DNA of 60,536 nucleotides, counting the filler, from Pseudomonadota bacterium (GTDB lineage: Bacteria > Pseudomonadota > Alphaproteobacteria > Paracaedibacterales > CAIOTO01): assembly GCA_040387495.1 (NCBI GenBank). It is 4 parts of 4 records of this genome, joined end to end, with 100 filler letters (N's around TTAATTAATTAA, not from the genome) between each part and the next. Parts side by side here need not be neighbours in the genome. Positions count along the whole stretch, not along the records: positions 41,794 to 59,199 come from JAZKDQ010000006.1; 3 more parts are not named here. One strand, written 5' to 3'. Each line of letters starts with the position of its first letter. The stretch's first letter is position 1. The translations under genes were made by a program, and so were the position numbers. Under the pieces are notes generated by a model. It made no database searches. It had not been told where the DNA came from and was given only the letters and a program-made list of their open reading frames with translations. Positions 1 to 60,536 of the stretch are shown one piece after another.

Positions 1-128
1 CACCAGATCTTAACCCTATCGAAAAAAAATGGGCTCAAGCAAAAGCATTAAGAAGGCGCTTAGGAGGCAGCATCTACAACTTGTTTAAACACAATAAAAT
101 TTGATCACTTTAAACTTTAACTGCTATA
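1..128 (+). mobile_element. IS630-family element, 3' end (transposase C-terminus plus right end)
   Basis: Frame 3..104 reads PDLNPIEKKWAQAKALRRRLGGSIYNLFKHNKI* (IS630/Tc1 SPDLNPIE motif); followed by ATCACTTTAAACTTTAACTGCTATA ending in TA. Confidence 0.8.
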
Positions 129-215
129 CAGCACTTATGCAGAGCGCATAAAAAAACAGACTGTATCTATTTACAATCTGTTGATGTTTTCATGAAAACT
201 AATTTTGATAAAAAA

Positions 216-884
216 TTAACTGGCTTGTACTAATTTTTGCTCTGTTTGCGGAAAACGATGCTTTAAATAAGCTGATGCGCATTTTGCAATATCAGGGATT
301 CTGTTTTCAAAGAAATGATCCGCACCATCAAGTAATTGATAATCGATTTTAATGCCGCGTTGATTGCGTAGTTTTGTGACAAGAGCATCCACGGCAGGTT
401 GCGGCACGATTGTATCTTGCGTTCCTTGGATAATTTGTCCAGAGACGGGGCAAGGCGCCAAAAAATTAAAATCACAACGGTTTGCTGGTGGGCTTACCAC
501 AATAAAGCCTTCAAGTTCAGGGCGGCGCATTAACAATTGCATTCCAATCCATGCACCAAAAGAAAAACCACCCACCCAAAAATGGTCTGCAAGTGGATAG
601 GTTGATTGCAACCAGTCAAGTGCTGCTGCAGCATCACTGAGTTCGCCCTCTCCATTATCAAAGGATCCTTCGGAACGACCAACGCCACGGAAGTTAATAC
701 GGAGTGCACCAAATCCTCTGTCGATAAATGAACGATAGAGCGCATATACAATTTTGTTGTTCATATTGCCACCAGATTTTGGATCGGGATGCAAAAGGAG
801 AGCTATGGGCGAGTTTTTCGTCTGACCTGGATGATAGTGTCCCTCGATACGACCTGCAGGGCCATTAAATATAACATCTGGCAT
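216..884 (-). CDS. Alpha/beta hydrolase divergent from isc operon
   Basis: GFSFG nucleophile elbow, NFRGVGRSEG, GADHFF; start at MPDVIFNG chosen. Confidence 0.85.
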   Translation of the reverse strand: MPDVIFNGPAGRIEGHYHPGQTKNSPIALLLHPDPKSGGNMNNKIVYALYRSFIDRGFGALRINFRGVGRSEGSFDNGEGELSDAAAALDWLQSTYPLADHFWVGGFSFGAWIGMQLLMRRPELEGFIVVSPPANRCDFNFLAPCPVSGQIIQGTQDTIVPQPAVDALVTKLRNQRGIKIDYQLLDGADHFFENRIPDIAKCASAYLKHRFPQTEQKLVQAS

Positions 885-967
885 ACGAATTCTCCCGTAT
901 AATGTGGTGCATGGCAATTTGCCAGCAAATAAATGCAATGTACTTCTATAACATAATTCTCAAAAAG

Positions 968-991
968 TAACTTGACTTTTTTAGTCAGGAT
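968..991. promoter_or_regulatory. IscR type-1 binding site
   Basis: TAACTTGACTTTTTTAGTCAGGAT = GACT-N5-AGTC palindrome upstream of iscR. Confidence 0.75.
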
Positions 992-1116
992 GCCTACTTT
1001 GAGATATATACTAGACAATCTACTAACAATAGATGTCATAGACCATGTAAAACGCATTGAAGTGATATTAGCATGTTTTTAATTGAAAGTTCTATTGTCT
1101 TTTTGAGTTTTTTCGA

Positions 1117-1590
1117 ATGAAATTAAGCACAAAGGCGCGTTACGCCGTAATGGCATTGCTTGATATGTTAAAAGAAGGTAAGGAAACACCAGTTTCATTG
1201 GTTTCTATTTCCGAGCGGCAATCGTTGCCTTTACCATATTTAGAACAAATTTTTTTGAAATTGAGAAAAAATGGTATTATACAAAGTACACGTGGCTCAC
1301 AAGGTGGTTATTTATTTGCGCGGAATCCAGCTGAAATAACATTGTATGATATTGTCGTTTCTGTCGATAAAGAATTTAAATCGAGACGTTGCCTCAATGC
1401 AACAATGGGATGCCAGCCTGGCGGTGCACGTTGTTTGACGCATGATTTGTGGGCAAAGTTAGATGATACCGTAGAGTGTTTTTTTAAAAGTTTGACTTTA
1501 CGACATGTGATTGATCGGGATGTTAGTAGCATGGTTTTTTCAATGCAAACGCAAAGTAATAAAAACGAAGATAAGATAAAAGCGGCATGA
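1117..1590 (+). CDS. iscR: Rrf2-family Fe-S regulator IscR
   Basis: MKLSTKARYAV, YLEQIF, RGSQGGY, three Cys plus THDLW; first gene of isc operon. Confidence 0.92.
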   Translation: MKLSTKARYAVMALLDMLKEGKETPVSLVSISERQSLPLPYLEQIFLKLRKNGIIQSTRGSQGGYLFARNPAEITLYDIVVSVDKEFKSRRCLNATMGCQPGGARCLTHDLWAKLDDTVECFFKSLTLRHVIDRDVSSMVFSMQTQSNKNEDKIKAA

Positions 1591-2723
1591 CAGAAAAGAT
1601 AAAATCTATTAATCTTGATTATAATGCAACAGCACCAATGCGTTCAGGTGTTCGTGATGAAGTTATGCGTACAATGGATTTAATAAAAGGAAATCCATCG
1701 TCTATTCATAGCTTTGGAAGACATGCGCGAAGTATGCTTGAGATTGCACGAACACGTATTGCACATGCACTTTCGGTAGAATCAAAACAGATCATATTTA
1801 CGAGTGGGGCTACTGAGTCAAATAACATGGTTTTACGTGGGTTTAGAGGACCAGTTTTGGTATCTGCAGTTGAACACAGTTCGATTTTAGATGTGCGTGA
1901 TGATGTCACATTGGCCCCTGTTGACGAAAACGGTTTGGTACATCTTAGCTTTATTGAAAAATGGCTGCAGGAGCATCCTGGGCAATCGCTTGTTTCTGTT
2001 ATGACTGCCAATAATGAGACAGGGATTGTTCAGCCTATTGATGAAATTTCTGAACTATGTAAGCAAAACGGTGCTTTGTTTCATAGTGATATTGTGCAGG
2101 CTGTTGGCCGTATGCCTGTTAATATGCAATTATTTGATTGCGTGTCACTATCAGCGCACAAACTTGGTGGCCTGGCAGGTGTTGGTTGTGTTATTATAAA
2201 AGATGGATTCCCACTAAGCGCTTTGCTGAGGGGTGGTGGTCAAGAACGCTCATACCGTTCTGGAACAGAAAATCTAGTTGGTATTGTGGCTTTTGCTGCA
2301 GCTGTTGAAGAAACTATGGCGCAGGAAGAATCGAAAGAATGGCAACGTATTGATGTCCTTCGTCTTATGATGGAGAGTGCCCTTGAATCAATGAATACCC
2401 ATATTAAAATTATTGGAAAAAACACTAAACGACTAGCTAACACAACATGTGTGACAATGCCGGGAGCAAAAGCTGAAACACAAGTAATGCGGTTTGACCT
2501 TGAAGGGATCGCATTAAGTGCTGGTTCTGCTTGTTCATCTGGCAAGGTGAAGAAGTCACGTGTGTTGGCTGCGATGGGTATTTCAGATATTGTTGCGGAA
2601 ACAGCAATTCGAGTTAGCTTATCACCTAAAACAACACAATCAGATATCGAAAAATTTATATCCGTTTGGAAAAATATATACAATTCGATTATTCATAACA
2701 ATGAAGAGGCGAATGCAGCATGA
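1587..2723 (+). CDS. Cysteine desulfurase (NifS/IscS-like paralog)
   Basis: LDYNAT, SAHKLGG PLP lysine, SAGSACSS catalytic Cys. Confidence 0.9.
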
Positions 2724-3988
2724 GGAATATAATGAACTTAACACTACCCGTAAAATTGCCTTTGAATCACCTCATTCCAGAGGGACATATTTATATGGAT
2801 TATCAAGCATCAACCCCATGTGACCCGCGTGTGTTTGAGAAAATGTCACCTTATTTTTGTGGTGTATTTGGCAATCCACATTCACGTAACCATGTGTATG
2901 GTTGGCTTGCTGAAGAAGCAATTGAGCTAGCAAGGCATCAAGTGGCAGATCTTATTAATGCTGACGAGCGTGAAATTATTTTTACGAGTGGTGCTACTGA
3001 ATCTAACAATTTGGCAATTAAAGGTGTCGCGAGTTTTTACGGTGATCAAAGACGTCATATTGTCACATGTGTAACGGAACATAAATGTATTTTGGAATCA
3101 TGTCGTTCACTTGAAAAACAAGGATTTGACGTTACATATTTGCCTGTACAATCTAATGGTTTGATTGATCTGGAGTTGTTAGAAGCTAGTTTGTGCGATG
3201 ATACTCTGCTTGTCTCTATTATGGCAGTGAACAATGAAATTGGCGTTATTCAACCAATTACAGAGATTGGTGCGCTATGCCGCAAACGAAATATATTCTT
3301 CCACACAGATGCAGCGCAAGCTGTTGGTAAAATTCCACTTGATGTGGAGGCAATGAATATTGATTTGCTGAGCATATCTGGTCACAAGATGTACGCACCG
3401 AAAGGCATAGGTGCGCTTTATGTCCGACGTAAGCCGCGCGTACGTTTGAATGCATTGATTACTGGTGGTGGGCAAGAACGCGGTATGCGATCCGGCACAC
3501 TTCCTACGCCTCTTTGTGTAGGGTTAGGCCAAGCTGCATTTATTGCAAAAAATGAGATGGGTGAAGAGTCAAAACGAATTAAAGCGTTAACCGAGCGTAT
3601 ATTAAAAGGAATTCAGACAAAACTTCCAGAGGTTTACCTTAATGGTGATGTATCTATGCGGGCGCCAGGTAATTTGAATTTAAGTTTTGCACATGTTGAA
3701 GGTGAAGGTCTTATGATGGGGATTAAAGAATTATCTGTATCCTCAGGTTCAGCATGTACATCAGCATCACTTGAACCATCATACGTGTTGCGTGCAATTG
3801 GTGTTGAAGAAGGTCTTGCTCATACATCTATACGATTTGGCATCGGTCGTTTTACAACAGTCGCCGAAGTTGATCGGGCGATTGAAAAAATAATACTTGC
3901 CGTAGAACGTTTAAGGCAGATGAGTCCGCTTTGGGAAATGGCACAAGAAGGGATTGATATTAAATCAATCAAATGGGCTACGCATTAA
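2720..3988 (+). CDS. iscS: Cysteine desulfurase IscS
   Basis: [31 protein letters not shown]-terminus. Confidence 0.96.
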
Positions 3989-4015
3989 GCGTTTATAAAA
4001 TCAAGGAGAGAAACC

Positions 4016-4420
4016 ATGGCATACAGCAGCAAAGTTATTGAACATTATGAAAACCCACATAACGTGGGAACACTGAACAAAGAAGATCCAACCGTCGGCA
4101 CTGGTCTTGTGGGTGCGCCGGCATGTGGAGATGTGATGCGTCTTCAAATAAAAGTAAATCCTAATGGTACTATTGAAGATGCAAAATTCAAGACTTTCGG
4201 CTGTGGCTCCGCGATTGCGTCTTCCTCAGTCGTTACGGATTGGATAAAAGGCAAGAACCTAGATGAAGCGCTTGAAGTTAAAAATACTGAAATCGCCAGT
4301 TATTTAGCATTACCACCGGTTAAGATTCATTGCTCTGTTTTAGCAGAAGACGCTATACGTGCAGCGATTGATGATTATAAAGCAAAACAAAATTCAACAA
4401 AATCTGTGGAAGCAGCATAA
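4016..4420 (+). CDS. iscU: Fe-S scaffold IscU
   Basis: GAPACGDVM, FGCGSAIAS, LPPVKIHC. Confidence 0.97.
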   Translation: MAYSSKVIEHYENPHNVGTLNKEDPTVGTGLVGAPACGDVMRLQIKVNPNGTIEDAKFKTFGCGSAIASSSVVTDWIKGKNLDEALEVKNTEIASYLALPPVKIHCSVLAEDAIRAAIDDYKAKQNSTKSVEAA

Positions 4421-4424
4421 GATT

Positions 4425-4757
4425 ATGAGATCCCCTATTACCCTTACTGAACAAGCAGTCCATCGCATTCAAATGCTTCTTGATGGCCGCGGGAAGCCAT
4501 CTCTTGGGATTCGCATTGGTGTGAATACGAAAGGTTGTTCAGGGTTGTCTTATACATTGGAGTTTGCCGATGAAGTGAATCCTTTTGACGAAACTGTGAA
4601 GGTTGACAATGTAACGGTTTTTATTGATCCAAAGGCAACGCTTTTTATTTTAGGAACTGAAATGGATTTTGTAGAAGATAAAATGCAATCGGGTTTCACT
4701 TTTAACAATCCTAATGAAAAAGGTCGTTGTGGGTGCGGAAAATCATTTCATGTTTGA
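4425..4757 (+). CDS. iscA: A-type Fe-S carrier IscA
   Basis: GCSGLSY, CGCGKSF; ATG at 4425. Confidence 0.95.
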   Translation: MRSPITLTEQAVHRIQMLLDGRGKPSLGIRIGVNTKGCSGLSYTLEFADEVNPFDETVKVDNVTVFIDPKATLFILGTEMDFVEDKMQSGFTFNNPNEKGRCGCGKSFHV

Positions 4758-4794
4758 GAGTAATAACGGGACCTATTTTTCGGTAACATATTAA

Positions 4795-5364
4795 ATGCAA
4801 AAAATATTACAACATAATCAAAATGCAGTTCACCGAAGGACACCCTTTGACCTGTTATCAGTTAAGCCTGCCTATCTTTTGGATTGGTGCTTACTTGATC
4901 ATAATTTAGCTGCTCTGCAAGAAACACTTCATCCTGATCTATACCCTAATGGGTCCCAAGAACGAGATATTGCTGATTCTATGTCGAGTGCAATTAATAA
5001 TGCGTATGCAATTTTGAAAGATCCTATTCAGCGTGCAAGAGCTTTGTTGTCATTGAGTAATATTTCTATTCCAGGTGAAAACGGCAAAACAATTAATGAA
5101 CCAGAGTTGATGGAAGAAGCGCTTTCATTAAAAGAATTATTGGAAGAAGCAACTATAAAAAATGATTTTGATACATTACTACAAACCCTGAGTGCTAAGC
5201 AGTGTATTTTGGAAGATCAATTTAATTCAGCTTTTTTAACTAATAATAAAATTGGAATGCAGAATGCATATGTTCAACTTTCTTTTTGTATTAAAACCCT
5301 AAATGATGCAAAGAATCTTTGTTTTAAAAGTATGGAGAAGTTAAATGTTGCTCCAACTCACTGA
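4795..5364 (+). CDS. hscB: Fe-S co-chaperone HscB
   Basis: J-domain [14 protein letters not shown]; operon position. Confidence 0.85.
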
Positions 5365-7066
5365 GCCATCAAGAACAGAAAAGAATGCTTCACTTGAACC
5401 TTTGTCATATGCCATTGGCATTGATCTTGGTACAACGCATTCTGTTGTTGCTGTTGCTCGTTCAAAAACAGAAATAGAAGTTCTTGTGATTGATGACAGC
5501 ACATTGGTGCCATCCGTTGTTGCCTATATGAATGATGTCGCTGTTGTTGGAAGCAAAGCCAACATGATATCAGATTCCTTTTCATCATTTAAACGTTTTA
5601 TGGATAAACCAGCCGTTTCAATACGTGATGATAAATCGCCAGTGCTTTTGTCTGCTGAGGTTTTAAAAAAGCTTCGGAATGACGCTGAATCAATTTTAAA
5701 AAAACCTGTTACAAAAGCGGTTATTACAGTGCCAGCTTATTTTGATGATACGGCTCGCCAAGCAACAAAAGATGCCGCCACGCTTGCAGGACTTGAAGTG
5801 TTACGTTTGTTAAGTGAGCCAACCGCTGCGGCATTAGCTTATGGTCTAGACCAACAAGTTTTGAATCAACAACCTGATGGAGTCTACGCCATTTACGATC
5901 TTGGTGGGGGCACGTTTGACCTCTCATTATTAAAAATGAGTAAAGGTGTATTTCAAGTGCTTGCTACGGGTGGTGACACTCAGTTAGGTGGCGATGATAT
6001 TGATGATTCGATTGTAAAGCATTGGAATAAGAGTGGAGAGCATTACCTGAAAATGGCGCGTACAGCTAAGGAATCACTCTCAGAAGTCGCTGCGTGGGGA
6101 CAAGATGATCTGCTGTTAGCGCGAGATGAGTTGGAAAAACTAGCTAAACCAATTCTTGATAAAACCATCGCTGTGACAAAGCACGTTATGTATGATGCAA
6201 ATTTACTACCAGATGCCATACAGGGAGTTGTCTTGGTGGGTGGTGCGACACGTATGCCACTTGTTAGGGCAATTGTTACTGATATTTTTAAGCAAACCCC
6301 TCTCGCCAATCTTGATCCTGATCAAGTAGTTGCGCGTGGTGCAGCGATGCAAGCATATATGCTTACACAAGGGCAGGGGACACTTCTTTTAGATGTGACG
6401 CCTTTGTCACTCGGCATTGAAATGATGGGTGGACTCGTCGAACATCTTATACCGCGTAATACACCAATCCCAATGCGCGTGAGTCAGGAATTTACAACGT
6501 ATGAAAATAACCAAACAGCTATTGAATTTCATATTGTACAAGGTGAGCGTGAACTAACCACAGATTGCAGATCGCTCGCACGGTTTACGTTAACAGATAT
6601 TCCACCAAAGCCTGCTGGCGTTGCGCGTGTTTCTGTTACATTTCAACTGGATGCTGATGGATTGTTATCTGTGGAAGCGTTTGAGACAACTACACAAAAA
6701 AAACAAACAATCCTTGTTAAACCAAGTTATGGTTTGTCAGAAGAAAAACTTCGCTGTATGCTGTTTGAAAGCCAGGAAAATGGGCTTGAAGATATGAAGA
6801 AGCGTCAGCTGATTGAGGCAAGGGTTGATGCTGAGCGTCTTTTGCGCTATTGTCAATCGGCAATAGCAGAAGATGGACATTTGCTGGATGTTGGTGAAGT
6901 AGAGTCATTAGCAGTGATTCTTTCCGATGTGGAAAGTGTATTAAATTCAGAAAATCGCGAAGAAATTCGTGAGCAGATCGATCGCCTAAAGCAGGCCACT
7001 GCACAGTTTGCTGCTGCTCGGATGAATTTTGCGATTCAAAAGAAGCTTGTTGGAAATAAAATTTAA
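5345..7066 (+). CDS. hscA: Fe-S chaperone HscA (Hsp70 family)
   Basis: [26 protein letters not shown]; between hscB and fdx. Confidence 0.93.
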
Positions 7067-7082
7067 AGTATAGGAAAAAAAT

Positions 7083-7412
7083 ATGGCACATATGAAATTT
7101 ATAACAGCTGATGGTAAAACTCACGAAGTTGATGCACCACTTGGATTGTCTGTTTTAGAAATTGCTCACCGCAATAAAATTGACCTTGAAGGCGCCTGTG
7201 AAGGATCATTAGCATGTTCAACGTGTCATGTTATCGTTGAATCTGAGTGGTATGACTTATTGTCTGAAGCAACAGAAGATGAAGAAGATATGTTAGATTT
7301 AGCCTTTGGTCTTACACATACATCACGCCTTGGTTGCCAAATTACAATGACGGATGAGTTGGATGGGTTAACTGTTCGGGTACCTTCAGGTACGCGGAAT
7401 ATGCAGGTATAA
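7083..7412 (+). CDS. fdx: 2Fe-2S ferredoxin
   Basis: [11 protein letters not shown]...SRLGCQ. Confidence 0.95.
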
Positions 7413-7417
7413 AAAAC

Positions 7418-7612
7418 GTGCGCTGGATAGATGTTCATGATATAGCAATTGCCCTAGAGGATACCTATCCGACTGTGGATATTTTATCTGTTCGGTTTAC
7501 TGATTTGTGGAAATGGGTGCAAGCATTGCCCGGATTTGATGATGATTCAGAACGAAGTAATGAACGGATCTTAGAGGCTATTCAAATGGCATGGTTGAGT
7601 GAGAGAGATTAA
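7418..7612 (+). CDS. iscX: Fe-S assembly protein IscX
   Basis: W.D..DIAIAL, RFTDL, ILEAIQMAW. Confidence 0.92.
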   Translation: MRWIDVHDIAIALEDTYPTVDILSVRFTDLWKWVQALPGFDDDSERSNERILEAIQMAWLSERD

Positions 7613-7617
7613 ATGAA

Positions 7618-7656
7618 AAATGTCCCAAGCAATTAAGCAAGGGGCATTTGTTTTTT
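7618..7656. terminator. Intrinsic terminator after isc operon (probably bidirectional)
   Basis: AAATGTCCC...GGGGCATTT stem with T-run on + and A-run upstream. Confidence 0.55.
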
Positions 7657-7669
7657 GACAGTATAAAAA

Positions 7670-8632
7670 TTAAATACTAATTGTTTTTACTGTGAATGTG
7701 TTTGATTCAATCTTTATTGATTGCAGAAGAATGTCTGGTTTTACTGATTTTCTAGCTGATACCATCTGATTTGTAATGCCATTTGCTTGATCTGCGGCAT
7801 TTGTAAGGGTACCCGTTGCTGATTCAGCAACGTTACTTGCAGTATTGGCTACATTAGCAATTTTATCCTGGAAAGCTTGAAGTCCTCCGAAGATGCCCCC
7901 ACCGAGACCGCCTTCAGCACTAGTTTTTTTTACTTCTCCGCTTGCGGGGGCTGTTCCTTTTGCAGGCTTACCTTTTTGATTTTGAATTTGTGCGTTTAAA
8001 GCAGCTTTTTGTTCAATTTGTTGGTTTGTCAGTTTGGAACTAGGATCCGCCATTTTAGCGCCTTTAAGTACTGCCAATTCTTGCTCACGTGCAGTCTTCT
8101 TTGCTTGAGATAGTTCTTTTTGCACATTAAAATCTTTTATAATGATTGCATGATTATCATTAGCTTCTTTAAATTGTAACGCTTTTTCATCATTTAATCG
8201 CTTAATTTCAGCTGTGTGATCAGTTGTAGCTTGTTTGATTTTTTCATTAATATTTTTAATAGTTTCACTATGATTAAGTATTTTACGCTTAAGTCTATCT
8301 GCACCTTCATTTCCAGCAGCGCGATTAGCTTCTTGTACTTCTTTTTCAGTTGTTTGTAGTTCTCTTTGTTTTTCTTGTTGTTTTTCTGCTAATTCTTTAA
8401 GTTCAGCCATCACAGCGGCTTTCTTAGCTTTGGCATCCTCTAACTGTTGCGCAGCATCAGATAAAGTTTCAGTTAGGTCCGCCTCTTCTTGCAATTCTTC
8501 TTTAGCAAAAATTCTTTTTGCTGAAGGGATTGCTGAAGATTGGTTGGCTACAACACTTCCATCAGACATAGCATCCTGTATGCTATATGCTATAAAAATG
8601 CTGCTTAATAAAAATAATTTAATTTTTTTCAT
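7670..8632 (-). CDS. Secreted coiled-coil hypothetical protein
   Basis: MKKIKLFLLSS signal peptide; E/K/Q/A heptad-rich; 320 aa. Confidence 0.75.
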   Translation of the reverse strand: MKKIKLFLLSSIFIAYSIQDAMSDGSVVANQSSAIPSAKRIFAKEELQEEADLTETLSDAAQQLEDAKAKKAAVMAELKELAEKQQEKQRELQTTEKEVQEANRAAGNEGADRLKRKILNHSETIKNINEKIKQATTDHTAEIKRLNDEKALQFKEANDNHAIIIKDFNVQKELSQAKKTAREQELAVLKGAKMADPSSKLTNQQIEQKAALNAQIQNQKGKPAKGTAPASGEVKKTSAEGGLGGGIFGGLQAFQDKIANVANTASNVAESATGTLTNAADQANGITNQMVSARKSVKPDILLQSIKIESNTFTVKTISI

Positions 8633-8686
8633 CTTGAGAATTCCAAAGTTATTAGATTTTATAGATTCATCATAAATCTAAAATTA

Positions 8687-8701
8687 TTAATGAGTAGTTA
8701 A
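8687..8701. promoter_or_regulatory. CtrA-type box
   Basis: TTAA-TGAGTAG-TTAA upstream of 7670..8632. Confidence 0.45.
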
Positions 8702-8822
8702 TTTGGAAAATATTTCATGCACTATTTTTGCAGAAAATAAAAACCTTGAGGTTTTATCCCCAAGGTTTATTGATGCTAGGTGTATAATCTGAAATTTATA
8801 TTTCAATATTGAAATTAAGTAA

Positions 8823-9218
8823 CTACGGCTTCTTTGTACTGCTAAGTGGTGTTGCAGATGCTCCTGCACTTGTTAGTGTCCCTGATGCTAATTTTTTAGC
8901 CTCAACTTCTTGTTTCATTAAGTCATCTATTTCCTTCTGATTTTGTTTGTCATACTCGCTTCTTTCAATTTTCTTTGCTTTAACTTGCTCTTGTAGTTCC
9001 TGCAAAGCTTTAGCTAGCAATACTTTTTGCTGTTTTTTTAGTTCCTCAATTTTTATTTTTGCTGCATCGCTAGAAGCTTTTCGTTCAGCTTCTGTCGTGA
9101 TTATTTCTTGTTGTATGGCTTCTGCTTGTTCTGATGCTGCTCCGCCACGTTCTTCTGCGAATGCATTGCCAATTATAAAAAAACTTGTTGTTAATAAGCA
9201 TAATGTCATCTTCTTCAT
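8823..9218 (-). CDS. Secreted coiled-coil hypothetical protein
   Basis: Signal peptide ending AFA; E/K/Q-rich helix; hairpin at about 8741-8768 downstream. Confidence 0.75.
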   Translation of the reverse strand: MKKMTLCLLTTSFFIIGNAFAEERGGAASEQAEAIQQEIITTEAERKASSDAAKIKIEELKKQQKVLLAKALQELQEQVKAKKIERSEYDKQNQKEIDDLMKQEVEAKKLASGTLTSAGASATPLSSTKKP

Positions 9219-9269
9219 TTTAATATTCCATAAAATAGTTTTTATAGTGTTATTTTAATGTAAGATCAA

Positions 9270-9284
9270 TTAATAAATTATTAA
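9270..9284. promoter_or_regulatory. CtrA-type box
   Basis: TTAA-TAAATTA-TTAA between divergent genes. Confidence 0.4.
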
Positions 9285-9383
9285 TTCCACATCATATTGT
9301 ACAAAAACTCTTAACATTACCTGATACCTTTGTGTGGAAATTTTATGTATACTCGTTTTAATCATTCAAAAATATTCAAATTT

Positions 9384-10181
9384 ATGCGTCGCACATCAAA
9401 ATCTGGAACAACTGCACTCATCTTAGGTTATGCATTTTTGTACCTACCAATTATTTTTTTAGTAACATTTTCATTTAATGAATCTAGGCTTCCTGGTGTC
9501 TGGACAGGATTTTCATTGCGTTGGTATACGTTACTATTTGAAAATACTGCACTTATCCGGGCGGTATCTACTAGTTTTCAAATTGCGGCTATGGCAGCTA
9601 CGTTCTCGGTTGTTTTAGGAACATTTGCTGCAATTGCAATGATACGTTTTGGGAATTTCAAAGGACGGACGTTGTTTAGTGGGTTGATTTCGGCGCCACT
9701 TGTCATGCCAGAGGTAATTACAGGGCTAGCGTTGCTTTTAATGTTCGTAACGTTTGAACGATTAATCGGCTGGCCATCTGAACGCGGCATGATGACAATT
9801 ACTATTGCGCACACAACACTTGCATTATCGTATGTATATCTGGTGGTAAGGTCTCGACTTTTGGATTTTGATCGATCATTAGAAGAAGCAGCGCAAGATC
9901 TGGGTGCCCGCCCGGTTACAGTATTTTTGACTATTACTTTGCCGCTGATTGCGCCAGCTTTGATGGCCGGGTGGTTGTTGGCTTTTGCATTGTCGCTTGA
10001 TGATGTTGTACTGGCAAGTTTTTTATCTGGACCAGGTGCGACAACATTGCCTATTTTAATTTTCTCAAGTGTGCGATTAGGCGTTACGCCCGAGATTAAT
10101 GCTTTGGCATCGATTATTGTAGGAATTGTCAGTATTGGTGTTTTGATTGTCGGGTTAATTTTTGTGCGTTCAAAAGACTAG
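9384..10181 (+). CDS. potI: Polyamine ABC transporter permease (PotI/PotC-like)
   Basis: FLYLPI...FSFN, EEAAQDLGA EAA motif, GVTPEINAL; start uncertain (9330/9345/9384). Confidence 0.85.
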   Translation: MRRTSKSGTTALILGYAFLYLPIIFLVTFSFNESRLPGVWTGFSLRWYTLLFENTALIRAVSTSFQIAAMAATFSVVLGTFAAIAMIRFGNFKGRTLFSGLISAPLVMPEVITGLALLLMFVTFERLIGWPSERGMMTITIAHTTLALSYVYLVVRSRLLDFDRSLEEAAQDLGARPVTVFLTITLPLIAPALMAGWLLAFALSLDDVVLASFLSGPGATTLPILIFSSVRLGVTPEINALASIIVGIVSIGVLIVGLIFVRSKD

Positions 10182-10183
10182 AA

Positions 10184-10711
10184 ATGAAAGTTTTTTGCAT
10201 AATGAAATATCTCATTATTTTCTTTATATGCATTTGTGTAGTCCAATCTGCAACAAACACTGTCGGAACATCTGTTCCTATGACTACAAAAGCGACGCAT
10301 ATCGTTGTTAAAAAGGCTGAACGCAAGATGATGCTTTATGCAAAAGATAAATTGCTTAAAACCTATAGCATTAGTTTAGGTGGAAATCCAATTGGTCATA
10401 AAAAGCAAGAAGGTGATAGTAAAACACCCGAGGGAAATTACACGATTTCACATGAGAATGCTGCTAGTCGTTTTCATAAATCACTTAAAATCTCTTATCC
10501 GAATACAATGGATTGCGCAAATGCGAAGAACTTAGGTGTGTCAGCAGGTGGTGATGTGATGATTCATGGACTTGGTAAAGGATTCTCATTTCTTGGTAAG
10601 TTGCATACATTGCAGGATTGGACACTTGGTTGTGTTGCTGTGACCAATGAAGAAATCGATGAAATTTGGAAAATGGTTGATGCGGGGACCCCACTTCAGA
10701 TTGATCCTTAG
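10184..10711 (+). CDS. L,D-transpeptidase (YkuD family)
   Basis: EGDSKTPEG, IHG...WTLGC catalytic motif, N-terminal hydrophobic segment. Confidence 0.88.
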   Translation: MKVFCIMKYLIIFFICICVVQSATNTVGTSVPMTTKATHIVVKKAERKMMLYAKDKLLKTYSISLGGNPIGHKKQEGDSKTPEGNYTISHENAASRFHKSLKISYPNTMDCANAKNLGVSAGGDVMIHGLGKGFSFLGKLHTLQDWTLGCVAVTNEEIDEIWKMVDAGTPLQIDP

Positions 10712-10740
10712 TGCTTTATAAATTTCTAATTTCATTAAAC

Positions 10741-11547
10741 CTAGGCAAGCACGCCATGTAACTGTACAGGGTTTTCAACGCCTGCAAGCATCGTTAAAAA
10801 CGTATGTTGACGATCAAGATGTGTTGTTTTTGAATCAGCCCAAAAACGTGTGAGCGTTAACCACAGTTCTGCTGATTGTCCATTTTTTGTTACAAGAGTC
10901 TCATGGTAAATAACATCAAAAAGGGTTGTTGCCAGTGTATCATAAATAACTTTGTCACCAGAAATAACACGATCACAAATTTGTTGGATACGGGAAAAAT
11001 TTCCTTGTCGTGCAAGGTTTAGCAGTTCAGTTGCTTCGTTTCTATGCGGTAGCACAAAACCATCCACATCTTCCTCGCTGATTGATAGAATCTGACAGCG
11101 TGACCGAATAGTTGGCAGCAGTGTGCCAAGCGATTGACACAGCAACAAGAACAATGTCCGTTGCGGCGGTTCTTCAAGGCTTTTAAGCAAACTGTTAGCA
11201 CAAAAGCGATTTAGGTGCGTCACTTGGTCAATTAGGATAATACGCCAACCAGGAATGAGTGGGCTTTTGTTTAAGAAATCAGGTAAAATTGCTAATTGGT
11301 CAATGACGATTTCAGCGGCCTCTTCATTCTTTTGTAATAGCAACAGATTGCCGAAAGACCCATTTTTAATATGGCGTTCAACAAGCTCAGCCCGCATGCC
11401 ATGTCCGTTAATGGGAGAGGTGAAAACGTAGTGTATTAGTTTGTCTGCAAAGGTACGCGTCTTTTCTGGTTTGCCGTGAATCAACCAACACGGTGCCAAG
11501 TGTCCTGTGTCAAATAGTTCTGTGAGCCGTTTTAAATCATTATTCAT
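10741..11547 (-). CDS. holB: DNA polymerase III delta' subunit
   Basis: ANSLLKSLEEPP, LLPTIRSRCQ. Confidence 0.85.
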   Translation of the reverse strand: MNNDLKRLTELFDTGHLAPCWLIHGKPEKTRTFADKLIHYVFTSPINGHGMRAELVERHIKNGSFGNLLLLQKNEEAAEIVIDQLAILPDFLNKSPLIPGWRIILIDQVTHLNRFCANSLLKSLEEPPQRTLFLLLCQSLGTLLPTIRSRCQILSISEEDVDGFVLPHRNEATELLNLARQGNFSRIQQICDRVISGDKVIYDTLATTLFDVIYHETLVTKNGQSAELWLTLTRFWADSKTTHLDRQHTFLTMLAGVENPVQLHGVLA

Positions 11548-12649
11548 CTAATCCACCAATTTATGGGCGAGAGCTGCCTCAAGGAACTCGTCAATGTCAC
11601 CATCCAAGACACCATGTGCGTTTCCTTTTTCAGCACCGGTTCGTGTATCTTTCACTAATTGGTAAGGCTGTAACACATATGACCTGATTTGATGTCCCCA
11701 GCCAATGTCTGATTTTCCGGCGTTTTGTACATTGCTTTTTTCTTCACGCATGCGAAGTTCACGTTCATACAAACGTGCTTTTAACATCTTATAAGCTTGT
11801 GCACGGTTTTTATGTTGTGACCGGTCATTTTGGCATTGAACTACGATACCTGTAGGCATGTGGGTTATGCGAATAGCACTTTCTGTTTTATTTACGTGCT
11901 GTCCGCCGGCGCCTGACGCGCGGTAGGTATCAATGCGCAGGTCTTTTTCTTCGTATTCAACGTTTATATTTTCGTCAACAACGGGGTATACCCAAACAGA
12001 GGCAAAACTTGTATGACGACGTGCATTTGCGTCAAAGGGAGATATGCGAACCAAACGATGCACGCCACTTTCACCTTTGAGCCAACCGTATGCCTGATGA
12101 CCTTTAATTTGCATGGTCATTGATTTAATACCAGCTTCTTCACCTGGGTTTTCATCCATAAGCTCTAGCTTAAATCCACGTTTTTCGCCCCAACGCATAT
12201 ACATACGCGAAAGCATTTCAGCCCAATCTTGTGCTTCGGTCCCGCCCGCGCCTGCATTGATTTCAAGAAAACAATGATTATCATCAGCTTCACCAGACAA
12301 TAACGTTTCAAGTTGCAATCGATCCGCTTCGCGTTTAAGTGTCACAAGCGCTTGTTCTGATTCGAGTGCTAACGCTTCGTCGCCTTCTTCTTCGCTGAGC
12401 GCCAGAAGTTCGGTGTTGTCAACAACAGATTGTTCAAATTTTAAGATGCGTTGTATGGATGCATTGACTACATCACGCTCTTTTAATAATGTTTGCGCCT
12501 CAGTGGGATTATCCCACAAGGTAGGTGATTCAGCCTGCTGATTTAATTCATCAAGTCGTTTTTGTGCTGCATTAAAGTCAAAGATGCCTCCGTAGAAGTG
12601 CAACCGATTGGGCAATTGATTCTACGATTTGTTCGATTTCTGCGCGCAT
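11548..12649 (-). CDS. prfB: Peptide chain release factor 2 with programmed +1 frameshift
   Basis: GGQ and SPF motifs; true start 12649 MRAEIEQIVESIAQSVALLRRHL then CTT TGA C (12583-12577) continuing DFNAAQ. Confidence 0.96.
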
Positions 12650-12668
12650 AGCACATATTCCTTGTGTG

Positions 12669-13952
12669 TTAGAACGAGTCTTCCATGATTTGTGTTGGAT
12701 GGCCACCTACGATAAGCGCTTTACAAACCTGCTGTGCGTGATTTGCATCTCTCGTTTCAATGACGGCATCCACAAAAGCCATTTTAATCATCGTCTTATT
12801 GAAAAAGCGTTGATGGCTAATCTCGAAGATATTACCGCCAGCTTTACCAATAATTTGTGATAGATGTCCTAAGATACCAGGATTATCATTGATTTCAATC
12901 TTTAATCGAACAAGGCGGCCTTCATGTACAAGGCCACGCATAAGCAAGCTTGATAATATGCGTGAATCAACGTTACCACCGCATACAATCGTACCTACCC
13001 GTTTACCTTTAAAAAGTTCTGTGCCTGAAAGAATGGCAGCAATACCCGCAGCACCAGCACCTTCAGCAATTAATTTATTATTGATGATAAGGGATTCCAT
13101 GGCGTTTTCGATCATGGCTTCATTCACAATCAACATATCGTCAAGAACGTCACGGAGGATGGCTAGATTTAAGCGACCTGGGAATTTAATCGCAATGCCC
13201 TCAGCGATTGTTTGTGATTCTTTACGTGTGCCAATTTGCACGCTGTTTGGAAATAAGATTTCTGCGATAGATGGACAATAAAGTGATTGCACGCCAATAA
13301 TTTGAATGGCAGGATTCAATTTCTTTGCAACAATGCCAACCCCGCTTGCAAGGGCGCCGCCACCAATAGGAATAACGAGAACGTCTAAATTAGGTACATC
13401 GGCAAGCATTTCTATGCCCACTGATCCTTGCCCAATTATGACGTTCGGATCATCAAAAGGGTGGATAAGTGCATAGTTATTTTTTTTCATAAGTTGCAGA
13501 GCAAAATCCCGTGCATCTAACACAGTTTTACCATGTAAAATAATAGAAGCACCGTAACTGCGTGTACGCTCTACTTTTGCTATAGGGGTGTTTTCTGGCA
13601 TAACAATTGCCGCAGCAATACCCATCTTTTGTGCATGATACGCAACACTTTGTGCATGATTGCCAGCAGACATGGTAATAACGCCACGTGACTTTTCTGC
13701 ATCAGTGAGACTGTTCATGCATGTATATGCGCCGCGAGCTTTAAAAGAACCGGTAACTTGCAGATTCTCAAGCTTTAGAAAAACCTCTCCGCCTGTAAAC
13801 TGACTAAGCCAAGAAGATTTAATTGTTGGTGTACGATGGACGACAGATTCGAGCCCTTTTGCAGCTGCTTCAATTTTTTCAAAGGTGATTTGGCTGACGA
13901 GCTCGCTTGTTGCGTCAGATGTTTCGTATAAATTGAGAGCGGATTGTTCCAT
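12669..13952 (-). CDS. ilvA: Threonine ammonia-lyase with C-terminal ACT domain
   Basis: KLENLQVTGSFKARG, SAGNHAQ, PIGGGAL, DNPGILG. Confidence 0.88.
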   Translation of the reverse strand: MEQSALNLYETSDATSELVSQITFEKIEAAAKGLESVVHRTPTIKSSWLSQFTGGEVFLKLENLQVTGSFKARGAYTCMNSLTDAEKSRGVITMSAGNHAQSVAYHAQKMGIAAAIVMPENTPIAKVERTRSYGASIILHGKTVLDARDFALQLMKKNNYALIHPFDDPNVIIGQGSVGIEMLADVPNLDVLVIPIGGGALASGVGIVAKKLNPAIQIIGVQSLYCPSIAEILFPNSVQIGTRKESQTIAEGIAIKFPGRLNLAILRDVLDDMLIVNEAMIENAMESLIINNKLIAEGAGAAGIAAILSGTELFKGKRVGTIVCGGNVDSRILSSLLMRGLVHEGRLVRLKIEINDNPGILGHLSQIIGKAGGNIFEISHQRFFNKTMIKMAFVDAVIETRDANHAQQVCKALIVGGHPTQIMEDSF

Positions 13953-14070
13953 AAGTCATGCACCGGTATTGATAGAACTATTTTCTTAGTTATAAAACCT
14001 ATGGTTGAAAAAACAAACAAAATTCATCTATTTTATCGATTTTTTTGAAAATTCTTATGAATGTTGTACG

Positions 14071-14103
14071 AAAAAGAATAAGCCAGGAATATATTGCTGG
14101 CTT
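14071..14103 (-). terminator. Intrinsic terminator
   Basis: AAGCCAG...CTGGCTT stem followed by T-rich tract on minus strand. Confidence 0.55.
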
Positions 14104-14120
14104 GATGTTAGTTTTTAGTT

Positions 14121-14588
14121 TTAGGCAATGTTTTTTTCGTTTGATTCCAAATTAACTTCATCCACGCTGGATGTAAGTAGGTTAATTTGATCATCTGCTA
14201 CACTTTTTTCGTTCTCACCATTAAAACTTGTTTCAGATTCATTTCAGTTAATATGGTCATCTATCGTATATTTTAATACTAAATACTTTTGGCCTTCTGA
14301 TGTTTTTACAACTTCTTTTGCCCCAAATGGCTCCTCTTTTGGAGTAACCCAGTTTAGCGTTACTGTTCCTGTTGTGGCTAGGGTTTCACCAGCTTGCAAT
14401 AAGGTATAATCGATACGACCTTCTGGATAGGCGCCGTTGACCATTAAAATATTAAAAGCAGCGCTCGAAAGTGAAGCGTTTCCGTTAACTGCTATTGTGT
14501 TTCCTAGTTTAGTCTTCTCGTTAGCCGTTTCATCCATGGCGCTCGCGCAGCTAATGCCAACCATGAGCGATAATATTAATTTTTTCAT
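14121..14588 (-). CDS. Secreted hypothetical protein with in-frame TGA at 14246-14244 (114 aa, or about 155 aa with extension)
   Basis: Signal peptide MKKLILSLMVGISCASA; frame stays open 40 codons after the TGA up to TAA 14123-14121. Confidence 0.6.
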
Positions 14589-14720
14589 AAAATGTTTCTT
14601 TAAATTACTGCAAATTATTTTGCGGAACTACATATAACATTTTACTAAATGCAGGTCTAGTGGTTTTAAATTATTTTTTAATCAGTTTGGTTGTAATTTA
14701 TGTTCAAATATAAATTATAT

Positions 14721-16076
14721 TTATGCTTTTATTTTTTGCGTTCGTTCAATAATAAGTGTACACACGAGTGCAATTAATGCAATAGAACAGAGCGTGTAAG
14801 GAATAATGTGTGGATTTATTTTGCCCAAAAAAGTATAAAGAGTGGGCAAAAATGCACACAAGACATATCCCATATTGTAACAAAGTGAAACGCCAGTAAA
14901 ACGCACCTCTGTTGGGAAAATTTGCGTAAGCCACGGCAGTACACAGGCAACACTTGCATTTATAAACACTTGCCATAAAATAAGAAAACTCAAAAGCCCC
15001 CAATTTGTATGTATGTCGAGTAATCTAAATATGTGCTGGCAAGAGATGGTAAATACTACACATGTACAAATAAGAACGATTTTTATGCCTAAGTAATCAA
15101 CAAGCCAACCGAATGACAGTACAAAAAATATAGAAGTAGCCAGTGCAATGGTCATTTCGCTGTACACTGAAGAAGGTTCAAATCCATAAACTGAGATTAA
15201 ATGAGTCGCAAAAAAAACATTAGTGATGACCATGGCAGCGGGGAATAACATAAGTCCAATTCCGATGAGTATTGAGACTGGATGTTGGGTAATTATAGTA
15301 TGAAGCGGCGTCCAGGGTTTATTATTTTTTTGAGTTTGTTCAATCTGCATAAATTCTAGTGTTTCATACATGAGTGTACGTAAATACCAACTGATAAAGG
15401 CAAGACTCCCGCCGAGAAGAAATGGAATACGCCATCCCCAGGCACTGATATCTGTTGGCGACAAAGTGTATGTGAGAAGGGCTAAAATCCCCGTTGCGAA
15501 AATAGCACCGATGCTGGTGCTGGAAATGACAAATCCGCAATTGAAGCCACGCTTATGTGCATCATCTGTTTCGCTTGTGATGGTAATTGCACCTGGTAGC
15601 TCTGCGCCAAAGGAAAGACCTTGCGCAAGCCGGCATGCAATTAAAAGCAGGGCGGGTAGGGCGCTGTATGTTGTTTTTAATAATATCTGTGTTGGCAGTA
15701 ATCCAATTAAAAGTGTGGCAGTACCCATAAGCAACATCGCTCCTGTGAAGGCATCTCGGCGTCCCTTACGATCAGCAAGTTGACCAAACAAAATGCCGCC
15801 AAGTGGGCGCGCGACATAACCAAGTGCAAATACGGAAAAGGCTTTGGCTGTACTTACAACAGGATCATTACTTTGAAAAAAAAGAGCCATAATAAAAGGC
15901 ATAAGTAAGCCATAAATCATAAAGTCATAGTACTCAAGGGCAACGCCAATATTGATGCCGAGCTTGACAAGGCGTGAATTTGAAAGGTTCGTGCTGGTAT
16001 GCGTGTTTGCAACGGTGTTAGGAATGCATTGTTTATTCAGTAGATTTGCGTGTGTTCTCGATTCAAGGGCTTTCAT
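14721..16076 (-). CDS. MFS transporter, MHS (ProP-like) family
   Basis: EYYDF, RPLGGILFGQLADRKGRR, WGWRIPFLLGG; RBS GAGGA before ATG 16076. Confidence 0.9.
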   Translation of the reverse strand: MKALESRTHANLLNKQCIPNTVANTHTSTNLSNSRLVKLGINIGVALEYYDFMIYGLLMPFIMALFFQSNDPVVSTAKAFSVFALGYVARPLGGILFGQLADRKGRRDAFTGAMLLMGTATLLIGLLPTQILLKTTYSALPALLLIACRLAQGLSFGAELPGAITITSETDDAHKRGFNCGFVISSTSIGAIFATGILALLTYTLSPTDISAWGWRIPFLLGGSLAFISWYLRTLMYETLEFMQIEQTQKNNKPWTPLHTIITQHPVSILIGIGLMLFPAAMVITNVFFATHLISVYGFEPSSVYSEMTIALATSIFFVLSFGWLVDYLGIKIVLICTCVVFTISCQHIFRLLDIHTNWGLLSFLILWQVFINASVACVLPWLTQIFPTEVRFTGVSLCYNMGYVLCAFLPTLYTFLGKINPHIIPYTLCSIALIALVCTLIIERTQKIKA

Positions 16077-16295
16077 ACTTTTATTCCTCTGTTTTGATAA
16101 GTGGTATAAAGTTTTCTGTGACGAACACAACCTTTGTATATCACTCATACAATTTGTTAGCAATGGGAAAGCAAAAAAAATCAAACGATGCATTTTAATA
16201 TCTAGAAATTTTTATAAAAAAATATGTATTTAAATATTGAATTATAATAATTTAATAACCTTGATATGTAAAAAGTAATAACGGAGTAGAAAATA

Positions 16296-16331
16296 TTAAC
16301 AGATTTTTAAAATTGTTAACCATTTATTAAC
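16296..16331. promoter_or_regulatory. Two tandem CtrA-type boxes
   Basis: TTAA-CAGATTT-TTAA (16296-16310) and TTAA-CCATTTA-TTAAC (16316-16331). Confidence 0.55.
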
Positions 16332-16346
16332 AACAAATGAATACCA

Positions 16347-17006
16347 TTGTTTGTAGGATCACTTTATTTGTTAGGTCTGTATATAAGTAATATACTTGTT
16401 GTATTAATAGTTTTGTTATTAAATAATAATTCGTTGGTTTTTGCATCTGGTATTCCAGGTCCAGATCTCCCAAAGCATATAAGAACGGGTTATAACATCG
16501 CAAAATCTACACATCGTGATTACTTAAATGAATATAGTGAAGCGGTTAGACCTAAACTCTCACAAATACTGAGAGAAGTTGTACCAAGTGAGTTGATCTT
16601 GTCTTCAGGTTTTTTAATCAAAAATCAAGATCCGTTGGATATAGCTGGTTGCTATATTCGATTAGGGCAACATCTTAGGCAGTGTGATTTATTAGAAAAT
16701 AAGTATTGTTTTGCGTCCGTTTCCTTTTTAAATGTTGGTGGTTTATATGCCAACCTAGCACTTACGTTAAGAGGGAATGAATTCGATACTGACATTAATG
16801 AAATTCGTATAAATTTTTTAGTCTCAGCTGCCCAGTCCTATAGCTGGGCATTTTGTAATGAGCCTGATTTGCATAAAAAGGCAATTGAAAGAAATTTATC
16901 AATAGATTATCTGAGATACGCAAGAAATGATGCCAATCTATTGACAGACGAAACAAAAGCTTTTTGGTTAAATAAGATTGATCGCGAACAGGCCAAATTA
17001 CTTTAA
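16347..17006 (+). CDS. Hypothetical protein, N-terminal hydrophobic/signal segment
   Basis: 219-aa ORF; start uncertain; overlaps clpB stop. Confidence 0.6.
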
Positions 17007-19565
17007 ACTTAACGTATGACCATCACTATCGACCTGAACAGCTGTCCCATCTGAGATCTCGCCTGCTAAAATCTTGAGGGCAAGTGGATCTTGTAATTCG
17101 CGTTGAATGACACGCCGAAGGGGGCGCGCACCATATGCGGGATCATATCCAGCCTCAACAAGCCAATGCAGTGCTGCATCGGCAAAGTTAATAGTGATCT
17201 TCCGGTCGGCAAGACGTGTTTGAAGGCTTTTTAACTGAATGCCGACAATCGCCGCCATATCTGATTTGCGCAAACGGTTGAAAATTGTGATTTCATCCAA
17301 ACGATTCAGAAATTCTGGCCTGAATGCATGACGGACTGATGTCATTACTAGATCGCGCACGCGTGGGCTAATAGCCTCGGTTGGTTCTTGTTGACTCAAC
17401 GCGTCTGCGCCAAGATTGGATGTTAAAATCACGATGGTGTTTCTAAAATCAACGGTTCGTCCTTGACTGTCGGTCAGGCGACCATCATCTAAAACTTGGA
17501 GTAAAATATGAAAAACATCGCTGTGAGCCTTTTCAACTTCATCGAATAAAATTACAGAATAGGGACGACGACGAACGGCTTCAGTTAATGCTCCGCCTTG
17601 TTCATACCCGACGTATCCTGGAGGTGCGCCAATCAAACGTGCGACTGAATGCTTTTCCATATACTCAGACATATCAATTCGGATAAGATTTGTCTCGTCA
17701 TCAAATAAAAATGCGGCAAGTGTTTTACACAACTCTGTTTTCCCGACACCGGTTGGGCCTAAGAATAGGAATGATCCCATGGGGCGATTGGGATCTTGAA
17801 GGCCAGCACGTGAACGTCTAACCGCATTTGATATGGCATGGATTGCTTCATCCTGACCAATGACACGTTCATGGAGTTTTTCCTCCATCTTGATCAGTTT
17901 TTCACGTTCACCAGTGAGCATCTTTTCAACAGGAATGCCTGTCCAGCGTGACACAATCAACGCAATGTCTTGCTCTGTAACTTCTTCTTTAAAGGATTTA
18001 TGATTTTCATTTTCTGAAAGTGCTGCTACTTTACGTTCTAGCTCTGGCAAGCGGCTATAGAGAATTTCACCAGCACGTGTGAGATCACCTCTACGTTGTG
18101 CAATTTCTTGTTCAATCTTAAGTTGTTCAATTTGTGATTTGAGTTTACGTCCACTATCAAGATGTTGTTTTTCTTGTTGCCAGACGTCATTGAGCTTGCG
18201 GGACTTTTCCTCAAGGTCAGCCAATTCTTTTTCAAGTTTTCCTAGTCGATCTTTAGATGCCGCATCGCTTTCCTTTTTAAGGGCTTCACGTTCAATTTTA
18301 AGTTGAATGATACGGCGGTCAAGCTCGTCAATATCTTCAGGTTTTGAATCAACCACCATACGAAGACGACTTGCAGCTTCGTCCATTAAATCGATGGCTT
18401 TATCTGGCAGGAAACGATCACTGATGTAGCGGTTGGAATACGTGCAGGCGGCCACAATGGCATTGTCGCTAATACGTACGCCATGGTGCAGTTCATATTT
18501 TTCCTTGAGGCCACGTAAAATCGATATGCTATCTTCTACGGTAGGTTCAGACACAAAAACAGATTGAAAGCGACGCGCAAGAGCAGGATCTTTTTCAATA
18601 TAAAGGCGATACTCATCTAATGTCGTCGCGCCAATGCAATGTAACTCCCCACGTGCAAGGGCAGGTTTTAGCATATTTGATGCATCCATGGCACCATCAG
18701 TTTTTCCTGCACCAACAAGGGTGTGTAGCTCATCAACAAAGACAATGACTTCGCCCGCTGCATTGGTTATTTCAGCTAACACGGCCTTTAGACGTTCTTC
18801 AAAGTCGCCGCGGTATTTTGCTCCTGCAAGCAATGCGCCTAAATCGAGGGCCATTAGTTTTGTGTTACGCATAGATTCTGGCACGTCGCCTTTAACAATA
18901 CGTTGGGCTAGTCCTTCAGCAATGGCAGTTTTACCAACGCCAGGCTCACCAATGAGTACTGGGTTGTTTTTTGTGCGACGGCAGAGTACTTGAATGGTGC
19001 GTCTGATTTCTTCATCACGGCCAATAACTGGGTCAAGTTTTCCTTCGCGCACGGCTTGGGTTAAATCACGTGCATATTTTTTTAACGCATCGTAGCTTTC
19101 TTCGGCAGATTGAGATTCAACTTTTCTACCTTTCCTTAATGTTTGAATGGCAGTATTGATTGCTTTTTCTGTCGCACCAACACTTTCAAGAAGTTCTTTT
19201 GTTGGAGAAGTAGAGGCCAAACCATACAGGAGTAGTTCCGCACTAACAAATGTATCACCCATCTGTGTTGATTTTTGCTCTGCTGCTTCAAGTGCTTTCG
19301 CAACTTCTTGTGACATATATACATTGCCGGCACCAGTGCCGGATACGCTCGGTATTTTTTTTAATCCTGTCAGAATCTTTTGTTCAAGCTGTGTAATGCT
19401 GCCAGAAGCATTTTGTAAGACAGTGGCACATAATCCATCAGGATCGTCGATGAGTACTTTTAAAAGATGCAGAGGATTTAATTGTTGATGCCCTTCGCGT
19501 ACAGCAAGTAACTGTGCATTTTGGAGCATTCCTTGACTTCTTTGTGTATAACGATCGGGTTGCAT
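16998..19565 (-). CDS. clpB: ATP-dependent chaperone ClpB
   Basis: Two Walker A motifs ([16 protein letters not shown]), middle coiled coil, GAPPGYVGY. Confidence 0.98.
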
Positions 19566-19642
19566 AAAATCTCCTGGAGTTAGGTAATCAATATTCTTTT
19601 GTATATGTTTGATTAATTAGAACGTATAACATTACTAAGGTT

Positions 19643-19720
19643 AACGCAAGTAGTGGAATTTACATCACATCTTCGTGCAACAACGCAAGTAGTGGAATTT
19701 ACATCACATCTTCGTGCAAC
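19643..19720. repeat. Exact 39-bp tandem duplication
   Basis: AACGCAAGTAGTGGAATTTACATCACATCTTCGTGCAAC at 19643-19681 and 19682-19720. Confidence 0.95.
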
Positions 19721-19818
19721 ATGGACACTAAATATGATAGCATTATCGGTAATTTGTTGTGTGATAGTATGAAAAAAGCGCTTCCTGTAAATTTATGTGT
19801 AAAAGGGTATTTTCTTGT

Positions 19819-20907
19819 ATGAAATTTCTTAAACAACTGCAAGCTTATTTGTTAATAAAAAATAGAAAAAAAAGGCTTATTCTGCTTCTCATTCTATCTA
19901 TTGGAGGTACATTCTACTATATTTTTCACACTTCTTCCATGCCTGAACCTATTGTTAAGGTTGTGGAGGTTATCAATGTTAAACTTAAGTGTATTGAGCA
20001 AACAGTGCGGCTCATAGGCACCACACGAGCAAAACGTGCGACTTCACTTATTGTAAAGACATCTGGAGTTCTTGAAATTTTAAAGCGAGCCGGTACTCTT
20101 GTCACAAAAGATACAATGATTGCGCGCATTAATAATCCTGATATTGAGAAAAGATATGAATCTGCCCTAGCTGCTGCTCAAATTGCAAAAGATCAATATG
20201 AGCGAATAAAAACCCTTACAAAAACGGGAACCGCAAGTAAGCAATCAGCTGAAGAAAAACAAGCAGCATTGTTGGAGGCGGAAGGGGCTCTCGCTACAGC
20301 AAAAATAGAGCTCGATAAAATCAGATTTTATGCACCTTTCGATGGTGTAATTGGCGCATACAAAGTACGTGATGGAGCTGAAATCAACGTTGGCGCACAA
20401 TTGGTTACTTTTTATGACCCCACGTCCATGATTGTTGAATTTGATATTCCTGCGCCATTGTTAGCATCAATAGACCTTGGTCAAAAAGTAATGATTAACG
20501 AGAAAGTTTACAAGGTATCTGAGGTGCAAAAAATGCTCGACGAATCGACCCATATGGCGCCTGCAACTGTGGATATTGAAGCATCCACGTATATTATTGG
20601 GATTACTGTTAATGTAGATTTGACCGTATCTGAGAAAAATAATGTAATTGTATTGCCTGAGGAGACTGTATTTCTTGAGCAGGGGAAACCTCATGTCTAT
20701 GTGATAAAGGATTCAAAGACTGTGCTTACTCCAATTGATGTTGGTATTCGGGCACGAGATCAGGTGGAAATTACTAAAGGGCTCCATGCTGGCGATGTTG
20801 TTGTATCTCAAGCGCAGTCGCGTTTATCAAAAGATACAGTAATTAAGATTCATGATCCCAAAGAAGTAATTGCAGCCAAGAAATTCGATATGAGTTCAAA
20901 GAAATGA
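19819..20907 (+). CDS. RND efflux periplasmic adaptor (MFP)
   Basis: N-terminal TM, APFDGVI, VEITKGL; precedes RND permease; alternative start 19795. Confidence 0.88.
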   Translation: MKFLKQLQAYLLIKNRKKRLILLLILSIGGTFYYIFHTSSMPEPIVKVVEVINVKLKCIEQTVRLIGTTRAKRATSLIVKTSGVLEILKRAGTLVTKDTMIARINNPDIEKRYESALAAAQIAKDQYERIKTLTKTGTASKQSAEEKQAALLEAEGALATAKIELDKIRFYAPFDGVIGAYKVRDGAEINVGAQLVTFYDPTSMIVEFDIPAPLLASIDLGQKVMINEKVYKVSEVQKMLDESTHMAPATVDIEASTYIIGITVNVDLTVSEKNNVIVLPEETVFLEQGKPHVYVIKDSKTVLTPIDVGIRARDQVEITKGLHAGDVVVSQAQSRLSKDTVIKIHDPKEVIAAKKFDMSSKK

Positions 20908-23900
20908 AAATCACTGAATATTTTATCAGGCACCCAGTCATTGCATTTGTTATTAATGCAATGGTGTTGATTGTTGGTGTTTTAAGCTTTGATCAATTGT
21001 CATTACGTGAATACCCAATGATTAATTTTTCAACAATTTCAGTCTTAACAACCTATCCTAATGCATCTGCTGAAATAATTGAATCAAGCATAACTAATGT
21101 GCTGGAAGATAGTCTTGCAGGAATTGAAGGTCTCCTTGATATGCAGTCAACTACGGGCTCGGGACAGGTTGATATAACGCTTAATTTTAATGTGGATATT
21201 TCTATGGATAGCGCGATGACAGCTGCACGTGATGCTATTTCGCTTGCTATGTCTGATCTACCAAAGGATGCAAAACAACCCATTATTAGAAAAAAAACAG
21301 CAGAAAATAATGGGCCACCATTTATCGCTATTTCGATAGAATCAGATACATGTGACTCTGGGGCCCTCACTCATTATGCAAATTTAAATCTTATGAATGC
21401 GTTTAGAAGTATTCCGGGCGTAAGCTCAGTAAGTGTGTATGGAGAGCAATATACCTATGAAGTAACACTTGACCCAAAACTTTTATACACATTTGGTGTG
21501 AATGTGGACGAAGTGTATAAAGTTTTACATGATAGTAATGATTCATTTCCTGTTGGAAAATTCCAAGATCAGATTCCGACAACTTTAGTAAAATCTTTAA
21601 ATTCTAAAAGTGATTATGAAAAACTTGTGATTAGACATGCAACGAAAGAACTTCCAGCTATTTTATTGGGCTCTGTAGCAACTATTGTTCAGAAAACAGA
21701 TGACACTTCTTTACGAGTAAAGGTTAATGGTAAACCTGGTATTGTGATTGCTATTAGTAGAGGAATAAGTGCCAATCCAGTTGATGTATCAAATTTGGTT
21801 AATAAAAAACTGCAAGAAATAGAACAAAGTTTACCAAAAGATATGCATATAAACGTGGTGTTGGATCAGGCCGAATTTGTAAGGTCCTCCATTTCAACAA
21901 TCAAAACTTCAATTGTTGAATCAATTATTTTAGTCTTAGCTATTGTATTTCTGTTCCTAAGATCGTTTCGCGCAACGCTTATTCCATTAATAACGATTCC
22001 TATTTCACTCGCAGGATCAATCCTCTTTTTAAGCGCATTTGGTTGCTCTATTAACATTATCACATTATTAGCAATGGTGCTTGCCATTGGCTTAGTTGTA
22101 GATGATGCTATTGTTGTTCTTGAAAATATAGCACGTCATATTGAAGAAGGATTATCACCATTTGATGCTGCGGTTAAAGGTGGCAAAGAGATTGGTTTTG
22201 CTGTTGTTGCAATGACATTTACCCTAATGAGTGTTTTTGCACCGATTGCGTTTATTCAAGGTGCTGTAGGTTTGTTGTTTGTTGAATTTGCTGTAGCCCT
22301 TGCAGGAAGTGTGTTTATATCTGGGTTGGTAGCGTTAACATTGTCGCCATTTATGTGTGCATCTTTATTAAAAAGTAAACATCGTAATTTGTGGCCTAGT
22401 GTGGATGTTTTTCTTGATAAGCTCACGCTTAAATATGAGGATTTATTAACAGTCCTTTTAACGAAAGCGAAGCTAATTAGTGTCGGAATGCTATGTGCTT
22501 TTGGCATAACGTTTATACTTTTTAAAGTTTTACCACATGAAATGGCTCCCAAAGAAGATCGTGGGTTAATAATTGTATACACACCACCACTTCCGGGTAA
22601 GCATATTAATGCATTGGAAGGTCGTGTGACAGAGATCCATCAGAAAATTGGAATGCTTCCTGAGGTGGAAAGTGTTTTGGTCTTTATGGGGGATTGGGGG
22701 GCAAATATTTGTTTTGGTTTGACGCCAAAGAATGATCGAAAACGATCTGTTGATGCAATAAAACAAAGCATTCAGACCTTAATCAATGACTTTCCATCTG
22801 TTGATACATTTGTGCGTTCTTTTGATTCTGGATTGCCAGGACTTGAAGTTTCTGATTCTACAAGTTTAAGCATGGTTATATCAACAGTTGATACCTACTC
22901 AGCTCTTTGCGAAGCCGGCAAAAAAATAACAAAAGCATCTTTTGATACAAAAGCATTTTTATCGCTTACACATGATTTGAATTTAGATAGCAAGTCGTAC
23001 ACGATTGATTTTGACAGTAATCTTTTAGGGAAACTTAATCTTGATGAATTTGTAATTGCAAAATTAATTTCGACTTTCTTTAGTGGTGATAAGTCATTAA
23101 CGTTTAACAAAGACGGTATTTCATACCCAATCATACTTAAGGGAAAAGATAAACCATGGACACTTGATGAGCTTTATGTCACGAATAAAATGGGAAGTCG
23201 AATTTCACTTGGAACAGTAGGAAGCTTAAAACCTGCAACACAGCCTGATCGTTTGTTTCATTATAACCAAATGCGATCTCTAACATTAAACGCTCAAATA
23301 TCAGATTCCTCACTTGACCAGAATATGAACACATTTAAGCAACTCGCAGGCTCCACATTGCCTCCTTCCTATAAACAAACATGGGTTGGTATGGCTAAAA
23401 CATATAAAGAATCAGCTTCAACGATGGCTACGCTTATTTTCTTGGCGATTATCTTTATTTATGCCATTTTGGCCATTCAGTTTGAAAGCTTCCTAGATCC
23501 ATTTATTGTTATGCTTACAGTGCCCCTTGCTGCGATGGGAGCATTGATCGTTTTATGGTTGTTTGGCCAAACTATGAATATTTATACGCAAATTGGATTG
23601 ATAACACTTGTTGGGTTAATTACTAAGAATGGTATTTTAATTGTTGAATTTGCTAATCAGCAGCTCGAACAAGGGTTGAGTGCTGTTGATGCTGCTAAGA
23701 AGGCAGCTGGACTAAGGTTGCGTCCCATCCTAATGACAACAAGTGCGATGATTTTGGGTGCTGTGCCATTGATTTTATCAAACACAAGTGGATCAGAAGC
23801 ACGGCGCATTATTGGTGCTGTGCTCGTAGGAGGGCTTAGCTTTGGAACTGTATTAACGCTGATTTTCCTGCCAACACTTTATGCACTAGTTAAAAGTGAG

Positions 23901-23939
23901 CAATTTCAAAAATATGTCAGATTAAAACAATTTTTTTAG
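20904..23939 (+). CDS. RND efflux permease (AcrB family)
   Basis: GLVVDDAIVVLENI, KNGILIVEFA, RLRPILMT. Confidence 0.95.
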   Translation: MKITEYFIRHPVIAFVINAMVLIVGVLSFDQLSLREYPMINFSTISVLTTYPNASAEIIESSITNVLEDSLAGIEGLLDMQSTTGSGQVDITLNFNVDISMDSAMTAARDAISLAMSDLPKDAKQPIIRKKTAENNGPPFIAISIESDTCDSGALTHYANLNLMNAFRSIPGVSSVSVYGEQYTYEVTLDPKLLYTFGVNVDEVYKVLHDSNDSFPVGKFQDQIPTTLVKSLNSKSDYEKLVIRHATKELPAILLGSVATIVQKTDDTSLRVKVNGKPGIVIAISRGISANPVDVSNLVNKKLQEIEQSLPKDMHINVVLDQAEFVRSSISTIKTSIVESIILVLAIVFLFLRSFRATLIPLITIPISLAGSILFLSAFGCSINIITLLAMVLAIGLVVDDAIVVLENIARHIEEGLSPFDAAVKGGKEIGFAVVAMTFTLMSVFAPIAFIQGAVGLLFVEFAVALAGSVFISGLVALTLSPFMCASLLKSKHRNLWPSVDVFLDKLTLKYEDLLTVLLTKAKLISVGMLCAFGITFILFKVLPHEMAPKEDRGLIIVYTPPLPGKHINALEGRVTEIHQKIGMLPEVESVLVFMGDWGANICFGLTPKNDRKRSVDAIKQSIQTLINDFPSVDTFVRSFDSGLPGLEVSDSTSLSMVISTVDTYSALCEAGKKITKASFDTKAFLSLTHDLNLDSKSYTIDFDSNLLGKLNLDEFVIAKLISTFFSGDKSLTFNKDGISYPIILKGKDKPWTLDELYVTNKMGSRISLGTVGSLKPATQPDRLFHYNQMRSLTLNAQISDSSLDQNMNTFKQLAGSTLPPSYKQTWVGMAKTYKESASTMATLIFLAIIFIYAILAIQFESFLDPFIVMLTVPLAAMGALIVLWLFGQTMNIYTQIGLITLVGLITKNGILIVEFANQQLEQGLSAVDAAKKAAGLRLRPILMTTSAMILGAVPLILSNTSGSEARRIIGAVLVGGLSFGTVLTLIFLPTLYALVKSEQFQKYVRLKQFF

Positions 23940-24021
23940 ATTAGATTGAAATTTTATATTTATGCGTTGGCAAAATCATTCTGATACCAAAATTGTTTCT
24001 ATAAAAGAATTTGTTTTAATA

Positions 24022-24036
24022 TTAATAGTTTATTAA
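24022..24036. promoter_or_regulatory. CtrA-type box
   Basis: TTAA-TAGTTTA-TTAA in intergenic region upstream of mlaD. Confidence 0.4.
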
Positions 24037-24324
24037 GGATATTTGGATAGACTAAAATTAAAGATAAAAGAATATTGTTTTTTGAATAAAAGCAAAAAAT
24101 GGAAAGAAAATAAGTGTAGTTTTTATGCAAAAGAAAATATCAAGTTGATTGCCGGCGTGTTTTGTTGTATGCTTGCCGTTAGTTATTTGATAATAAATTA
24201 ATACAACGCATGTGTGCACTGATTTTTTTGTGCGCAAATTAAATTAGTTGATTTTTTCCAGTTAGAAGAAATTAAAAGCAAAACAGCTTTTGCGTAAATT
24301 TGAGATAAGGGACTAGACTAAACA

Positions 24325-24804
24325 ATGGCAAAAACATCTAATAGTTTTATTGAAACATTTCTTGGCGCATTTGTTATTGTTGTTGCTGCTTATTTTATTT
24401 ATTTCGCATATACATCTGGACAAGATGGACGATCCTTACAAGGTTACACCGTATCAGCGAAATTTCAACGCATTGATGGATTGCATGTTGGAAGTGATGT
24501 GAAAGTAAGTGGCGTTAAAGTTGGTTCAGTTCTTACATTAGAGATTGATCCAAAGTCTTATCAAGCGAAAGCGACTCTTTTTATAAATAATACAATTAAA
24601 TTACCAACAGACTCTACTGCTGCAATTGTAAGTGAAGGATTGCTTGGTGGTAAATATATTGCATTGGATCCTGGTGCAGATTCAGACTTGCTCGCAGATA
24701 AGGGCGTTATCGCCCAAACAGAATCATCTGTTAATTTGGAAACATTATTGAATAAATTTTTATTTTCAAAATCAGATGACAATTCGTCAAAAAAAAAATC
24801 ATAG
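24325..24804 (+). CDS. mlaD: MlaD (MCE domain) lipid-asymmetry protein
   Basis: DGLHVGSDVKVSGVKVG, SEGLLGGKYIALDPG. Confidence 0.93.
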   Translation: MAKTSNSFIETFLGAFVIVVAAYFIYFAYTSGQDGRSLQGYTVSAKFQRIDGLHVGSDVKVSGVKVGSVLTLEIDPKSYQAKATLFINNTIKLPTDSTAAIVSEGLLGGKYIALDPGADSDLLADKGVIAQTESSVNLETLLNKFLFSKSDDNSSKKKS

Positions 24805-25811
24805 CTGACATATCACCAAATAGTGAACAAATAGTTAATGAGACTGAAGAGAAATCTCCAGAAGAGACTGTTGAAGAAGAGAAATCTCAAGAACTAACTG
24901 AAGAAGAACCAGCTGACGAAAAGTCAGATGATGCTGCTGATGACGAAAAATCAGATGATGCTGCTAATGACGAAAAATCCGATGATGCTACTGATGACGA
25001 AAAATCCGATGATGCTGCTGATGACGAAAAGTCAGATGATGCTGCTGATGAAGAAAAATCAGATGATGCTACTGATGACGAAAAGTCAGATGATGCTGCT
25101 GATGGTGATGAAAAATCAGATGATGCTGCTAATGACGAAAAATCCGATGATGCTACTGATGACGAAAAGTCAGATGGTGCTACTGATGAAGAAAAGTCAG
25201 ATGATGCTACTGATGACGAAAAGTCAGATGATGCTACTGATGACGAAAAGTCAGATGATGCTGCTGATGAAGAAAAGTCAGATGATGCTGCTGATGAAGA
25301 AAAGTCAGATGATGCTACTGATGACGAAAAGTCAGATGATGCCGCTGATGAAGAAAAATCCGATAATGCCGCTGATGAAGAAAAATCCGATGATGCAGCT
25401 GATGAAGAAAAATCCGATGATGCAGNNNNNNNNNNNNNNNNNNNNNNNNNNNNNNNNNNNNNNNNNNNNTTAATTAATTAANNNNNNNNNNNNNNNNNNN
25501 NNNNNNNNNNNNNNNNNNNNNNNNNTGCTGAAGAACCTGCTGCTGAAGAGCCTGCTGCTGAAGAACCTGCTGCTGAAGAATCTGCTGCTGAAGAATCTGC
25601 TGCTGAAGAATCTGCTGCTGAAGAGCCCAAGGAAGAAGCGAAAGCAGAGGAACCTAAGGAAGAGGCGAAAGCTGAAGAACCTGCTGCTGAAAAGAAAAAA
25701 GCTAAGGAAAAAATAGAAAAGCCAAAAGCAAAGCAAACGGCAAAGCAAAAAGAAAAATTAACGCAAAAAAAGAAATCTGAAACGAAAAAAGAAGTTGTAC
25801 CAGCTGAGTAA
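24804..25811 (+). repeat. Acidic low-complexity coding repeats (27-bp DDEKSDDAA units; 15-bp EE[P/S]AA units; Lys-rich end), spanning a gap
   Basis: Open frame ADISPNSEQIVNETEEK...(DDEKSDDAA)n to the gap; after the gap (EEPAA)n...KKEVVPAE* at 25809-25811. Confidence 0.8.
25426..25525. other. Artificial contig linker
   Basis: N-run with central TTAATTAATTAA. Confidence 0.98.
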
Positions 25812-25872
25812 GGCTTTGCATTTTTGATGTCAATCGTTACAATGCACTATTAAATAGTAAATATGTATTTCT

Positions 25873-26985
25873 ATGACACGCGCTCAACGACTAAAACTTA
25901 TTTATCTTGTTGCAGATGATCGTTACTTTTGCACACATCGATTGCCACTTGCAATTGCTGCAAAACGACAAAATTTTGATGTACATGTAATTTGTCCAAA
26001 GGGTGATTCATCAGAAAAAATAGTTCATGCTGGATTGACATTCCATCCGATCCCTTTTAATCGAAAAAGCTTAAATCCTTTTGACGGAATTAAAACGGTT
26101 TGGCGAATTTTCAAACTTTATAGGCAGATTAAGCCTGATTGTGTTCATCATGTAGCAATTAAGCCAGTCTTATTTGGCACCATTGCTGGGCGACTTGCAG
26201 GTGTGCCAAACATTATTAATGCTGTTGCTGGTTTGGGGCATGTTTTTGCTTCCCGTTCACGGTTGATTTTTCCATTACGAATGCTGATGTGTGTATTGCT
26301 TCGAACGTCTTGTGTAAAAATCATTGTTCAAAATCCAGAAGATCAGACCGAACTTGAATCACTTGCGCAAAAACCTGTTCACCTTATTTATGGAGCAGGA
26401 GTAGATACTGAACAATTCACTCCATCTGTTACATCGTTGCCTGGCAGTCCTGTTGTTATTACTCATGCCTCGCGTTTGCTTTGGTCAAAGGGTGTTGGGG
26501 AATTAGTCTCGGCTGCTCGTGTTCTTCGTAAACAAAGTCACTTAATTTGTGTGCAAATTGTGGGTGAACCAGATATGCAAAATCCAGATGCAATCCCTAT
26601 AGATACTTTGCAGGCTTGGCATGATGAAGGTGTTATTAAGTGGCTTGGATATCAATCAGATATAGCTGCTATTTATCAAAAAAGTCACATCGCTGTGCTT
26701 GCCAGCTATTATCGTGAAGGTATTCCTAAAACATTGATTGAAGCTGCGTCTGTGGGATTGCCAATTGTTACTACGGATATGCCAGGATGTCGAACTATTG
26801 TTGATCATGGTATAAATGGCTTATTAGTTGAGCCACGAGACGTTGTTGCGTTGACAGAGGCATTAGCAAGATTGATACGTGATCCAGAAATGCGGAGGTT
26901 ATATGGAGAAGCTGGCAGAACCGTTGTGTTAAAACAGTTTACTTCCACCATTATTTATGAACAAACGATAGCTTTATATAAGTAG
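25873..26985 (+). CDS. Glycosyltransferase family 4
   Basis: REGIPKTLIEAA, TTDMPGCR, NGLLV. Confidence 0.9.
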   Translation: MTRAQRLKLIYLVADDRYFCTHRLPLAIAAKRQNFDVHVICPKGDSSEKIVHAGLTFHPIPFNRKSLNPFDGIKTVWRIFKLYRQIKPDCVHHVAIKPVLFGTIAGRLAGVPNIINAVAGLGHVFASRSRLIFPLRMLMCVLLRTSCVKIIVQNPEDQTELESLAQKPVHLIYGAGVDTEQFTPSVTSLPGSPVVITHASRLLWSKGVGELVSAARVLRKQSHLICVQIVGEPDMQNPDAIPIDTLQAWHDEGVIKWLGYQSDIAAIYQKSHIAVLASYYREGIPKTLIEAASVGLPIVTTDMPGCRTIVDHGINGLLVEPRDVVALTEALARLIRDPEMRRLYGEAGRTVVLKQFTSTIIYEQTIALYK

Positions 26986-27010
26986 GGGGCATTTATCCCC
27001 CGTAACTCTG

Positions 27011-28804
27011 TTATACTGTTAACTCTTCCAATTGATCAATTAATCCTTCAATCATGGATAAACCCTTTGTCCAAAAATCAGAGTCAGTTGCATCTAAACC
27101 AAATGGCGCGAGTAGTTCTTTATGACACTTTGATCCACCAGCTTTGAGCAAATCAATATATTTCTCTTGAAAGCCGCTGGGGTTTTGTTGATATACAGCA
27201 AACAGGGAATTAACTAAACAATCGCCGAACGCGTATGCGTAAACATAAAATGGAGAATGGATGAAATGGGATATATATGCCCAGTATGTGCCAATCAATG
27301 GATCTATATGCACAGAATCACCAAGGGCTTCTTTTTGTGTTTCTAACCAAATGGTATTAATCGCATCAAGCGAAAGCTCACCATTTTTACGGCCATTATG
27401 GATTGCAACTTCAAATAAATAGAATGCTACTTGTCTGACAACTGTATTGAGCATATCTTCAATTTTGCCAGCAAGCATCTGACGTTTTTCGGCAGGTGTT
27501 TTAGCCTTCTTAAGTAAGCTTTGAAACGTGAGCATTTCACCAAAAACAGAAGCAGTTTCAGCGAGTGTCAATGGTGTGTCAGCAAGCAAACAACCTTGCT
27601 TAGCAGCCAATACTTGGTGAACGCCATGTCCTAACTCATGCGCAAGTGTCATTACGTCGCGCTTTTTACCATGGAAATTTAATAATATATATGGATGCGC
27701 TGATGGTACTGTGGGATGAGAAAATGCTCCAGAGGTTTTACCGTCAGTTGAAGGTACATCAATCCAATTTTTATCAAAAAAATCGCCTGCAATAGCTGCA
27801 ATGGTAGGGCTAAATTCATTATAGGCATCCATAACAATTTTGCGCGTTTCTAGCCACGTGAATTTTGTGTCATCTGTGTCTGGTAGAGGTGCATTGCGGT
27901 CCCAGTATTGAATAGATTGCACACCCATCATTTTTGCTTTCAGTGCATAATAGCGATGTGAAAGCTTTGGATAGCTTTGTTTGACTGCTGCGACAAGGGC
28001 ATCAACAACATCGGCTTCAACTTGATTTGCAAGATGACGTTCGTGCATTGGGGATGCATAAGCGCGCCACGTGTCTTCGATTTCTTTATCTTTAGCAAGC
28101 GTGTTTGTAATAAAAGCAAATAATGATCCCTTGCTTGATAACCCTTCGGCAAGTGCCATGGCTGCTTGGCGACGTTTTGCTGGGCTTGCATCTGACATAA
28201 GTTCACTCACACCTGATAAGGTTAGTGCATTACCATCTACCAGAAATGACATACCAGCAAGCGTTTCATCGTATAACCGATTGAGTGCACGTGATGAGGT
28301 AAGTGACTTTTCAAGAAATATTTTTTCAAGATCTGGACTTAATTGATGTGCTTTGAAGGAGCGAACTTGGTCAAAGTAAGGTCTGTAGCGTGCAAGTGCT
28401 GGTGATTCGAAAAATGCTGATTCTAGCCGTTCGCCTGTTATTTCATTTAGTTCAAGCGTGAAGAAAATAAAGTGACCACCTAAATTGGTAAGACGTTCTT
28501 GCGTTTGTTGATACATTAACAAAATATCTTGATCTTTGATGTTTTTGTAGTATCTTAGTCCAGCATAACTTGCAAGACGGCCAAAGCGTTCTTGAATAAC
28601 TTCGTACTGGGTTATAGCCTCTAGCAGATCGCTTGCAGACCAGCTTTCATTTTTGAATAAACCTTCGTATTTTTTTTGAAACGCGGCCGACTCTTCTTCA
28701 CCAATAGACCAATCCTGTGCAATAGCAGGATCTTTATCATCTGAATAAAGTGCGCTTAAATCCCATTCAGGGTAGTTTTCTGTGCCAAGTATATCATGTG
28801 TCAT
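27011..28804 (-). CDS. pepF: Oligoendopeptidase F (M3B)
   Basis: WDLSALY, TLAHELGHGVH, AETAS, FYVYAYAFG. Confidence 0.9.
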   Translation of the reverse strand: MTHDILGTENYPEWDLSALYSDDKDPAIAQDWSIGEEESAAFQKKYEGLFKNESWSASDLLEAITQYEVIQERFGRLASYAGLRYYKNIKDQDILLMYQQTQERLTNLGGHFIFFTLELNEITGERLESAFFESPALARYRPYFDQVRSFKAHQLSPDLEKIFLEKSLTSSRALNRLYDETLAGMSFLVDGNALTLSGVSELMSDASPAKRRQAAMALAEGLSSKGSLFAFITNTLAKDKEIEDTWRAYASPMHERHLANQVEADVVDALVAAVKQSYPKLSHRYYALKAKMMGVQSIQYWDRNAPLPDTDDTKFTWLETRKIVMDAYNEFSPTIAAIAGDFFDKNWIDVPSTDGKTSGAFSHPTVPSAHPYILLNFHGKKRDVMTLAHELGHGVHQVLAAKQGCLLADTPLTLAETASVFGEMLTFQSLLKKAKTPAEKRQMLAGKIEDMLNTVVRQVAFYLFEVAIHNGRKNGELSLDAINTIWLETQKEALGDSVHIDPLIGTYWAYISHFIHSPFYVYAYAFGDCLVNSLFAVYQQNPSGFQEKYIDLLKAGGSKCHKELLAPFGLDATDSDFWTKGLSMIEGLIDQLEELTV

Positions 28805-28934
28805 TGCTACAATTTTCCAATAGTTAAAACCACCAATACTTGTCATTGTCGGGCTTGATCCGGCAATCTAGATCCCCAGGGCAAGCCCGGGAATGACATA
28901 TGAGGTAGTTATATGAATTTAGATTAGTGTAGCA
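28805..28934. repeat. Palindromic MITE/REP-like element
   Basis: Core TGTCATTGTCGGGCTTG...CAAGCCCGGGAATGACA (28841-28898) inside outer TGCTACA...TGTAGCA inverted ends. Confidence 0.6.
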
Positions 28935-28961
28935 TGATCATCATTAACGGGGAATGGAGTT

Positions 28962-30209
28962 TTAAGCTGTTGCTGCTTTCATTTTTCCTAATTTGTAGAT
29001 AAAAAAGAGTAAGCCAAGTGAGGCCGTCGCAATGCATCCGCTTGCAACATACATCGTTGCAAGTGAAAAACAATCGGCAATCATGCCACCAAAAAAACCT
29101 GCAAGAAAAATAGAGCCAGCACTAAATAGATAAAAAATACCAAAGCCTGTGCCGCGTAAATCTGCTGGAACAAAGTCAGCAATAAGGGCTAAGAACATGC
29201 TTTCGGTGATACCCCTTTGAATACCCCAAACAGCAACACCAATCATTGCTACGGTAAAATTAGGCGCAAAGGCAAGTAATACATCGGCAACAACAAGGCA
29301 GAAACAACCAAGTGCTAAAATATAATGACGTGGAATTCGGTCAGAAAAACGACCGATCGGATAAGCAGTCAATGAATTCGCTGCATTATATGTAAGAACA
29401 ACCATGGGAACCCATTGCTTTGGAAGGTCGAAATTTATATTAGCATGGAGGCCAAGGAGTGATTCACTTACGCGTGCTAGCATAAAAACAGTAACAATAA
29501 GCATGAGGTACCAAAAGGGTTTTCCTAAGCGTGGCATATCACTTAAGTGCAAAGGATGCCGTTTTGGCTGTGTTTGATTTTCCATTTCCTCTGGCTTTAA
29601 TTTTGAATCTTTCACAAAAATAATCAAAATAATAAGTGCAATTACAGGAGGAATGCAGGCCATCCAAAAAATTTGTTCATAGTTATTTGATGTCCACCAC
29701 ATTGCAAGTACGGCAAGGGCACCCCCAATAACTGAACCTGCATTAGTAAGCGCTGTGCGAAGACCAAAACATTCACCTTTAATGTCTTGTGGTGACAAAT
29801 CGGCAACTAAGGCATCACGCGGTGTAGATTGCATGCCGTTACCAATACGTTCCAATACACGAGAAAAGAAAATAATTGCATAAGCCATGCCTACTGCAAA
29901 GAATGTCACTGAAAAAGCTAATATGGGGCGAGAAAATGTGGCCATACCAAAGCCAATAACCATAATGGTTTTTCGGCGTCTAAAATAGTCACTGATGATC
30001 CCAGAAAAAACTTTAATAATATAAGCAATACCATCAACAGTATGTTCAAGTGTCGATATCCATTGAATTCCAATACCTTGACCATGTAAAAAAATTCCTG
30101 ATAATGAAAAAACAAGTGCAGAGGAAATGTTCAGTAAACAGCTTGCAGTACCAATTGCCCAGATTGACAAAGGAATGGGTGTTTTTATTTTTTTTTCATT
30201 GTTTTTCAT
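28962..30209 (-). CDS. MFS transporter
   Basis: GIISDYFRRRK, PRDALVAD, RGTGFGIF; multiple TM segments. Confidence 0.88.
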   Translation of the reverse strand: MKNNEKKIKTPIPLSIWAIGTASCLLNISSALVFSLSGIFLHGQGIGIQWISTLEHTVDGIAYIIKVFSGIISDYFRRRKTIMVIGFGMATFSRPILAFSVTFFAVGMAYAIIFFSRVLERIGNGMQSTPRDALVADLSPQDIKGECFGLRTALTNAGSVIGGALAVLAMWWTSNNYEQIFWMACIPPVIALIILIIFVKDSKLKPEEMENQTQPKRHPLHLSDMPRLGKPFWYLMLIVTVFMLARVSESLLGLHANINFDLPKQWVPMVVLTYNAANSLTAYPIGRFSDRIPRHYILALGCFCLVVADVLLAFAPNFTVAMIGVAVWGIQRGITESMFLALIADFVPADLRGTGFGIFYLFSAGSIFLAGFFGGMIADCFSLATMYVASGCIATASLGLLFFIYKLGKMKAATA

Positions 30210-30308
30210 AAAATAGTCTAACCATTTCCAAAAAATTAACTTTACTCCGCTAAACTTACGTATAAGCGGTTGCTTAAAATATATTCAAATAAATACTAGG
30301 AGAACACG

Positions 30309-31091
30309 ATGTTCAAAGAAAAAACTGTTTTGATTACTGGGTCAACCAGCGGAATAGGTCTCGCTATTGCCGAAGTTTTTGCCACGCAAAACGCAAATAT
30401 AATACTCAATGGGGTAGAATCCATAAACGAAATTAACCCAATTTTGGAAGAAATGTCAAGAAAAACACAAGGGGTTGTGGTGTATGAAAAAGTAAACTTG
30501 GCTAAACCAGATGAAGTTGAAGCTATGATGACACGCATTCATCAGCAATTTGGTGCAATTGATATACTTATTAACAACGCATGCATTCAACATGTGAGTC
30601 CAATTGAGGCTTTCCCCATAGAAAAATGGGATTTTATTTTAGCGTTGGGTTTGTCGTCTGTATTCCATACGATTCGTTTAGCTTTGCCGCAGATGCGTGC
30701 AAAAGGGTGGGGACGTATTATTAATATAGCATCTGTGCATGGTCTGGTTGCATCGGCTGAAAAGGCGGCCTATGTTGCAGCGAAGCATGGTGTTGTGGGA
30801 CTCACTAAGGTGGTGGCACTTGAAACGGCACAAGATTCAATTACCTGTAATGCAATTTGTCCAGGGTGGGTGCTTACTCCGCTGGTTCAAAAGCAAATTG
30901 AACAACGCGCGATTGCAAAAGGTATGTCAGTTGCAGAAGCTGAACATGATTTATTGTCGGAAAAACAACCCTCTCTGGCATTTGTTAAACCAGAGGACTT
31001 GGCAGCATTGGCATTATTTCTATGCAAAGATGAGGCCGCCCAGATGACAGGCGGAGCTATTGCGATGGATGGTGGTTGGGTGAGTCGTTAG
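30309..31091 (+). CDS. bdhA: 3-hydroxybutyrate dehydrogenase (SDR)
   Basis: TGSTSGIG, ASVHGLVAS, YVAAKHG, CPGWVLTPLV, LLSEKQP. Confidence 0.9.
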   Translation: MFKEKTVLITGSTSGIGLAIAEVFATQNANIILNGVESINEINPILEEMSRKTQGVVVYEKVNLAKPDEVEAMMTRIHQQFGAIDILINNACIQHVSPIEAFPIEKWDFILALGLSSVFHTIRLALPQMRAKGWGRIINIASVHGLVASAEKAAYVAAKHGVVGLTKVVALETAQDSITCNAICPGWVLTPLVQKQIEQRAIAKGMSVAEAEHDLLSEKQPSLAFVKPEDLAALALFLCKDEAAQMTGGAIAMDGGWVSR

Positions 31092-31104
31092 TTATGTTGT
31101 TTTC

Positions 31105-32418
31105 TTATTGTGTGAGAGTATCTGCCAGATGAATTGTAGCAATTCTTAGATGAAGGGCATATTCATCAGGAATGTTATTTTTTATTGATTCTGTTACAGC
31201 TTCCTCAAATTCTTTTGGATGTGAGGCTTTGAGATCCTTATTGACCTCTTCTGCTTCTTCATGTGCTTTTACAAGCTTTAATTGAATATCAGATGGAACC
31301 CAAATATTTTGGAAAGAAGCAAAAGATATGCTGCCACATGGACAGTAAGTTAACGTTGTGTAAAATCCACCAAGGCCGCCATCGTGTGTAAACACAAGCT
31401 TATCATTAATCATAGTTTTTCCTATCCCATAACAGTAAAAGTGATCAGGCTTTGTTTCATCTAGGATCACGTAACCCTTAAGCATAATTTCCGTAAGTCC
31501 CGGTGTTAAAGAGATAGAACTATGAAGGCTACGATTCCAAATAAGAAGATCATCCACAGTTGAAACAATTCCACCTGCAGCACGTAGATAGCTATTATGC
31601 CAATAAGGCGAAATTTCAATTAATGGCGAGTCGCGTTCGATACCACATGTATAACCACGGGCAAGGTTAGGATAATCACCTGAATCTTTCATTGTTTTTC
31701 CAGTACCTTCGTCGGGCAAAAACGTACTAGTCATGCTTAAAGGTTTAAAAAAATGAACATCAAGATATTGACTGAATTTTATGCCGCTCAAACGTGCAAC
31801 AACTTCGCCGAGTAAAAAGTAACCAGAATTACAGTATTTAAATTTTGCACCTGGCTCAAACTTAGCGCGTTCGTTTTTAAATGTACTAATAAGTTCTGCT
31901 ACAGAAATTGGATTTCCTAAATTCTCTCTAAAACTTGGAACTTCTGTATATGACACAATCCCAGCTGTGTGGGTCAAAAGATGATGCAATGTGACGCGGT
32001 TCACCCATTCAGGCATGTCGCCCATCCATAGCGGATCCGTCGCAGGCAAATAATCAGATAGTGGTTTATGCAATGCCTCGCGTACTCCATCAACATTTTC
32101 GTGACGAGCATAAAGAACATGCAAAATCGCCGCAGCAGTGAATTGCTTGGTGACTGAACCTATAAAAAATTGTGTATCAGGTCTACATGGTTGTGCGGGA
32201 ATCGTTGAATTGTCTGCGATTCCAAACCCCTTTGCATAAATGGTTTTGTCACCCAAAGCCATAGCAGCAGCGCCATTTATTTTATGTGTTTCTTTAAATT
32301 TGTGAACTTTTTCTGTAATGAGAGCTGTTGTTATTTCTTCATTCTTTAGCGAGATATCTGTGGCGGAGGTTGAATGTGCGATAGTAGAAAAGAGTAATAA
32401 AAATGTAAAAAATTTCAT
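31105..32418 (-). CDS. Secreted serine hydrolase (beta-lactamase/PBP-like)
   Basis: Signal peptide; SVTK (SxxK), LLTHTAG, YCN, HDG. Confidence 0.88.
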   Translation of the reverse strand: MKFFTFLLLFSTIAHSTSATDISLKNEEITTALITEKVHKFKETHKINGAAAMALGDKTIYAKGFGIADNSTIPAQPCRPDTQFFIGSVTKQFTAAAILHVLYARHENVDGVREALHKPLSDYLPATDPLWMGDMPEWVNRVTLHHLLTHTAGIVSYTEVPSFRENLGNPISVAELISTFKNERAKFEPGAKFKYCNSGYFLLGEVVARLSGIKFSQYLDVHFFKPLSMTSTFLPDEGTGKTMKDSGDYPNLARGYTCGIERDSPLIEISPYWHNSYLRAAGGIVSTVDDLLIWNRSLHSSISLTPGLTEIMLKGYVILDETKPDHFYCYGIGKTMINDKLVFTHDGGLGGFYTTLTYCPCGSISFASFQNIWVPSDIQLKLVKAHEEAEEVNKDLKASHPKEFEEAVTESIKNNIPDEYALHLRIATIHLADTLTQ

Positions 32419-32652
32419 ATTTCAAGTCCTAGAGTATAAAGTTGTACGTATTTATATCTTACTTTATATAGCTCTTCAAGTTTAATTTGATCGTACAATA
32501 CCTTTAATTTGTGTGTTGCCAAGAGGTGATCCAGGCATCTCAAAGATAAAAGCTCAATAAAACGCTACATCACTGGGTCACCAGCCACGACATAGACTTG
32601 GACGTAGCCGAGAGTCCAGTGGGTCTACGAAAAAATAAATGTGAGATATATT

Positions 32653-32676
32653 ATCAAATTAACTTTAATTGCTATA
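32653..32676. mobile_element. Solo IS630-like terminal remnant
   Basis: ATCAAATTAACTTTAATTGCTATA resembles the IS630 end at 104-128. Confidence 0.45.
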
Positions 32677-32806
32677 GGTCGTAACATGTCTTTGATGAAA
32701 ATGAAAAAGCTGTAACGAGTAAGTCGCGTGTGGATCTTGTTTGTGTATTAAGAAATTGACTGTAAATGGTGGCATCCCAAATATCTGGCATAAAAAAAAC
32801 CTCTGG

Positions 32807-33667
32807 TTAATGCTGCTGTTTCATAATAGCGTCAACTAGCTTGGCTGCTTGTACAGATTCTTCAACATCATGCACACGAACAATTTGTGCACCCTTCATT
32901 ATACCGATTGTGAGTGCGGCAAGACTTCCTCCCAGGCGTTCATTAACGGGAGCATTTACCGTATACCCGATAAAAGATTTACGTGACGCGCCAAGCAAGA
33001 TTGGATAGCGTAATTTAGGTATTTCATGAAACCGTGCCATTATTTCAATGTTTTGCTCAACTGTTTTGCCAAAACCAATTCCTGGATCGAGGATGATTTT
33101 GGATGGATCAACGCCATTTTCAAGTGCGAATAATACTTGTTTATCCAGATCTCTGTAAATACATACGATAATATCTTCTGAGTCATCAATGTCTTTTTTG
33201 ATGTAGCGTCCTCCAAGTCTTGTTTTTTCAACTGTGCTAGCATTGAAAGAATGCATGATAATGATATAGCATTGATGCGTTGCTGCAACATGAACCATTT
33301 GGGCGTCAAGTAATAAGCCGCTGACATCATTGATAATGCATGCCCCGTGTTTGAGTGCTTCGTCAGCAACAATTGCTTTTGTTGTGTCTATAGAAATAGG
33401 AATATCAAAATTTTGATGGATAGCTTCTATAATGGGAATAACGCGGTCAAGCTCTTCTTGTAAGCTAACAGGCGTGGCGCCAGGTCTTGTGCTTTCGCCA
33501 CCTATATCTAAAATATGGCAACCGGTTTTTACAAATAATTCAGTTTGTTTAAGGGCTGAATCAATCGAAGTGCAAGCATATAATCCATCTCCCGAAAATG
33601 AATCTGGCGTAACATTAATAATGCCCATGATATGCGTATGACTTTTAAAATTAAAGAGTACAGTCAT
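32807..33667 (-). CDS. folP: Dihydropteroate synthase
   Basis: MGIINVTPDSFS, DIGGESTRPG, DPGIGFGK, SRKS, IVRVHDV. Confidence 0.96.
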   Translation of the reverse strand: MTVLFNFKSHTHIMGIINVTPDSFSGDGLYACTSIDSALKQTELFVKTGCHILDIGGESTRPGATPVSLQEELDRVIPIIEAIHQNFDIPISIDTTKAIVADEALKHGACIINDVSGLLLDAQMVHVAATHQCYIIIMHSFNASTVEKTRLGGRYIKKDIDDSEDIIVCIYRDLDKQVLFALENGVDPSKIILDPGIGFGKTVEQNIEIMARFHEIPKLRYPILLGASRKSFIGYTVNAPVNERLGGSLAALTIGIMKGAQIVRVHDVEESVQAAKLVDAIMKQQH

Positions 33668-33700
33668 TGCTATTTCAATTTATATATATGAGGGGAGATT

Positions 33701-33776
33701 TGGTGGGCCCTGAAGGATTCGAACCTTCGACCACCTGATTAAAAGTCAGATGCTCTACCAACTGAGCTAAGGGCCC
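33701..33776 (-). tRNA. tRNA-Lys(UUU)
   Basis: GGGCCCTTAGCTCAGTTGGTAGAGCATCTGACTTTTAATCAGGTGGTCGAAGGTTCGAATCCTTCAGGGCCCACCA; cloverleaf with encoded CCA. Confidence 0.98.
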
Positions 33777-34029
33777 TGATTTGTTATTCAGTTTCCCGAA
33801 TCAACCTGTACATTAATACAAAACAATTTGGCTTTCGTCAAGGATTTTTTATGGATTTCTGTAGGTTTTATTAAAAATGTAACAGTGTTGTTCATAATTT
33901 TCATTTTTTATGCAGCAGATAGAGAAAAATTGCTTGATGTCTAAGTCCCGATATGTTTCGATAGATTAATTAAGTGTTTTAATTAAATCTTAGCGATTTT
34001 TTTCGCTATTTCAGAAAGGGAATATATAT

Positions 34030-34878
34030 ATGAAAAAGATAATTACGTTGGCTGCTATGTTAGCTGCAGCTCCAATGTTTGTATTTGCAAGTGCACAAAA
34101 GAATGAAGTATCTATCAAAGTTGTGGGTAAGAATGAATCATTCACGACTATTGCCAATAAAAATGAACCACATACTGCGGTGCCAGTTATAAAAAATGAT
34201 AAAAATCATCATGATAATATAGCACATGATGCTGCAAAGAAAACCGTACAGAAAACACAAGCTGAATATGCAGCGGAACTTCAAAAAAGAATAGATGATG
34301 CTAAAGCTTTTATTGAAAAAAATAAAAGCTCAGCCCCTGCATTACAGTTTGAACAAGCGTCAATGAAAATTCGCGTCGCTGAGGAATGGTTGAAAGCGAT
34401 TAAATCATACAAAGACCCAATTACGCGTTATGTCCGTAGCTTTAATTATGGTATGAGCGAAGCGAAGTCGGCTGAAAATGACATGAAAGTTCGCAAAGCT
34501 GGAAAAGAAGTAACGGACGATTTCGTTAAAAAAGGGTTAGCTAAGTTATCAAAACAAAGTGAAGTATTGCTTGCTGAAAAGAAAAAATTTACATTTCATG
34601 ATGAAAATGACACATGTTTTAACACGATGCTAAAATCTTCGCTTGAATACATTACACTTGCTAATAAGCCTGAATCTAAAGCGAATTTCAAGCATCTCAC
34701 AAAACGTGCACGTAGATATTTGTCAGATGCAAGAAAGTTTTTGAAAGCACACAAAGCACTTAGCAATAAACGCGCAAAGCATGAAGTGAAGGTTGAAGTT
34801 AAACCAGAAATAAGAGCAGATGTTAAGGTTGCTCCAGCAACTCTTGGATCCTCTGCCGCATCCGTTTTTGTTAAATAA
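34030..34878 (+). CDS. Secreted Lys-rich helical hypothetical protein
   Basis: Signal peptide, RBS AAGGG, downstream terminator. Confidence 0.8.
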   Translation: MKKIITLAAMLAAAPMFVFASAQKNEVSIKVVGKNESFTTIANKNEPHTAVPVIKNDKNHHDNIAHDAAKKTVQKTQAEYAAELQKRIDDAKAFIEKNKSSAPALQFEQASMKIRVAEEWLKAIKSYKDPITRYVRSFNYGMSEAKSAENDMKVRKAGKEVTDDFVKKGLAKLSKQSEVLLAEKKKFTFHDENDTCFNTMLKSSLEYITLANKPESKANFKHLTKRARRYLSDARKFLKAHKALSNKRAKHEVKVEVKPEIRADVKVAPATLGSSAASVFVK

Positions 34879-34900
34879 TAAAAATATTTCAAACTAAATT

Positions 34901-34934
34901 AAAGGCGCATCTTTTAAGGTGTGCCTATTTTTTT
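34901..34934 (+). terminator. Intrinsic terminator
   Basis: AGGCGCATC...GGTGTGCCT stem plus T-run. Confidence 0.65.
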
Positions 34935-34967
34935 CTGTGTTTATGTAAATTTTCTAAGGTTATTGTG

Positions 34968-35467
34968 GGTTCTGTCGCAAATTTTTGAATAACTATAATT
35001 AGTCTCTTTCTTGAAATATAATTATGCTGCGAGAGCATAGAACTGCTCCCAAGCAGGCAGTGACCCTTTGATCATATTTTGTCCTTTCCGAAGCATGTGA
35101 TAAAGTTCAATTCCGGCAAGCGTGGCTTCTGCACACATAAAATTCTTAAAGCCCATCATGGGATTAGTAATGCGTTTGATCCCTCGATGATCTTGTTCAA
35201 TCATGTTATTGAGATATTTGACCTGACGAATTACAATCTGCTCCGTGTCAGTCAATTCTCGATTAACGTGTTGTATACCGGCCAAATTAGCGCCACTTTT
35301 ATCCATATTAACCTTTGAAGGAACCCCGCTACTCTTGATTGCTTTCTCGAAAAAAGTAAGCGCTGCCTTGGTGTCACGTGTTTTTGACAAATAGAAATCG
35401 ATTGTTTGGCCTTCTTTATCAACGGCGCGATAATAGTAAACCCATTCTCCTTTGACTTTAATGTAAG
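34968..35467 (-). mobile_element. IS6-family element copy A, 3' half only
   Basis: IR GGTTCTGTCGCAAA at 34968; transposase YIKVKG...YALAA; begins exactly at the intron 3' splice junction. Confidence 0.9.
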
Positions 35468-35488
35468 GGTGAGTAGACCGAGAGAATT
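35468..35488 (-). mobile_element. Group II intron 3'-terminal remnant (domain VI)
   Basis: Minus strand AATTCTCTCGGTCTACTCACC joined to exon CTTACATT; truncated by IS6 copy B. Confidence 0.75.
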
Positions 35489-36287
35489 GGCTCTGTCGCA
35501 AATTTTTGAGATTTTTTGATAAAGTAAGATGAATTGAATTTAGAAATAGTAATTTGCTATGAATTTCAAAGGTTCTCATTTTCCAAAAGATGTCATTTTA
35601 ATGTCAATGCGCTGGTACCTTGCGTATCCGTTAAGTTATCGACATGTTGAAGAATTGTTAGCAGAGCGTGGCCTAAGTGTTGATCATGCAACCGTTAATC
35701 GTTGGGTTGTTAAACATTCACCTACTCTTGAATCCAAATTTAGAAATACCAAGAAAGCGGTTGGTAAAAGTTGGCGGATGGATGAGACGTACATTAAAGT
35801 CAAAGGCGAATGGGTTTATTATTATCGTGCCGTTGATAAAGAAGGCCAAACAATTGATTTCTTTTTATCCAAAACACGTGACACCCAAGCAGCGCTTAAT
35901 TTCTTCAACAAAGCAATCAACAGCAGCGGACAACCAGAAAAGGTTAATATGGATAAAAGTGGCGCTAATTTGGCAAGTTTAAAACTCGTTAATAAGGAAT
36001 TACCTGACACGGAGCAAATTGTGATTCGTCAAGTGAAATACCTCAATAACATGATTGAACAAGATCATCGAGGGATCAAACGCATTACTAATCCCATGCT
36101 GGGGTTTAAGAATTTTCTTTGTGCAGAAGCCACGCTTGCCGGAATTGAACTTTACCACATGCTTAGGAAAGGACAAAATAAAGTCAAAGGAACATTGCCA
36201 ACATGGAAGCAGTTCTATGCTCTAGCAGTGTAATTATATTTCAAAGATGAGATTCATTATAACTGTTTGAGAATTTGCGACAAAACC
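35489..36287 (+). mobile_element. IS6-family element copy B, complete (799 bp)
   Basis: IRs GGCTCTGTCGCAAA and TTTGCGACAAAACC; no matching flanking direct repeat. Confidence 0.95.
35559..36233 (+). CDS. IS6-family DDE transposase
   Basis: WRMDETYIKVKG, YRAVD, DKSGAN, NNMIEQDHR. Confidence 0.95.
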   Translation: MNFKGSHFPKDVILMSMRWYLAYPLSYRHVEELLAERGLSVDHATVNRWVVKHSPTLESKFRNTKKAVGKSWRMDETYIKVKGEWVYYYRAVDKEGQTIDFFLSKTRDTQAALNFFNKAINSSGQPEKVNMDKSGANLASLKLVNKELPDTEQIVIRQVKYLNNMIEQDHRGIKRITNPMLGFKNFLCAEATLAGIELYHMLRKGQNKVKGTLPTWKQFYALAV

Positions 36288-37374
36288 TTGATTATTGCCA
36301 GCTACCAAGGTCATGAAGAGATAGTGCGTATGTTAATTGATAATGCTTCTAATCCTTTGTACAGATCGCCGACTGAACTTGGTGAAGGTACTGCCTTTCA
36401 TTATGCGCTTCAACAAGATCATCAAAGCATCAGCCAATATTTATATAACATTTCGGCAGAGAAAAAAGCCATTGAAACACAAAAAGATTTAAAGGATGCG
36501 GCTGAGTCGCTTTCAAACCTACACGAAACAATAGAAAGTCTTTCACAAAAAGTTGGCACGCTAGAGCAAAAAGATACAACGCAAAGGGAGCAATTGAATG
36601 CACTTGTTACAGAAACATTCTTCTTTGTGGAAGGTTTATTCGCTAAAAGAATCAAGGGACAAGGAAAGAGGTGCTTTCAAAGAACATCCAAGTGTAAAAG
36701 CCTTTTATGAAACGGTAGAGCGCCGTTTAATCCAACTTTTTCTAGCTTACAAAGTCCTCGATACTGGAATGATTCAACGAACAGGGACCAAATCTGATAC
36801 GCTTGCCACAAGTATAAATCTTCTTGGAACAGCTGTTTCGATACCATTTATATCATTGGTAACATCTGCTATTTCATCAAGCATTTTGTATTTAAACGAT
36901 CGTTCAGAAAATCGGCACATTCAATTCATAGCCAAGCTTGCCGGTAATATTACAACACTTGAAGAAGAAGCTGACACGGCAGTACGCTTACTAAGTCATA
37001 CCTATACAAATCAAATTCAGCATTTAACCGTCAACGGATCTACCAAGTTAGCCGAGTGCGCTGTGCTGCGCTTTCTTAAATATATGCATGGTAAACATGT
37101 TCACGATGGCCTTGCGCTGACACCTCAAATAATAAGCACTGTGGCTACTTTTAAAGTACACCTAGGATCAATCCCCTATACAGATAAAAAAATCGAAACA
37201 GTGCAGATCAAATCTACGAAATGGACTGATAAAGGTATTTTCCAAGATACAGGTATTGTCACACCCGATGAACGTTTCTTTATTTATCCAGGGTCAAACA
37301 AGTACAAACATTATCCCTTTCGAAATGGCACTGAATCAGACACAGATACATTCGGCTATATACATCTTTCTTAG
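36288..37374 (+). pseudogene. Ankyrin-repeat protein, 5'-truncated by IS6 and frameshifted near 36610
   Basis: LIIASYQGHEEIVRMLID and TAFHYALQQDHQSISQYL ankyrin repeats; coiled coil; continues in 36598..37374 frame. Confidence 0.7.
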
Positions 37375-37404
37375 CGTAATTACGCACTAAACAGGATTTA
37401 AAAA

Positions 37405-38145
37405 ATGAAACAATCATTCATCAGAAAAATTACAACGTGCCTCTTGTTAAGCGGAATGAACAACTTCTCTTGGTCTATGGAAAGTAGGTATAAAGTTGGT
37501 GATTGGGAAAATGAATCTATTAGCAGCCATGGTATTTCTATGGTTGCCTCGTCCATTGGCAACTCTACATTTAAAGAAACACGTTTGGTTGATATAAAAG
37601 ATCTACGAAAATGTTTTTTTAAAGGATGGCTAGAGATTACTGCTGATAACTTTGAATGTATGTTGCAGTATGCTGATTTGCATGAAACAGCTTTTAATAA
37701 TTATGACCGTGGGATTTTTATTAAACAGTGGAAGGCATCTTTAGGTGCAGAGCAATTATTAGATTTGCTCTTCAAATTCACGCATATCACTAAATTCAAA
37801 CTTGATGTTGTCTGGGATACTGAGAATGCAGATATAGCTGAAACCATCAGTCGAAGTGTCCAGTTCTTTCCAAGCCTTGTTGAATTAACAATAGCAAAGT
37901 GTCATTTAACAGACGATGGCATGAGTGATATCATGGAGTGCATTGAAAATCCTGCATCACTAAAGATTTTAGATATTAGGAAAAGTCCTTTGAGTGAAAC
38001 TATGTTGCCAAGAATTAGTGAATTCTTTGGCAGTTTGATTGATTTGAAAACTGATTTAGGAAAAGAGAATAGCAAAGTTGTTAGTTCCGTTGTTAGTAAT
38101 TCTGTCACTACATCTGTTGATGACGTTTTTGACAAAGGGATATGA
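37405..38145 (+). CDS. Secreted protein with leucine-rich repeats
   Basis: Signal-like N-terminus; LVELTIAKCHLTDDG and LKILDIRKSPL RI-like LRR units. Confidence 0.7.
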   Translation: MKQSFIRKITTCLLLSGMNNFSWSMESRYKVGDWENESISSHGISMVASSIGNSTFKETRLVDIKDLRKCFFKGWLEITADNFECMLQYADLHETAFNNYDRGIFIKQWKASLGAEQLLDLLFKFTHITKFKLDVVWDTENADIAETISRSVQFFPSLVELTIAKCHLTDDGMSDIMECIENPASLKILDIRKSPLSETMLPRISEFFGSLIDLKTDLGKENSKVVSSVVSNSVTTSVDDVFDKGI

Positions 38146-39776
38146 TGATTCAACTTGAGAAAGAGATTCAATCTCCTTATGAAGAGAATGAATCTAAACG
38201 AGCGACGTATCGACTCATGATAAAACTAAGCATGAAAGATTTATTGGCAGAGGTAGAACCTTATCAAAATATAATTGAATCGTATAAAGATTCTTTGCAA
38301 AAAGAATACAGACCCGTGCGTTTCTCTATACCGCTTCTGCTGCAGCCTGATCAATGGAAAGATAGGGTGATGTTAGAAGAAAATGAAGTTGAAACCTTGC
38401 ATGAAATTTATATGGTACTCGATAAGAATGAAAAATATTGTAAGTTTGAAGAAGATTGGAATCTTCAGGAAAGTAGAAAAAAATCTGCAAGGAGTGGCAC
38501 CCTTGATATCAGGCATAAGCTAACAACTCAACAGCATAAAGAAAATATGGTCACGCTGCTAGAACTTATTAGAAGAGTGATAAATGTAAATTCTCAAAAT
38601 GCAGTAAATGAGGTGACTACAGTTATGCCAGATCAAACGACTTTGCTTGAAATAGATACTGCAAATGCTGTCGCCAAAGCTCAATTTCAGAACTTACCAT
38701 TTTTTATTTCCCATGCTGATGAATTGCTACTTACAAAGCCAACGAATGTTAATGAGAAACAATCATTAATAGGTAAAAACACTATTAACTCGACTAAGAA
38801 ATCAAAAAAGAAGAATGCTGTTATTGATCTAGCCCAAGTAGTACCAACGGAAGAATGGTTGGCAGCTGAAAGAATTAGAAGACGGCCTGAGTTTGATCAG
38901 ATGCTTATAAAAACAGGCATTAATTTCACTCATGGATCACCTGCTATACAAGAAAAGCTTATTCCAATCTATGAAAATAAAACAATTTATAGACAGCAAC
39001 AGCAAGATGTAACAAGTAAATTGTTATCTGTTGAAACAGAAGATTTAACATTATCGCCAATGCATTTTTACCCTAGGGGATCTTCTGAAGGATTACCTTC
39101 TCACGTGTTAAATGCTTCCATGCTATGGGTTCTACCTACAGCTTTAAAAATGAATACTAAAATTAGACATCTTCATTTGAATGACTTTCAACTAGAGTCA
39201 AATCATTTTTCTGTGGGTGGCTATCGTGATGTTTGCAAAGAATCGTTAGCTGATGCTGTAACATGCAATCAGAATATCCAGACGCTCCACTTAACAAATA
39301 TTCACGTTGGCTGCGATTTGATTTCTCATTTTCTTGTGCCAGTCATAAATGGTAACAAATCAATTCATACAATTGAAGTACATAATGCAGATGTGCTGGG
39401 TAATAATAAGGAGGCATCTACACAAACAATTCATGGAATACAATCGCTTCAAAAAGGTGCTTTAGCTGCCGCATTATTAGCAAATATTCTTCAAAATGAT
39501 GAAACAATATTAAAACTTGGTATAGGTGGTAATGGAATTGGCGATGCAGGAGCAATATCCTTCGCACAAATGTTAAACACAAACCATACATTAGTTGAGC
39601 TTGAACTTAGTAATAATTGGATAGGAGATGTTGGAGTGGAGGCACTAGTGCATGCTCTTTATAAAAATAAAACTTTAAAAGTAATTAATCTTGGAGGTAA
39701 TGAAATTAATGAAAAAAATAAAAATGCAATTGAGAAAATGCGTGCTGTGAATACATTAGTCAAGGTTTTAATTTAA
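38142..39776 (+). CDS. Eukaryote-like (RI/NLR-type) LRR protein
   Basis: 28-aa units: LGIGGNGIGDAGAISFAQMLNTNHTLVELELSNNWIGDVGVEALVHALYKNKTLKVINLGGNEI. Confidence 0.82.
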   Translation: MMIQLEKEIQSPYEENESKRATYRLMIKLSMKDLLAEVEPYQNIIESYKDSLQKEYRPVRFSIPLLLQPDQWKDRVMLEENEVETLHEIYMVLDKNEKYCKFEEDWNLQESRKKSARSGTLDIRHKLTTQQHKENMVTLLELIRRVINVNSQNAVNEVTTVMPDQTTLLEIDTANAVAKAQFQNLPFFISHADELLLTKPTNVNEKQSLIGKNTINSTKKSKKKNAVIDLAQVVPTEEWLAAERIRRRPEFDQMLIKTGINFTHGSPAIQEKLIPIYENKTIYRQQQQDVTSKLLSVETEDLTLSPMHFYPRGSSEGLPSHVLNASMLWVLPTALKMNTKIRHLHLNDFQLESNHFSVGGYRDVCKESLADAVTCNQNIQTLHLTNIHVGCDLISHFLVPVINGNKSIHTIEVHNADVLGNNKEASTQTIHGIQSLQKGALAAALLANILQNDETILKLGIGGNGIGDAGAISFAQMLNTNHTLVELELSNNWIGDVGVEALVHALYKNKTLKVINLGGNEINEKNKNAIEKMRAVNTLVKVLI

Positions 39777-39817
39777 CTAAAAACGATAATAAAATTATTT
39801 AAACATTGTTTGTGAAG

Positions 39818-40020
39818 TGGACAATGCATACTTTCTCGCAATGGGTGGCTTCTCTCTTAGTGAAGTTGTAGATCTTTTGAAAGAAAACATTTATATACAC
39901 ACAGCATTACCAACACTAAATTCCCACACACAGATGTAGCTTAGTTCATCGAGGCTCTTAAAAGAAATAGTACGGTTCAAGAGATTTGGTCCGAGGGCAA
40001 CCCTAGCCATAAATAGGCTT
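39818..40020 (+). pseudogene. Degraded LRR gene remnant
   Basis: Fragments GGFSLSEVVDLLKENIYI and FIEALKRNSTVQEIWSEGNP, broken by stops. Confidence 0.4.
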
Positions 40021-40164
40021 ATATTTATGATATTAGTCTCATTCTTGCAGGTCGTAAATAAAGCAAGCTGGAGAACACTTATAGAGTTTTGATTAAGAAA
40101 AATGGCATAGGGCCATCTAGGCCAAAATACCCCTAATAAAGAAATAATTTAAATTAGAAAATGG

Positions 40165-40591
40165 CTATTTCTTAGCAATTCCCAATTTTTCCTTAATCAT
40201 ATCCAATTCCTCTGCATTGCATTTCTGTATCGATAACCCTTTAGATTCTACTAATTTGACCATCTCCTGTGCTTCCTCTAATGAGAGCTCGAATCGCCAA
40301 CCTGACTTACTATAGCTGTCATTGCTGTGTTGATATCGGTCTGTGTATGTAGGTTCTTGATAGCATCACTCTTCACAAACGTTTGTGCTTTAAGCGCTGG
40401 CATCACCCGATCGAGTACAAGCTTAGATGCAGCCAGATCACCTGCTAATGCGAGTTCTATCACCTTCTTTAAAATTGCCTCGGCATTGTCACTGCCAATT
40501 CGTTCCAAAAACACTTGGGCATTATTTTTACTACCCATTGGGCGCCTTTACCAAACTGGTTTCCTGGTTGAAACGCATGTGATTTTTGCAT
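40165..40591 (-). pseudogene. Phage-associated DUF5681-like protein with two frameshifts
   Basis: MQKSHAFQPGNQFGKG / RPMGSKNN...ALAGDLAASKLVLDRV / ELSLEEAQEMVKLVE...K*. Confidence 0.55.
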
Positions 40592-40700
40592 GAAAGAGGT
40601 TCCTTTTATAAGATTGCGTTTATCGTTAATTTCTTGTTATTAGACGCTGTTGCTGCGTTCAAATCGCATTCTGCAGGATCTTTAAACTATTAGAATTATA

Positions 40701-40998
40701 GGTTCTGTCGCAAAATTTTACGATTTTTGATAAAGTAAGATGAATTGAATTTTGAAACAGTGATTTGCTATGAATTTCAAAGGGTCTCATTTTCCAAAAG
40801 ATGTCATTTTAATGTCAATGCGCTGGTACATTGCGTATCCGTTAAGCTATAGACACGTGGAAGAATTATTAGCAGAGCGTGGCCTAAGTGTTGACCATGC
40901 AACCGTTAATCGTTGGGTTATTAAGCATTCACCTACGTTTGAATCCAAGTTTAGAAACACCAAGAAAGCGGTTGGTGAAAGTTGGCGGATGGATGAGA
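40701..40998 (+). mobile_element. IS6-family element copy C, 5' half, interrupted by group II intron
   Basis: IR at 40701; transposase from 40770 to WRMDE, then non-IS sequence. Confidence 0.92.
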
Positions 40999-41640
40999 GT
41001 GTGCCGTAGCAAGCTGTATGGAAGATGGAAGTAGGCCTTCCGTAGCCGGTTTACAGGAACAGGCTACAAACCACCATAAGCGGCTTTGTTTAAGAGGCAT
41101 TGTCGTGAGCGTTATGGAAAAGGCGCCACAAGGCGTCAGGTGCGGATCAAGAAGACGAACAAACGTGAACCACCGTACACGTGCCGAAAGACTCAAATGA
41201 TGTCAAAACTGGAGATGTTTCGTTACTCCAGGACAAAGATTAGCGGAAACCTATTTACTGGCTAGTTGGCATCCGGCATAGAGGTGGCGTGAGCTTGATC
41301 TAGGCTTTCATGCGGAACTACGGGAACCTGTCGCTTTGATGATAAGGGAGAAATTCAAGTGGATAACACCACAAGAATGAGAGTACCAAAGCAAAGCACA
41401 GGGACGGACAAGCCCGTAGGAGCGATGAAGTCATTGTAATAATGATGGAGCAAAGGGGCTTGGCTATTCAGTTGGAACGATTGAACAACTTTTTAATAAG
41501 AGGAGGAATCAATGGAACCAACAAAACCATTTAGCATTGATAAAATGCTTGTTTGGCAAGCATATCAAGACGTTAAACAAAAAGGAGGCGCTGCCGGAAT
41601 TGATGAAGAAACGATTAAAGATTTTGAGGAAAACCTAAAA
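40999..41640 (+). mobile_element. Group II intron 5' part (RmInt1-like, IIB/class D)
   Basis: GTGTG 5' end after GATGAGA; EBS1 stem-loop CTGGAG-ATGTTTCGTTA-CTCCAG (41209-41231); RT ORF start. Confidence 0.9.
41512..41640 (+). pseudogene. Intron-encoded reverse transcriptase/maturase N-terminus, interrupted
   Basis: RBS GAGGAGG; MEPTKPFSIDKMLVWQAYQDVKQKGGAAGIDEETIKDFEENLK (RT0 motif). Confidence 0.85.
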
Positions 41641-41693
41641 ACCTCAATTCGGGATTAAAAAATCAAACGAGATAGAAGGTTTTTTGGATTTAA
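41641..41693 (-). mobile_element. IS982-like element right end at contig edge
   Basis: Minus strand KSKKPSISFDFLIPN* with CCCGAATTGAGGT terminus; identical to 59147-59199. Confidence 0.7.
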
Positions 41694-41793
41694 NNNNNNN
41701 NNNNNNNNNNNNNNNNNNNNNNNNNNNNNNNNNNNNNTTAATTAATTAANNNNNNNNNNNNNNNNNNNNNNNNNNNNNNNNNNNNNNNNNNNN
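41694..41793. other. Artificial contig linker
   Basis: N-run with TTAATTAATTAA. Confidence 0.98.
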
Positions 41794-41832
41794 GAATCAC
41801 GAGTAAAGAATTAAAATTAATATTGCATTTTA

Positions 41833-41847
41833 TTAAGTTTTAATTAA
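41833..41847. promoter_or_regulatory. CtrA-type box
   Basis: TTAA-GTTTTAA-TTAA upstream of 41908. Confidence 0.35.
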
Positions 41848-41907
41848 AATAAAATTTACAAGCCTCTTTTTGCACTAGAGATTGCATTTATCAAGAAAGG
41901 AAGTTCT

Positions 41908-42480
41908 ATGAAAATAATCTATATACTTACAGGTGTATTCTTAACAACCATGGCTCACAGTAGTAGTGAATGGGATGAATCTTCAGAAGGAAGATTAAAA
42001 GTTGAGAAAAATTGCTCAACCCTTGATATACCTCAAGCAACAACATTCACTTCAACATACACTTCCACTATTAACAGTCCACCTCCAAGTTACGTGTACA
42101 ATATTCATGGAGCACAAACTCAAATCAATGAATATTTATTCCATATTCAATACTCAATCAACGGTAAAGGAGAAAAAAAATTCATCCATACAACTTTTAA
42201 TAAATTAACTATATATTCTATTTATTCTTTGTCAAATGCCATAGATTTCAAAAAGATAATAAATAATAGTGTGTTAAAAATTTCTCCTTATTTATTGGAT
42301 GGAACATATCCTGCAGGTATAATAAAATATATTCTTTTGAAAACAAAGGAAGGCATCACAGGTAATAAACCTATTCTTGATCGAAGTGTTCCTTATGCAG
42401 AATTTATGAAGCTTACGTTATCAGAGGATAGAAGAGATTTAATTCTTACATTAAATTTGGCAGAAGAACTTACAGTTTAA
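41908..42480 (+). CDS. Secreted hypothetical protein
   Basis: RBS AAGGAAG; signal peptide ending AHS; Thr/Ser-rich linker. Confidence 0.72.
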   Translation: MKIIYILTGVFLTTMAHSSSEWDESSEGRLKVEKNCSTLDIPQATTFTSTYTSTINSPPPSYVYNIHGAQTQINEYLFHIQYSINGKGEKKFIHTTFNKLTIYSIYSLSNAIDFKKIINNSVLKISPYLLDGTYPAGIIKYILLKTKEGITGNKPILDRSVPYAEFMKLTLSEDRRDLILTLNLAEELTV

Positions 42481-42595
42481 TGAACATCCCCGCCGCAAGC
42501 AGCGGGGTATCAAGTGAGCATCATTTTAGGGATGGGCTTACTTATGAAGACAATTCGCCGCAAGCAGTAGGGAATTTAACCCATCCGGGATTAAA
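42481..42595. mobile_element. Non-autonomous IS200/IS605-like twin-hairpin element
   Basis: CCCCGCCGCAAGCAGCGGGG (42488-42507) and CGCCGCAAGCAGTAGGGAATTTAACCC...GATTAAA (42556-42595); no ORF between. Confidence 0.6.
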
Positions 42596-42713
42596 GATGT
42601 TTTGAATTTTATGATTATAGGGCGGGGTATATCTAACTAGATATATCCCTTATTCGTTATATCTGTTAAACTTTTGAAAATATTAATTTTAATTCTTCTC
42701 TGGAGATAACATC

Positions 42714-43331
42714 ATGTTTGAATTACCCCCACTCCCATATGCAAAAAACGCACTTGAGCCGCACATCACGGCGAATACGTTATCTTTTCATCACGAAAAG
42801 CACCACCAGGCTTATGTGACTAATTTAAACAATCTTATCCCAAACACAGAATTTGCATCACTCTCTCTTGAAGAAATTATCGTAAAATCAGCTGGCTCCC
42901 CAAGTCACGCAGCCATCTTTAACAATGCAGCACAAGTTTGGAATCACACATTCTATTGGAATTGCATGCAAGCAAATGGTGGCGGCAAGCCAACAGACGC
43001 GTTAGCAGAACAAATCACACGTGACTTTGGTTCATTTGATACATTTCGCAATGATTTAAAACAAGCGGCACTCACACAATTTGGTAGTGGTTGGGCATGG
43101 CTTGTCATGACTGCCGAGGGCAACCTTGCTATCACAAAAACTGCTAATGCTGACTGTCCAATGGTTCATGGACAAACGGCTCTACTTACCATCGATGTGT
43201 GGGAGCATGCGTACTACCTTGATTATCAAAATCGCCGCGCCGATTATGCTGACGTATTTTTAAACCATCTCGTAAATTGGGATTTTGTCGTTGCTAATTT
43301 TGAAAAAGCGCTCGCGTTAAAAGCTGCTTGA
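42714..43331 (+). CDS. sodB: Superoxide dismutase, probably Fe type
   Basis: HHEKHH, NNAAQVWNHTFYW, QFGSGWAW, DVWEHAYY. Confidence 0.95.
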   Translation: MFELPPLPYAKNALEPHITANTLSFHHEKHHQAYVTNLNNLIPNTEFASLSLEEIIVKSAGSPSHAAIFNNAAQVWNHTFYWNCMQANGGGKPTDALAEQITRDFGSFDTFRNDLKQAALTQFGSGWAWLVMTAEGNLAITKTANADCPMVHGQTALLTIDVWEHAYYLDYQNRRADYADVFLNHLVNWDFVVANFEKALALKAA

Positions 43332-43732
43332 TGCTTACGAGTTTATTCTGCCTAGCTGCTGGTCTTGCTGTGTACCTTTCATGGCAAGACTGGCACACCC
43401 AATCTATACCAATGTTGGGGCTATTGGGCTGGCTTGCTGTATCTGTTTTATTGGCGTTTTATGGCAACCCATCCCTAATCGTATTTTGTGTATTGTCTGG
43501 AATGTCCCTAAGCATAGGTCTTTCTCAATATTTTAGCCAAGAAATATACATTGGTATCGCTGATTTAATCGTGTTGACATCACTTTCTGCATGGATTCAT
43601 GTGGCTCAACTACCCGTGTTGTTGATGTTATGCGGGGCGCTTGGAATTATTTCAGCTGTAGTTCTTAAAAACAAACGATTCCCTTTTTTGCCAGCGCTTT
43701 TTTTAGCCACAGCAATTGTTTATTTCCTTTAG
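43331..43732 (+). CDS. Prepilin peptidase A24-like membrane protein
   Basis: SWQDW...IP, IGIADL, RFPFLPAL; hydrophobic. Confidence 0.55.
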   Translation: MLTSLFCLAAGLAVYLSWQDWHTQSIPMLGLLGWLAVSVLLAFYGNPSLIVFCVLSGMSLSIGLSQYFSQEIYIGIADLIVLTSLSAWIHVAQLPVLLMLCGALGIISAVVLKNKRFPFLPALFLATAIVYFL

Positions 43733-43745
43733 ATGAGTAACTTTA

Positions 43746-44975
43746 ATGAAAATTCTTGATGCACAATTAGCAAAAACATTAAACGGCAAACGCGTTCTTG
43801 TGCGCGTTGATTGGAATGTTCCTTGCCAGGATGGGGCGATAACGGATACAACACGTCTTATCAATACGCGAGAAACGTTGGGGCTATTACGAACCCACGG
43901 TGCGAAGGTCATTATTCTTGCACATTTCGGCAGGCCTACCCTTGCAAAAAAAGCATTCAAAGACCCTAAAGCCACCACTGACTTACGCATTGCTGAAGAT
44001 GCATTTTCGTTTAAGCCTTTACTTGCCGAAATACAAAAGGCACTAGGTTTCATTCTTGATTTTTGTGAAGATCCTTTATCAGCAGAGGGTTTTGATCAGA
44101 TTTATGAAATGCGAAATGGTGAAGTTATGTTGTGCGAGAATATTCGTTTCTTTGGCGCGGAGGAGGAAAATAACAACATGTTTGCAATCGCACTTTCTGC
44201 GTGCGCAGACATATATATAAACGAAGCCTTTTCTTGCAGCCATCGTGCCCATGCATCGGTAGAAGCCATCACTCGCCAATTACCATCATATGCGGGCATT
44301 GCTCTTGCTCGTGAAGTTTCATATCTTAATGACGCCTTTGTGAAACCAAAACGTCCTTTATGGGTTATTGTTGGTGGTTCCAAAGTATCAACAAAAATCG
44401 ATCTATTGTTAAATCTATCACGCCACGTGGACGGGCTGATTATTGCCGGCGCTATGGCAAATACATTTTTCAAAGCAAAAGGCATTAGTGTTGGAAAATC
44501 CTTAGTGGAAGACGATTACATTGAAACTGCACGCGCTATCCTGAACGCCGCAACAGCTGAGATTGTTTTGCCCTATGATCGCCTTGCTGTTGAAGAGCTA
44601 TCTTTTACCGAAAAGATGGATGTCATATCCGTTGATTTTGATAAAGTACCTGATACCCATTCCGTCTTTGATATTGGCGAGAAATCACGCGCATTATTCA
44701 TTGAAAAATTACAAGGTGCCCAAACAATTATTTGGAATGGTCCTGTCGGCATGTTTGAACATGACGCATTTGCGGGTGGCAGCAATGCGATTGCGCGTGC
44801 ACTAGCGGATGCAACACAAAAAGGCGTGCTGACATTAGCTGGCGGCGGCGATACGCTAGCTGCACTTGCCAAAGCTGGGGTTGTGGATAAATTGTCATAC
44901 TGTTCCACAGCGGGCGGAGCATTTTTAGAATGCTTGGAAGGCAAAATATTACCTGGGATTGCAGCACTTGGATAA
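43746..44975 (+). CDS. pgk: Phosphoglycerate kinase
   Basis: VRVDWNVP, HRAHAS, GGSKVSTK, WNGPVG, STAGGA. Confidence 0.97.
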   Translation: MKILDAQLAKTLNGKRVLVRVDWNVPCQDGAITDTTRLINTRETLGLLRTHGAKVIILAHFGRPTLAKKAFKDPKATTDLRIAEDAFSFKPLLAEIQKALGFILDFCEDPLSAEGFDQIYEMRNGEVMLCENIRFFGAEEENNNMFAIALSACADIYINEAFSCSHRAHASVEAITRQLPSYAGIALAREVSYLNDAFVKPKRPLWVIVGGSKVSTKIDLLLNLSRHVDGLIIAGAMANTFFKAKGISVGKSLVEDDYIETARAILNAATAEIVLPYDRLAVEELSFTEKMDVISVDFDKVPDTHSVFDIGEKSRALFIEKLQGAQTIIWNGPVGMFEHDAFAGGSNAIARALADATQKGVLTLAGGGDTLAALAKAGVVDKLSYCSTAGGAFLECLEGKILPGIAALG

Positions 44976-45246
44976 TAATTCTCTTGTGTTCCCTTCATTA
45001 AAAGTCATCAATGAAATATGTTTTAAGAAACAAGGCCGCTTTCTGTTATGCCAAATAAACCAAACGCATCTCAGGCCTTGCAATGAGAAACAAGTTGACT
45101 ACTTAAGAATCAATAGCTATATATCATGGCTGTATGAATGAAAATCATAGTTTACATAATGGGTAAAATTAAAGATTTCACATCTTGAACCATTATTTTT
45201 ATTCAACATTTATTTAAAATTTAGAATCCTTAGATAGGTAGTAATA

Positions 45247-45762
45247 GTGAAAGAAAAGACTATATGGGGCATCATTTTTTTGACCCTTTCTGGCTGTACT
45301 TCAATGCAGACTGAACCACAAAAAAACACCATGGAGCTTATTCCACTAACACCGCAAACAAAATATTTAGTACCAAAAAGTAAAGAGGCACTTGGCAGAC
45401 AAGTTGTGCTTGACCTTTATGATTGTCAAACAACGCATCTTGATGATCTTGCTTGGGTAGAAGCAACAATGCAGGAAGCTGCGCGCCGTGCAAAAGGAAC
45501 AATCGTTAAATCTGTTTTTCATAAATTTTCTCCGTGGGGAATTTCCGGAGTAGTTGTCATTTCAGAGTCGCATCTTGCTATTCATATTTGGCCAGAATAT
45601 CGCTATGCAGCCATTGATATTTTTACATGCAGTGAAGACTTAGGTTTAAAAGCTGCTGCAGATTACTTAATAGAACAGTTTCAAAGTAAAAAACCGATAT
45701 ACGGTGGCCTGATACGTGGCACAAAAGCGCAACAACACAGCGGGTTAGGACTAAAACAATAA
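45247..45762 (+). CDS. speD: Pyruvoyl-dependent AdoMet decarboxylase family (SpeD/SpeH class 1B) proenzyme with lipoprotein-type signal
   Basis: GISGVVVISESHLAIHIWPEYRYAAIDIFTC; N-terminus MKEKTIWGIIFLTLSG-C. Confidence 0.85.
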   Translation: MKEKTIWGIIFLTLSGCTSMQTEPQKNTMELIPLTPQTKYLVPKSKEALGRQVVLDLYDCQTTHLDDLAWVEATMQEAARRAKGTIVKSVFHKFSPWGISGVVVISESHLAIHIWPEYRYAAIDIFTCSEDLGLKAAADYLIEQFQSKKPIYGGLIRGTKAQQHSGLGLKQ

Positions 45763-45772
45763 AAGTGAAATT

Positions 45773-45859
45773 GATAAGTTATTTTATGATCACCGAAAAC
45801 GGAATGTTTGTGCAATGTTTGGAAGGCAAATATTATCTGGGATTGCAGCACTTGCATGA
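45773..45859 (+). repeat. Decayed direct duplicate of pgk 3' end (44886-44975)
   Basis: TGTTTGGAAGGCAAA-TATTATCTGGGATTGCAGCACTTGCATGA versus TGCTTGGAAGGCAAAATATTACCTGGGATTGCAGCACTTGGATAA. Confidence 0.9.
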
Positions 45860-45926
45860 TGTATGTCATTTTAACATAAGCATTCACACAACAATAAGCT
45901 GACACATTAGAACCTGGAAAACAAAA

Positions 45927-46253
45927 ATGACTAATCTTTGTTATGAAACCCGCGCCATTCGCATGCATAGCTTACTAATGAATGCACTCGCTCCAACGCA
46001 TACTTTGCTTGTGGACGAATCTGCACAGCATCGTGGACATAAAGGTGTTGAGGAATTAAAGAATAGTCTCATGCAAGAAGATGACACGCAAAAGCACATC
46101 AGCAATGATCTCTTAGAAACACATTTCGCACTGGAAATTTCAGCAGCTGCACTGAATGATTTATCGCGTGTAAAACAGCATCAGCTAATTTATGATTGTG
46201 TGGCCGAAGAATTTAAGACGGGCCTGCATAGCTTGCGTATAAAAATAGTCTGA
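45927..46253 (+). CDS. bolA: BolA-family protein
   Basis: DESAQHRGH, ETHF, SRVKQHQLIY, GLHSL. Confidence 0.88.
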   Translation: MTNLCYETRAIRMHSLLMNALAPTHTLLVDESAQHRGHKGVEELKNSLMQEDDTQKHISNDLLETHFALEISAAALNDLSRVKQHQLIYDCVAEEFKTGLHSLRIKIV

Positions 46254-46316
46254 CACAAATAAAATGCGCTCTCCTACGGTTCGATCCGTTAGAGAGCTGC
46301 ATAGTATTCTATTTCC

Positions 46317-46766
46317 CTAACGATCGATAATCGACGTCCAGAAATTTTCAAACACGCGTAATGTTTTGCCAAAAGCATCTAAATCAATAGATGTACCCAA
46401 TTGCTTTGAAAACAATTGTGTTTGCTTTGCCAACGCCTGATCGATCTTTCCATAGAGCTCAGTGCCCTTTGGTGTCAATTTCACATGGCTTGATCTACGG
46501 TCATGCGCTGAAGGAACCTGATTCACATATCCATTTTTTACCATCTTACGAAGGTTATAAGACACGTTTGAACCAAGATAATATCCACGATTGGTTAACT
46601 CGCCAACAGTTAGTTGACTATTTTTACCAATATTGTATAAGATTAACGCTTGTACGTTTGTTATATCAAGCTTTTCTTGTCGATCAAGTTCACCTTTAAC
46701 AACCTCCAAAAATAGACGATGTAAACGTTCAATCATTACAACAACATCAAAATAGGATTCTTTCAT
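46317..46766 (-). CDS. ldtR: MarR-family regulator, LdtR-like
   Basis: IERLHR, QALILYNIG, RGYYLGSNVSYNL, DRRS. Confidence 0.8.
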   Translation of the reverse strand: MKESYFDVVVMIERLHRLFLEVVKGELDRQEKLDITNVQALILYNIGKNSQLTVGELTNRGYYLGSNVSYNLRKMVKNGYVNQVPSAHDRRSSHVKLTPKGTELYGKIDQALAKQTQLFSKQLGTSIDLDAFGKTLRVFENFWTSIIDR

Positions 46767-47000
46767 TATTACCTCTCTTTTTTAAATTCTTGGTTTTTTC
46801 TAAAAAACCGAGTTGGTTAATTCTAATTAAGTCAAAAACTTAAATAACAACTCTAATAGTTTATTTAGGTATTATTTTTTATTTTTCAAGTGTTTTACCC
46901 TTATTTTTATGAAAAAAAATGTTTTTTCTTCCAAATCGCTTACAAAATCAAGCATTACGCGGTATAATATCTTAAATATGCCATAAAACCAATAAAAAGA

Positions 47001-47687
47001 ATGTTTAATTTTGAGAAAAATATCTTACACCGAGATGCTTTAATCTTGGTGATCGACAAACCAGCGGGCGTTGCTGTGCATCGCGGCATGGGAAAAGGAC
47101 CTAATTTAGAGGATACCTTGAAAGAGTTAGCCTTTGGTTTGCCGAACCCTCCTCAGCTCGCACATCGGCTTGATGCTGGCACAAGTGGATGCCTTATACT
47201 AGGACGTCACAGAGTTGCACTCAAGCATCTGGGGCATTTATTTACAACAAACCAAATTAAGAAAACCTATTGGGCTATTGTCGTTGGTTCTCCCGCAGAA
47301 GATGAAGGGGTGATTAATTTTCCACTCGCCAAGCAAAGTGCGGACAAACGCAGCTGGTGGATGAAAGTTGATTCTGAGGGACAAGAAGCAATAACAGAAT
47401 ACCGCGTACTAAGCCGTGGTGATTTTGGCATGACCCTGATTGAGCTCTCTCCCATCACAGGGCGCACCCACCAGTTACGTGTACACTGCCAAGCTATGGG
47501 ATTCTCGATTCTAGGTGACGCAATCTATGGAACACGAGATGCTTTGGATCCACCTTATTTGCATCTTCACGCGCGCGCTGTTACAATCCCGTACCACCAA
47601 AAAAAGCCAGCAATTCATGTGATCGCGCCATTGCCTGCACATATAATAGAAACATGCATCGAGTATAATATCGCGTATGAAGAATAA
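47001..47687 (+). CDS. RluA-family pseudouridine synthase
   Basis: DKPAG, HRLDAGTSG, TGRTHQLRVH. Confidence 0.92.
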   Translation: MFNFEKNILHRDALILVIDKPAGVAVHRGMGKGPNLEDTLKELAFGLPNPPQLAHRLDAGTSGCLILGRHRVALKHLGHLFTTNQIKKTYWAIVVGSPAEDEGVINFPLAKQSADKRSWWMKVDSEGQEAITEYRVLSRGDFGMTLIELSPITGRTHQLRVHCQAMGFSILGDAIYGTRDALDPPYLHLHARAVTIPYHQKKPAIHVIAPLPAHIIETCIEYNIAYEE

Positions 47688-48513
47688 TGAGACATTAGAC
47701 AATGCACTCGCGCTAATCGCAGGCCAAGGTGAGCTGCCGCATAAAATCATTAATGCACAAAAAGACAAACGTACTATTATCGTTGTTGCGTTCGAAGGAC
47801 AAACACCTATAGAACTAACACAAAGTTTACCGCCTGAAATTCCTGTGCTATGGGTAAAATTAGGCATTATCGCCCCAGTTCTTGATTTCCTTAAACAATG
47901 GCATATAACACATGTAACGATGGCAGGTGGATTAACACGGCCAAAATTTCGTGACTTATCAATGGATCGTACAGGCCTCCGCTGGTTGAAAGCCCTTGGG
48001 GCAAGCGCCTTTAAAGGTGATGATCATTTGTTGGGTGGCCTCGTATCACTACTTGAAAAAGAGGGGCTTTGTATTATCCCGCCTCATGACTTAGTCGAAA
48101 ACCTATTTACCTCAGCTGGCGTGCTAACGATGCATGCACCAACACCTGACGATCAAAATGACATTAGCCACGCTATTACTATATTAAACGCACTATCTCC
48201 TTATGACGTAGGGCAAGCTATCGCTGTGCATGATGGGTGCGTACTGGGAATTGAGACAATTGAGGGGACAGCGGCTCTGCTGGGCAATATACGAGCACTT
48301 GGTCGCGCACCTGGCGGCGTATTTGTTAAGATGCGCAAAATCGGCCAAAACCAAAAAGTTGACATGCCCACTATTGGAGTTGACACAATCCGCCAAGTGT
48401 GTGATGCGAGCTTATCGGGCATAGCCATCGAAGCAGGCGGCGTGCAAGTGCTTGATTTGATTGATGTGATTCGCTTAGCGGACGAGGCCGGGCTGTTTTT
48501 GGTGTCATTTTAA
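47677..48513 (+). CDS. lpxI: UDP-2,3-diacylglucosamine hydrolase LpxI
   Basis: IAGQGELP, GDDHLL, DVGQA, EGT, DMPTIG. Confidence 0.88.
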   Translation: MKNNETLDNALALIAGQGELPHKIINAQKDKRTIIVVAFEGQTPIELTQSLPPEIPVLWVKLGIIAPVLDFLKQWHITHVTMAGGLTRPKFRDLSMDRTGLRWLKALGASAFKGDDHLLGGLVSLLEKEGLCIIPPHDLVENLFTSAGVLTMHAPTPDDQNDISHAITILNALSPYDVGQAIAVHDGCVLGIETIEGTAALLGNIRALGRAPGGVFVKMRKIGQNQKVDMPTIGVDTIRQVCDASLSGIAIEAGGVQVLDLIDVIRLADEAGLFLVSF

Positions 48514-48659
48514 GTGAACCACATATTTAATGTACGGACCAGTTAAAGTACAAAGAGTTTAACTGAAACATCTTTTAAGAATTAAAATCGTTTTTGTTGA
48601 AGCAAAAGAATCAGAATTTTACTAATTCGCAAATAAGTTTGCACATGACACCATTTATC

Positions 48660-48675
48660 GTTAACATATAATTAA
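48660..48675. promoter_or_regulatory. CtrA-type box
   Basis: GTTAA-CATATAA-TTAA (TTAA-N7-TTAAC on minus strand) upstream of OPT gene. Confidence 0.5.
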
Positions 48676-48846
48676 TTAATTGCTCTATTTTTAAATATAA
48701 TTAATAGAAATATGAGCAATTATTTAAGGTATAATGCCAACGCATCGTTTACCAAATACCAATGATCCAACACCTCTCAGTATTGGATACTCAACAAAAT
48801 CATCAATTTCGTACATGGAATTGGTGCTAGCGAATAGGAGGTTTAT

Positions 48847-50865
48847 ATGGCCACATCGGTCAATACAGTTTACAAGGAGCCAATTGAAGCACCTGAACTG
48901 GTTAAGAAAGAAGGCATTCTACCAGAAATCACGCTTAAGGCCGTCTTGCTTGGTTTTGTCTTAGCAATGGTGTTGTGTGCATCAAACACATATGTAGCTC
49001 TCAAAGTCGGCAGAACGATTTCCGGCTCTATTCCTGCAGCAGTTCTATCCATATTGTTTTTAAGCTTTTGGAAGAAGACAAGCATTCTCGAACACAACAT
49101 CGTACAAACAACAGCATCTGCAGGTGAAGTTGTCAGTGCAGGTATCACATTTACCATTCCAGCACTTGTCATGATTGGTTTTTGGGATCACTTTAATTAT
49201 TTTGAAGTACTGTCCGTTGCCGTTGTTGGTGGCTTTCTAGGCGTTGCCTTTTCCGTACCTCTTCGTCGCAGCATGATCATAGAGCAAAAATTACCTTATC
49301 CAGAGGGTATTGCAACAGCTGCTGTATTAAGATCAGCCGAAACATCAAACAGCGGTAAAGTGCTTATTTCAGGCGGTGCTTTTGCAGCGCTTATTAGCTT
49401 TTTCCAAGATGGTGCAAAATGGCTCACATCAGAAGTCCAAGCATGGACGAAGCTTGGGTCTGTTCCTTTTGGAAGTGGCCTTGAACTATCACCTGTTCTT
49501 ATTGGAGCCGGCTATATCGTCGGACTTCGCGTTTCCATATCTATGTTTGTTGGCACTGTAATCACATGGGGCATTGGTGTTCCTGTATACGCAATGATCT
49601 ATGGCGCACCTGAAGCCGACGCACAAGTAGCAGCGTTTGCTATTTGGAAAAAAGTTAAGATGATGGGCATAGGCGCTATGATTGTTGGCGGTTTGTGGGG
49701 AATGATCTCTCTTTCAAAAATCATGATGGATGCTATTCGTTCATCCATTGACACCTTCAAGGGCAAAACTGTTGATATGTCAACTCTTCCTAGAGTCGAA
49801 CGTGACATACCAATGAACTATGTTGGCGTAATGACACTTGTCTTAGCTGTTCCACTTTTGATCATGTTTTACAACACACTTACTGTACCGCTTGGTTTGT
49901 CATTTGGTCACGGTCTTCTGGTGACAGTTGCGGCTGTCGTGGCATCACTCACAATTGCATTTGGATGTGCGGCGGTTGCTTCGTATTTAACGGGCATCGT
50001 CGGTTCAACGCTACTTCCAGTATCAGGCATTACGATTTCAGGCATCTTATTGTTTGGCGGCATGTTGTTTGCAGTTCTTATGGGGCACGTTGACTTCTCG
50101 GTGAATTCCACACACGCTGCATCTGTTGCCGGTGCAACAATCTTATTTGCTTCAATCGTTGCGCTTGCTGCATCGCTTAGCTGTGACAACATGCAAGACC
50201 TTAAAGCAGGTTCAATGGTTGGTGCTACACCATGGAAACAGCAGCTCATGTTGCTTGTTGGCGTTGTTGGCGGCGCGGTTGTGGTAGGCCCAGTGCTCGA
50301 GTTGTTGTTCCAAGCATATGGCTTTGGTGATGTTATACCACGTGCGGGTATGGATATGGCGCAAACATTAAAAGCACCACAAGCAACCATGATGGCGACA
50401 ATGACGCAAGGTCTTTTTGCAGGCGGCATTGATTGGACAATGATTATGATTGGTGCTGCAATAGGCATTGCAGTCATTGTTATTGACACATCATTTAAAG
50501 CACAGGGCAGCAAAAACTCACTACCAGTATTGGCTGTTGCCTTTGGTATGTATATGCCAGCTCCAGCCATTCTAACGTTTGTGCTTGGCGGTATTTTAGC
50601 GCATTACACAACTAAAAAACGTGAATCACTCCCCAAGGTGCAACAAGCAGCATCTGAACAAAAAGGTATTCTGTATGCATCGGGTGTAATTGCCGGCACG
50701 GCTGTTATGGGCGTCTTGATTGCAATTCCTTTGTCACAAGGTTATCAGATGAGTGAACATTTGTTTACGGCATTGCCAAAAATGGTTGTTGAATTCGCAG
50801 GTATTGGTATCTTTAGTTGGTTAATGTATCGAATGTATCAATCTGGATCAGAACGGATTGCGTAA
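48847..50865 (+). CDS. OPT-family oligopeptide transporter
   Basis: NIVQTTASAG, LPYPEG, DNMQDLKAG...GATPWKQQ, APQAT. Confidence 0.93.
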   Translation: MATSVNTVYKEPIEAPELVKKEGILPEITLKAVLLGFVLAMVLCASNTYVALKVGRTISGSIPAAVLSILFLSFWKKTSILEHNIVQTTASAGEVVSAGITFTIPALVMIGFWDHFNYFEVLSVAVVGGFLGVAFSVPLRRSMIIEQKLPYPEGIATAAVLRSAETSNSGKVLISGGAFAALISFFQDGAKWLTSEVQAWTKLGSVPFGSGLELSPVLIGAGYIVGLRVSISMFVGTVITWGIGVPVYAMIYGAPEADAQVAAFAIWKKVKMMGIGAMIVGGLWGMISLSKIMMDAIRSSIDTFKGKTVDMSTLPRVERDIPMNYVGVMTLVLAVPLLIMFYNTLTVPLGLSFGHGLLVTVAAVVASLTIAFGCAAVASYLTGIVGSTLLPVSGITISGILLFGGMLFAVLMGHVDFSVNSTHAASVAGATILFASIVALAASLSCDNMQDLKAGSMVGATPWKQQLMLLVGVVGGAVVVGPVLELLFQAYGFGDVIPRAGMDMAQTLKAPQATMMATMTQGLFAGGIDWTMIMIGAAIGIAVIVIDTSFKAQGSKNSLPVLAVAFGMYMPAPAILTFVLGGILAHYTTKKRESLPKVQQAASEQKGILYASGVIAGTAVMGVLIAIPLSQGYQMSEHLFTALPKMVVEFAGIGIFSWLMYRMYQSGSERIA

Positions 50866-50887
50866 TCCAGCAAAACATATACATTTT

Positions 50888-50916
50888 AAAACCCGGTTTG
50901 TCGCCGGGTTTTTTTA
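50888..50916 (+). terminator. Intrinsic terminator (bidirectional)
   Basis: AAAACCCGG-TTTGTCG-CCGGGTTTTTTT. Confidence 0.8.
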
Positions 50917-50924
50917 TGCTTGAA

Positions 50925-51875
50925 TCAATCCCACTTCTCAGCAATTGCTTGCCACACCATTTCAGGCGTTAATCCATCCATATAACACACCTGATTTTTA
51001 TGCGAGAATCCAGGCGTATTGGCAAGCTCATCATAACTTTGTGGAATACGAAGCACCGTATGACCAGCACCAGTTGCTGGATACGGCCCATAAATTGCAT
51101 CACGGGAAGGGCCAAAAAGTCCTATCACAGGCATATCAAGCGCGTAACTCATGTGCATTAAACCAGAATCATTCCCAAGAAACACTGAACCATGCGACAT
51201 CAATGCAGCCATATCAATAAGTGACAAGGTATGATGCTTTGCCAAATCAGTACTAAATGTTATGCATGATGATGGCAGGTCACGGAGCGGATGCAGTTGA
51301 GCGTCCTCTGATGGTGCTGCAATCACAAGCACATGCGCGTCCCTATATATTTCACAAAAGCGTACAATCGTCGCACGGAAATGTTCCATTGGCCATTGCT
51401 TACCAATCCAATTCGCGACCGGCGCTACGACGAGCAATGGTGCATCTGGCAAAAGGGCAGCCATGCGTGCTTTGCGTTCCGTTGACAGCATAACCCTCGG
51501 TTGTGAGGGTGCTAATCCTGCAATTGCAGCTACCTGCGCCACTTTATGGCGTTGATCGTTTGGTATCTTTCCCCATATATACCGTTTTTTTGTACGCAGA
51601 GCATAGCTGATAACTGAGCCCCTGGTGTCAGCCACCCAATCCCACGATTGCGCCACAGCACGTCGCCATAAGCAAAACCAATGCATCGATGCTTTTTTCT
51701 TAGGAAAAGGGATAATCTCATCGCATGCTGGGTCATCTTGAAACAGTGATGCAACAAGTGGATCTGCCGCCACCACGTAACGCATATCAGGTGATTGGAC
51801 ACGAAGCCCCTCTAACAGGGACAGTGTCATGACAGCGTCGCCAATGCGACTGGATGTGATAAAAAGGCCGGGCAT
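50925..51875 (-). CDS. Glycosyltransferase family 9 (heptosyltransferase-like)
   Basis: SSRIGDAV, KQWP, GNDSGLMH, GLFGPS. Confidence 0.88.
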   Translation of the reverse strand: MPGLFITSSRIGDAVMTLSLLEGLRVQSPDMRYVVAADPLVASLFQDDPACDEIIPFPKKKASMHWFCLWRRAVAQSWDWVADTRGSVISYALRTKKRYIWGKIPNDQRHKVAQVAAIAGLAPSQPRVMLSTERKARMAALLPDAPLLVVAPVANWIGKQWPMEHFRATIVRFCEIYRDAHVLVIAAPSEDAQLHPLRDLPSSCITFSTDLAKHHTLSLIDMAALMSHGSVFLGNDSGLMHMSYALDMPVIGLFGPSRDAIYGPYPATGAGHTVLRIPQSYDELANTPGFSHKNQVCYMDGLTPEMVWQAIAEKWD

Positions 51876-51999
51876 AGGATAATATGATATGCTGATAAAA
51901 AGATTGACCCCCACACTATCAAGAACGATTCATGATTGGTAGTAAAAATGTAAGGCAGCTCGTATTGAGCCACCTGTAAAGCTTTAAAACAAATTGAAT

Positions 52000-53211
52000 T
52001 TAGTTTAAACGTGCAATGATGCCAACTTGATTAATGATGCTAGGCTGGTGATCAACTTCAGTTATAAGATCTTTGTCTTCCATAGCTGTAATCGTATGTC
52101 CATCTCTGTCAATTCCGAATGTTTTTTGAATTACGAATCCCTGCTCTTTAAAAATATCAGCAAGAGCAGCTGGCATAAGCGCACGTAACACATTCTGAAC
52201 AACGCGAACTTCACCAGAATTAACTGTTTTAAGCCTCTCTGTATGATTCTTTATTACAGCACTCAGCTCATGTTGGAGACTGATAGAAAGTTTTTTGATT
52301 TCTGTTGCATTTGAAAGCCACGTGCTTCTTTCTTTATTTTCTTTTTTATAGACAGAAAAAACCTTGAATTCAAGTGGGTCCAAATCTTCCTCACACAAAG
52401 AAGTGTTCGAATGCAAAGTTGAGGGAATTCTCTCTCCAGGAATGTCAAGCGCATACGTAGCTACAGAAAAACGTGTCTGATGTGGATTCTGAATTAAAGT
52501 GTTGCCTAATTCACCTTTCAACATATTGGGCCTAATACAATTTGTAGTAAATATGATTTGTCCTCCTGGCGCTAAAACGTTTGTCAGCATTTCGAAAAAA
52601 CGTGGACGATCTGCATCTTTTAAAAAGTGGAACACATTACGACAAAGAACAATCTGGCAGCGCCCTTGAAGCTCGGGTTTTAATGTCAATAAATCAAGAC
52701 AATTACCAAGAATTGATTCAAGTTTATCTTTAATTATTTGAGGAGCGTTTCTTTTATGTTGTTCAAATATATCAACTTCTTCTCTGGTAATATCATTAAC
52801 ATACACACGTTCTGCACCCGCAAGAGCCAACATGATGCTACTTTCACCTGAAGCCCCGCCAATTTCTAAAACACTTTTTCCTCTTACAGTAGACATTAAG
52901 TACGTAAGAATTTCAGGATTTAATGGAAACACATAACCATACTTATTACTGTTACCAACAGGTCGCTGAGTAAAACAGTTGCTAATAATACTTTCAACAT
53001 ATCTTAAACTAGCTGGATCATTTTTTAATTCGCCCATATAAGGTCTTATGAAGCGAGTATCATCAATATTTACACGAGGTGGTAATGTAAAAGTAGCAGC
53101 ATCGAGTTCCTGGTCTGTTGCAGAAACTGATTGAATGAGAAACCCCATACCTAGACATGCAGAGAAAAAAATGTGAATGTATTTTTTTAATTTAAAACAT
53201 ATTATATTCAT
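52000..53211 (-). CDS. Secreted class I SAM-dependent methyltransferase-like protein
   Basis: Signal peptide ending VSA; VLEIGGASG, VNDI, RNVFHFL, LAPGGQI. Confidence 0.78.
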   Translation of the reverse strand: MNIICFKLKKYIHIFFSACLGMGFLIQSVSATDQELDAATFTLPPRVNIDDTRFIRPYMGELKNDPASLRYVESIISNCFTQRPVGNSNKYGYVFPLNPEILTYLMSTVRGKSVLEIGGASGESSIMLALAGAERVYVNDITREEVDIFEQHKRNAPQIIKDKLESILGNCLDLLTLKPELQGRCQIVLCRNVFHFLKDADRPRFFEMLTNVLAPGGQIIFTTNCIRPNMLKGELGNTLIQNPHQTRFSVATYALDIPGERIPSTLHSNTSLCEEDLDPLEFKVFSVYKKENKERSTWLSNATEIKKLSISLQHELSAVIKNHTERLKTVNSGEVRVVQNVLRALMPAALADIFKEQGFVIQKTFGIDRDGHTITAMEDKDLITEVDHQPSIINQVGIIARLN

Positions 53212-53456
53212 TTATAATTCACTCAATTTATTGTTATGTTTTTTTATAAACAAACATATTTATTTTGTCAATATAAAAAAATTAATTCATCGAATTTTTT
53301 TATAAATACTCTCTAATTGTTCATTCTTGCGCTTGCAGGTGATCAATAGGATTCAATAACACAGGTAAAAATATAACAATAATAATATTGTCTATTGATA
53401 CTTCACAAACCAACACACATATTAAAAACAGATACTTATTTTTGATTGTAGATCGT

Positions 53457-54496
53457 ATGAAATTCACTTTTAAAATACTATTCGTAATACTTAGTATTGC
53501 ATGCGTGCCATCGGGCTATTCAGCGACCATTCCAATACAGTCCATTGCGACTAAAGATGAAGGCGCATCAATTGTAACAACCCCGGACAAGAAAATCTTG
53601 TGGGTTACAGATACACATCTAAAAGCAGTTAATCGGGATACGTTTATTAATTCTATAAAGAACAGCGCGTGCGAGGCCATCTTTATAACAGGCGACATCG
53701 CTGATAGTGATCTTATTGAAACATTGCGCATTACAGCAGATCACATAACCACTCCCATTTATTTTATATTGGGCAATTCGGATAATGCGTATGGTAGCCG
53801 CACAAAAGAAATACGTCAGAGCCTCGATACACTGACGAAAGAAAAGAAAAACCTACACTATCTGCATGATACAGCTATTTATTTTGAGCCAAAGAATATG
53901 ATAAGAGATGTTAAAACTGCTGTTGTTGGAATCGATGGATATGCCGATAGCTGGAATGTATGCGAAACACAAAGGAAACTTGATCTTGCAACGTTTGAAC
54001 GGAATGTACAAAACGCCATTGCTCAAGGTGCCAAACGAATTGTGATTTTAACGCATATTCCGCCATTTATGACAGATTGCTGGTATAAGGGCGAAGTGAC
54101 CTCGCTGAAGAATGCGCCTCATTTTTCATCTTCTCAATCGGCGACTCTCTTTTTGAATTTAGCGAATGAGCATCCAAAGGTAACATTTATTGTTTATTGG
54201 GCCATACACACAATAGTAGTTCCCAAGCATACCCAAGCACAGCAGCCTTAAGCGGGACGCAACGCGAACCAAATTTATTTGTTTATGTGGGCGAGAAATT
54301 TTCAGATAAGACTCATGCTTTAGGCAACGGCAATCTTGCAGGTATGTATACGCTGAATCAGAATAGCTTTTTACCGGATTCGTTTGAATTTACGCGCTCA
54401 GGAAAAACGACTGTCCTTAAAAATGGAGCGCTGCCAATGTGTACAAAAGATGCGCCATCAAAACGTCTTTTAACCAATCTAACATTAGCACAATGA
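53457..54496 (+). pseudogene. Secreted metallophosphoesterase, frameshifted near 54198
   Basis: DTHL, GDIAD, GNSD, THIPP in one frame; GHTH in the next frame. Confidence 0.75.
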
Positions 54497-54509
54497 CATT
54501 AGCACAATG
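54482..54509. repeat. 14-bp tandem duplication over stop codon
   Basis: ACATTAGCACAATG twice. Confidence 0.85.
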
Positions 54510-54539
54510 AGGACATGACTTTTAAAAGGTATACTAATT

Positions 54540-54569
54540 AAAAAAACCCCCGGTCAAAAGACAGGGGGT
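54540..54569 (-). terminator. Intrinsic terminator for pal
   Basis: ACCCCC...GGGGGT stem with T-run on minus strand. Confidence 0.65.
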
Positions 54570-54605
54570 AAATTTTATAACATCACTGATGTAGGCCGTT
54601 TAAGA

Positions 54606-55052
54606 CTACTCAACAACAGTAATAGCTGTACGGTTTTGTGCGTGCGCCATTTCTGAATCACCAGGAACTTGCGGACGATCTTTACCATAAGAAATTGTCT
54701 TCAAACGATCAGCAGTTACACCCAATTTAACAAGTGCTTTTTTCGCAGATTCAGCACGCTTGTTTCCAAGAGCCAAGTTGTATTCACGTGTTCCACGTGC
54801 GTCACAATGACCTTCAACTGTTGCTTTTGTTGCTTGGTATGTCTTCAACCAATCAGCTTGCTTTTCAACAGTCTTCTTTGAAGCAGCGTCTACTTCACTT
54901 TGGTTGAATTTAAAGAAAACACGGTCTTTAATGTTCGCTTTGAAATCACCAGCTGTACCAGCTGCTGCATGCATTGTTACATCTTGGCTTTCATCAGCAC
55001 AAGAAACCATAAACACTGATGCACATGCAAGTGCAATAATCTTATTCTTCAT
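54606..55052 (-). CDS. pal: Peptidoglycan-associated lipoprotein
   Basis: Lipobox MVS-C; EGHCDARGTREYNLALG, ISYGKDRP, NR. Confidence 0.93.
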   Translation of the reverse strand: MKNKIIALACASVFMVSCADESQDVTMHAAAGTAGDFKANIKDRVFFKFNQSEVDAASKKTVEKQADWLKTYQATKATVEGHCDARGTREYNLALGNKRAESAKKALVKLGVTADRLKTISYGKDRPQVPGDSEMAHAQNRTAITVVE

Positions 55053-55105
55053 AACATATATCCTATCTGTTAGCAGTACTATACTACTGTTAAAACATAA
55101 TAAAC

Positions 55106-55120
55106 TTAACAAATCGTTAA
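55106..55120. promoter_or_regulatory. CtrA-type box upstream of pal
   Basis: TTAA-CAAATCG-TTAA, 54 nt upstream of pal start. Confidence 0.55.
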
Positions 55121-55190
55121 AAGAAGCAAAAGCCTCTATCTTTATTTTTAGACAACTTGATTCTAGCGGTGTAGATAAAATGCCACACAA

Positions 55191-55370
55191 TCACTCAGAG
55201 TTAGGACCAAAAACAAAGGAACGACTACAATATGGACAGTGTACAACATCTTTTGAGTTCACGTGAAGGTAAACTGCAGGATGCCCAACTTCACCATCAC
55301 TTGTTGCATTTTTATCACTATTTTTTCCATCACATTTCACGGATGACTCATGCACAATTGTTGGATTCAT
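55191..55370 (-). CDS. zf-CHCC zinc-finger protein (NDUFS6/NUMM-like), 59 aa, absent from ORF track
   Basis: MNPTIVHESSVKCDGKNSDKNATSDGEVGHPAVYLHVNSKDVVHCPYCSRSFVFGPNSE*; CDG...GHP.VYL...CPYC motif. Confidence 0.88.
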   Translation of the reverse strand: MNPTIVHESSVKCDGKNSDKNATSDGEVGHPAVYLHVNSKDVVHCPYCSRSFVFGPNSE

Positions 55371-55439
55371 AAATATTTTTAATCCCTATATTTCATGAAT
55401 ATTAATTCCATTTTCTTAAAAGTGGTTACGCAAAAACGA

Positions 55440-55985
55440 TTATGCAAGATGCTCGCGTCGTTCAATTTTCTTTTTTAGCAACAATACGCCATATAGCAAT
55501 GCTTCTGCTGTAGGCGGGCACCCAGGAACATAGATATCAACAGGCACAATGTTATCGCATCCCCGCACAACAGAATACGAATAATGATAATACCCGCCGC
55601 CATTCGCGCAACTTCCCATGGAAATCACCCATCGCGGCTCTGGCATTTGGTCGTACACTTTACGTAAGGCGGGGGCCATTTTGTTGGTAAGCGTGCCTGC
55701 TACAATCATTACATCTGATTGACGTGGGCTTGGCCTGAATACAACACCAAAACGATCCATATCGTAACGGCTTGCTGCTGCTTGCATCATTTCAACGGCA
55801 CAACAGGCTAACCCAAAGGTCATAGGCCAGAGTGACCCGCTTTGCGCCCATGCAGCCAATTTATCAAATTGTGTAATGATGTAACCTTTATTCGACAATT
55901 CCTCTGTGGCAGCGTTAAATAGTGCATGCTCGTCCTGCATTTCTTTTGGCAGATACGCCCGCAGCTCCTCATAGTTTAGTGCCAT
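55440..55985 (-). CDS. nuoB: NADH-quinone oxidoreductase subunit B
   Basis: [24 protein letters not shown]. Confidence 0.97.
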
Positions 55986-56353
55986 TCAAGCGCTCCTTTT
56001 TTCCATTCATAGATAAAACCAATTGTTAGAACACCTAAAAACACCATCATCGATGAAAAACCAAACCACCCTATTTTTTGCAATGTTAAAGCCCAAGGGA
56101 ATAAAAAGATAATTTCAATGTCAAAGATGATAAATAAAATTGATACGACATAAAATTGAATATCAAAACGCCCACGTGCATTATCTTCGGGCAAATCAAA
56201 GGCGTCAAACCCGCATTCATAGGGCGTTTGCTTAGCCGCATAAGGTGTTTGCTTAGCACGGAACCATGACACCATCATAAGCGCTGAAGCAAGCCCTATT
56301 GCAAGCCCTAAAAACACAAGGATAGGTAAGTAATTTTGCAAATTTCGCACCAT
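55976..56353 (-). CDS. nuoA: NADH-quinone oxidoreductase subunit A
   Basis: [23 protein letters not shown]. Confidence 0.96.
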
Positions 56354-56525
56354 AGCGACTTAATGACCTTATGGGGGGATAGAATAAAAGATACTTTAAT
56401 AATCAGGGATTTTTTGCAAAAGGTCAATGGTTGGACGTATTGCAGGAATGATTGGTACTAGGCACTGAGCATGTTTTTGGCACAAGAAACGTATATAGCA
56501 TACTAAGGTTAACACCAAACCCTGT

Positions 56526-56936
56526 TCACCGGCCGCGCATGCGATGTTTTGCAAGTTCGACCACCGCACGTGTTTCGATTTCCAATAACAATCCCTTCAA
56601 GCGATCATCTAGATTATCAGTACTCATTTGTTTGACGTAATTTTGAATAGTCATGATTGATTCAGGGGCAATGCTGCCACTCAGCAACTGACCACGTAGC
56701 TTTTCTAGCTCATCCAACAATGAAAGTCCTTTTTGAATCCCTTTTTGTTCAGGTGAAGGTTCGTCTAAATCTGTAAACATCGGATCAACTGAAAATACCG
56801 CCGTGCTTTGGTGAACAGGTGCAGATGACCGTTCATCCATGGCATCAGTGAAGCCATGTGCGTCTGACTTTTTTTCCTTTTTCGTGACTCCTGTATTCTT
56901 TTGAATACGATTAAAACCAGGTGACCGAATCTCCAT
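56526..56936 (-). CDS. fliX: Flagellar assembly regulator FliX-like
   Basis: LLDELEKLRGQLLSG, LLEIETRAVVELAK. Confidence 0.75.
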   Translation of the reverse strand: MEIRSPGFNRIQKNTGVTKKEKKSDAHGFTDAMDERSSAPVHQSTAVFSVDPMFTDLDEPSPEQKGIQKGLSLLDELEKLRGQLLSGSIAPESIMTIQNYVKQMSTDNLDDRLKGLLLEIETRAVVELAKHRMRGR

Positions 56937-57026
56937 AGGAGTCCCTTTTCATTAAAACAAATACGCTGTATATATGAACCATACAAGATGCATGCATACA
57001 TCATACCTTAAAGAAAAGACTTTTTG

Positions 57027-57857
57027 ATGAAAAATATAATAAAAACAGATCAAATTGATCGAATAAATGCGGCGTGGGATGGGGCTGTTCCTCTCGATGC
57101 CGCATTAGCCATTGATGTAAACATTATTTTGGATCAACTTGATGCGGGCGTAATTCGTGTATGTGAAAAAATTGACGGGACATGGCACACACATCAGTGG
57201 ATCAAAAAAGCTATATTATTATCTTTCCGTTTAAATCAGAATCAAGTTAGCGGTGATGGGGCGCCTTTTGCTTGGTATGATAAAGTTCCCCTTAAAACAG
57301 AACACTGGGATCAAGCAGCTTTTACTGCAGCAGCTTTTCGTGCTGCGCCCGGTTCAATTGTTCGCCGAGGGGCCTTTGTAGAACGTAACGTAATATTAAT
57401 GCCATCATTTGTGAATATTGGCGCATATGTAGGCGAAGGAACCTTGATTGATACCTGGGCAACTGTTGGTTCGTGCGCACAAATTGGTAAAAATTGTCAT
57501 ATTTCAGGTGGCACAGGCATTGGCGGTGTATTAGAACCCGTTCAGGCAAATCCTGTCATCATCGAAGACAATTGTTTTATTGGCGCGCGATCTGAAATTG
57601 CCGAAGGCGTCATTGTTGAAGAAGGCGCTGTTATTTCTATGGGCGTATTCATCGGTGCATCAACAAAGATTGTCGATCGAGCAACGGGCGCCATCACCTA
57701 TGGCCGAGTACCAGCATATTCAGTCGTCGTGCCAGGTGTTTTGCCGCACCAACCTAGCGAACTTGTTACACCATATCTAGCGTGTGCTGTTATTATCAAA
57801 CGCGTCGATGAGAAGACGCGATCCAAAACGTCAATTAATGCATTGCTACGAGATTGA
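57027..57857 (+). CDS. dapD: Tetrahydrodipicolinate N-succinyltransferase
   Basis: [40 protein letters not shown]. Confidence 0.97.
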
Positions 57858-57901
57858 TTTATGATTACTCTGACACTCAATAAAAAAAAGGATGTGCACG
57901 T

Positions 57902-59119
57902 ATGAAGCTAGACTTATTCATTGACACCAGGAAAGATGCAGCCATGAAAAACAATCCTTTCGATTCCGTCGCGCTGACGCAGGCGCTCCTTCGTTTCCCA
58001 AGCGTGACACCCAATGATTTGGGTTGCATGGATTACATTGAAAGCCTTTTAGCACCGCTGGGATTTGAATGCCATCGCATCTGTTTTGGTGAAGGCGCTG
58101 ACCGTGTTGAGAATTTTTACGCACGTCTTGGCACCACTGCGCCTCACGTGTGTTTCCTAGGACATACAGATGTCGTACCAGTTGGCGATGCAACATTATG
58201 GAGCCATGCCCCCTTTGCAGGTAAAATTCATGACGAACACGTAATTGGGCGCGGTGCATGTGATATGAAAGGGGCTATTGCGTGCTTTATTGCCGCAGTC
58301 CACCGTGTTATTCAAGATGGCGCCACTAATGGTAAAGGCATTAATGGCTCAATTAGCATCCTTCTCACCTCTGACGAAGAAGGTCCCTCACAAAACGGCA
58401 TCAAACAAATGGTCCCATGGTTGCGAAATCGCGGTGAAGTTATTGATTTTTGTCTTGGGGGAGAGCCAACTAACCCGACAAAACTCGGTGAGATGATCAA
58501 GGTTGGCCGCCGCGGCAGCCTGACAATGAAGCTCGACGTCATTGGAACATCAGGCCATGCGGCATACCCCAAATTTGCCTTAAATCCTATCAAGCCATTA
58601 ATGGCATTCTTAACACACGCACAATCATTAACACTTGATGCCGGCACAGATCGGTTTGATCCATCGCATTTGGAAATAACTACTGTTGACGTTGGAAATC
58701 CAACAAGCAATGTAATTTCAGGCAAGGCTAGCGCGACACTTAATGTACGTTTTAATCCAACATATACTTTAGAATCATTGCAAGTACTGTTAAATGAAGA
58801 ACTTGACGAAATCAAAAATGCACATGATCCAAAATTCCTCTGGCAGGCAACTTACCAACCTTCTGCTGAGGCTTTTTTTAGAAAAAATCCAGCCTTCACC
58901 GATGCCGCTATTACGATCATTGAAAAGCACACCGGCCTAAAGCCCACCCTTAGCACGAGCGGCGGCACATCTGATGCCAGATTCATGAAAGATTTGTGTC
59001 CTGTTTTGGAATTTGGCCTGCTGAGTTGTTATGCACATCATGCTGATGAGCGGGTGGCCGTAAAGGATTTACGCATGCTGGCTGATATTTATGCGGATAT
59101 TATTTGCAGCCTGCCCTGA
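57902..59119 (+). CDS. dapE: Succinyl-diaminopimelate desuccinylase
   Basis: GHTDVVP, DMKG, DEE, GRRGS, GGTSDARF; alternative start 57944. Confidence 0.95.
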   Translation: MKLDLFIDTRKDAAMKNNPFDSVALTQALLRFPSVTPNDLGCMDYIESLLAPLGFECHRICFGEGADRVENFYARLGTTAPHVCFLGHTDVVPVGDATLWSHAPFAGKIHDEHVIGRGACDMKGAIACFIAAVHRVIQDGATNGKGINGSISILLTSDEEGPSQNGIKQMVPWLRNRGEVIDFCLGGEPTNPTKLGEMIKVGRRGSLTMKLDVIGTSGHAAYPKFALNPIKPLMAFLTHAQSLTLDAGTDRFDPSHLEITTVDVGNPTSNVISGKASATLNVRFNPTYTLESLQVLLNEELDEIKNAHDPKFLWQATYQPSAEAFFRKNPAFTDAAITIIEKHTGLKPTLSTSGGTSDARFMKDLCPVLEFGLLSCYAHHADERVAVKDLRMLADIYADIICSLP

Positions 59120-59146
59120 TTTGAACTTACACAGAATTTTCTACAA

Positions 59147-59199
59147 ACCTCAATTCGGGATTAAAAAATCAAACGAGATAGAAGGTTTTTTGGATTTAA
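59147..59199 (-). mobile_element. IS982-like element right end at contig edge
   Basis: Identical 53 nt to 41641-41693. Confidence 0.7.
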
Positions 59200-59299
59200 N
59201 NNNNNNNNNNNNNNNNNNNNNNNNNNNNNNNNNNNNNNNNNNNTTAATTAATTAANNNNNNNNNNNNNNNNNNNNNNNNNNNNNNNNNNNNNNNNNNNN
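59200..59299. other. Artificial contig linker
   Basis: N-run with TTAATTAATTAA. Confidence 0.98.
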
Positions 59300-59513
59300 A
59301 ACGATTAACGGTTGCATGGTCAACACTTAGGCCACGCTCTGCTAATAATTCTTCAACATGTCTATAGCTTAACGGATATGCAATGTACCAGCGCATTGAC
59401 ATTAGAATTACGTCTTTTGGAAAATGAGAACCTTTGAAATTCATAGCAAATCACTGTTTCAAAATTCTATTTATTCTACTTTAACAAAAATCTCTAAAAT
59501 TTGCGACAGAACC
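59300..59513 (-). mobile_element. IS6-family copy D, 5' part (cut by gap)
   Basis: IR ending 59513; MNFKGSHFPKDV... from 59444. Confidence 0.9.
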
Positions 59514-59708
59514 TAAATTACTCCTACTTTTTGATCAAAAGAATGAATTATTTATTTGACTTCAACAGATGCGACATATATAAAAACCGAGATGTTTTCA
59601 TGAGGTGCCACCGGAAATACTATTGAGCCACTTTTCCTTTGTTATTTTTTGTATTACAGCTTATAATTACAGATATATTTTATGAATTGAAATAATAGAG
59701 AGTTTAAA

Positions 59709-60149
59709 ATGAAAAATATATTTGTTAAATTATTACCAAAATTTATGTTGTTGTTCAGCAGTGTGAACCTAATATTTGCTAGCGATTATTTTGATAATAA
59801 TGAAGTATTTCAAACGCCTCTGATTGGAGGCATTACAATGAATTATTTAACACAAGAGTGTGTCAATAAACAATGCGAAATGTCAATGAGCGCTTCTCTT
59901 TGTTCGTTAAATACAAACGAGGAGATAAAAGAAGAAAATAATGCAATAAATCTTATAGGATGGGACGGTGAGCTAACAATTAAAAAGCTCTTGCAATTCT
60001 TTCCTCACTTAGCTGAGATTCTCAAAAAATGGGAGTCGAATGAAGAAAGCACTATTGAGGGGGCAAAGATTAAAGTTGTCGCATGGATTAATGATATATC
60101 ACACAAAGAAAAAATAAATGGCTTTGATTACATTACGTTTCACAAATAA
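59709..60149 (+). CDS. Secreted hypothetical protein
   Basis: Signal-like N-terminus ending IFA; 146 aa. Confidence 0.65.
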   Translation: MKNIFVKLLPKFMLLFSSVNLIFASDYFDNNEVFQTPLIGGITMNYLTQECVNKQCEMSMSASLCSLNTNEEIKEENNAINLIGWDGELTIKKLLQFFPHLAEILKKWESNEESTIEGAKIKVVAWINDISHKEKINGFDYITFHK

Positions 60150-60189
60150 ATTTTTTTCCATAATTATAAAACATTGTGTTACTACGCTA

Positions 60190-60452
60190 GGTTCTGTCGC
60201 AAATTTTAGAGATTTTTGTTAAACTAGAATAAATAGAATTTTGAAACAGTGATTTGCTATGAATTTCAAAGGGTCTCATTTTCCAAAAGATGTCATTTTA
60301 ATGTCAATGCGCTGGTACATTGCGTATCCGTTAAGCTATAGACAGGTGGAAGAATTATTAGCAGAGCGTGGCCTAAGTGTTGATCATGCAACCATTAATC
60401 GTTGGCTTGTTAAGCATTCACCCACACTTGAATTAGAATTTAGAAGCACTAA
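60190..60452 (+). mobile_element. IS6-family copy E, truncated 5' part
   Basis: IR at 60190; ATG 60259 MNFKGSHF...; similarity ends near 60452. Confidence 0.88.
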
Positions 60453-60455
60453 ATA

Positions 60456-60536
60456 TTATCCTTGCGTATTCACTTCTATTTTTGATTCATTCCCGGCAAT
60501 TAGTCTTTTAATGTTTTCACGGTGCGTATACAAAAT
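60456..60536 (-). CDS. plsY: Glycerol-3-phosphate acyltransferase PlsY, 3' end (partial)
   Basis: ILYTHRENIKRLIAGNESKIEVNTQG*. Confidence 0.8.
   Translation of the reverse strand: MLYTHRENIKRLIAGNESKIEVNTQG

Follow-up and report, generated by a model that had tools for sequence, protein, structure and literature searches.

This study asked how two IS6-family transposase genes in the small genome of an IS-ridden alphaproteobacterial endosymbiont, whose close relatives by genome are named Paracaedibacteraceae, came to be broken at the codons of their first catalytic aspartate, and whether the group II intron sequence found at each break could still splice or move. The window, that is, the whole stretch of DNA that was analysed, comprises 60,536 nt in several contigs joined by N linkers. 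A first-pass annotation had read positions 35461-41640 as an RmInt1-like intron inserted in the D-E-T codons of an IS6 transposase, with both junctions, the EBS1 loop and an empty site close together, and on rechecking the sequence all of these coordinates were correct. The two junctions had, however, been treated as those of one intron, which they are not: what is present is two truncated group II intron fragments on opposite strands, a 5' piece of 642 nt and a 3' stub of 21 nt, which lie 5.5 kb apart, and some 4.4 kb of the span is taken up by unrelated ankyrin and LRR genes.

The intron fragments and their IS6 hosts

The features of the locus are as follows.

34968..35467, minus strand: IS6 copy A, 3' (exon 2) part only; NF033587 (transpos_IS6) 144.3 bits, profile positions 76-202, and alignment to intact copies
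35468..35488, minus strand: intron 3'-end stub, 21 nt (AATTCTCTCGGTCTACTCACC), truncated by the copy B left inverted repeat
35489..36287, plus strand: IS6 copy B, intact; NF033587 253.9 bits, profile positions 1-202, and PF13610 144.5 bits
40701..40998, plus strand: IS6 copy C, 5' (exon 1) part; NF033587 92.6 bits, profile positions 1-74, and alignment
40999..41640, plus strand: class D-like group II intron, 5' 642 nt; RF01999 and nucleotide identity to relatives
41209..41231, plus strand: EBS1 hairpin, stem CTGGAG/CTCCAG, with EBS1 TTTCGTT in the loop at 41218-41224
41641..41693, plus strand: IS256-family element, terminal 53 nt; terminus shared by 10 junctions, and the contig ends here

The host elements belong to the IS6/IS26 family, as shown by the match of the transposase to the family model, by D-E-T around its first catalytic Asp and by terminal repeats GG(C/T)TCTGTCGCAAA. 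Copy B, scored against an NF033587 cut-off of 125 bits, encodes a transposase of 224 aa (35559-36233), in which GATGAGA (35781-35787) is followed by CG TAC ATT; it retains the unoccupied homing site at 35787/35788, as had been noted. Copy C has its left inverted repeat at 40701 and its transposase start at 40770, and parallels intact IS6 copies as far as ...ATGGATGAGA (last codons TGG CGG ATG GAT GAG A), then continues with GTGTGCCGTAGC, giving the intron junction ...GATGAGA|GTGTG at 40998/40999. Copy A, with transposase codons from 35465 down to 35022 and its terminal inverted repeat at 34968, starts after ...CTACTCACC|CTTACATT (35468/35467, minus strand); its sequence resumes at CTTACATTAAAGTC and is preceded by the stub (35488-35468). 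Exon 1 of copy C ends at position 74 of the IS6 profile and exon 2 of copy A begins at position 76, so that the missing residue is the Thr codon, split A|CT. Both alignment and profile bear out the earlier claim that joining these exons restores the reading frame at D-E-T. Both host copies are dead.

The 5' piece begins with the GUGYG of group II ribozymes (GTGTG at 40999) and has domain I structure; it consists of ribozyme sequence upstream of the ORF and the first 43 codons of the reverse transcriptase (RT; 41512-41640). A search with Rfam, which had been proposed as a check, returned RF01999 (group-II-D1D4-2) with 111.3 bits at 41027-41141, covering the full model (1-118; gathering score 36). 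Over all 642 nt the piece is 78-79% identical to introns in two other genomes, G028 and G046, and 27 of its 43 RT residues match the G028 protein. The stub shares its last 12 nt with the G028 intron, the closest full-length relative, and RmInt1 ends in the same CTACTCACC. The string GGTCTACTCACC was found once in the window, at the stub, where 0.11 matches were expected with one mismatch allowed. A search of the whole assembly (G000) for further intron-like 3' stubs gave none beyond 35468-35488. Two more GAYGARAGTGYG matches, in contigs C3 and C4, had no intron sequence behind them and were set aside as chance.

At 41640 the intron is cut by a multi-copy IS256-family element, the terminus of which was found at 10 junctions, mostly contig ends; an internal copy in another contig, C11, encodes Transposase_mut (PF00872, 297.4 bits). 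The intron/IS256 junction was confirmed by a Logan contig of sequencing run X1, which covers 41016-41667 with 0 differences. X1 is probably the sample that the genome came from, and hence does not provide independent data.

Kinship, guide pairing and recurrence of the site

As the window retains only 43 RT codons, membership of class D rests on relatives, and was tested on the nearest full-length one (G028). Its RT shows 54% identity to the RmInt1 intron-encoded protein (516 bits), while the best solved group II RT gave 144.5 bits. In an RT tree that held no labelled members of other intron classes, it fell with RmInt1 in a clade of 28 rows with 99/99 support, apart from another pSymA intron RT. 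Two rows with very long branches (L084 and L091) are probably wrong ORFs and should be disregarded, and row L028 is labelled IS3 after its genome-mate L029, its own site not being in a transposase. Passages of PMC4615759 and PMC3552965 describe class D proteins as RT plus maturase without a D/En domain, carrying the C-terminal motif LX3AX3PXLF[V/A]HW. The G028 protein (411 aa) has RVT_1 and GIIM only, with no endonuclease domain, and ends in V-KYL-A-KTN-P-H-L-F-V-H-W, i.e. V-x3-A-x3-P-x-L-F-V-H-W, with the first L of the motif replaced by V. A strict regular expression for the motif matched 15 of 46 distinct ORF tails, a count not to be read as a membership rate, as the motif is plainly visible in many near-misses and several of the rows hold no RT. 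The proposed RmInt1-like kinship, including the clustering of RTs in a phylogeny, was upheld in each of these comparisons, all of them made on the nearest relative.

The hairpin at 41209-41231 folds at -10.4 kcal/mol with TTTCGTT in its loop, and aligns with the homologous EBS1 hairpin of RmInt1. With the target GATGAGA it forms seven pairs, three of them G.U, and the +1 base is C, as in RmInt1. EBS2 and EBS3 were sought by eye and by alignment with RmInt1, and none of the registers gave consistent pairing with exon positions -8 to -27. One could suppose that the match between loop and D-E-T codons is coincidental and that the insertions were ectopic, without site preference, since the window EBS1 requires those three G.U pairs. 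Relatives make this hardly credible. Both G028 and G046, the closest full-length introns, occupy the same IS6 codon, the G028 site reading W-R-V-D-E-[T]-Y-V-K-V-K-G with the same intron 3' end, and the break at profile positions 74|76 recurs in G046, a Chloroflexi MAG, a Burkholderiales MAG and a plasmid of Gloeocapsopsis dulcis. At least seven other genomes or plasmids have this codon occupied; PLSDB annotation shows no interrupted transposases, and plasmid flanks were read from the sequence. A metagenome scan for GAYGARA plus intron start gave 43 junctions, 38 with an exon-1 frame of at least 30 aa, and 35 of these 38 were transpos_IS6, every one ending at profile position 74.

Covariation points the same way. 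All seven EBS1/IBS1 positions were paired in 24 of 27 junctions of relatives, and EBS1 position 2 faced IBS1 position -2 as C-G in 11, U-A in 7 and U.G in 7, with 2 mispairs. EBS1 varies together with its target among IS6 sites and also from IS6 to IS3 sites, sister introns occupying the equivalent Asp-Ile-Thr codons of IS3. Taken with the homologous hairpin, this identifies TTTCGTT as EBS1, as had been suggested from its G-U-tolerant pairing with GATGAGA, and the idea that this intron lineage exploits the catalytic Asp codons of a different DDE family also held, the D-E-T of IS6 being a recurrent homing site. With relatives at this codon elsewhere, the locus is a genuine, if fairly ordinary, example of a genetic parasite that homes into another one.

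Decay and the probable order of events

A profile search of the assembly for RVT_1 gave no reverse transcriptase match, the domain V/VI model (RF00029) matched neither in the window nor anywhere else in the assembly, and RF01999 had a single match. Lacking RT and domain V/VI, these intron copies cannot splice, and the suggestion that IS6 expression from occupied copies depends on splicing finds no support in the window, where both are fragments. For RmInt1, PMC4238363 puts ligated mRNA below 1%. The smallest contig of the assembly is 4.2 kb, and an intron piece of 1-2 kb could have been filtered out, so the absence of an RT describes the assembly and is not proof for the organism.

That the intron is alive in the organism, its truncation arising only from fragmentation or filtering of the assembly, and its splicing a control on IS6 transposase expression, would fit with the short contigs seemingly dropped from G000, and with runs X2 and X3, from other samples of the same study. 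Their contigs of 1241 and 1483 nt cover the intron to 41640 with 11-21 differences and continue past it with GATAATCTTTATAAAATATGGAACAGAATG, which encodes D-N-L-Y-K-I-W-N-R-M, the expected RT continuation, and their EBS1, TCTCGTT, is fully Watson-Crick at -2. A difference of 2-3%, however, places these contigs in related strains rather than in this genome, in the X1 contig without differences the intron passes directly into the IS256-family terminus, neither RT nor domain V occurs anywhere in G000, and the stub beside copy A is only 21 nt. We consider a living intron very unlikely.

The most probable history, in which we have considerable confidence, is that a class D intron homed into the IS6 D-E-T codons in this genome and that its remnants, later destroyed by transposons, can now neither splice nor move. 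An RmInt1-like, endonuclease-less intron would once have retrohomed into IS6-family elements, guided by base pairing of its EBS1 (UUUCGUU) with the seven exon nucleotides GATGAGA, which encode the first catalytic Asp, the next Glu and the first base of Thr; such pairing puts entry inside the Thr codon (A|CN). The intron would have occupied one IS6 copy at least, and probably two. Subsequent transposon activity would then have destroyed the intron copies, an IS256-family element cutting one after nt 642 and IS6 copy B reducing the other to its last 21 nt, most likely by inserting and then causing an adjacent deletion. Adjacent deletion is typical of IS26-type elements. The flanks of copy B (AGAGAATT and TTGATTAT), when compared, were without an 8-bp target duplication.

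Run X1 bears on the number of occupied copies. In its contigs, C-type exon 1 is followed immediately by A-type exon 2 sequence (loose end behind 40998, CTTACATTAAAGTCAAAGGAGAATGGG), which means that the C-type and A-type halves make up one IS6 variant. This would suit a single homing event, with the 5' piece and the stub as the two ends of one occupied IS6 torn apart by IS6/IS256 inversion and deletion, as would the arrangement of the fragments, merely 5.5 kb apart and inverted, with an IS6 copy between them. However, X1 also contains a second 5' junction, absent from the assembly, in which C-type exon 1 and intron nt 1-46/47 are followed by the right end of a copy-B-type IS6. This junction had a depth of 10.9, against 9.6 for the copy running on, and the first ~47 intron nt were at about double depth, which argues for two loci with an intron 5' end. 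No 8-bp target duplication common to copies A and C was seen when they were compared by eye; this counts somewhat against a single element, but neither proves nor excludes a shared origin. A single torn copy is, in our judgement, unlikely, and two occupied copies remain the preferred reading. The assembly lacks the extra junction, and may therefore be collapsed or misjoined around copy B.

Comparison with known systems

For this genome the locus is of little import, a fossil of past mobile-element warfare in an IS-ridden endosymbiont. A broader reading, on which we are evenly divided, is that RmInt1-like introns form a guild homing on catalytic-motif codons of other mobile elements, these conserved codons serving as portable homing sites across IS families and phyla. 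The targets seen are, around the first catalytic Asp of DDE transposases, D-E-T (IS6 and IS630) or D-I-T (IS3), the next codon always split in phase 1, and, in RTs, Y-A-D-D. IS6 and IS3 guides differ only in the middle two or three bases of EBS1 (U-YUC-GUU vs U-GAU-GUU), the outer bases that read the Asp and Thr codons being fixed, and one tight RT clade appears to have undergone three or more target switches between IS6 and IS3. IS6/IS26 elements are major movers of resistance genes. If the broader reading is true, a lineage whose insertion at the catalytic Asp inactivates IS6, and which moves between IS6, IS3 and IS630 by small changes of its guide, would amount to natural RNA-guided transposase targeting, and would help to explain the persistence of endonuclease-less introns across phyla.

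In G046 and in several genomes of Bacillota, one sub-lineage occupies the Y-A-D-D codons of other reverse transcriptase genes. It resembles the group II introns of Methanosarcina acetivorans, which home into RT genes of related introns; the likeness is one of these relatives, not of the window intron.

Other class D introns share the habit of residing inside mobile elements: Sr.md.I1, Pr.ae.I3, Pr.vi.I1 and Zu.pr.I1 are reported from genes for transposases or integrases, RmInt2 resides within the inverted repeats of ISRm17, and the passages of PMC4238363 and PMC4615759 that describe them name no IS6 host and no relation to the DDE motif. A literature search for intron homing in IS6, with most subscription journals outside its coverage, returned nothing relevant; the word 'intron' does not occur in the IS6 family review PMC6807381, nor does 'group II intron' turn up in the search index for a second such review, PMC7986276.

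The closest parallel is RmInt1 of Sinorhizobium meliloti (class D/IIB3, in ISRm2011-2 of the IS630 family), which, like the nearest full-length relative, has no endonuclease domain and carries the class D C-terminal motif. The original annotation had given its IBS1 as GATGAGA with +1 C, in agreement with a passage of PMC4075523 and with the site read from pSymA, L-V-F-I-D-E-[T]-W. IBS1 and +1 base are identical in the window, the 3' end is the same CTACTCACC with a C run spanning the splice site, a homologous hairpin presents EBS1, with a single base changed (UUUCGUU vs UUUCGUC), and both introns sit in a DDE transposase at the D-E-T that holds its first catalytic Asp, with the Thr codon split in phase 1. 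Unlike RmInt1, the window intron is a dead fragment, its 5' end is ~40 nt short of that of RmInt1, the RT of its nearest relative is just 54% identical, and its target family is IS6 rather than IS630. The kind of element is known; as a target family, IS6 is new.

IS6 copies and intron remnants

The window joins four contigs of the source assembly (1.66 Mb, 20 contigs) through N/TTAATTAATTAA linkers and is not one molecule, and the two intron pieces with IS6 copies A, B and C lie entirely within one of them, C5 (window 25526-41693). A genome search gave close relatives named Candidatus Paracaedibacteraceae and Ca. Paracaedibacter symbiosus, so the host is of the small alphaproteobacterial endosymbiont type. 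Every IS6 copy of the assembly was aligned, and exons were scored against the NCBIfam transpos_IS6 profile.

IS6, intron and adjoining features (slashes in the text mark intron boundaries)
40701-40998: IS6 copy C (exon 1), as the intact copies through ATGGATGAGA, then GTGTGCCGTAGC
40999-41640: intron 5' piece, ribozyme sequence and the first 43 reverse transcriptase (RT) codons
41641-41693: IS256-family element end; other ends at the ends of contigs C1, C4, C6, C8, C10, C14 and C19 (both), and at C11:9068
35489-36287: IS6 copy B, uninterrupted, GATGAGA CG TAC ATT
35488-35468: intron 3' piece, only 21 nt, directly adjoining the left inverted repeat of copy B
35467 down to 34968, minus strand: IS6 copy A (exon 2), resuming at CTTACATTAAAGTC

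Exon 1 of copy C ends at profile position 74 and exon 2 of copy A starts at 76, the residues at the break being D75-E76-T77 of the 224-aa transposase. According to part of an IS6 family review (PMC6807381), the initial D of the DDE triad has an E beside it, and T often comes next. Copy B spans profile positions 1-202 (253.9 bits), and a second uninterrupted copy, in contig C15, also reads GATGAGA CG TAC ATT. All coordinates of the first-pass annotation were borne out by the IS6 alignment, the profile positions and the Rfam match (group-II-D1D4-2, 41027-41141, 111.3 bits), but the single intron it described proved to be two fragments, of 642 nt (5') and 21 nt (3'). The 43 RT codons match the RT of the closest relative at 27 of 43 positions, and the last 12 nt of the 3' piece, GGTCTACTCACC (one occurrence in the window, 0.11 expected), are also those of the closest full-length relative. 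Neither RVT_1 nor domain V/VI was matched anywhere in the assembly, the D1D4-2 match is its only one, and a search of it for further intron stubs found none. The proposed dependence of IS6 expression on splicing is inapplicable, the occupied copies here being dead.

No target duplication flanks copy B (AGAGAATT versus TTGATTAT) or is shared by copies A and C; the missing duplications fit an IS26-type rearrangement rather than simple insertion. At 41641 the 5' piece meets CCTCAATTCGGGATTAAAAAA, the terminus of another element, which recurs at 10 junctions, mostly contig ends, and an internal copy of which encodes a Mutator/IS256-type transposase (PF00872, Transposase_mut, 297.4 bits). This multi-copy IS256-family element is the chief breaker of the assembly; a full consensus copy is absent from the 20 contigs, which suggests that short contigs were filtered out.

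Two more partial IS6 5' ends lie at the start of C15 (window 59300-59510 and 60190-60445), one cut by the contig end and the other diverging after about 257 nt, upstream of the homing site. Between the IS6 copies, at 36267-39776, are an ankyrin-repeat gene fragment, a gene for a 544-aa LRR_6 protein and two ORFs that match no family; these look like the eukaryote-like, effector-type genes of intracellular symbionts.

Occupied and empty IS6 sites in relatives and metagenomes

The 642-nt piece matched 13 of 61 related genomes, the source assembly itself included, the best matches over its full length being to genomes G046 (79%) and G028 (78%). The G028 intron is complete (1837 nt, with a 411-aa RT carrying RVT_1 and GIIM only) and splits an IS6 transposase as ...TGG CGA GTT GAC GAA A/.../CG TAT GTC AAG, W-R-V-D-E-[T]-Y-V-K-V-K-G; the 5' junction in G046 reads F-R-W-K-V-D-E, on a 35-aa exon too short for profile scoring. 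The 74/76 break was also found in a Chloroflexi MAG (L026), a Burkholderiales MAG (L093) and a complete Gloeocapsopsis dulcis plasmid. In a scan of metagenome contigs, GAYGARA plus the opening 16 bases of the intron matched at 43 loci; this pattern imposes the D-E codons and so selects exons ending in D-E, but does not impose IS6. The transpos_IS6 profile was matched by 35 of the 38 exon-1 frames of at least 30 aa, all 35 ending at position 74, with no match for L120, L121 and L128; the other 5 of the 43 exons were too short to test. These exons, and the same break in other genomes, support the idea that the D-E-T codons are targeted.

Metagenome run X1 held 0.85 of the sampled words and is probably the source run; its 652-nt contig covers 41016-41667 with 0 differences, confirming the intron/IS256 junction. 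Runs X2 and X3, from the same study, yielded contigs (1241 and 1483 nt) that cover the intron to 41640 with 11-21 differences and then read on into D-N-L-Y-K-I-W-N-R-M, as expected of the RT, so that an untruncated intron is present in closely related strains. Their guide loop (EBS1) is TCTCGTT, and one contig begins in IS6 exon 1, at 40907. In all four runs exon 1 also passes directly into CTTACATTAAAGTC, and such empty sites beside intron-bearing contigs make occupancy polymorphic.

In a 99-nt X1 contig at single-copy depth (window 40947-41045), IS6 exon 1 and intron nt 1-46/47 run into the right end, inverted, of an IS6 of the copy-B type. The assembly lacks this junction, so its layout around copy B may be collapsed. 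The junction and the 21-nt stub at the opposite end of copy B would together be consistent with an occupied IS6 in which copy B replaced the intron interior.

Kinship with RmInt1 and pairing with the target

Kinship with RmInt1, as first proposed, is supported by RT score, tree position and C-terminal motif, all taken on the G028 relative, and by the EBS1 hairpin. The G028 RT scored 516 bits (54% identity) against the RmInt1 intron-encoded protein and 144.5 bits against the best solved group II RT (GsI-IIC). A 31-row maximum-likelihood tree placed it with RmInt1 in a 28-row clade (99/99), with the RT of a second pSymA intron outside; this shows clustering with RmInt1, not a full classification, because the tree has no labelled references of other classes. 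Its C-terminus matches the class D motif LX3AX3PXLF[V/A]HW, with V in place of the first L.

In the domain I alignment the window hairpin CTGGAG-ATG-TTTCGTT-A-CTCCAG matches CCAGGA-CCG-TTTCGTC-A-TCCTGG of RmInt1, for which EBS1 is UUUC+GUC and the exon target (IBS1) GAT+GAGA, according to part of PMC4075523. Pairing was scored over 27 non-redundant IS6 junctions, from 31 unique ones less 4 without anchor sequence, and involves all seven positions in 24 of the 27. EBS1 position 2 faces exon position -2 as C-G (11), U-A (7), U.G (7), C.A (1) and G.G (1), and the hairpin stems covary too; the window EBS1 requires three G.U pairs. At one metagenome locus (L138) an intron with an IS3-type EBS1 (TGATGTT) occupies an IS6 S-W-Y-V-D-E site with two EBS1 positions unpaired, and may have arisen ectopically or by recombination.

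Other target sites and comparison with known introns

Other introns of the same RT subclade (11 rows, 100/99) occupy IS3-family genes at W-x-x-D-I-[T]-Y (exon end GACATCA/C, IS3 profile 223/225, EBS1 UGAUGUU), in a Legionellales MAG, Planctomycetota MAGs, a SAG and many Acinetobacter plasmids. The IS6 label requires 4 changes on the RT tree, at least 3 of them forced by well-supported branches. Relatives in Chlamydiae lie in IS66 (profile 220/229).

One Acidobacteriota MAG has about 40 near-identical copies of a related intron (L027-L067), most of them interrupting a gene of the IS1380 family (G-F-I-V-[T]-N, TTCATCGTCA/CC) and many others at non-transposase sites ending in GAC(A/G)TCA-like sequence, which looks like an active colonisation phase. 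Directly after the Y-A-D-D codons of other RT genes (R-Y-A-D-D/x, phase 1) lie introns of a Bacillota clade and of a multi-copy sub-lineage in Ca. Paracaedibacter symbiosus, one copy being nested within the IS6-homing intron as a twintron.

Introns at Y-A-D-D sites
L003 2736-2760
L015, L020, L021 (G046)
L077, L078, L080, L082, L083

More distant relatives (L096-L098; L087; L092) occupy F-(D/N)-F-L-G-(Y/F)-[T] of RT genes, G-N-C-Y-D-N-[A]-C-I-E-S-F (judged IS3-like by eye, without a scan) and another conserved transposase-like motif.

Neither IS6 as an intron host nor the recurrence of first-Asp codons across IS6, IS3 and IS630 was found in the papers searched. A class D intron within a transposase gene is an already known kind of thing, and the parallel first drawn with RmInt1 was correct when read directly on pSymA (NC_003037.1): CTC GTT TTC ATC GAT GAG A/...CTACTCACC/CC TGG ACG AAG, or L-V-F-I-D-E-[T]-W-T-K. 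RmInt1 and the window intron are also alike in codon phase and in a 3' end with a C run, a feature discussed for class D by the Toro group in part of PMC4238363.

Follow-up and report, generated by a model that had tools for sequence, protein, structure and literature searches.

A predicted lipoprotein form of S-adenosylmethionine decarboxylase in a bacterial genome without spermidine synthase or SAM synthetase

The window, that is, the whole 60,536-nucleotide stretch of DNA that was analysed, carries at 45247–45762 on the plus strand a gene whose ORF, profile matches and structural model characterize its product as a class 1b S-adenosylmethionine decarboxylase (AdoMetDC)-family protein of 171 amino acids, made as a putative lipoprotein precursor. 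We read this product as an extracytoplasmic, lipid-tethered AdoMetDC acting on host-derived S-adenosylmethionine (SAM), and a probability of about 0.5 is assigned to this reading as a whole. An intact AdoMetDC with conserved export signals, encoded by a bacterium that neither makes the substrate nor uses the product, points to host-metabolite chemistry outside the bacterial cytoplasm; the host and the intracellular lifestyle themselves we infer from the gene content. To our knowledge, AdoMetDC has been regarded as confined strictly to the cytoplasm, with the supply of spermidine synthase as its sole role, and, as the original prediction had supposed, no published description of an exported one was found in the literature searched. 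If confirmed, the protein would extend the known pyruvoyl enzymes by an extracytoplasmic member, and it would represent a new route by which intracellular bacteria tap or manipulate the SAM and polyamine pools of the host.

The catalytic part of the protein was recognized by the Pfam profile PF02675 (120.2 bits, cut-off 25, residues 53–150) and by the NCBIfam AdoMetDC equivalog model TIGR03330 (127.6 bits, cut-off 75.65). In the alignment with the AdoMetDC of Thermotoga maritima, residues 47–149 of the query corresponded to residues 2–104 of the 1tlu chain, and the same structure (1tlu_A) was retrieved by Foldseek with the AlphaFold2 model (E 1.2e-14, target-normalised TM 0.92, rmsd 1.4 Å over 115 columns, 46% identity). 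The AdoMetDC fold comprises residues 47–160 (45385–45726, plus strand), which were modelled with pLDDT values of 87–99. The SESH motif (S106-E107-S108-H109, 45562–45573) and the downstream DIFTC motif (D124–C128, 45616–45630), both noticed before this analysis, were read directly in the ORF. E107-S108 aligns with E62-S63 of the T. maritima enzyme in a column invariant in 82 homologs, His113 (45583–45585) is the equivalent of H68 and its column is likewise invariant in the 82 homologs, while Cys128 corresponds to the catalytic C83. S63 is the pyruvoyl precursor in the T. maritima enzyme, and the roles of H68 and C83 are stated likewise (PMC10407285, section 7); self-cleavage of the window protein is thus predicted between E107 and S108, by which S108 would be converted to the pyruvoyl group. 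In 41 SpeDs with a linked or fused spermidine synthase, 18 columns are 100% conserved, and each of the seven tested members of the clade described below kept all of them; of the 36 columns with a conservation of at least 85%, the window protein had the consensus residue in 33. Judged from these matches, residues 47–160 are a class 1b pyruvoyl AdoMetDC domain with all processing and catalytic residues in place. Directly after the catalytic Cys128, Ser129 takes the place of Gly, a change specific to the clade. Both G129S (Cys in one protein) and A84G are common to all clade members tested, and together they could mean an altered specificity.

The genome is 99.92% complete, and its gene content bears on both the substrate and the product of the enzyme. 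PF01564 had no match in it, and tblastn with 15 spermidine synthase parts gave none either, therefore the earlier remark that no spermidine synthase gene is adjacent holds for the neighbours, pgk and bolA, as well as for the whole genome. MetK (SAM synthetase) and the PLP-dependent ornithine/arginine decarboxylases (PF02784) were also absent from the genome. A PotG-like ATPase scored over the TIGR01187 cut-off, and the adjoining region holds a gene for a PotF-like binding protein; by their sequences the two would belong to a polyamine importer of the putrescine type. The only arginase-family gene scored 170.8 bits as arginase and 106.2 bits as agmatinase, both below the respective cut-offs, and a gene for ornithine aminotransferase adjoins it, which points to a catabolic pair. 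An agmatinase as a pointer to arginine decarboxylase activity was rejected on account of the better arginase score and this neighbour.

A different substrate behind the same export signal is an unlikely alternative. According to this explanation, the protein would be a periplasmic pyruvoyl decarboxylase of arginine, ornithine or lysine, which either converts host amino acids to agmatine, putrescine or cadaverine in the vicinity of a PotF-type binding protein, or serves as a proton-consuming acid defence. Where a genome lacks both SpeE and canonical arginine or ornithine decarboxylases (ADC, ODC), its SpeD homolog has repeatedly proved to be an arginine (SpeDA) or ornithine (SpeDC) decarboxylase (Li et al., 2023, PMC10407285), and the present genome, which lacks the same genes, fits this description. 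The likeness extends to horizontal transfer, and the derivatives that decarboxylate arginine are called “relatively little diverged” from the true AdoMetDC (PMC10407285). The G129S change beside the catalytic Cys, the A84G change and the encoded putrescine-type importer are also in line with a change of substrate. Nevertheless, the window protein, unlike SpeDA and SpeDC, passes the AdoMetDC equivalog model and keeps the prolines of the central region. P96 and P116 were found in 7/7 clade members tested and in 41/41 SpeE-linked SpeDs, and one central-region Pro, whose position is marked in a figure of the source, is described as present without exception in bona fide AdoMetDCs but lost from those derivatives that became arginine decarboxylases (PMC10407285, section 7). 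The protein is also close to betaproteobacterial SpeDs encoded in speD-speE operons (L025 and L032; 53–60% identity), and the sole gene of the arginase family, with its better score as arginase, has ornithine aminotransferase as its partner; both observations argue against the alternative. As for ornithine, the homologs that decarboxylate it are described as having diverged furthest from AdoMetDC (PMC10407285); four residues, Gln, Thr, Phe and Tyr, are diagnostic of SpeDC, with their positions shown in Figure 8 of that work. SpeDA and SpeDC sit in polyamine gene clusters, whereas none of the polyamine genes linked downstream of them (agmatinase, AguA/AguB, HSS, SpeY, CASDH/CASDC) was present at our locus, where the neighbours are pgk and bolA. 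Finally, the text of PMC10407285 mentions no export signal for SpeDA or SpeDC, whereas one is predicted for the window protein.

Since residue 47 of the query aligns with residue 2 of 1tlu, the window protein has about 45 extra N-terminal residues, for which a lipobox and a linker had been proposed, and both parts could be delimited. Lipoproteins were recognized by a pattern after PROSITE PS51257, in which the n-region is basic, the h-region hydrophobic and the lipobox of the form [LVI][ASTVI][GAS]C, its Cys falling at positions 15–35. Residues 1–17 (MKEKTIWGIIFLTLSGC) conform to the canonical lipoprotein signal peptide pattern, MKEKTIWGIIFLTLSG↓C (the arrow marks the cleavage site): they have lysines at positions 2 and 4, an uncharged and mostly hydrophobic stretch at 5–14 and the lipobox L14-S15-G16-C17, and can be divided into the basic n-region MKEK, the h-region TIWGIIFLT and LSG in front of C17. 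Consequently, a type II (lipoprotein) signal peptide of residues 1–16 followed by a lipid-modified Cys17 is predicted at 45247–45297 (plus strand). The lipobox pattern arose in 361 of 200,000 shuffles of residues 2–45 (0.18%) and was present in 35 of the 1278 long ORFs of this genome, whose own lipoproteins show the same lipobox type, for example ...LLSGCSG. The machinery is encoded as well: Lgt (250.8 bits), LspA (126.9 bits) and LolA (46.8 bits) were all above their cut-offs in the genome profile search. Residues 18–46 (45298–45384, plus strand) lie outside the match to the T. maritima enzyme and are predicted to form a linker or tether. In the AlphaFold2 model secondary structure is absent before residue 50 and the mean pLDDT is 57–66 for residues 1–40, and according to the model the linker is disordered. 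Taken at the level of sequence, actual export and lipidation of the protein appear probable. One consideration counts against the proposed reading: the genome encodes two DsbA-like proteins and AdoMetDC has an active-site Cys that is prone to modification and inactivation (PMC10407285), thus an oxidising periplasm may be hostile to the enzyme.

Comparison with homologs makes the predicted export well supported. The closest homolog, P0002, is 78% identical, has an ATG at the position aligned with the GTG start of the window gene and carries the lipobox LFSG↓C, although its start was read from the protein sequence and a downstream GTG may be used instead. Seven more members of the clade (P0003, P0004, P0013, P0015, P0121, P0272 and P0273; 47–60% identical) have Sec-type signal peptides. 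Conservation of the lipobox, which was proposed as a check, was therefore found in P0002, whereas the other seven carry Sec-type signals instead. The clade consists of nine clusters, in which catalytic residues as well as export signals are kept at 47–78% identity, and the seven members included in the tree share one starred branch (SH-aLRT 95). When a profile spanning the N-terminus was compared with 1.84 billion representatives, only two clusters matched it, at 260–267 bits, while the next best score was 181. No signal peptide was found among 56 ORFs of the nearest cytoplasmic relatives, collected from 105 loci. The scan of GTDB species genomes yielded 25 loci, all of betaproteobacterial or other cytoplasmic forms, and the 80 loci from JGI metagenomes contained no member of the signal-peptide clade. 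Exported-looking homologs also occur outside the clade (P0143, P0184, P0221, P0275, P0287, P0288 and P0299), and in the tree P0143, P0184 and P0221 indeed fall outside the clade of the window protein.

These data also bear on the position of the translation start. The ORF consists of 171 codons in an intact frame, begins with GTG and is preceded by an in-frame TAG three codons upstream. If the N-terminal extension were untranslated and synthesis began at Met20 or Met29, the product would be an ordinary cytoplasmic orphan AdoMetDC and the lipobox would have arisen by chance in the 5′ leader, which we consider improbable. This explanation could rely on the public gene calls, four of five of which, namely those of NCBI and ENA, give a protein of 152 aa from Met20 or of 143 aa from Met29, the GTG being used in a single call (Logan); moreover, GTG is a minority start in this genome (7 of 57 in a loose lipobox list). 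However, among the three candidate starts only the GTG has a Shine–Dalgarno-like motif, AGGT, seven bases upstream (45236–45239, plus strand), and no such motif was detected in the stretches preceding Met20 (45304) or Met29 (45331); clear lipoprotein genes of this genome have AGG or GGAG 6–10 nt upstream of their starts. P0002 also contradicts an internal start, because its frame is open over the extension, with the aligned ATG and the lipobox, and it has Val at both positions matching Met20 and Met29. The signal peptides of the seven further clade members and the rarity of the lipobox pattern among shuffles point in the same direction, and as the core domain starts at residue 47, initiation at Met29 would still leave 18 residues unexplained. 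Thus, the combination of a downstream Met start with homologs devoid of a lipobox, named in the original prediction as the case that would overturn it, did not emerge, and its proposal of an exported, membrane-tethered enzyme gains predictive support from P0002, the clade signal peptides, the AGGT motif and Lgt, LspA and LolA. It follows that the public annotations of 152 and 143 aa, which begin at internal Met codons, hide the signal peptide from view.

Relative to genomes of the same genus, the AdoMetDC gene has been inserted, as a single gene, between pgk and bolA. The pgk–bolA interval is 136 nt in the relatives G006 and G001 versus about 950 nt here, and comparison of these intervals assigned 44976–45246 (plus strand), in which there is no notable ORF, to the upstream part of the inserted segment. 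The segment is closed by a decayed direct duplicate of the 3′-end of pgk (45800–45860, plus strand), the reference copy being the functional pgk 3′-end at 44915–44976 (plus strand). Two repeat families with a spacing of 884–885 nt and identities of 91% and 77% were detected, the duplicate could be aligned with the pgk ends of both relatives, and the pgk end of a contig from run X2 also matched onto it. By these alignments, 45800–45860 is an insertion or recombination scar. In a comparison aimed at the loss of a canonical speD-speE pair from a syntenic site of G000, the speDE region of G003 had only one gene in common with contig C18 of G000.

Upstream of the gene, the sigma-70 promoter scan gave nothing beyond the shuffled background, and the only CtrA-box-like site there, at 45203–45217, has one mismatch and belongs to a class that is not above chance in the window (91 sites found, 85.5 expected). 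The gene has a G+C content of 39.9% against 39.3% for the genome, one amino-acid variant (G133A) occurs in two of the five public calls, and the short contigs from four DNA runs were identical to the window except for two third-position changes, which are silent by codon reading. A recent passenger gene without function, unexpressed or catalytically irrelevant in this host, would agree with the lineage-specific insertion and its scar, the negative promoter scans and the absence of the partner enzymes spermidine synthase and MetK, but it is very improbable given the intact frame with all invariant family residues, the recovery of the same protein with few changes in several assemblies, the equal G+C content and the nine-cluster clade that maintains catalytic residues and export signals.

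The reading of a lipid-tethered, host-directed AdoMetDC implies the following course of events. Translation would begin at the GTG and the unfolded chain would be exported by the Sec system, then Lgt and LspA would lipidate the precursor and cut it at L-S-G↓C17. The mature lipoprotein would probably be sorted to the outer membrane, because Thr occupies position +2 and LolA is present. The catalytic domain, held outside the cytoplasm by a disordered linker about 29 residues long, would fold there, cleave itself at E107/S108 and most likely decarboxylate SAM, the substrate favoured by the sequence evidence, to which we nevertheless give only even odds. Since the genome is without SAM synthetase, this SAM must be supplied by the host, and since it is without an aminopropyltransferase, decarboxylated SAM would probably be used by the spermidine and spermine synthases of the host. 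The polyamines so made would re-enter the bacterium through the PotG/PotF-like importer; alternatively, the purpose may be simply to drain host SAM. We know of no use of decarboxylated SAM without an aminopropyltransferase, and its use by the host is a speculation. A role in polyamine scavenging is only tentatively suggested. The specific form of it, which we regard as doubtful, is an outsourced spermidine synthesis: by decarboxylating host SAM, the envelope-anchored AdoMetDC would supply the aminopropyl donor that is limiting and thereby push the host spermidine and spermine synthases, the products of which would be harvested by the PotF/PotG-type importer. If this were true, the enzyme would act as a metabolic effector, rewiring the polyamine and SAM pools of the host without entering the bacterial cytoplasm. 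It speaks against the overall reading that a periplasmic AdoMetDC would presumably compete with the bacterium's own uptake of SAM.

Among the known systems, the T. maritima enzyme (TM0655, PDB 1TLU and 1VR7; class 1b SpeD/SpeH) has the same fold, ES↓SH site, His, Cys and catalytic-domain size as the window protein. However, it begins at the core domain, whereas the window protein adds 45 residues of signal peptide and tether, has its catalytic Cys followed by Ser and not by Gly, and is encoded in a genome without a spermidine synthase partner. A work of Li et al. from 2019 reportedly described orphan AdoMetDCs encoded beside an MFS–spermidine-synthase-like fusion protein. That system reportedly likewise combines a functional AdoMetDC without a polyamine-making partner and a membrane context, but there the AdoMetDC is said to be cytoplasmic and a spermidine-synthase-like domain is present, while here PF01564 is absent from the genome and the AdoMetDC itself carries the predicted export signal. 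The nearest relatives outside the clade, with 53–63% identity, are the SpeDs of speD-speE operons in soil Betaproteobacteria and Casimicrobiaceae MAGs (e.g., L025 and L032). They share the motifs HIWPE and FHKF.PWGISGVVVI with the window protein; in L025 and L032 a spermidine synthase gene adjoins speD, in contrast to the window gene, and these SpeDs have no hydrophobic N-terminus and retain the Gly after the catalytic Cys. In the locus L024, of a Casimicrobiaceae relative, the neighbouring genes are phosphodiesterase- and phytase-like ones and a gene for an FtsX-like permease.

The ORF at 45247-45762 on the plus strand (171 codons, GTG start, with an in-frame TAG three codons before it) encodes a putative lipoprotein precursor of the S-adenosylmethionine decarboxylase (AdoMetDC) family. 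It lies on contig C6 of the source genome G000 (1.66 Mb, 99.92% complete), where window coordinates equal C6 coordinates minus 135597. The window consists of pieces of contigs C2, C5, C6, and C15 joined by N spacers (25426-25525, 41694-41793, and 59200-59299), and neighbourhoods are not readable across these joints. The protein matched Pfam PF02675 (AdoMet_dc) over residues 53-150 (120.2 bits, cut-off 25), and the T. maritima AdoMetDC structures 1tlu and 1vr7 align to residues 47-149 with an E value of ~1e-29, chain residue 2 corresponding to query residue 47. The SESH and DIFTC motifs were located at S106-H109 and D124-C128, where the original prediction had placed them, and S108, H113, and C128 are aligned with T. 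maritima S63, H68, and C83. According to Li et al. (2023; PMC10407285), S63 is the pyruvoyl precursor, while H68 and C83 are required for processing/catalysis. In the AlphaFold2 model (82 homologs), residues 41-160 reached pLDDT values of 87-99 and residues 1-40 had values of 57-66 and no secondary structure; Foldseek matched the model to 1tlu_A with a TM score of 0.92 and an rmsd of 1.4 Å.

The segment preceding the domain has the appearance of a lipoprotein signal peptide: residues 1-17, MKEKTIWGIIFLTLSG-C, comprise two lysines, ten uncharged, mostly hydrophobic residues and the box L-S-G-C, whose Cys is residue 17. When residues 2-45 were shuffled 200,000 times, the PROSITE-type lipobox pattern applied arose only 361 times; it occurs in 35 of the 1278 long ORFs of G000, which is a normal lipoprotein share. 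The clear lipoproteins of this genome have the same boxes (e.g., ...LLSGCSG and ...MLTGC), their genes carry AGG/GGAG motifs 6-10 nt upstream of the starts, and G000 has genes for Lgt, LspA, and LolA. AGGT is found seven bases before the GTG of the AdoMetDC gene, and nothing similar was seen in the stretches upstream of the Met20 or Met29 codons. The NCBI and ENA gene calls leave out the signal peptide, and the public gene-caller starts differ among the five members of the 90% cluster (P0001 and P0268-P0271; 171, 152, 152, 143, and 143 aa). Two of these five calls (P0001 and P0269) have Ala instead of Gly133, and the contigs of run X5 carry T for C at 45330 and T for G at 45354; these changes fall on the third bases of codons 28 and 36 and are silent by codon reading.

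Whether this N-terminal extension is a genuine lipoprotein signal is decided, as far as sequences can tell, by comparative evidence. The closest homolog, P0002 (169 aa, 78% identical), has an ATG at the aligned start position and an N-terminus reading MIIKYLIISFCSVLFSG-C; it keeps the lipobox and has Val at the positions of both Met20 and Met29, the downstream starts that the original prediction had considered. Sec-type signal peptides with A-x-A-like ends and, after these, a conserved P-[DE]-x-L...V stretch are present in seven further relatives (P0003, P0004, P0013, P0015, P0121, P0272, and P0273), which show 47-60% identity to the window protein and 65-76% to P0004. A quick maximum-likelihood tree built from 83 core domains placed its seven members of this clade on one starred branch (SH-aLRT 95), together with P0129 (126 aa, long-branched, with a hydrophobic start); P0272 and P0273 came to light after the tree was built. 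A profile of six clade members recovered 6404 family members from 1.84 billion representatives, and only two clusters matched across the N-terminus (266.6 and 260.1 bits; next best 181.3). A survey of cytoplasmic relatives covered 105 loci, drawn from GTDB species genomes and JGI metagenomes; 56 of their AdoMetDC ORFs had room for an extension, and a signal peptide was seen in none of these. The one hydrophobic stretch, at locus L025, is 156 residues ahead of the motif and seems to belong to the gene before it. We put the probability that the window AdoMetDC is exported at about 75%.

Fifteen of the 383 motif-bearing homologs fetched, a sample biased by the choice of queries, look exported; the clade holds ten such sequences (nine 90% clusters), and there are seven others, counting P0184 and P0143. 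These outsiders with signal-peptide-like or lipobox-like N-termini are P0143 (...LLLSTAC), P0184, P0221, P0275, P0287, P0288, and P0299. Three of them fell apart from the clade in the tree, which suggests that export signals were gained repeatedly in this family.

The original prediction that no spermidine synthase gene adjoins the AdoMetDC gene held true, as its neighbours are pgk and bolA, and it extends to the whole of G000, where neither PF01564 nor a tblastn search with 15 spermidine-synthase parts as queries had a match. Searches of G000 also failed to find a SAM synthetase (MetK, PF02773) and a PF02784 ornithine, arginine or diaminopimelate decarboxylase. Its only arginase-family gene lies beside an ornithine-oxo-acid transaminase gene on contig C8 (~1.7-3.8 kb), and the two look like an arginine catabolic pair; the better score as arginase and this pairing speak against an agmatinase. 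A PotG-like ATPase gene (419.3 bits; TIGR01187 cut-off 355.6) and a gene for a PotF-like binding protein (319 bits, short of the cut-off of its own model) are located near a CADD-family (TIGR04305) gene on contig C17 (~6.8-11.7 kb), with no permease gene identified nearby among the scanned ORFs of at least 150 aa. Among 41 genomes (40 relatives of the order and G000), MetK was found in 20; within the genus, searches of G000 and of its four nearest congeners (G001, G002, G003, and G006) did not find it, and it is present in G004 and G005. Six of the 41 encode an AdoMetDC homolog, the five besides G000 having a SpeD of another, AESH type that carries no signal peptide and adjoins a spermidine synthase gene in G001, G003, G029, and G030. 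G001 and G003 possess the canonical speD-speE pair without MetK and so presumably rely on imported SAM to make spermidine. G000 thus lacks the canonical cytoplasmic pair of some congeners and has gained in its place a probably exported enzyme from a different subfamily.

That SAM is the substrate of the window enzyme has, in our view, roughly even odds. Li et al. (2023) brought arginine and ornithine decarboxylases to light with the criterion "SpeD without SpeE", so decarboxylation of an amino acid has to be taken seriously, and the clade-wide changes A84G and G129S, the latter adjoining the catalytic Cys, favour a change of function. Nevertheless, the window protein passes the AdoMetDC equivalog model TIGR03330 (127.6 bits, cut-off 75.65) and is 53-60% identical to betaproteobacterial SpeDs encoded beside a spermidine synthase gene, an arrangement that 32 of the 105 loci show, L025 and L032 among them. 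Compared with 41 SpeE-linked or SpeE-fused SpeDs, it has the consensus residue in 33 of the 36 columns conserved at 85% or more, and the 18 fully conserved columns are all kept in all seven clade members. It also retains both central-region prolines; the same paper states that one central Pro is invariant among true AdoMetDCs and has been lost from the arginine decarboxylases. We regard an amino acid substrate as rather improbable.

Under the mechanism proposed, the chain would be exported by Sec and lipidated at Cys17; a Thr at position +2 and the presence of LolA make the outer membrane its probable destination. The +2 rule is that of E. coli, and the lineage of G000 may not follow it. The domain would fold and self-cleave outside the cytoplasm and decarboxylate host SAM reaching the periplasm or the cell surface. 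With MetK and an aminopropyltransferase both missing from G000, we infer that the product could be useful only by way of host spermidine/spermine synthases, whose polyamines the PotF/PotG system would then import, or as a drain on host SAM. The exported enzyme would compete with the SAM uptake of G000 itself, and a periplasm with two DsbA-like proteins may put its catalytic Cys at risk, the sensitivity of the AdoMetDC active-site Cys being noted in PMC10407285.

Among the papers listed in literature searches, judged by titles and the beginnings of abstracts, none describes an exported AdoMetDC. Li et al. (2019, Biochem J) reportedly described cytoplasmic orphan AdoMetDCs beside a membrane-bound spermidine-synthase-like fusion; G000 lacks such a fusion. 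What distinguishes the window AdoMetDC is its predicted lipoprotein form and its setting in an alphaproteobacterial symbiont that encodes neither synthesis of the substrate nor use of the product. Export-related words are absent from the text of PMC10407285 on SpeD-derived decarboxylases.

The AdoMetDC gene, flanked by pgk upstream and bolA downstream, interrupts an order (sod, membrane protein, pgk, bolA, marR, rluA) that is conserved in the same-genus genomes G006 and G001. The pgk-bolA gap is 136 nt in these two and ~950 nt in G000, where it houses the gene. Directly downstream of it, a decayed direct copy of the 3' end of pgk (original at 44915-44976) occupies 45800-45860, in two blocks 91% and 77% identical to the real end and 884-885 nt from it. 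The copy and the gap difference indicate that the gene is a single-gene insertion of ~885 nt, which either carried in a functional pgk end or preserved one, the copy remaining as a fossil. Its G+C content (39.9%) matches that of the genome (39.3%). The nearby MarR-family protein (46317-46766, minus strand) shows 100% amino-acid identity across G000, G006, and G001, beside diverged pgk (86-87%) and bolA (70-74%), which could reflect recent recombination or very strong constraint.
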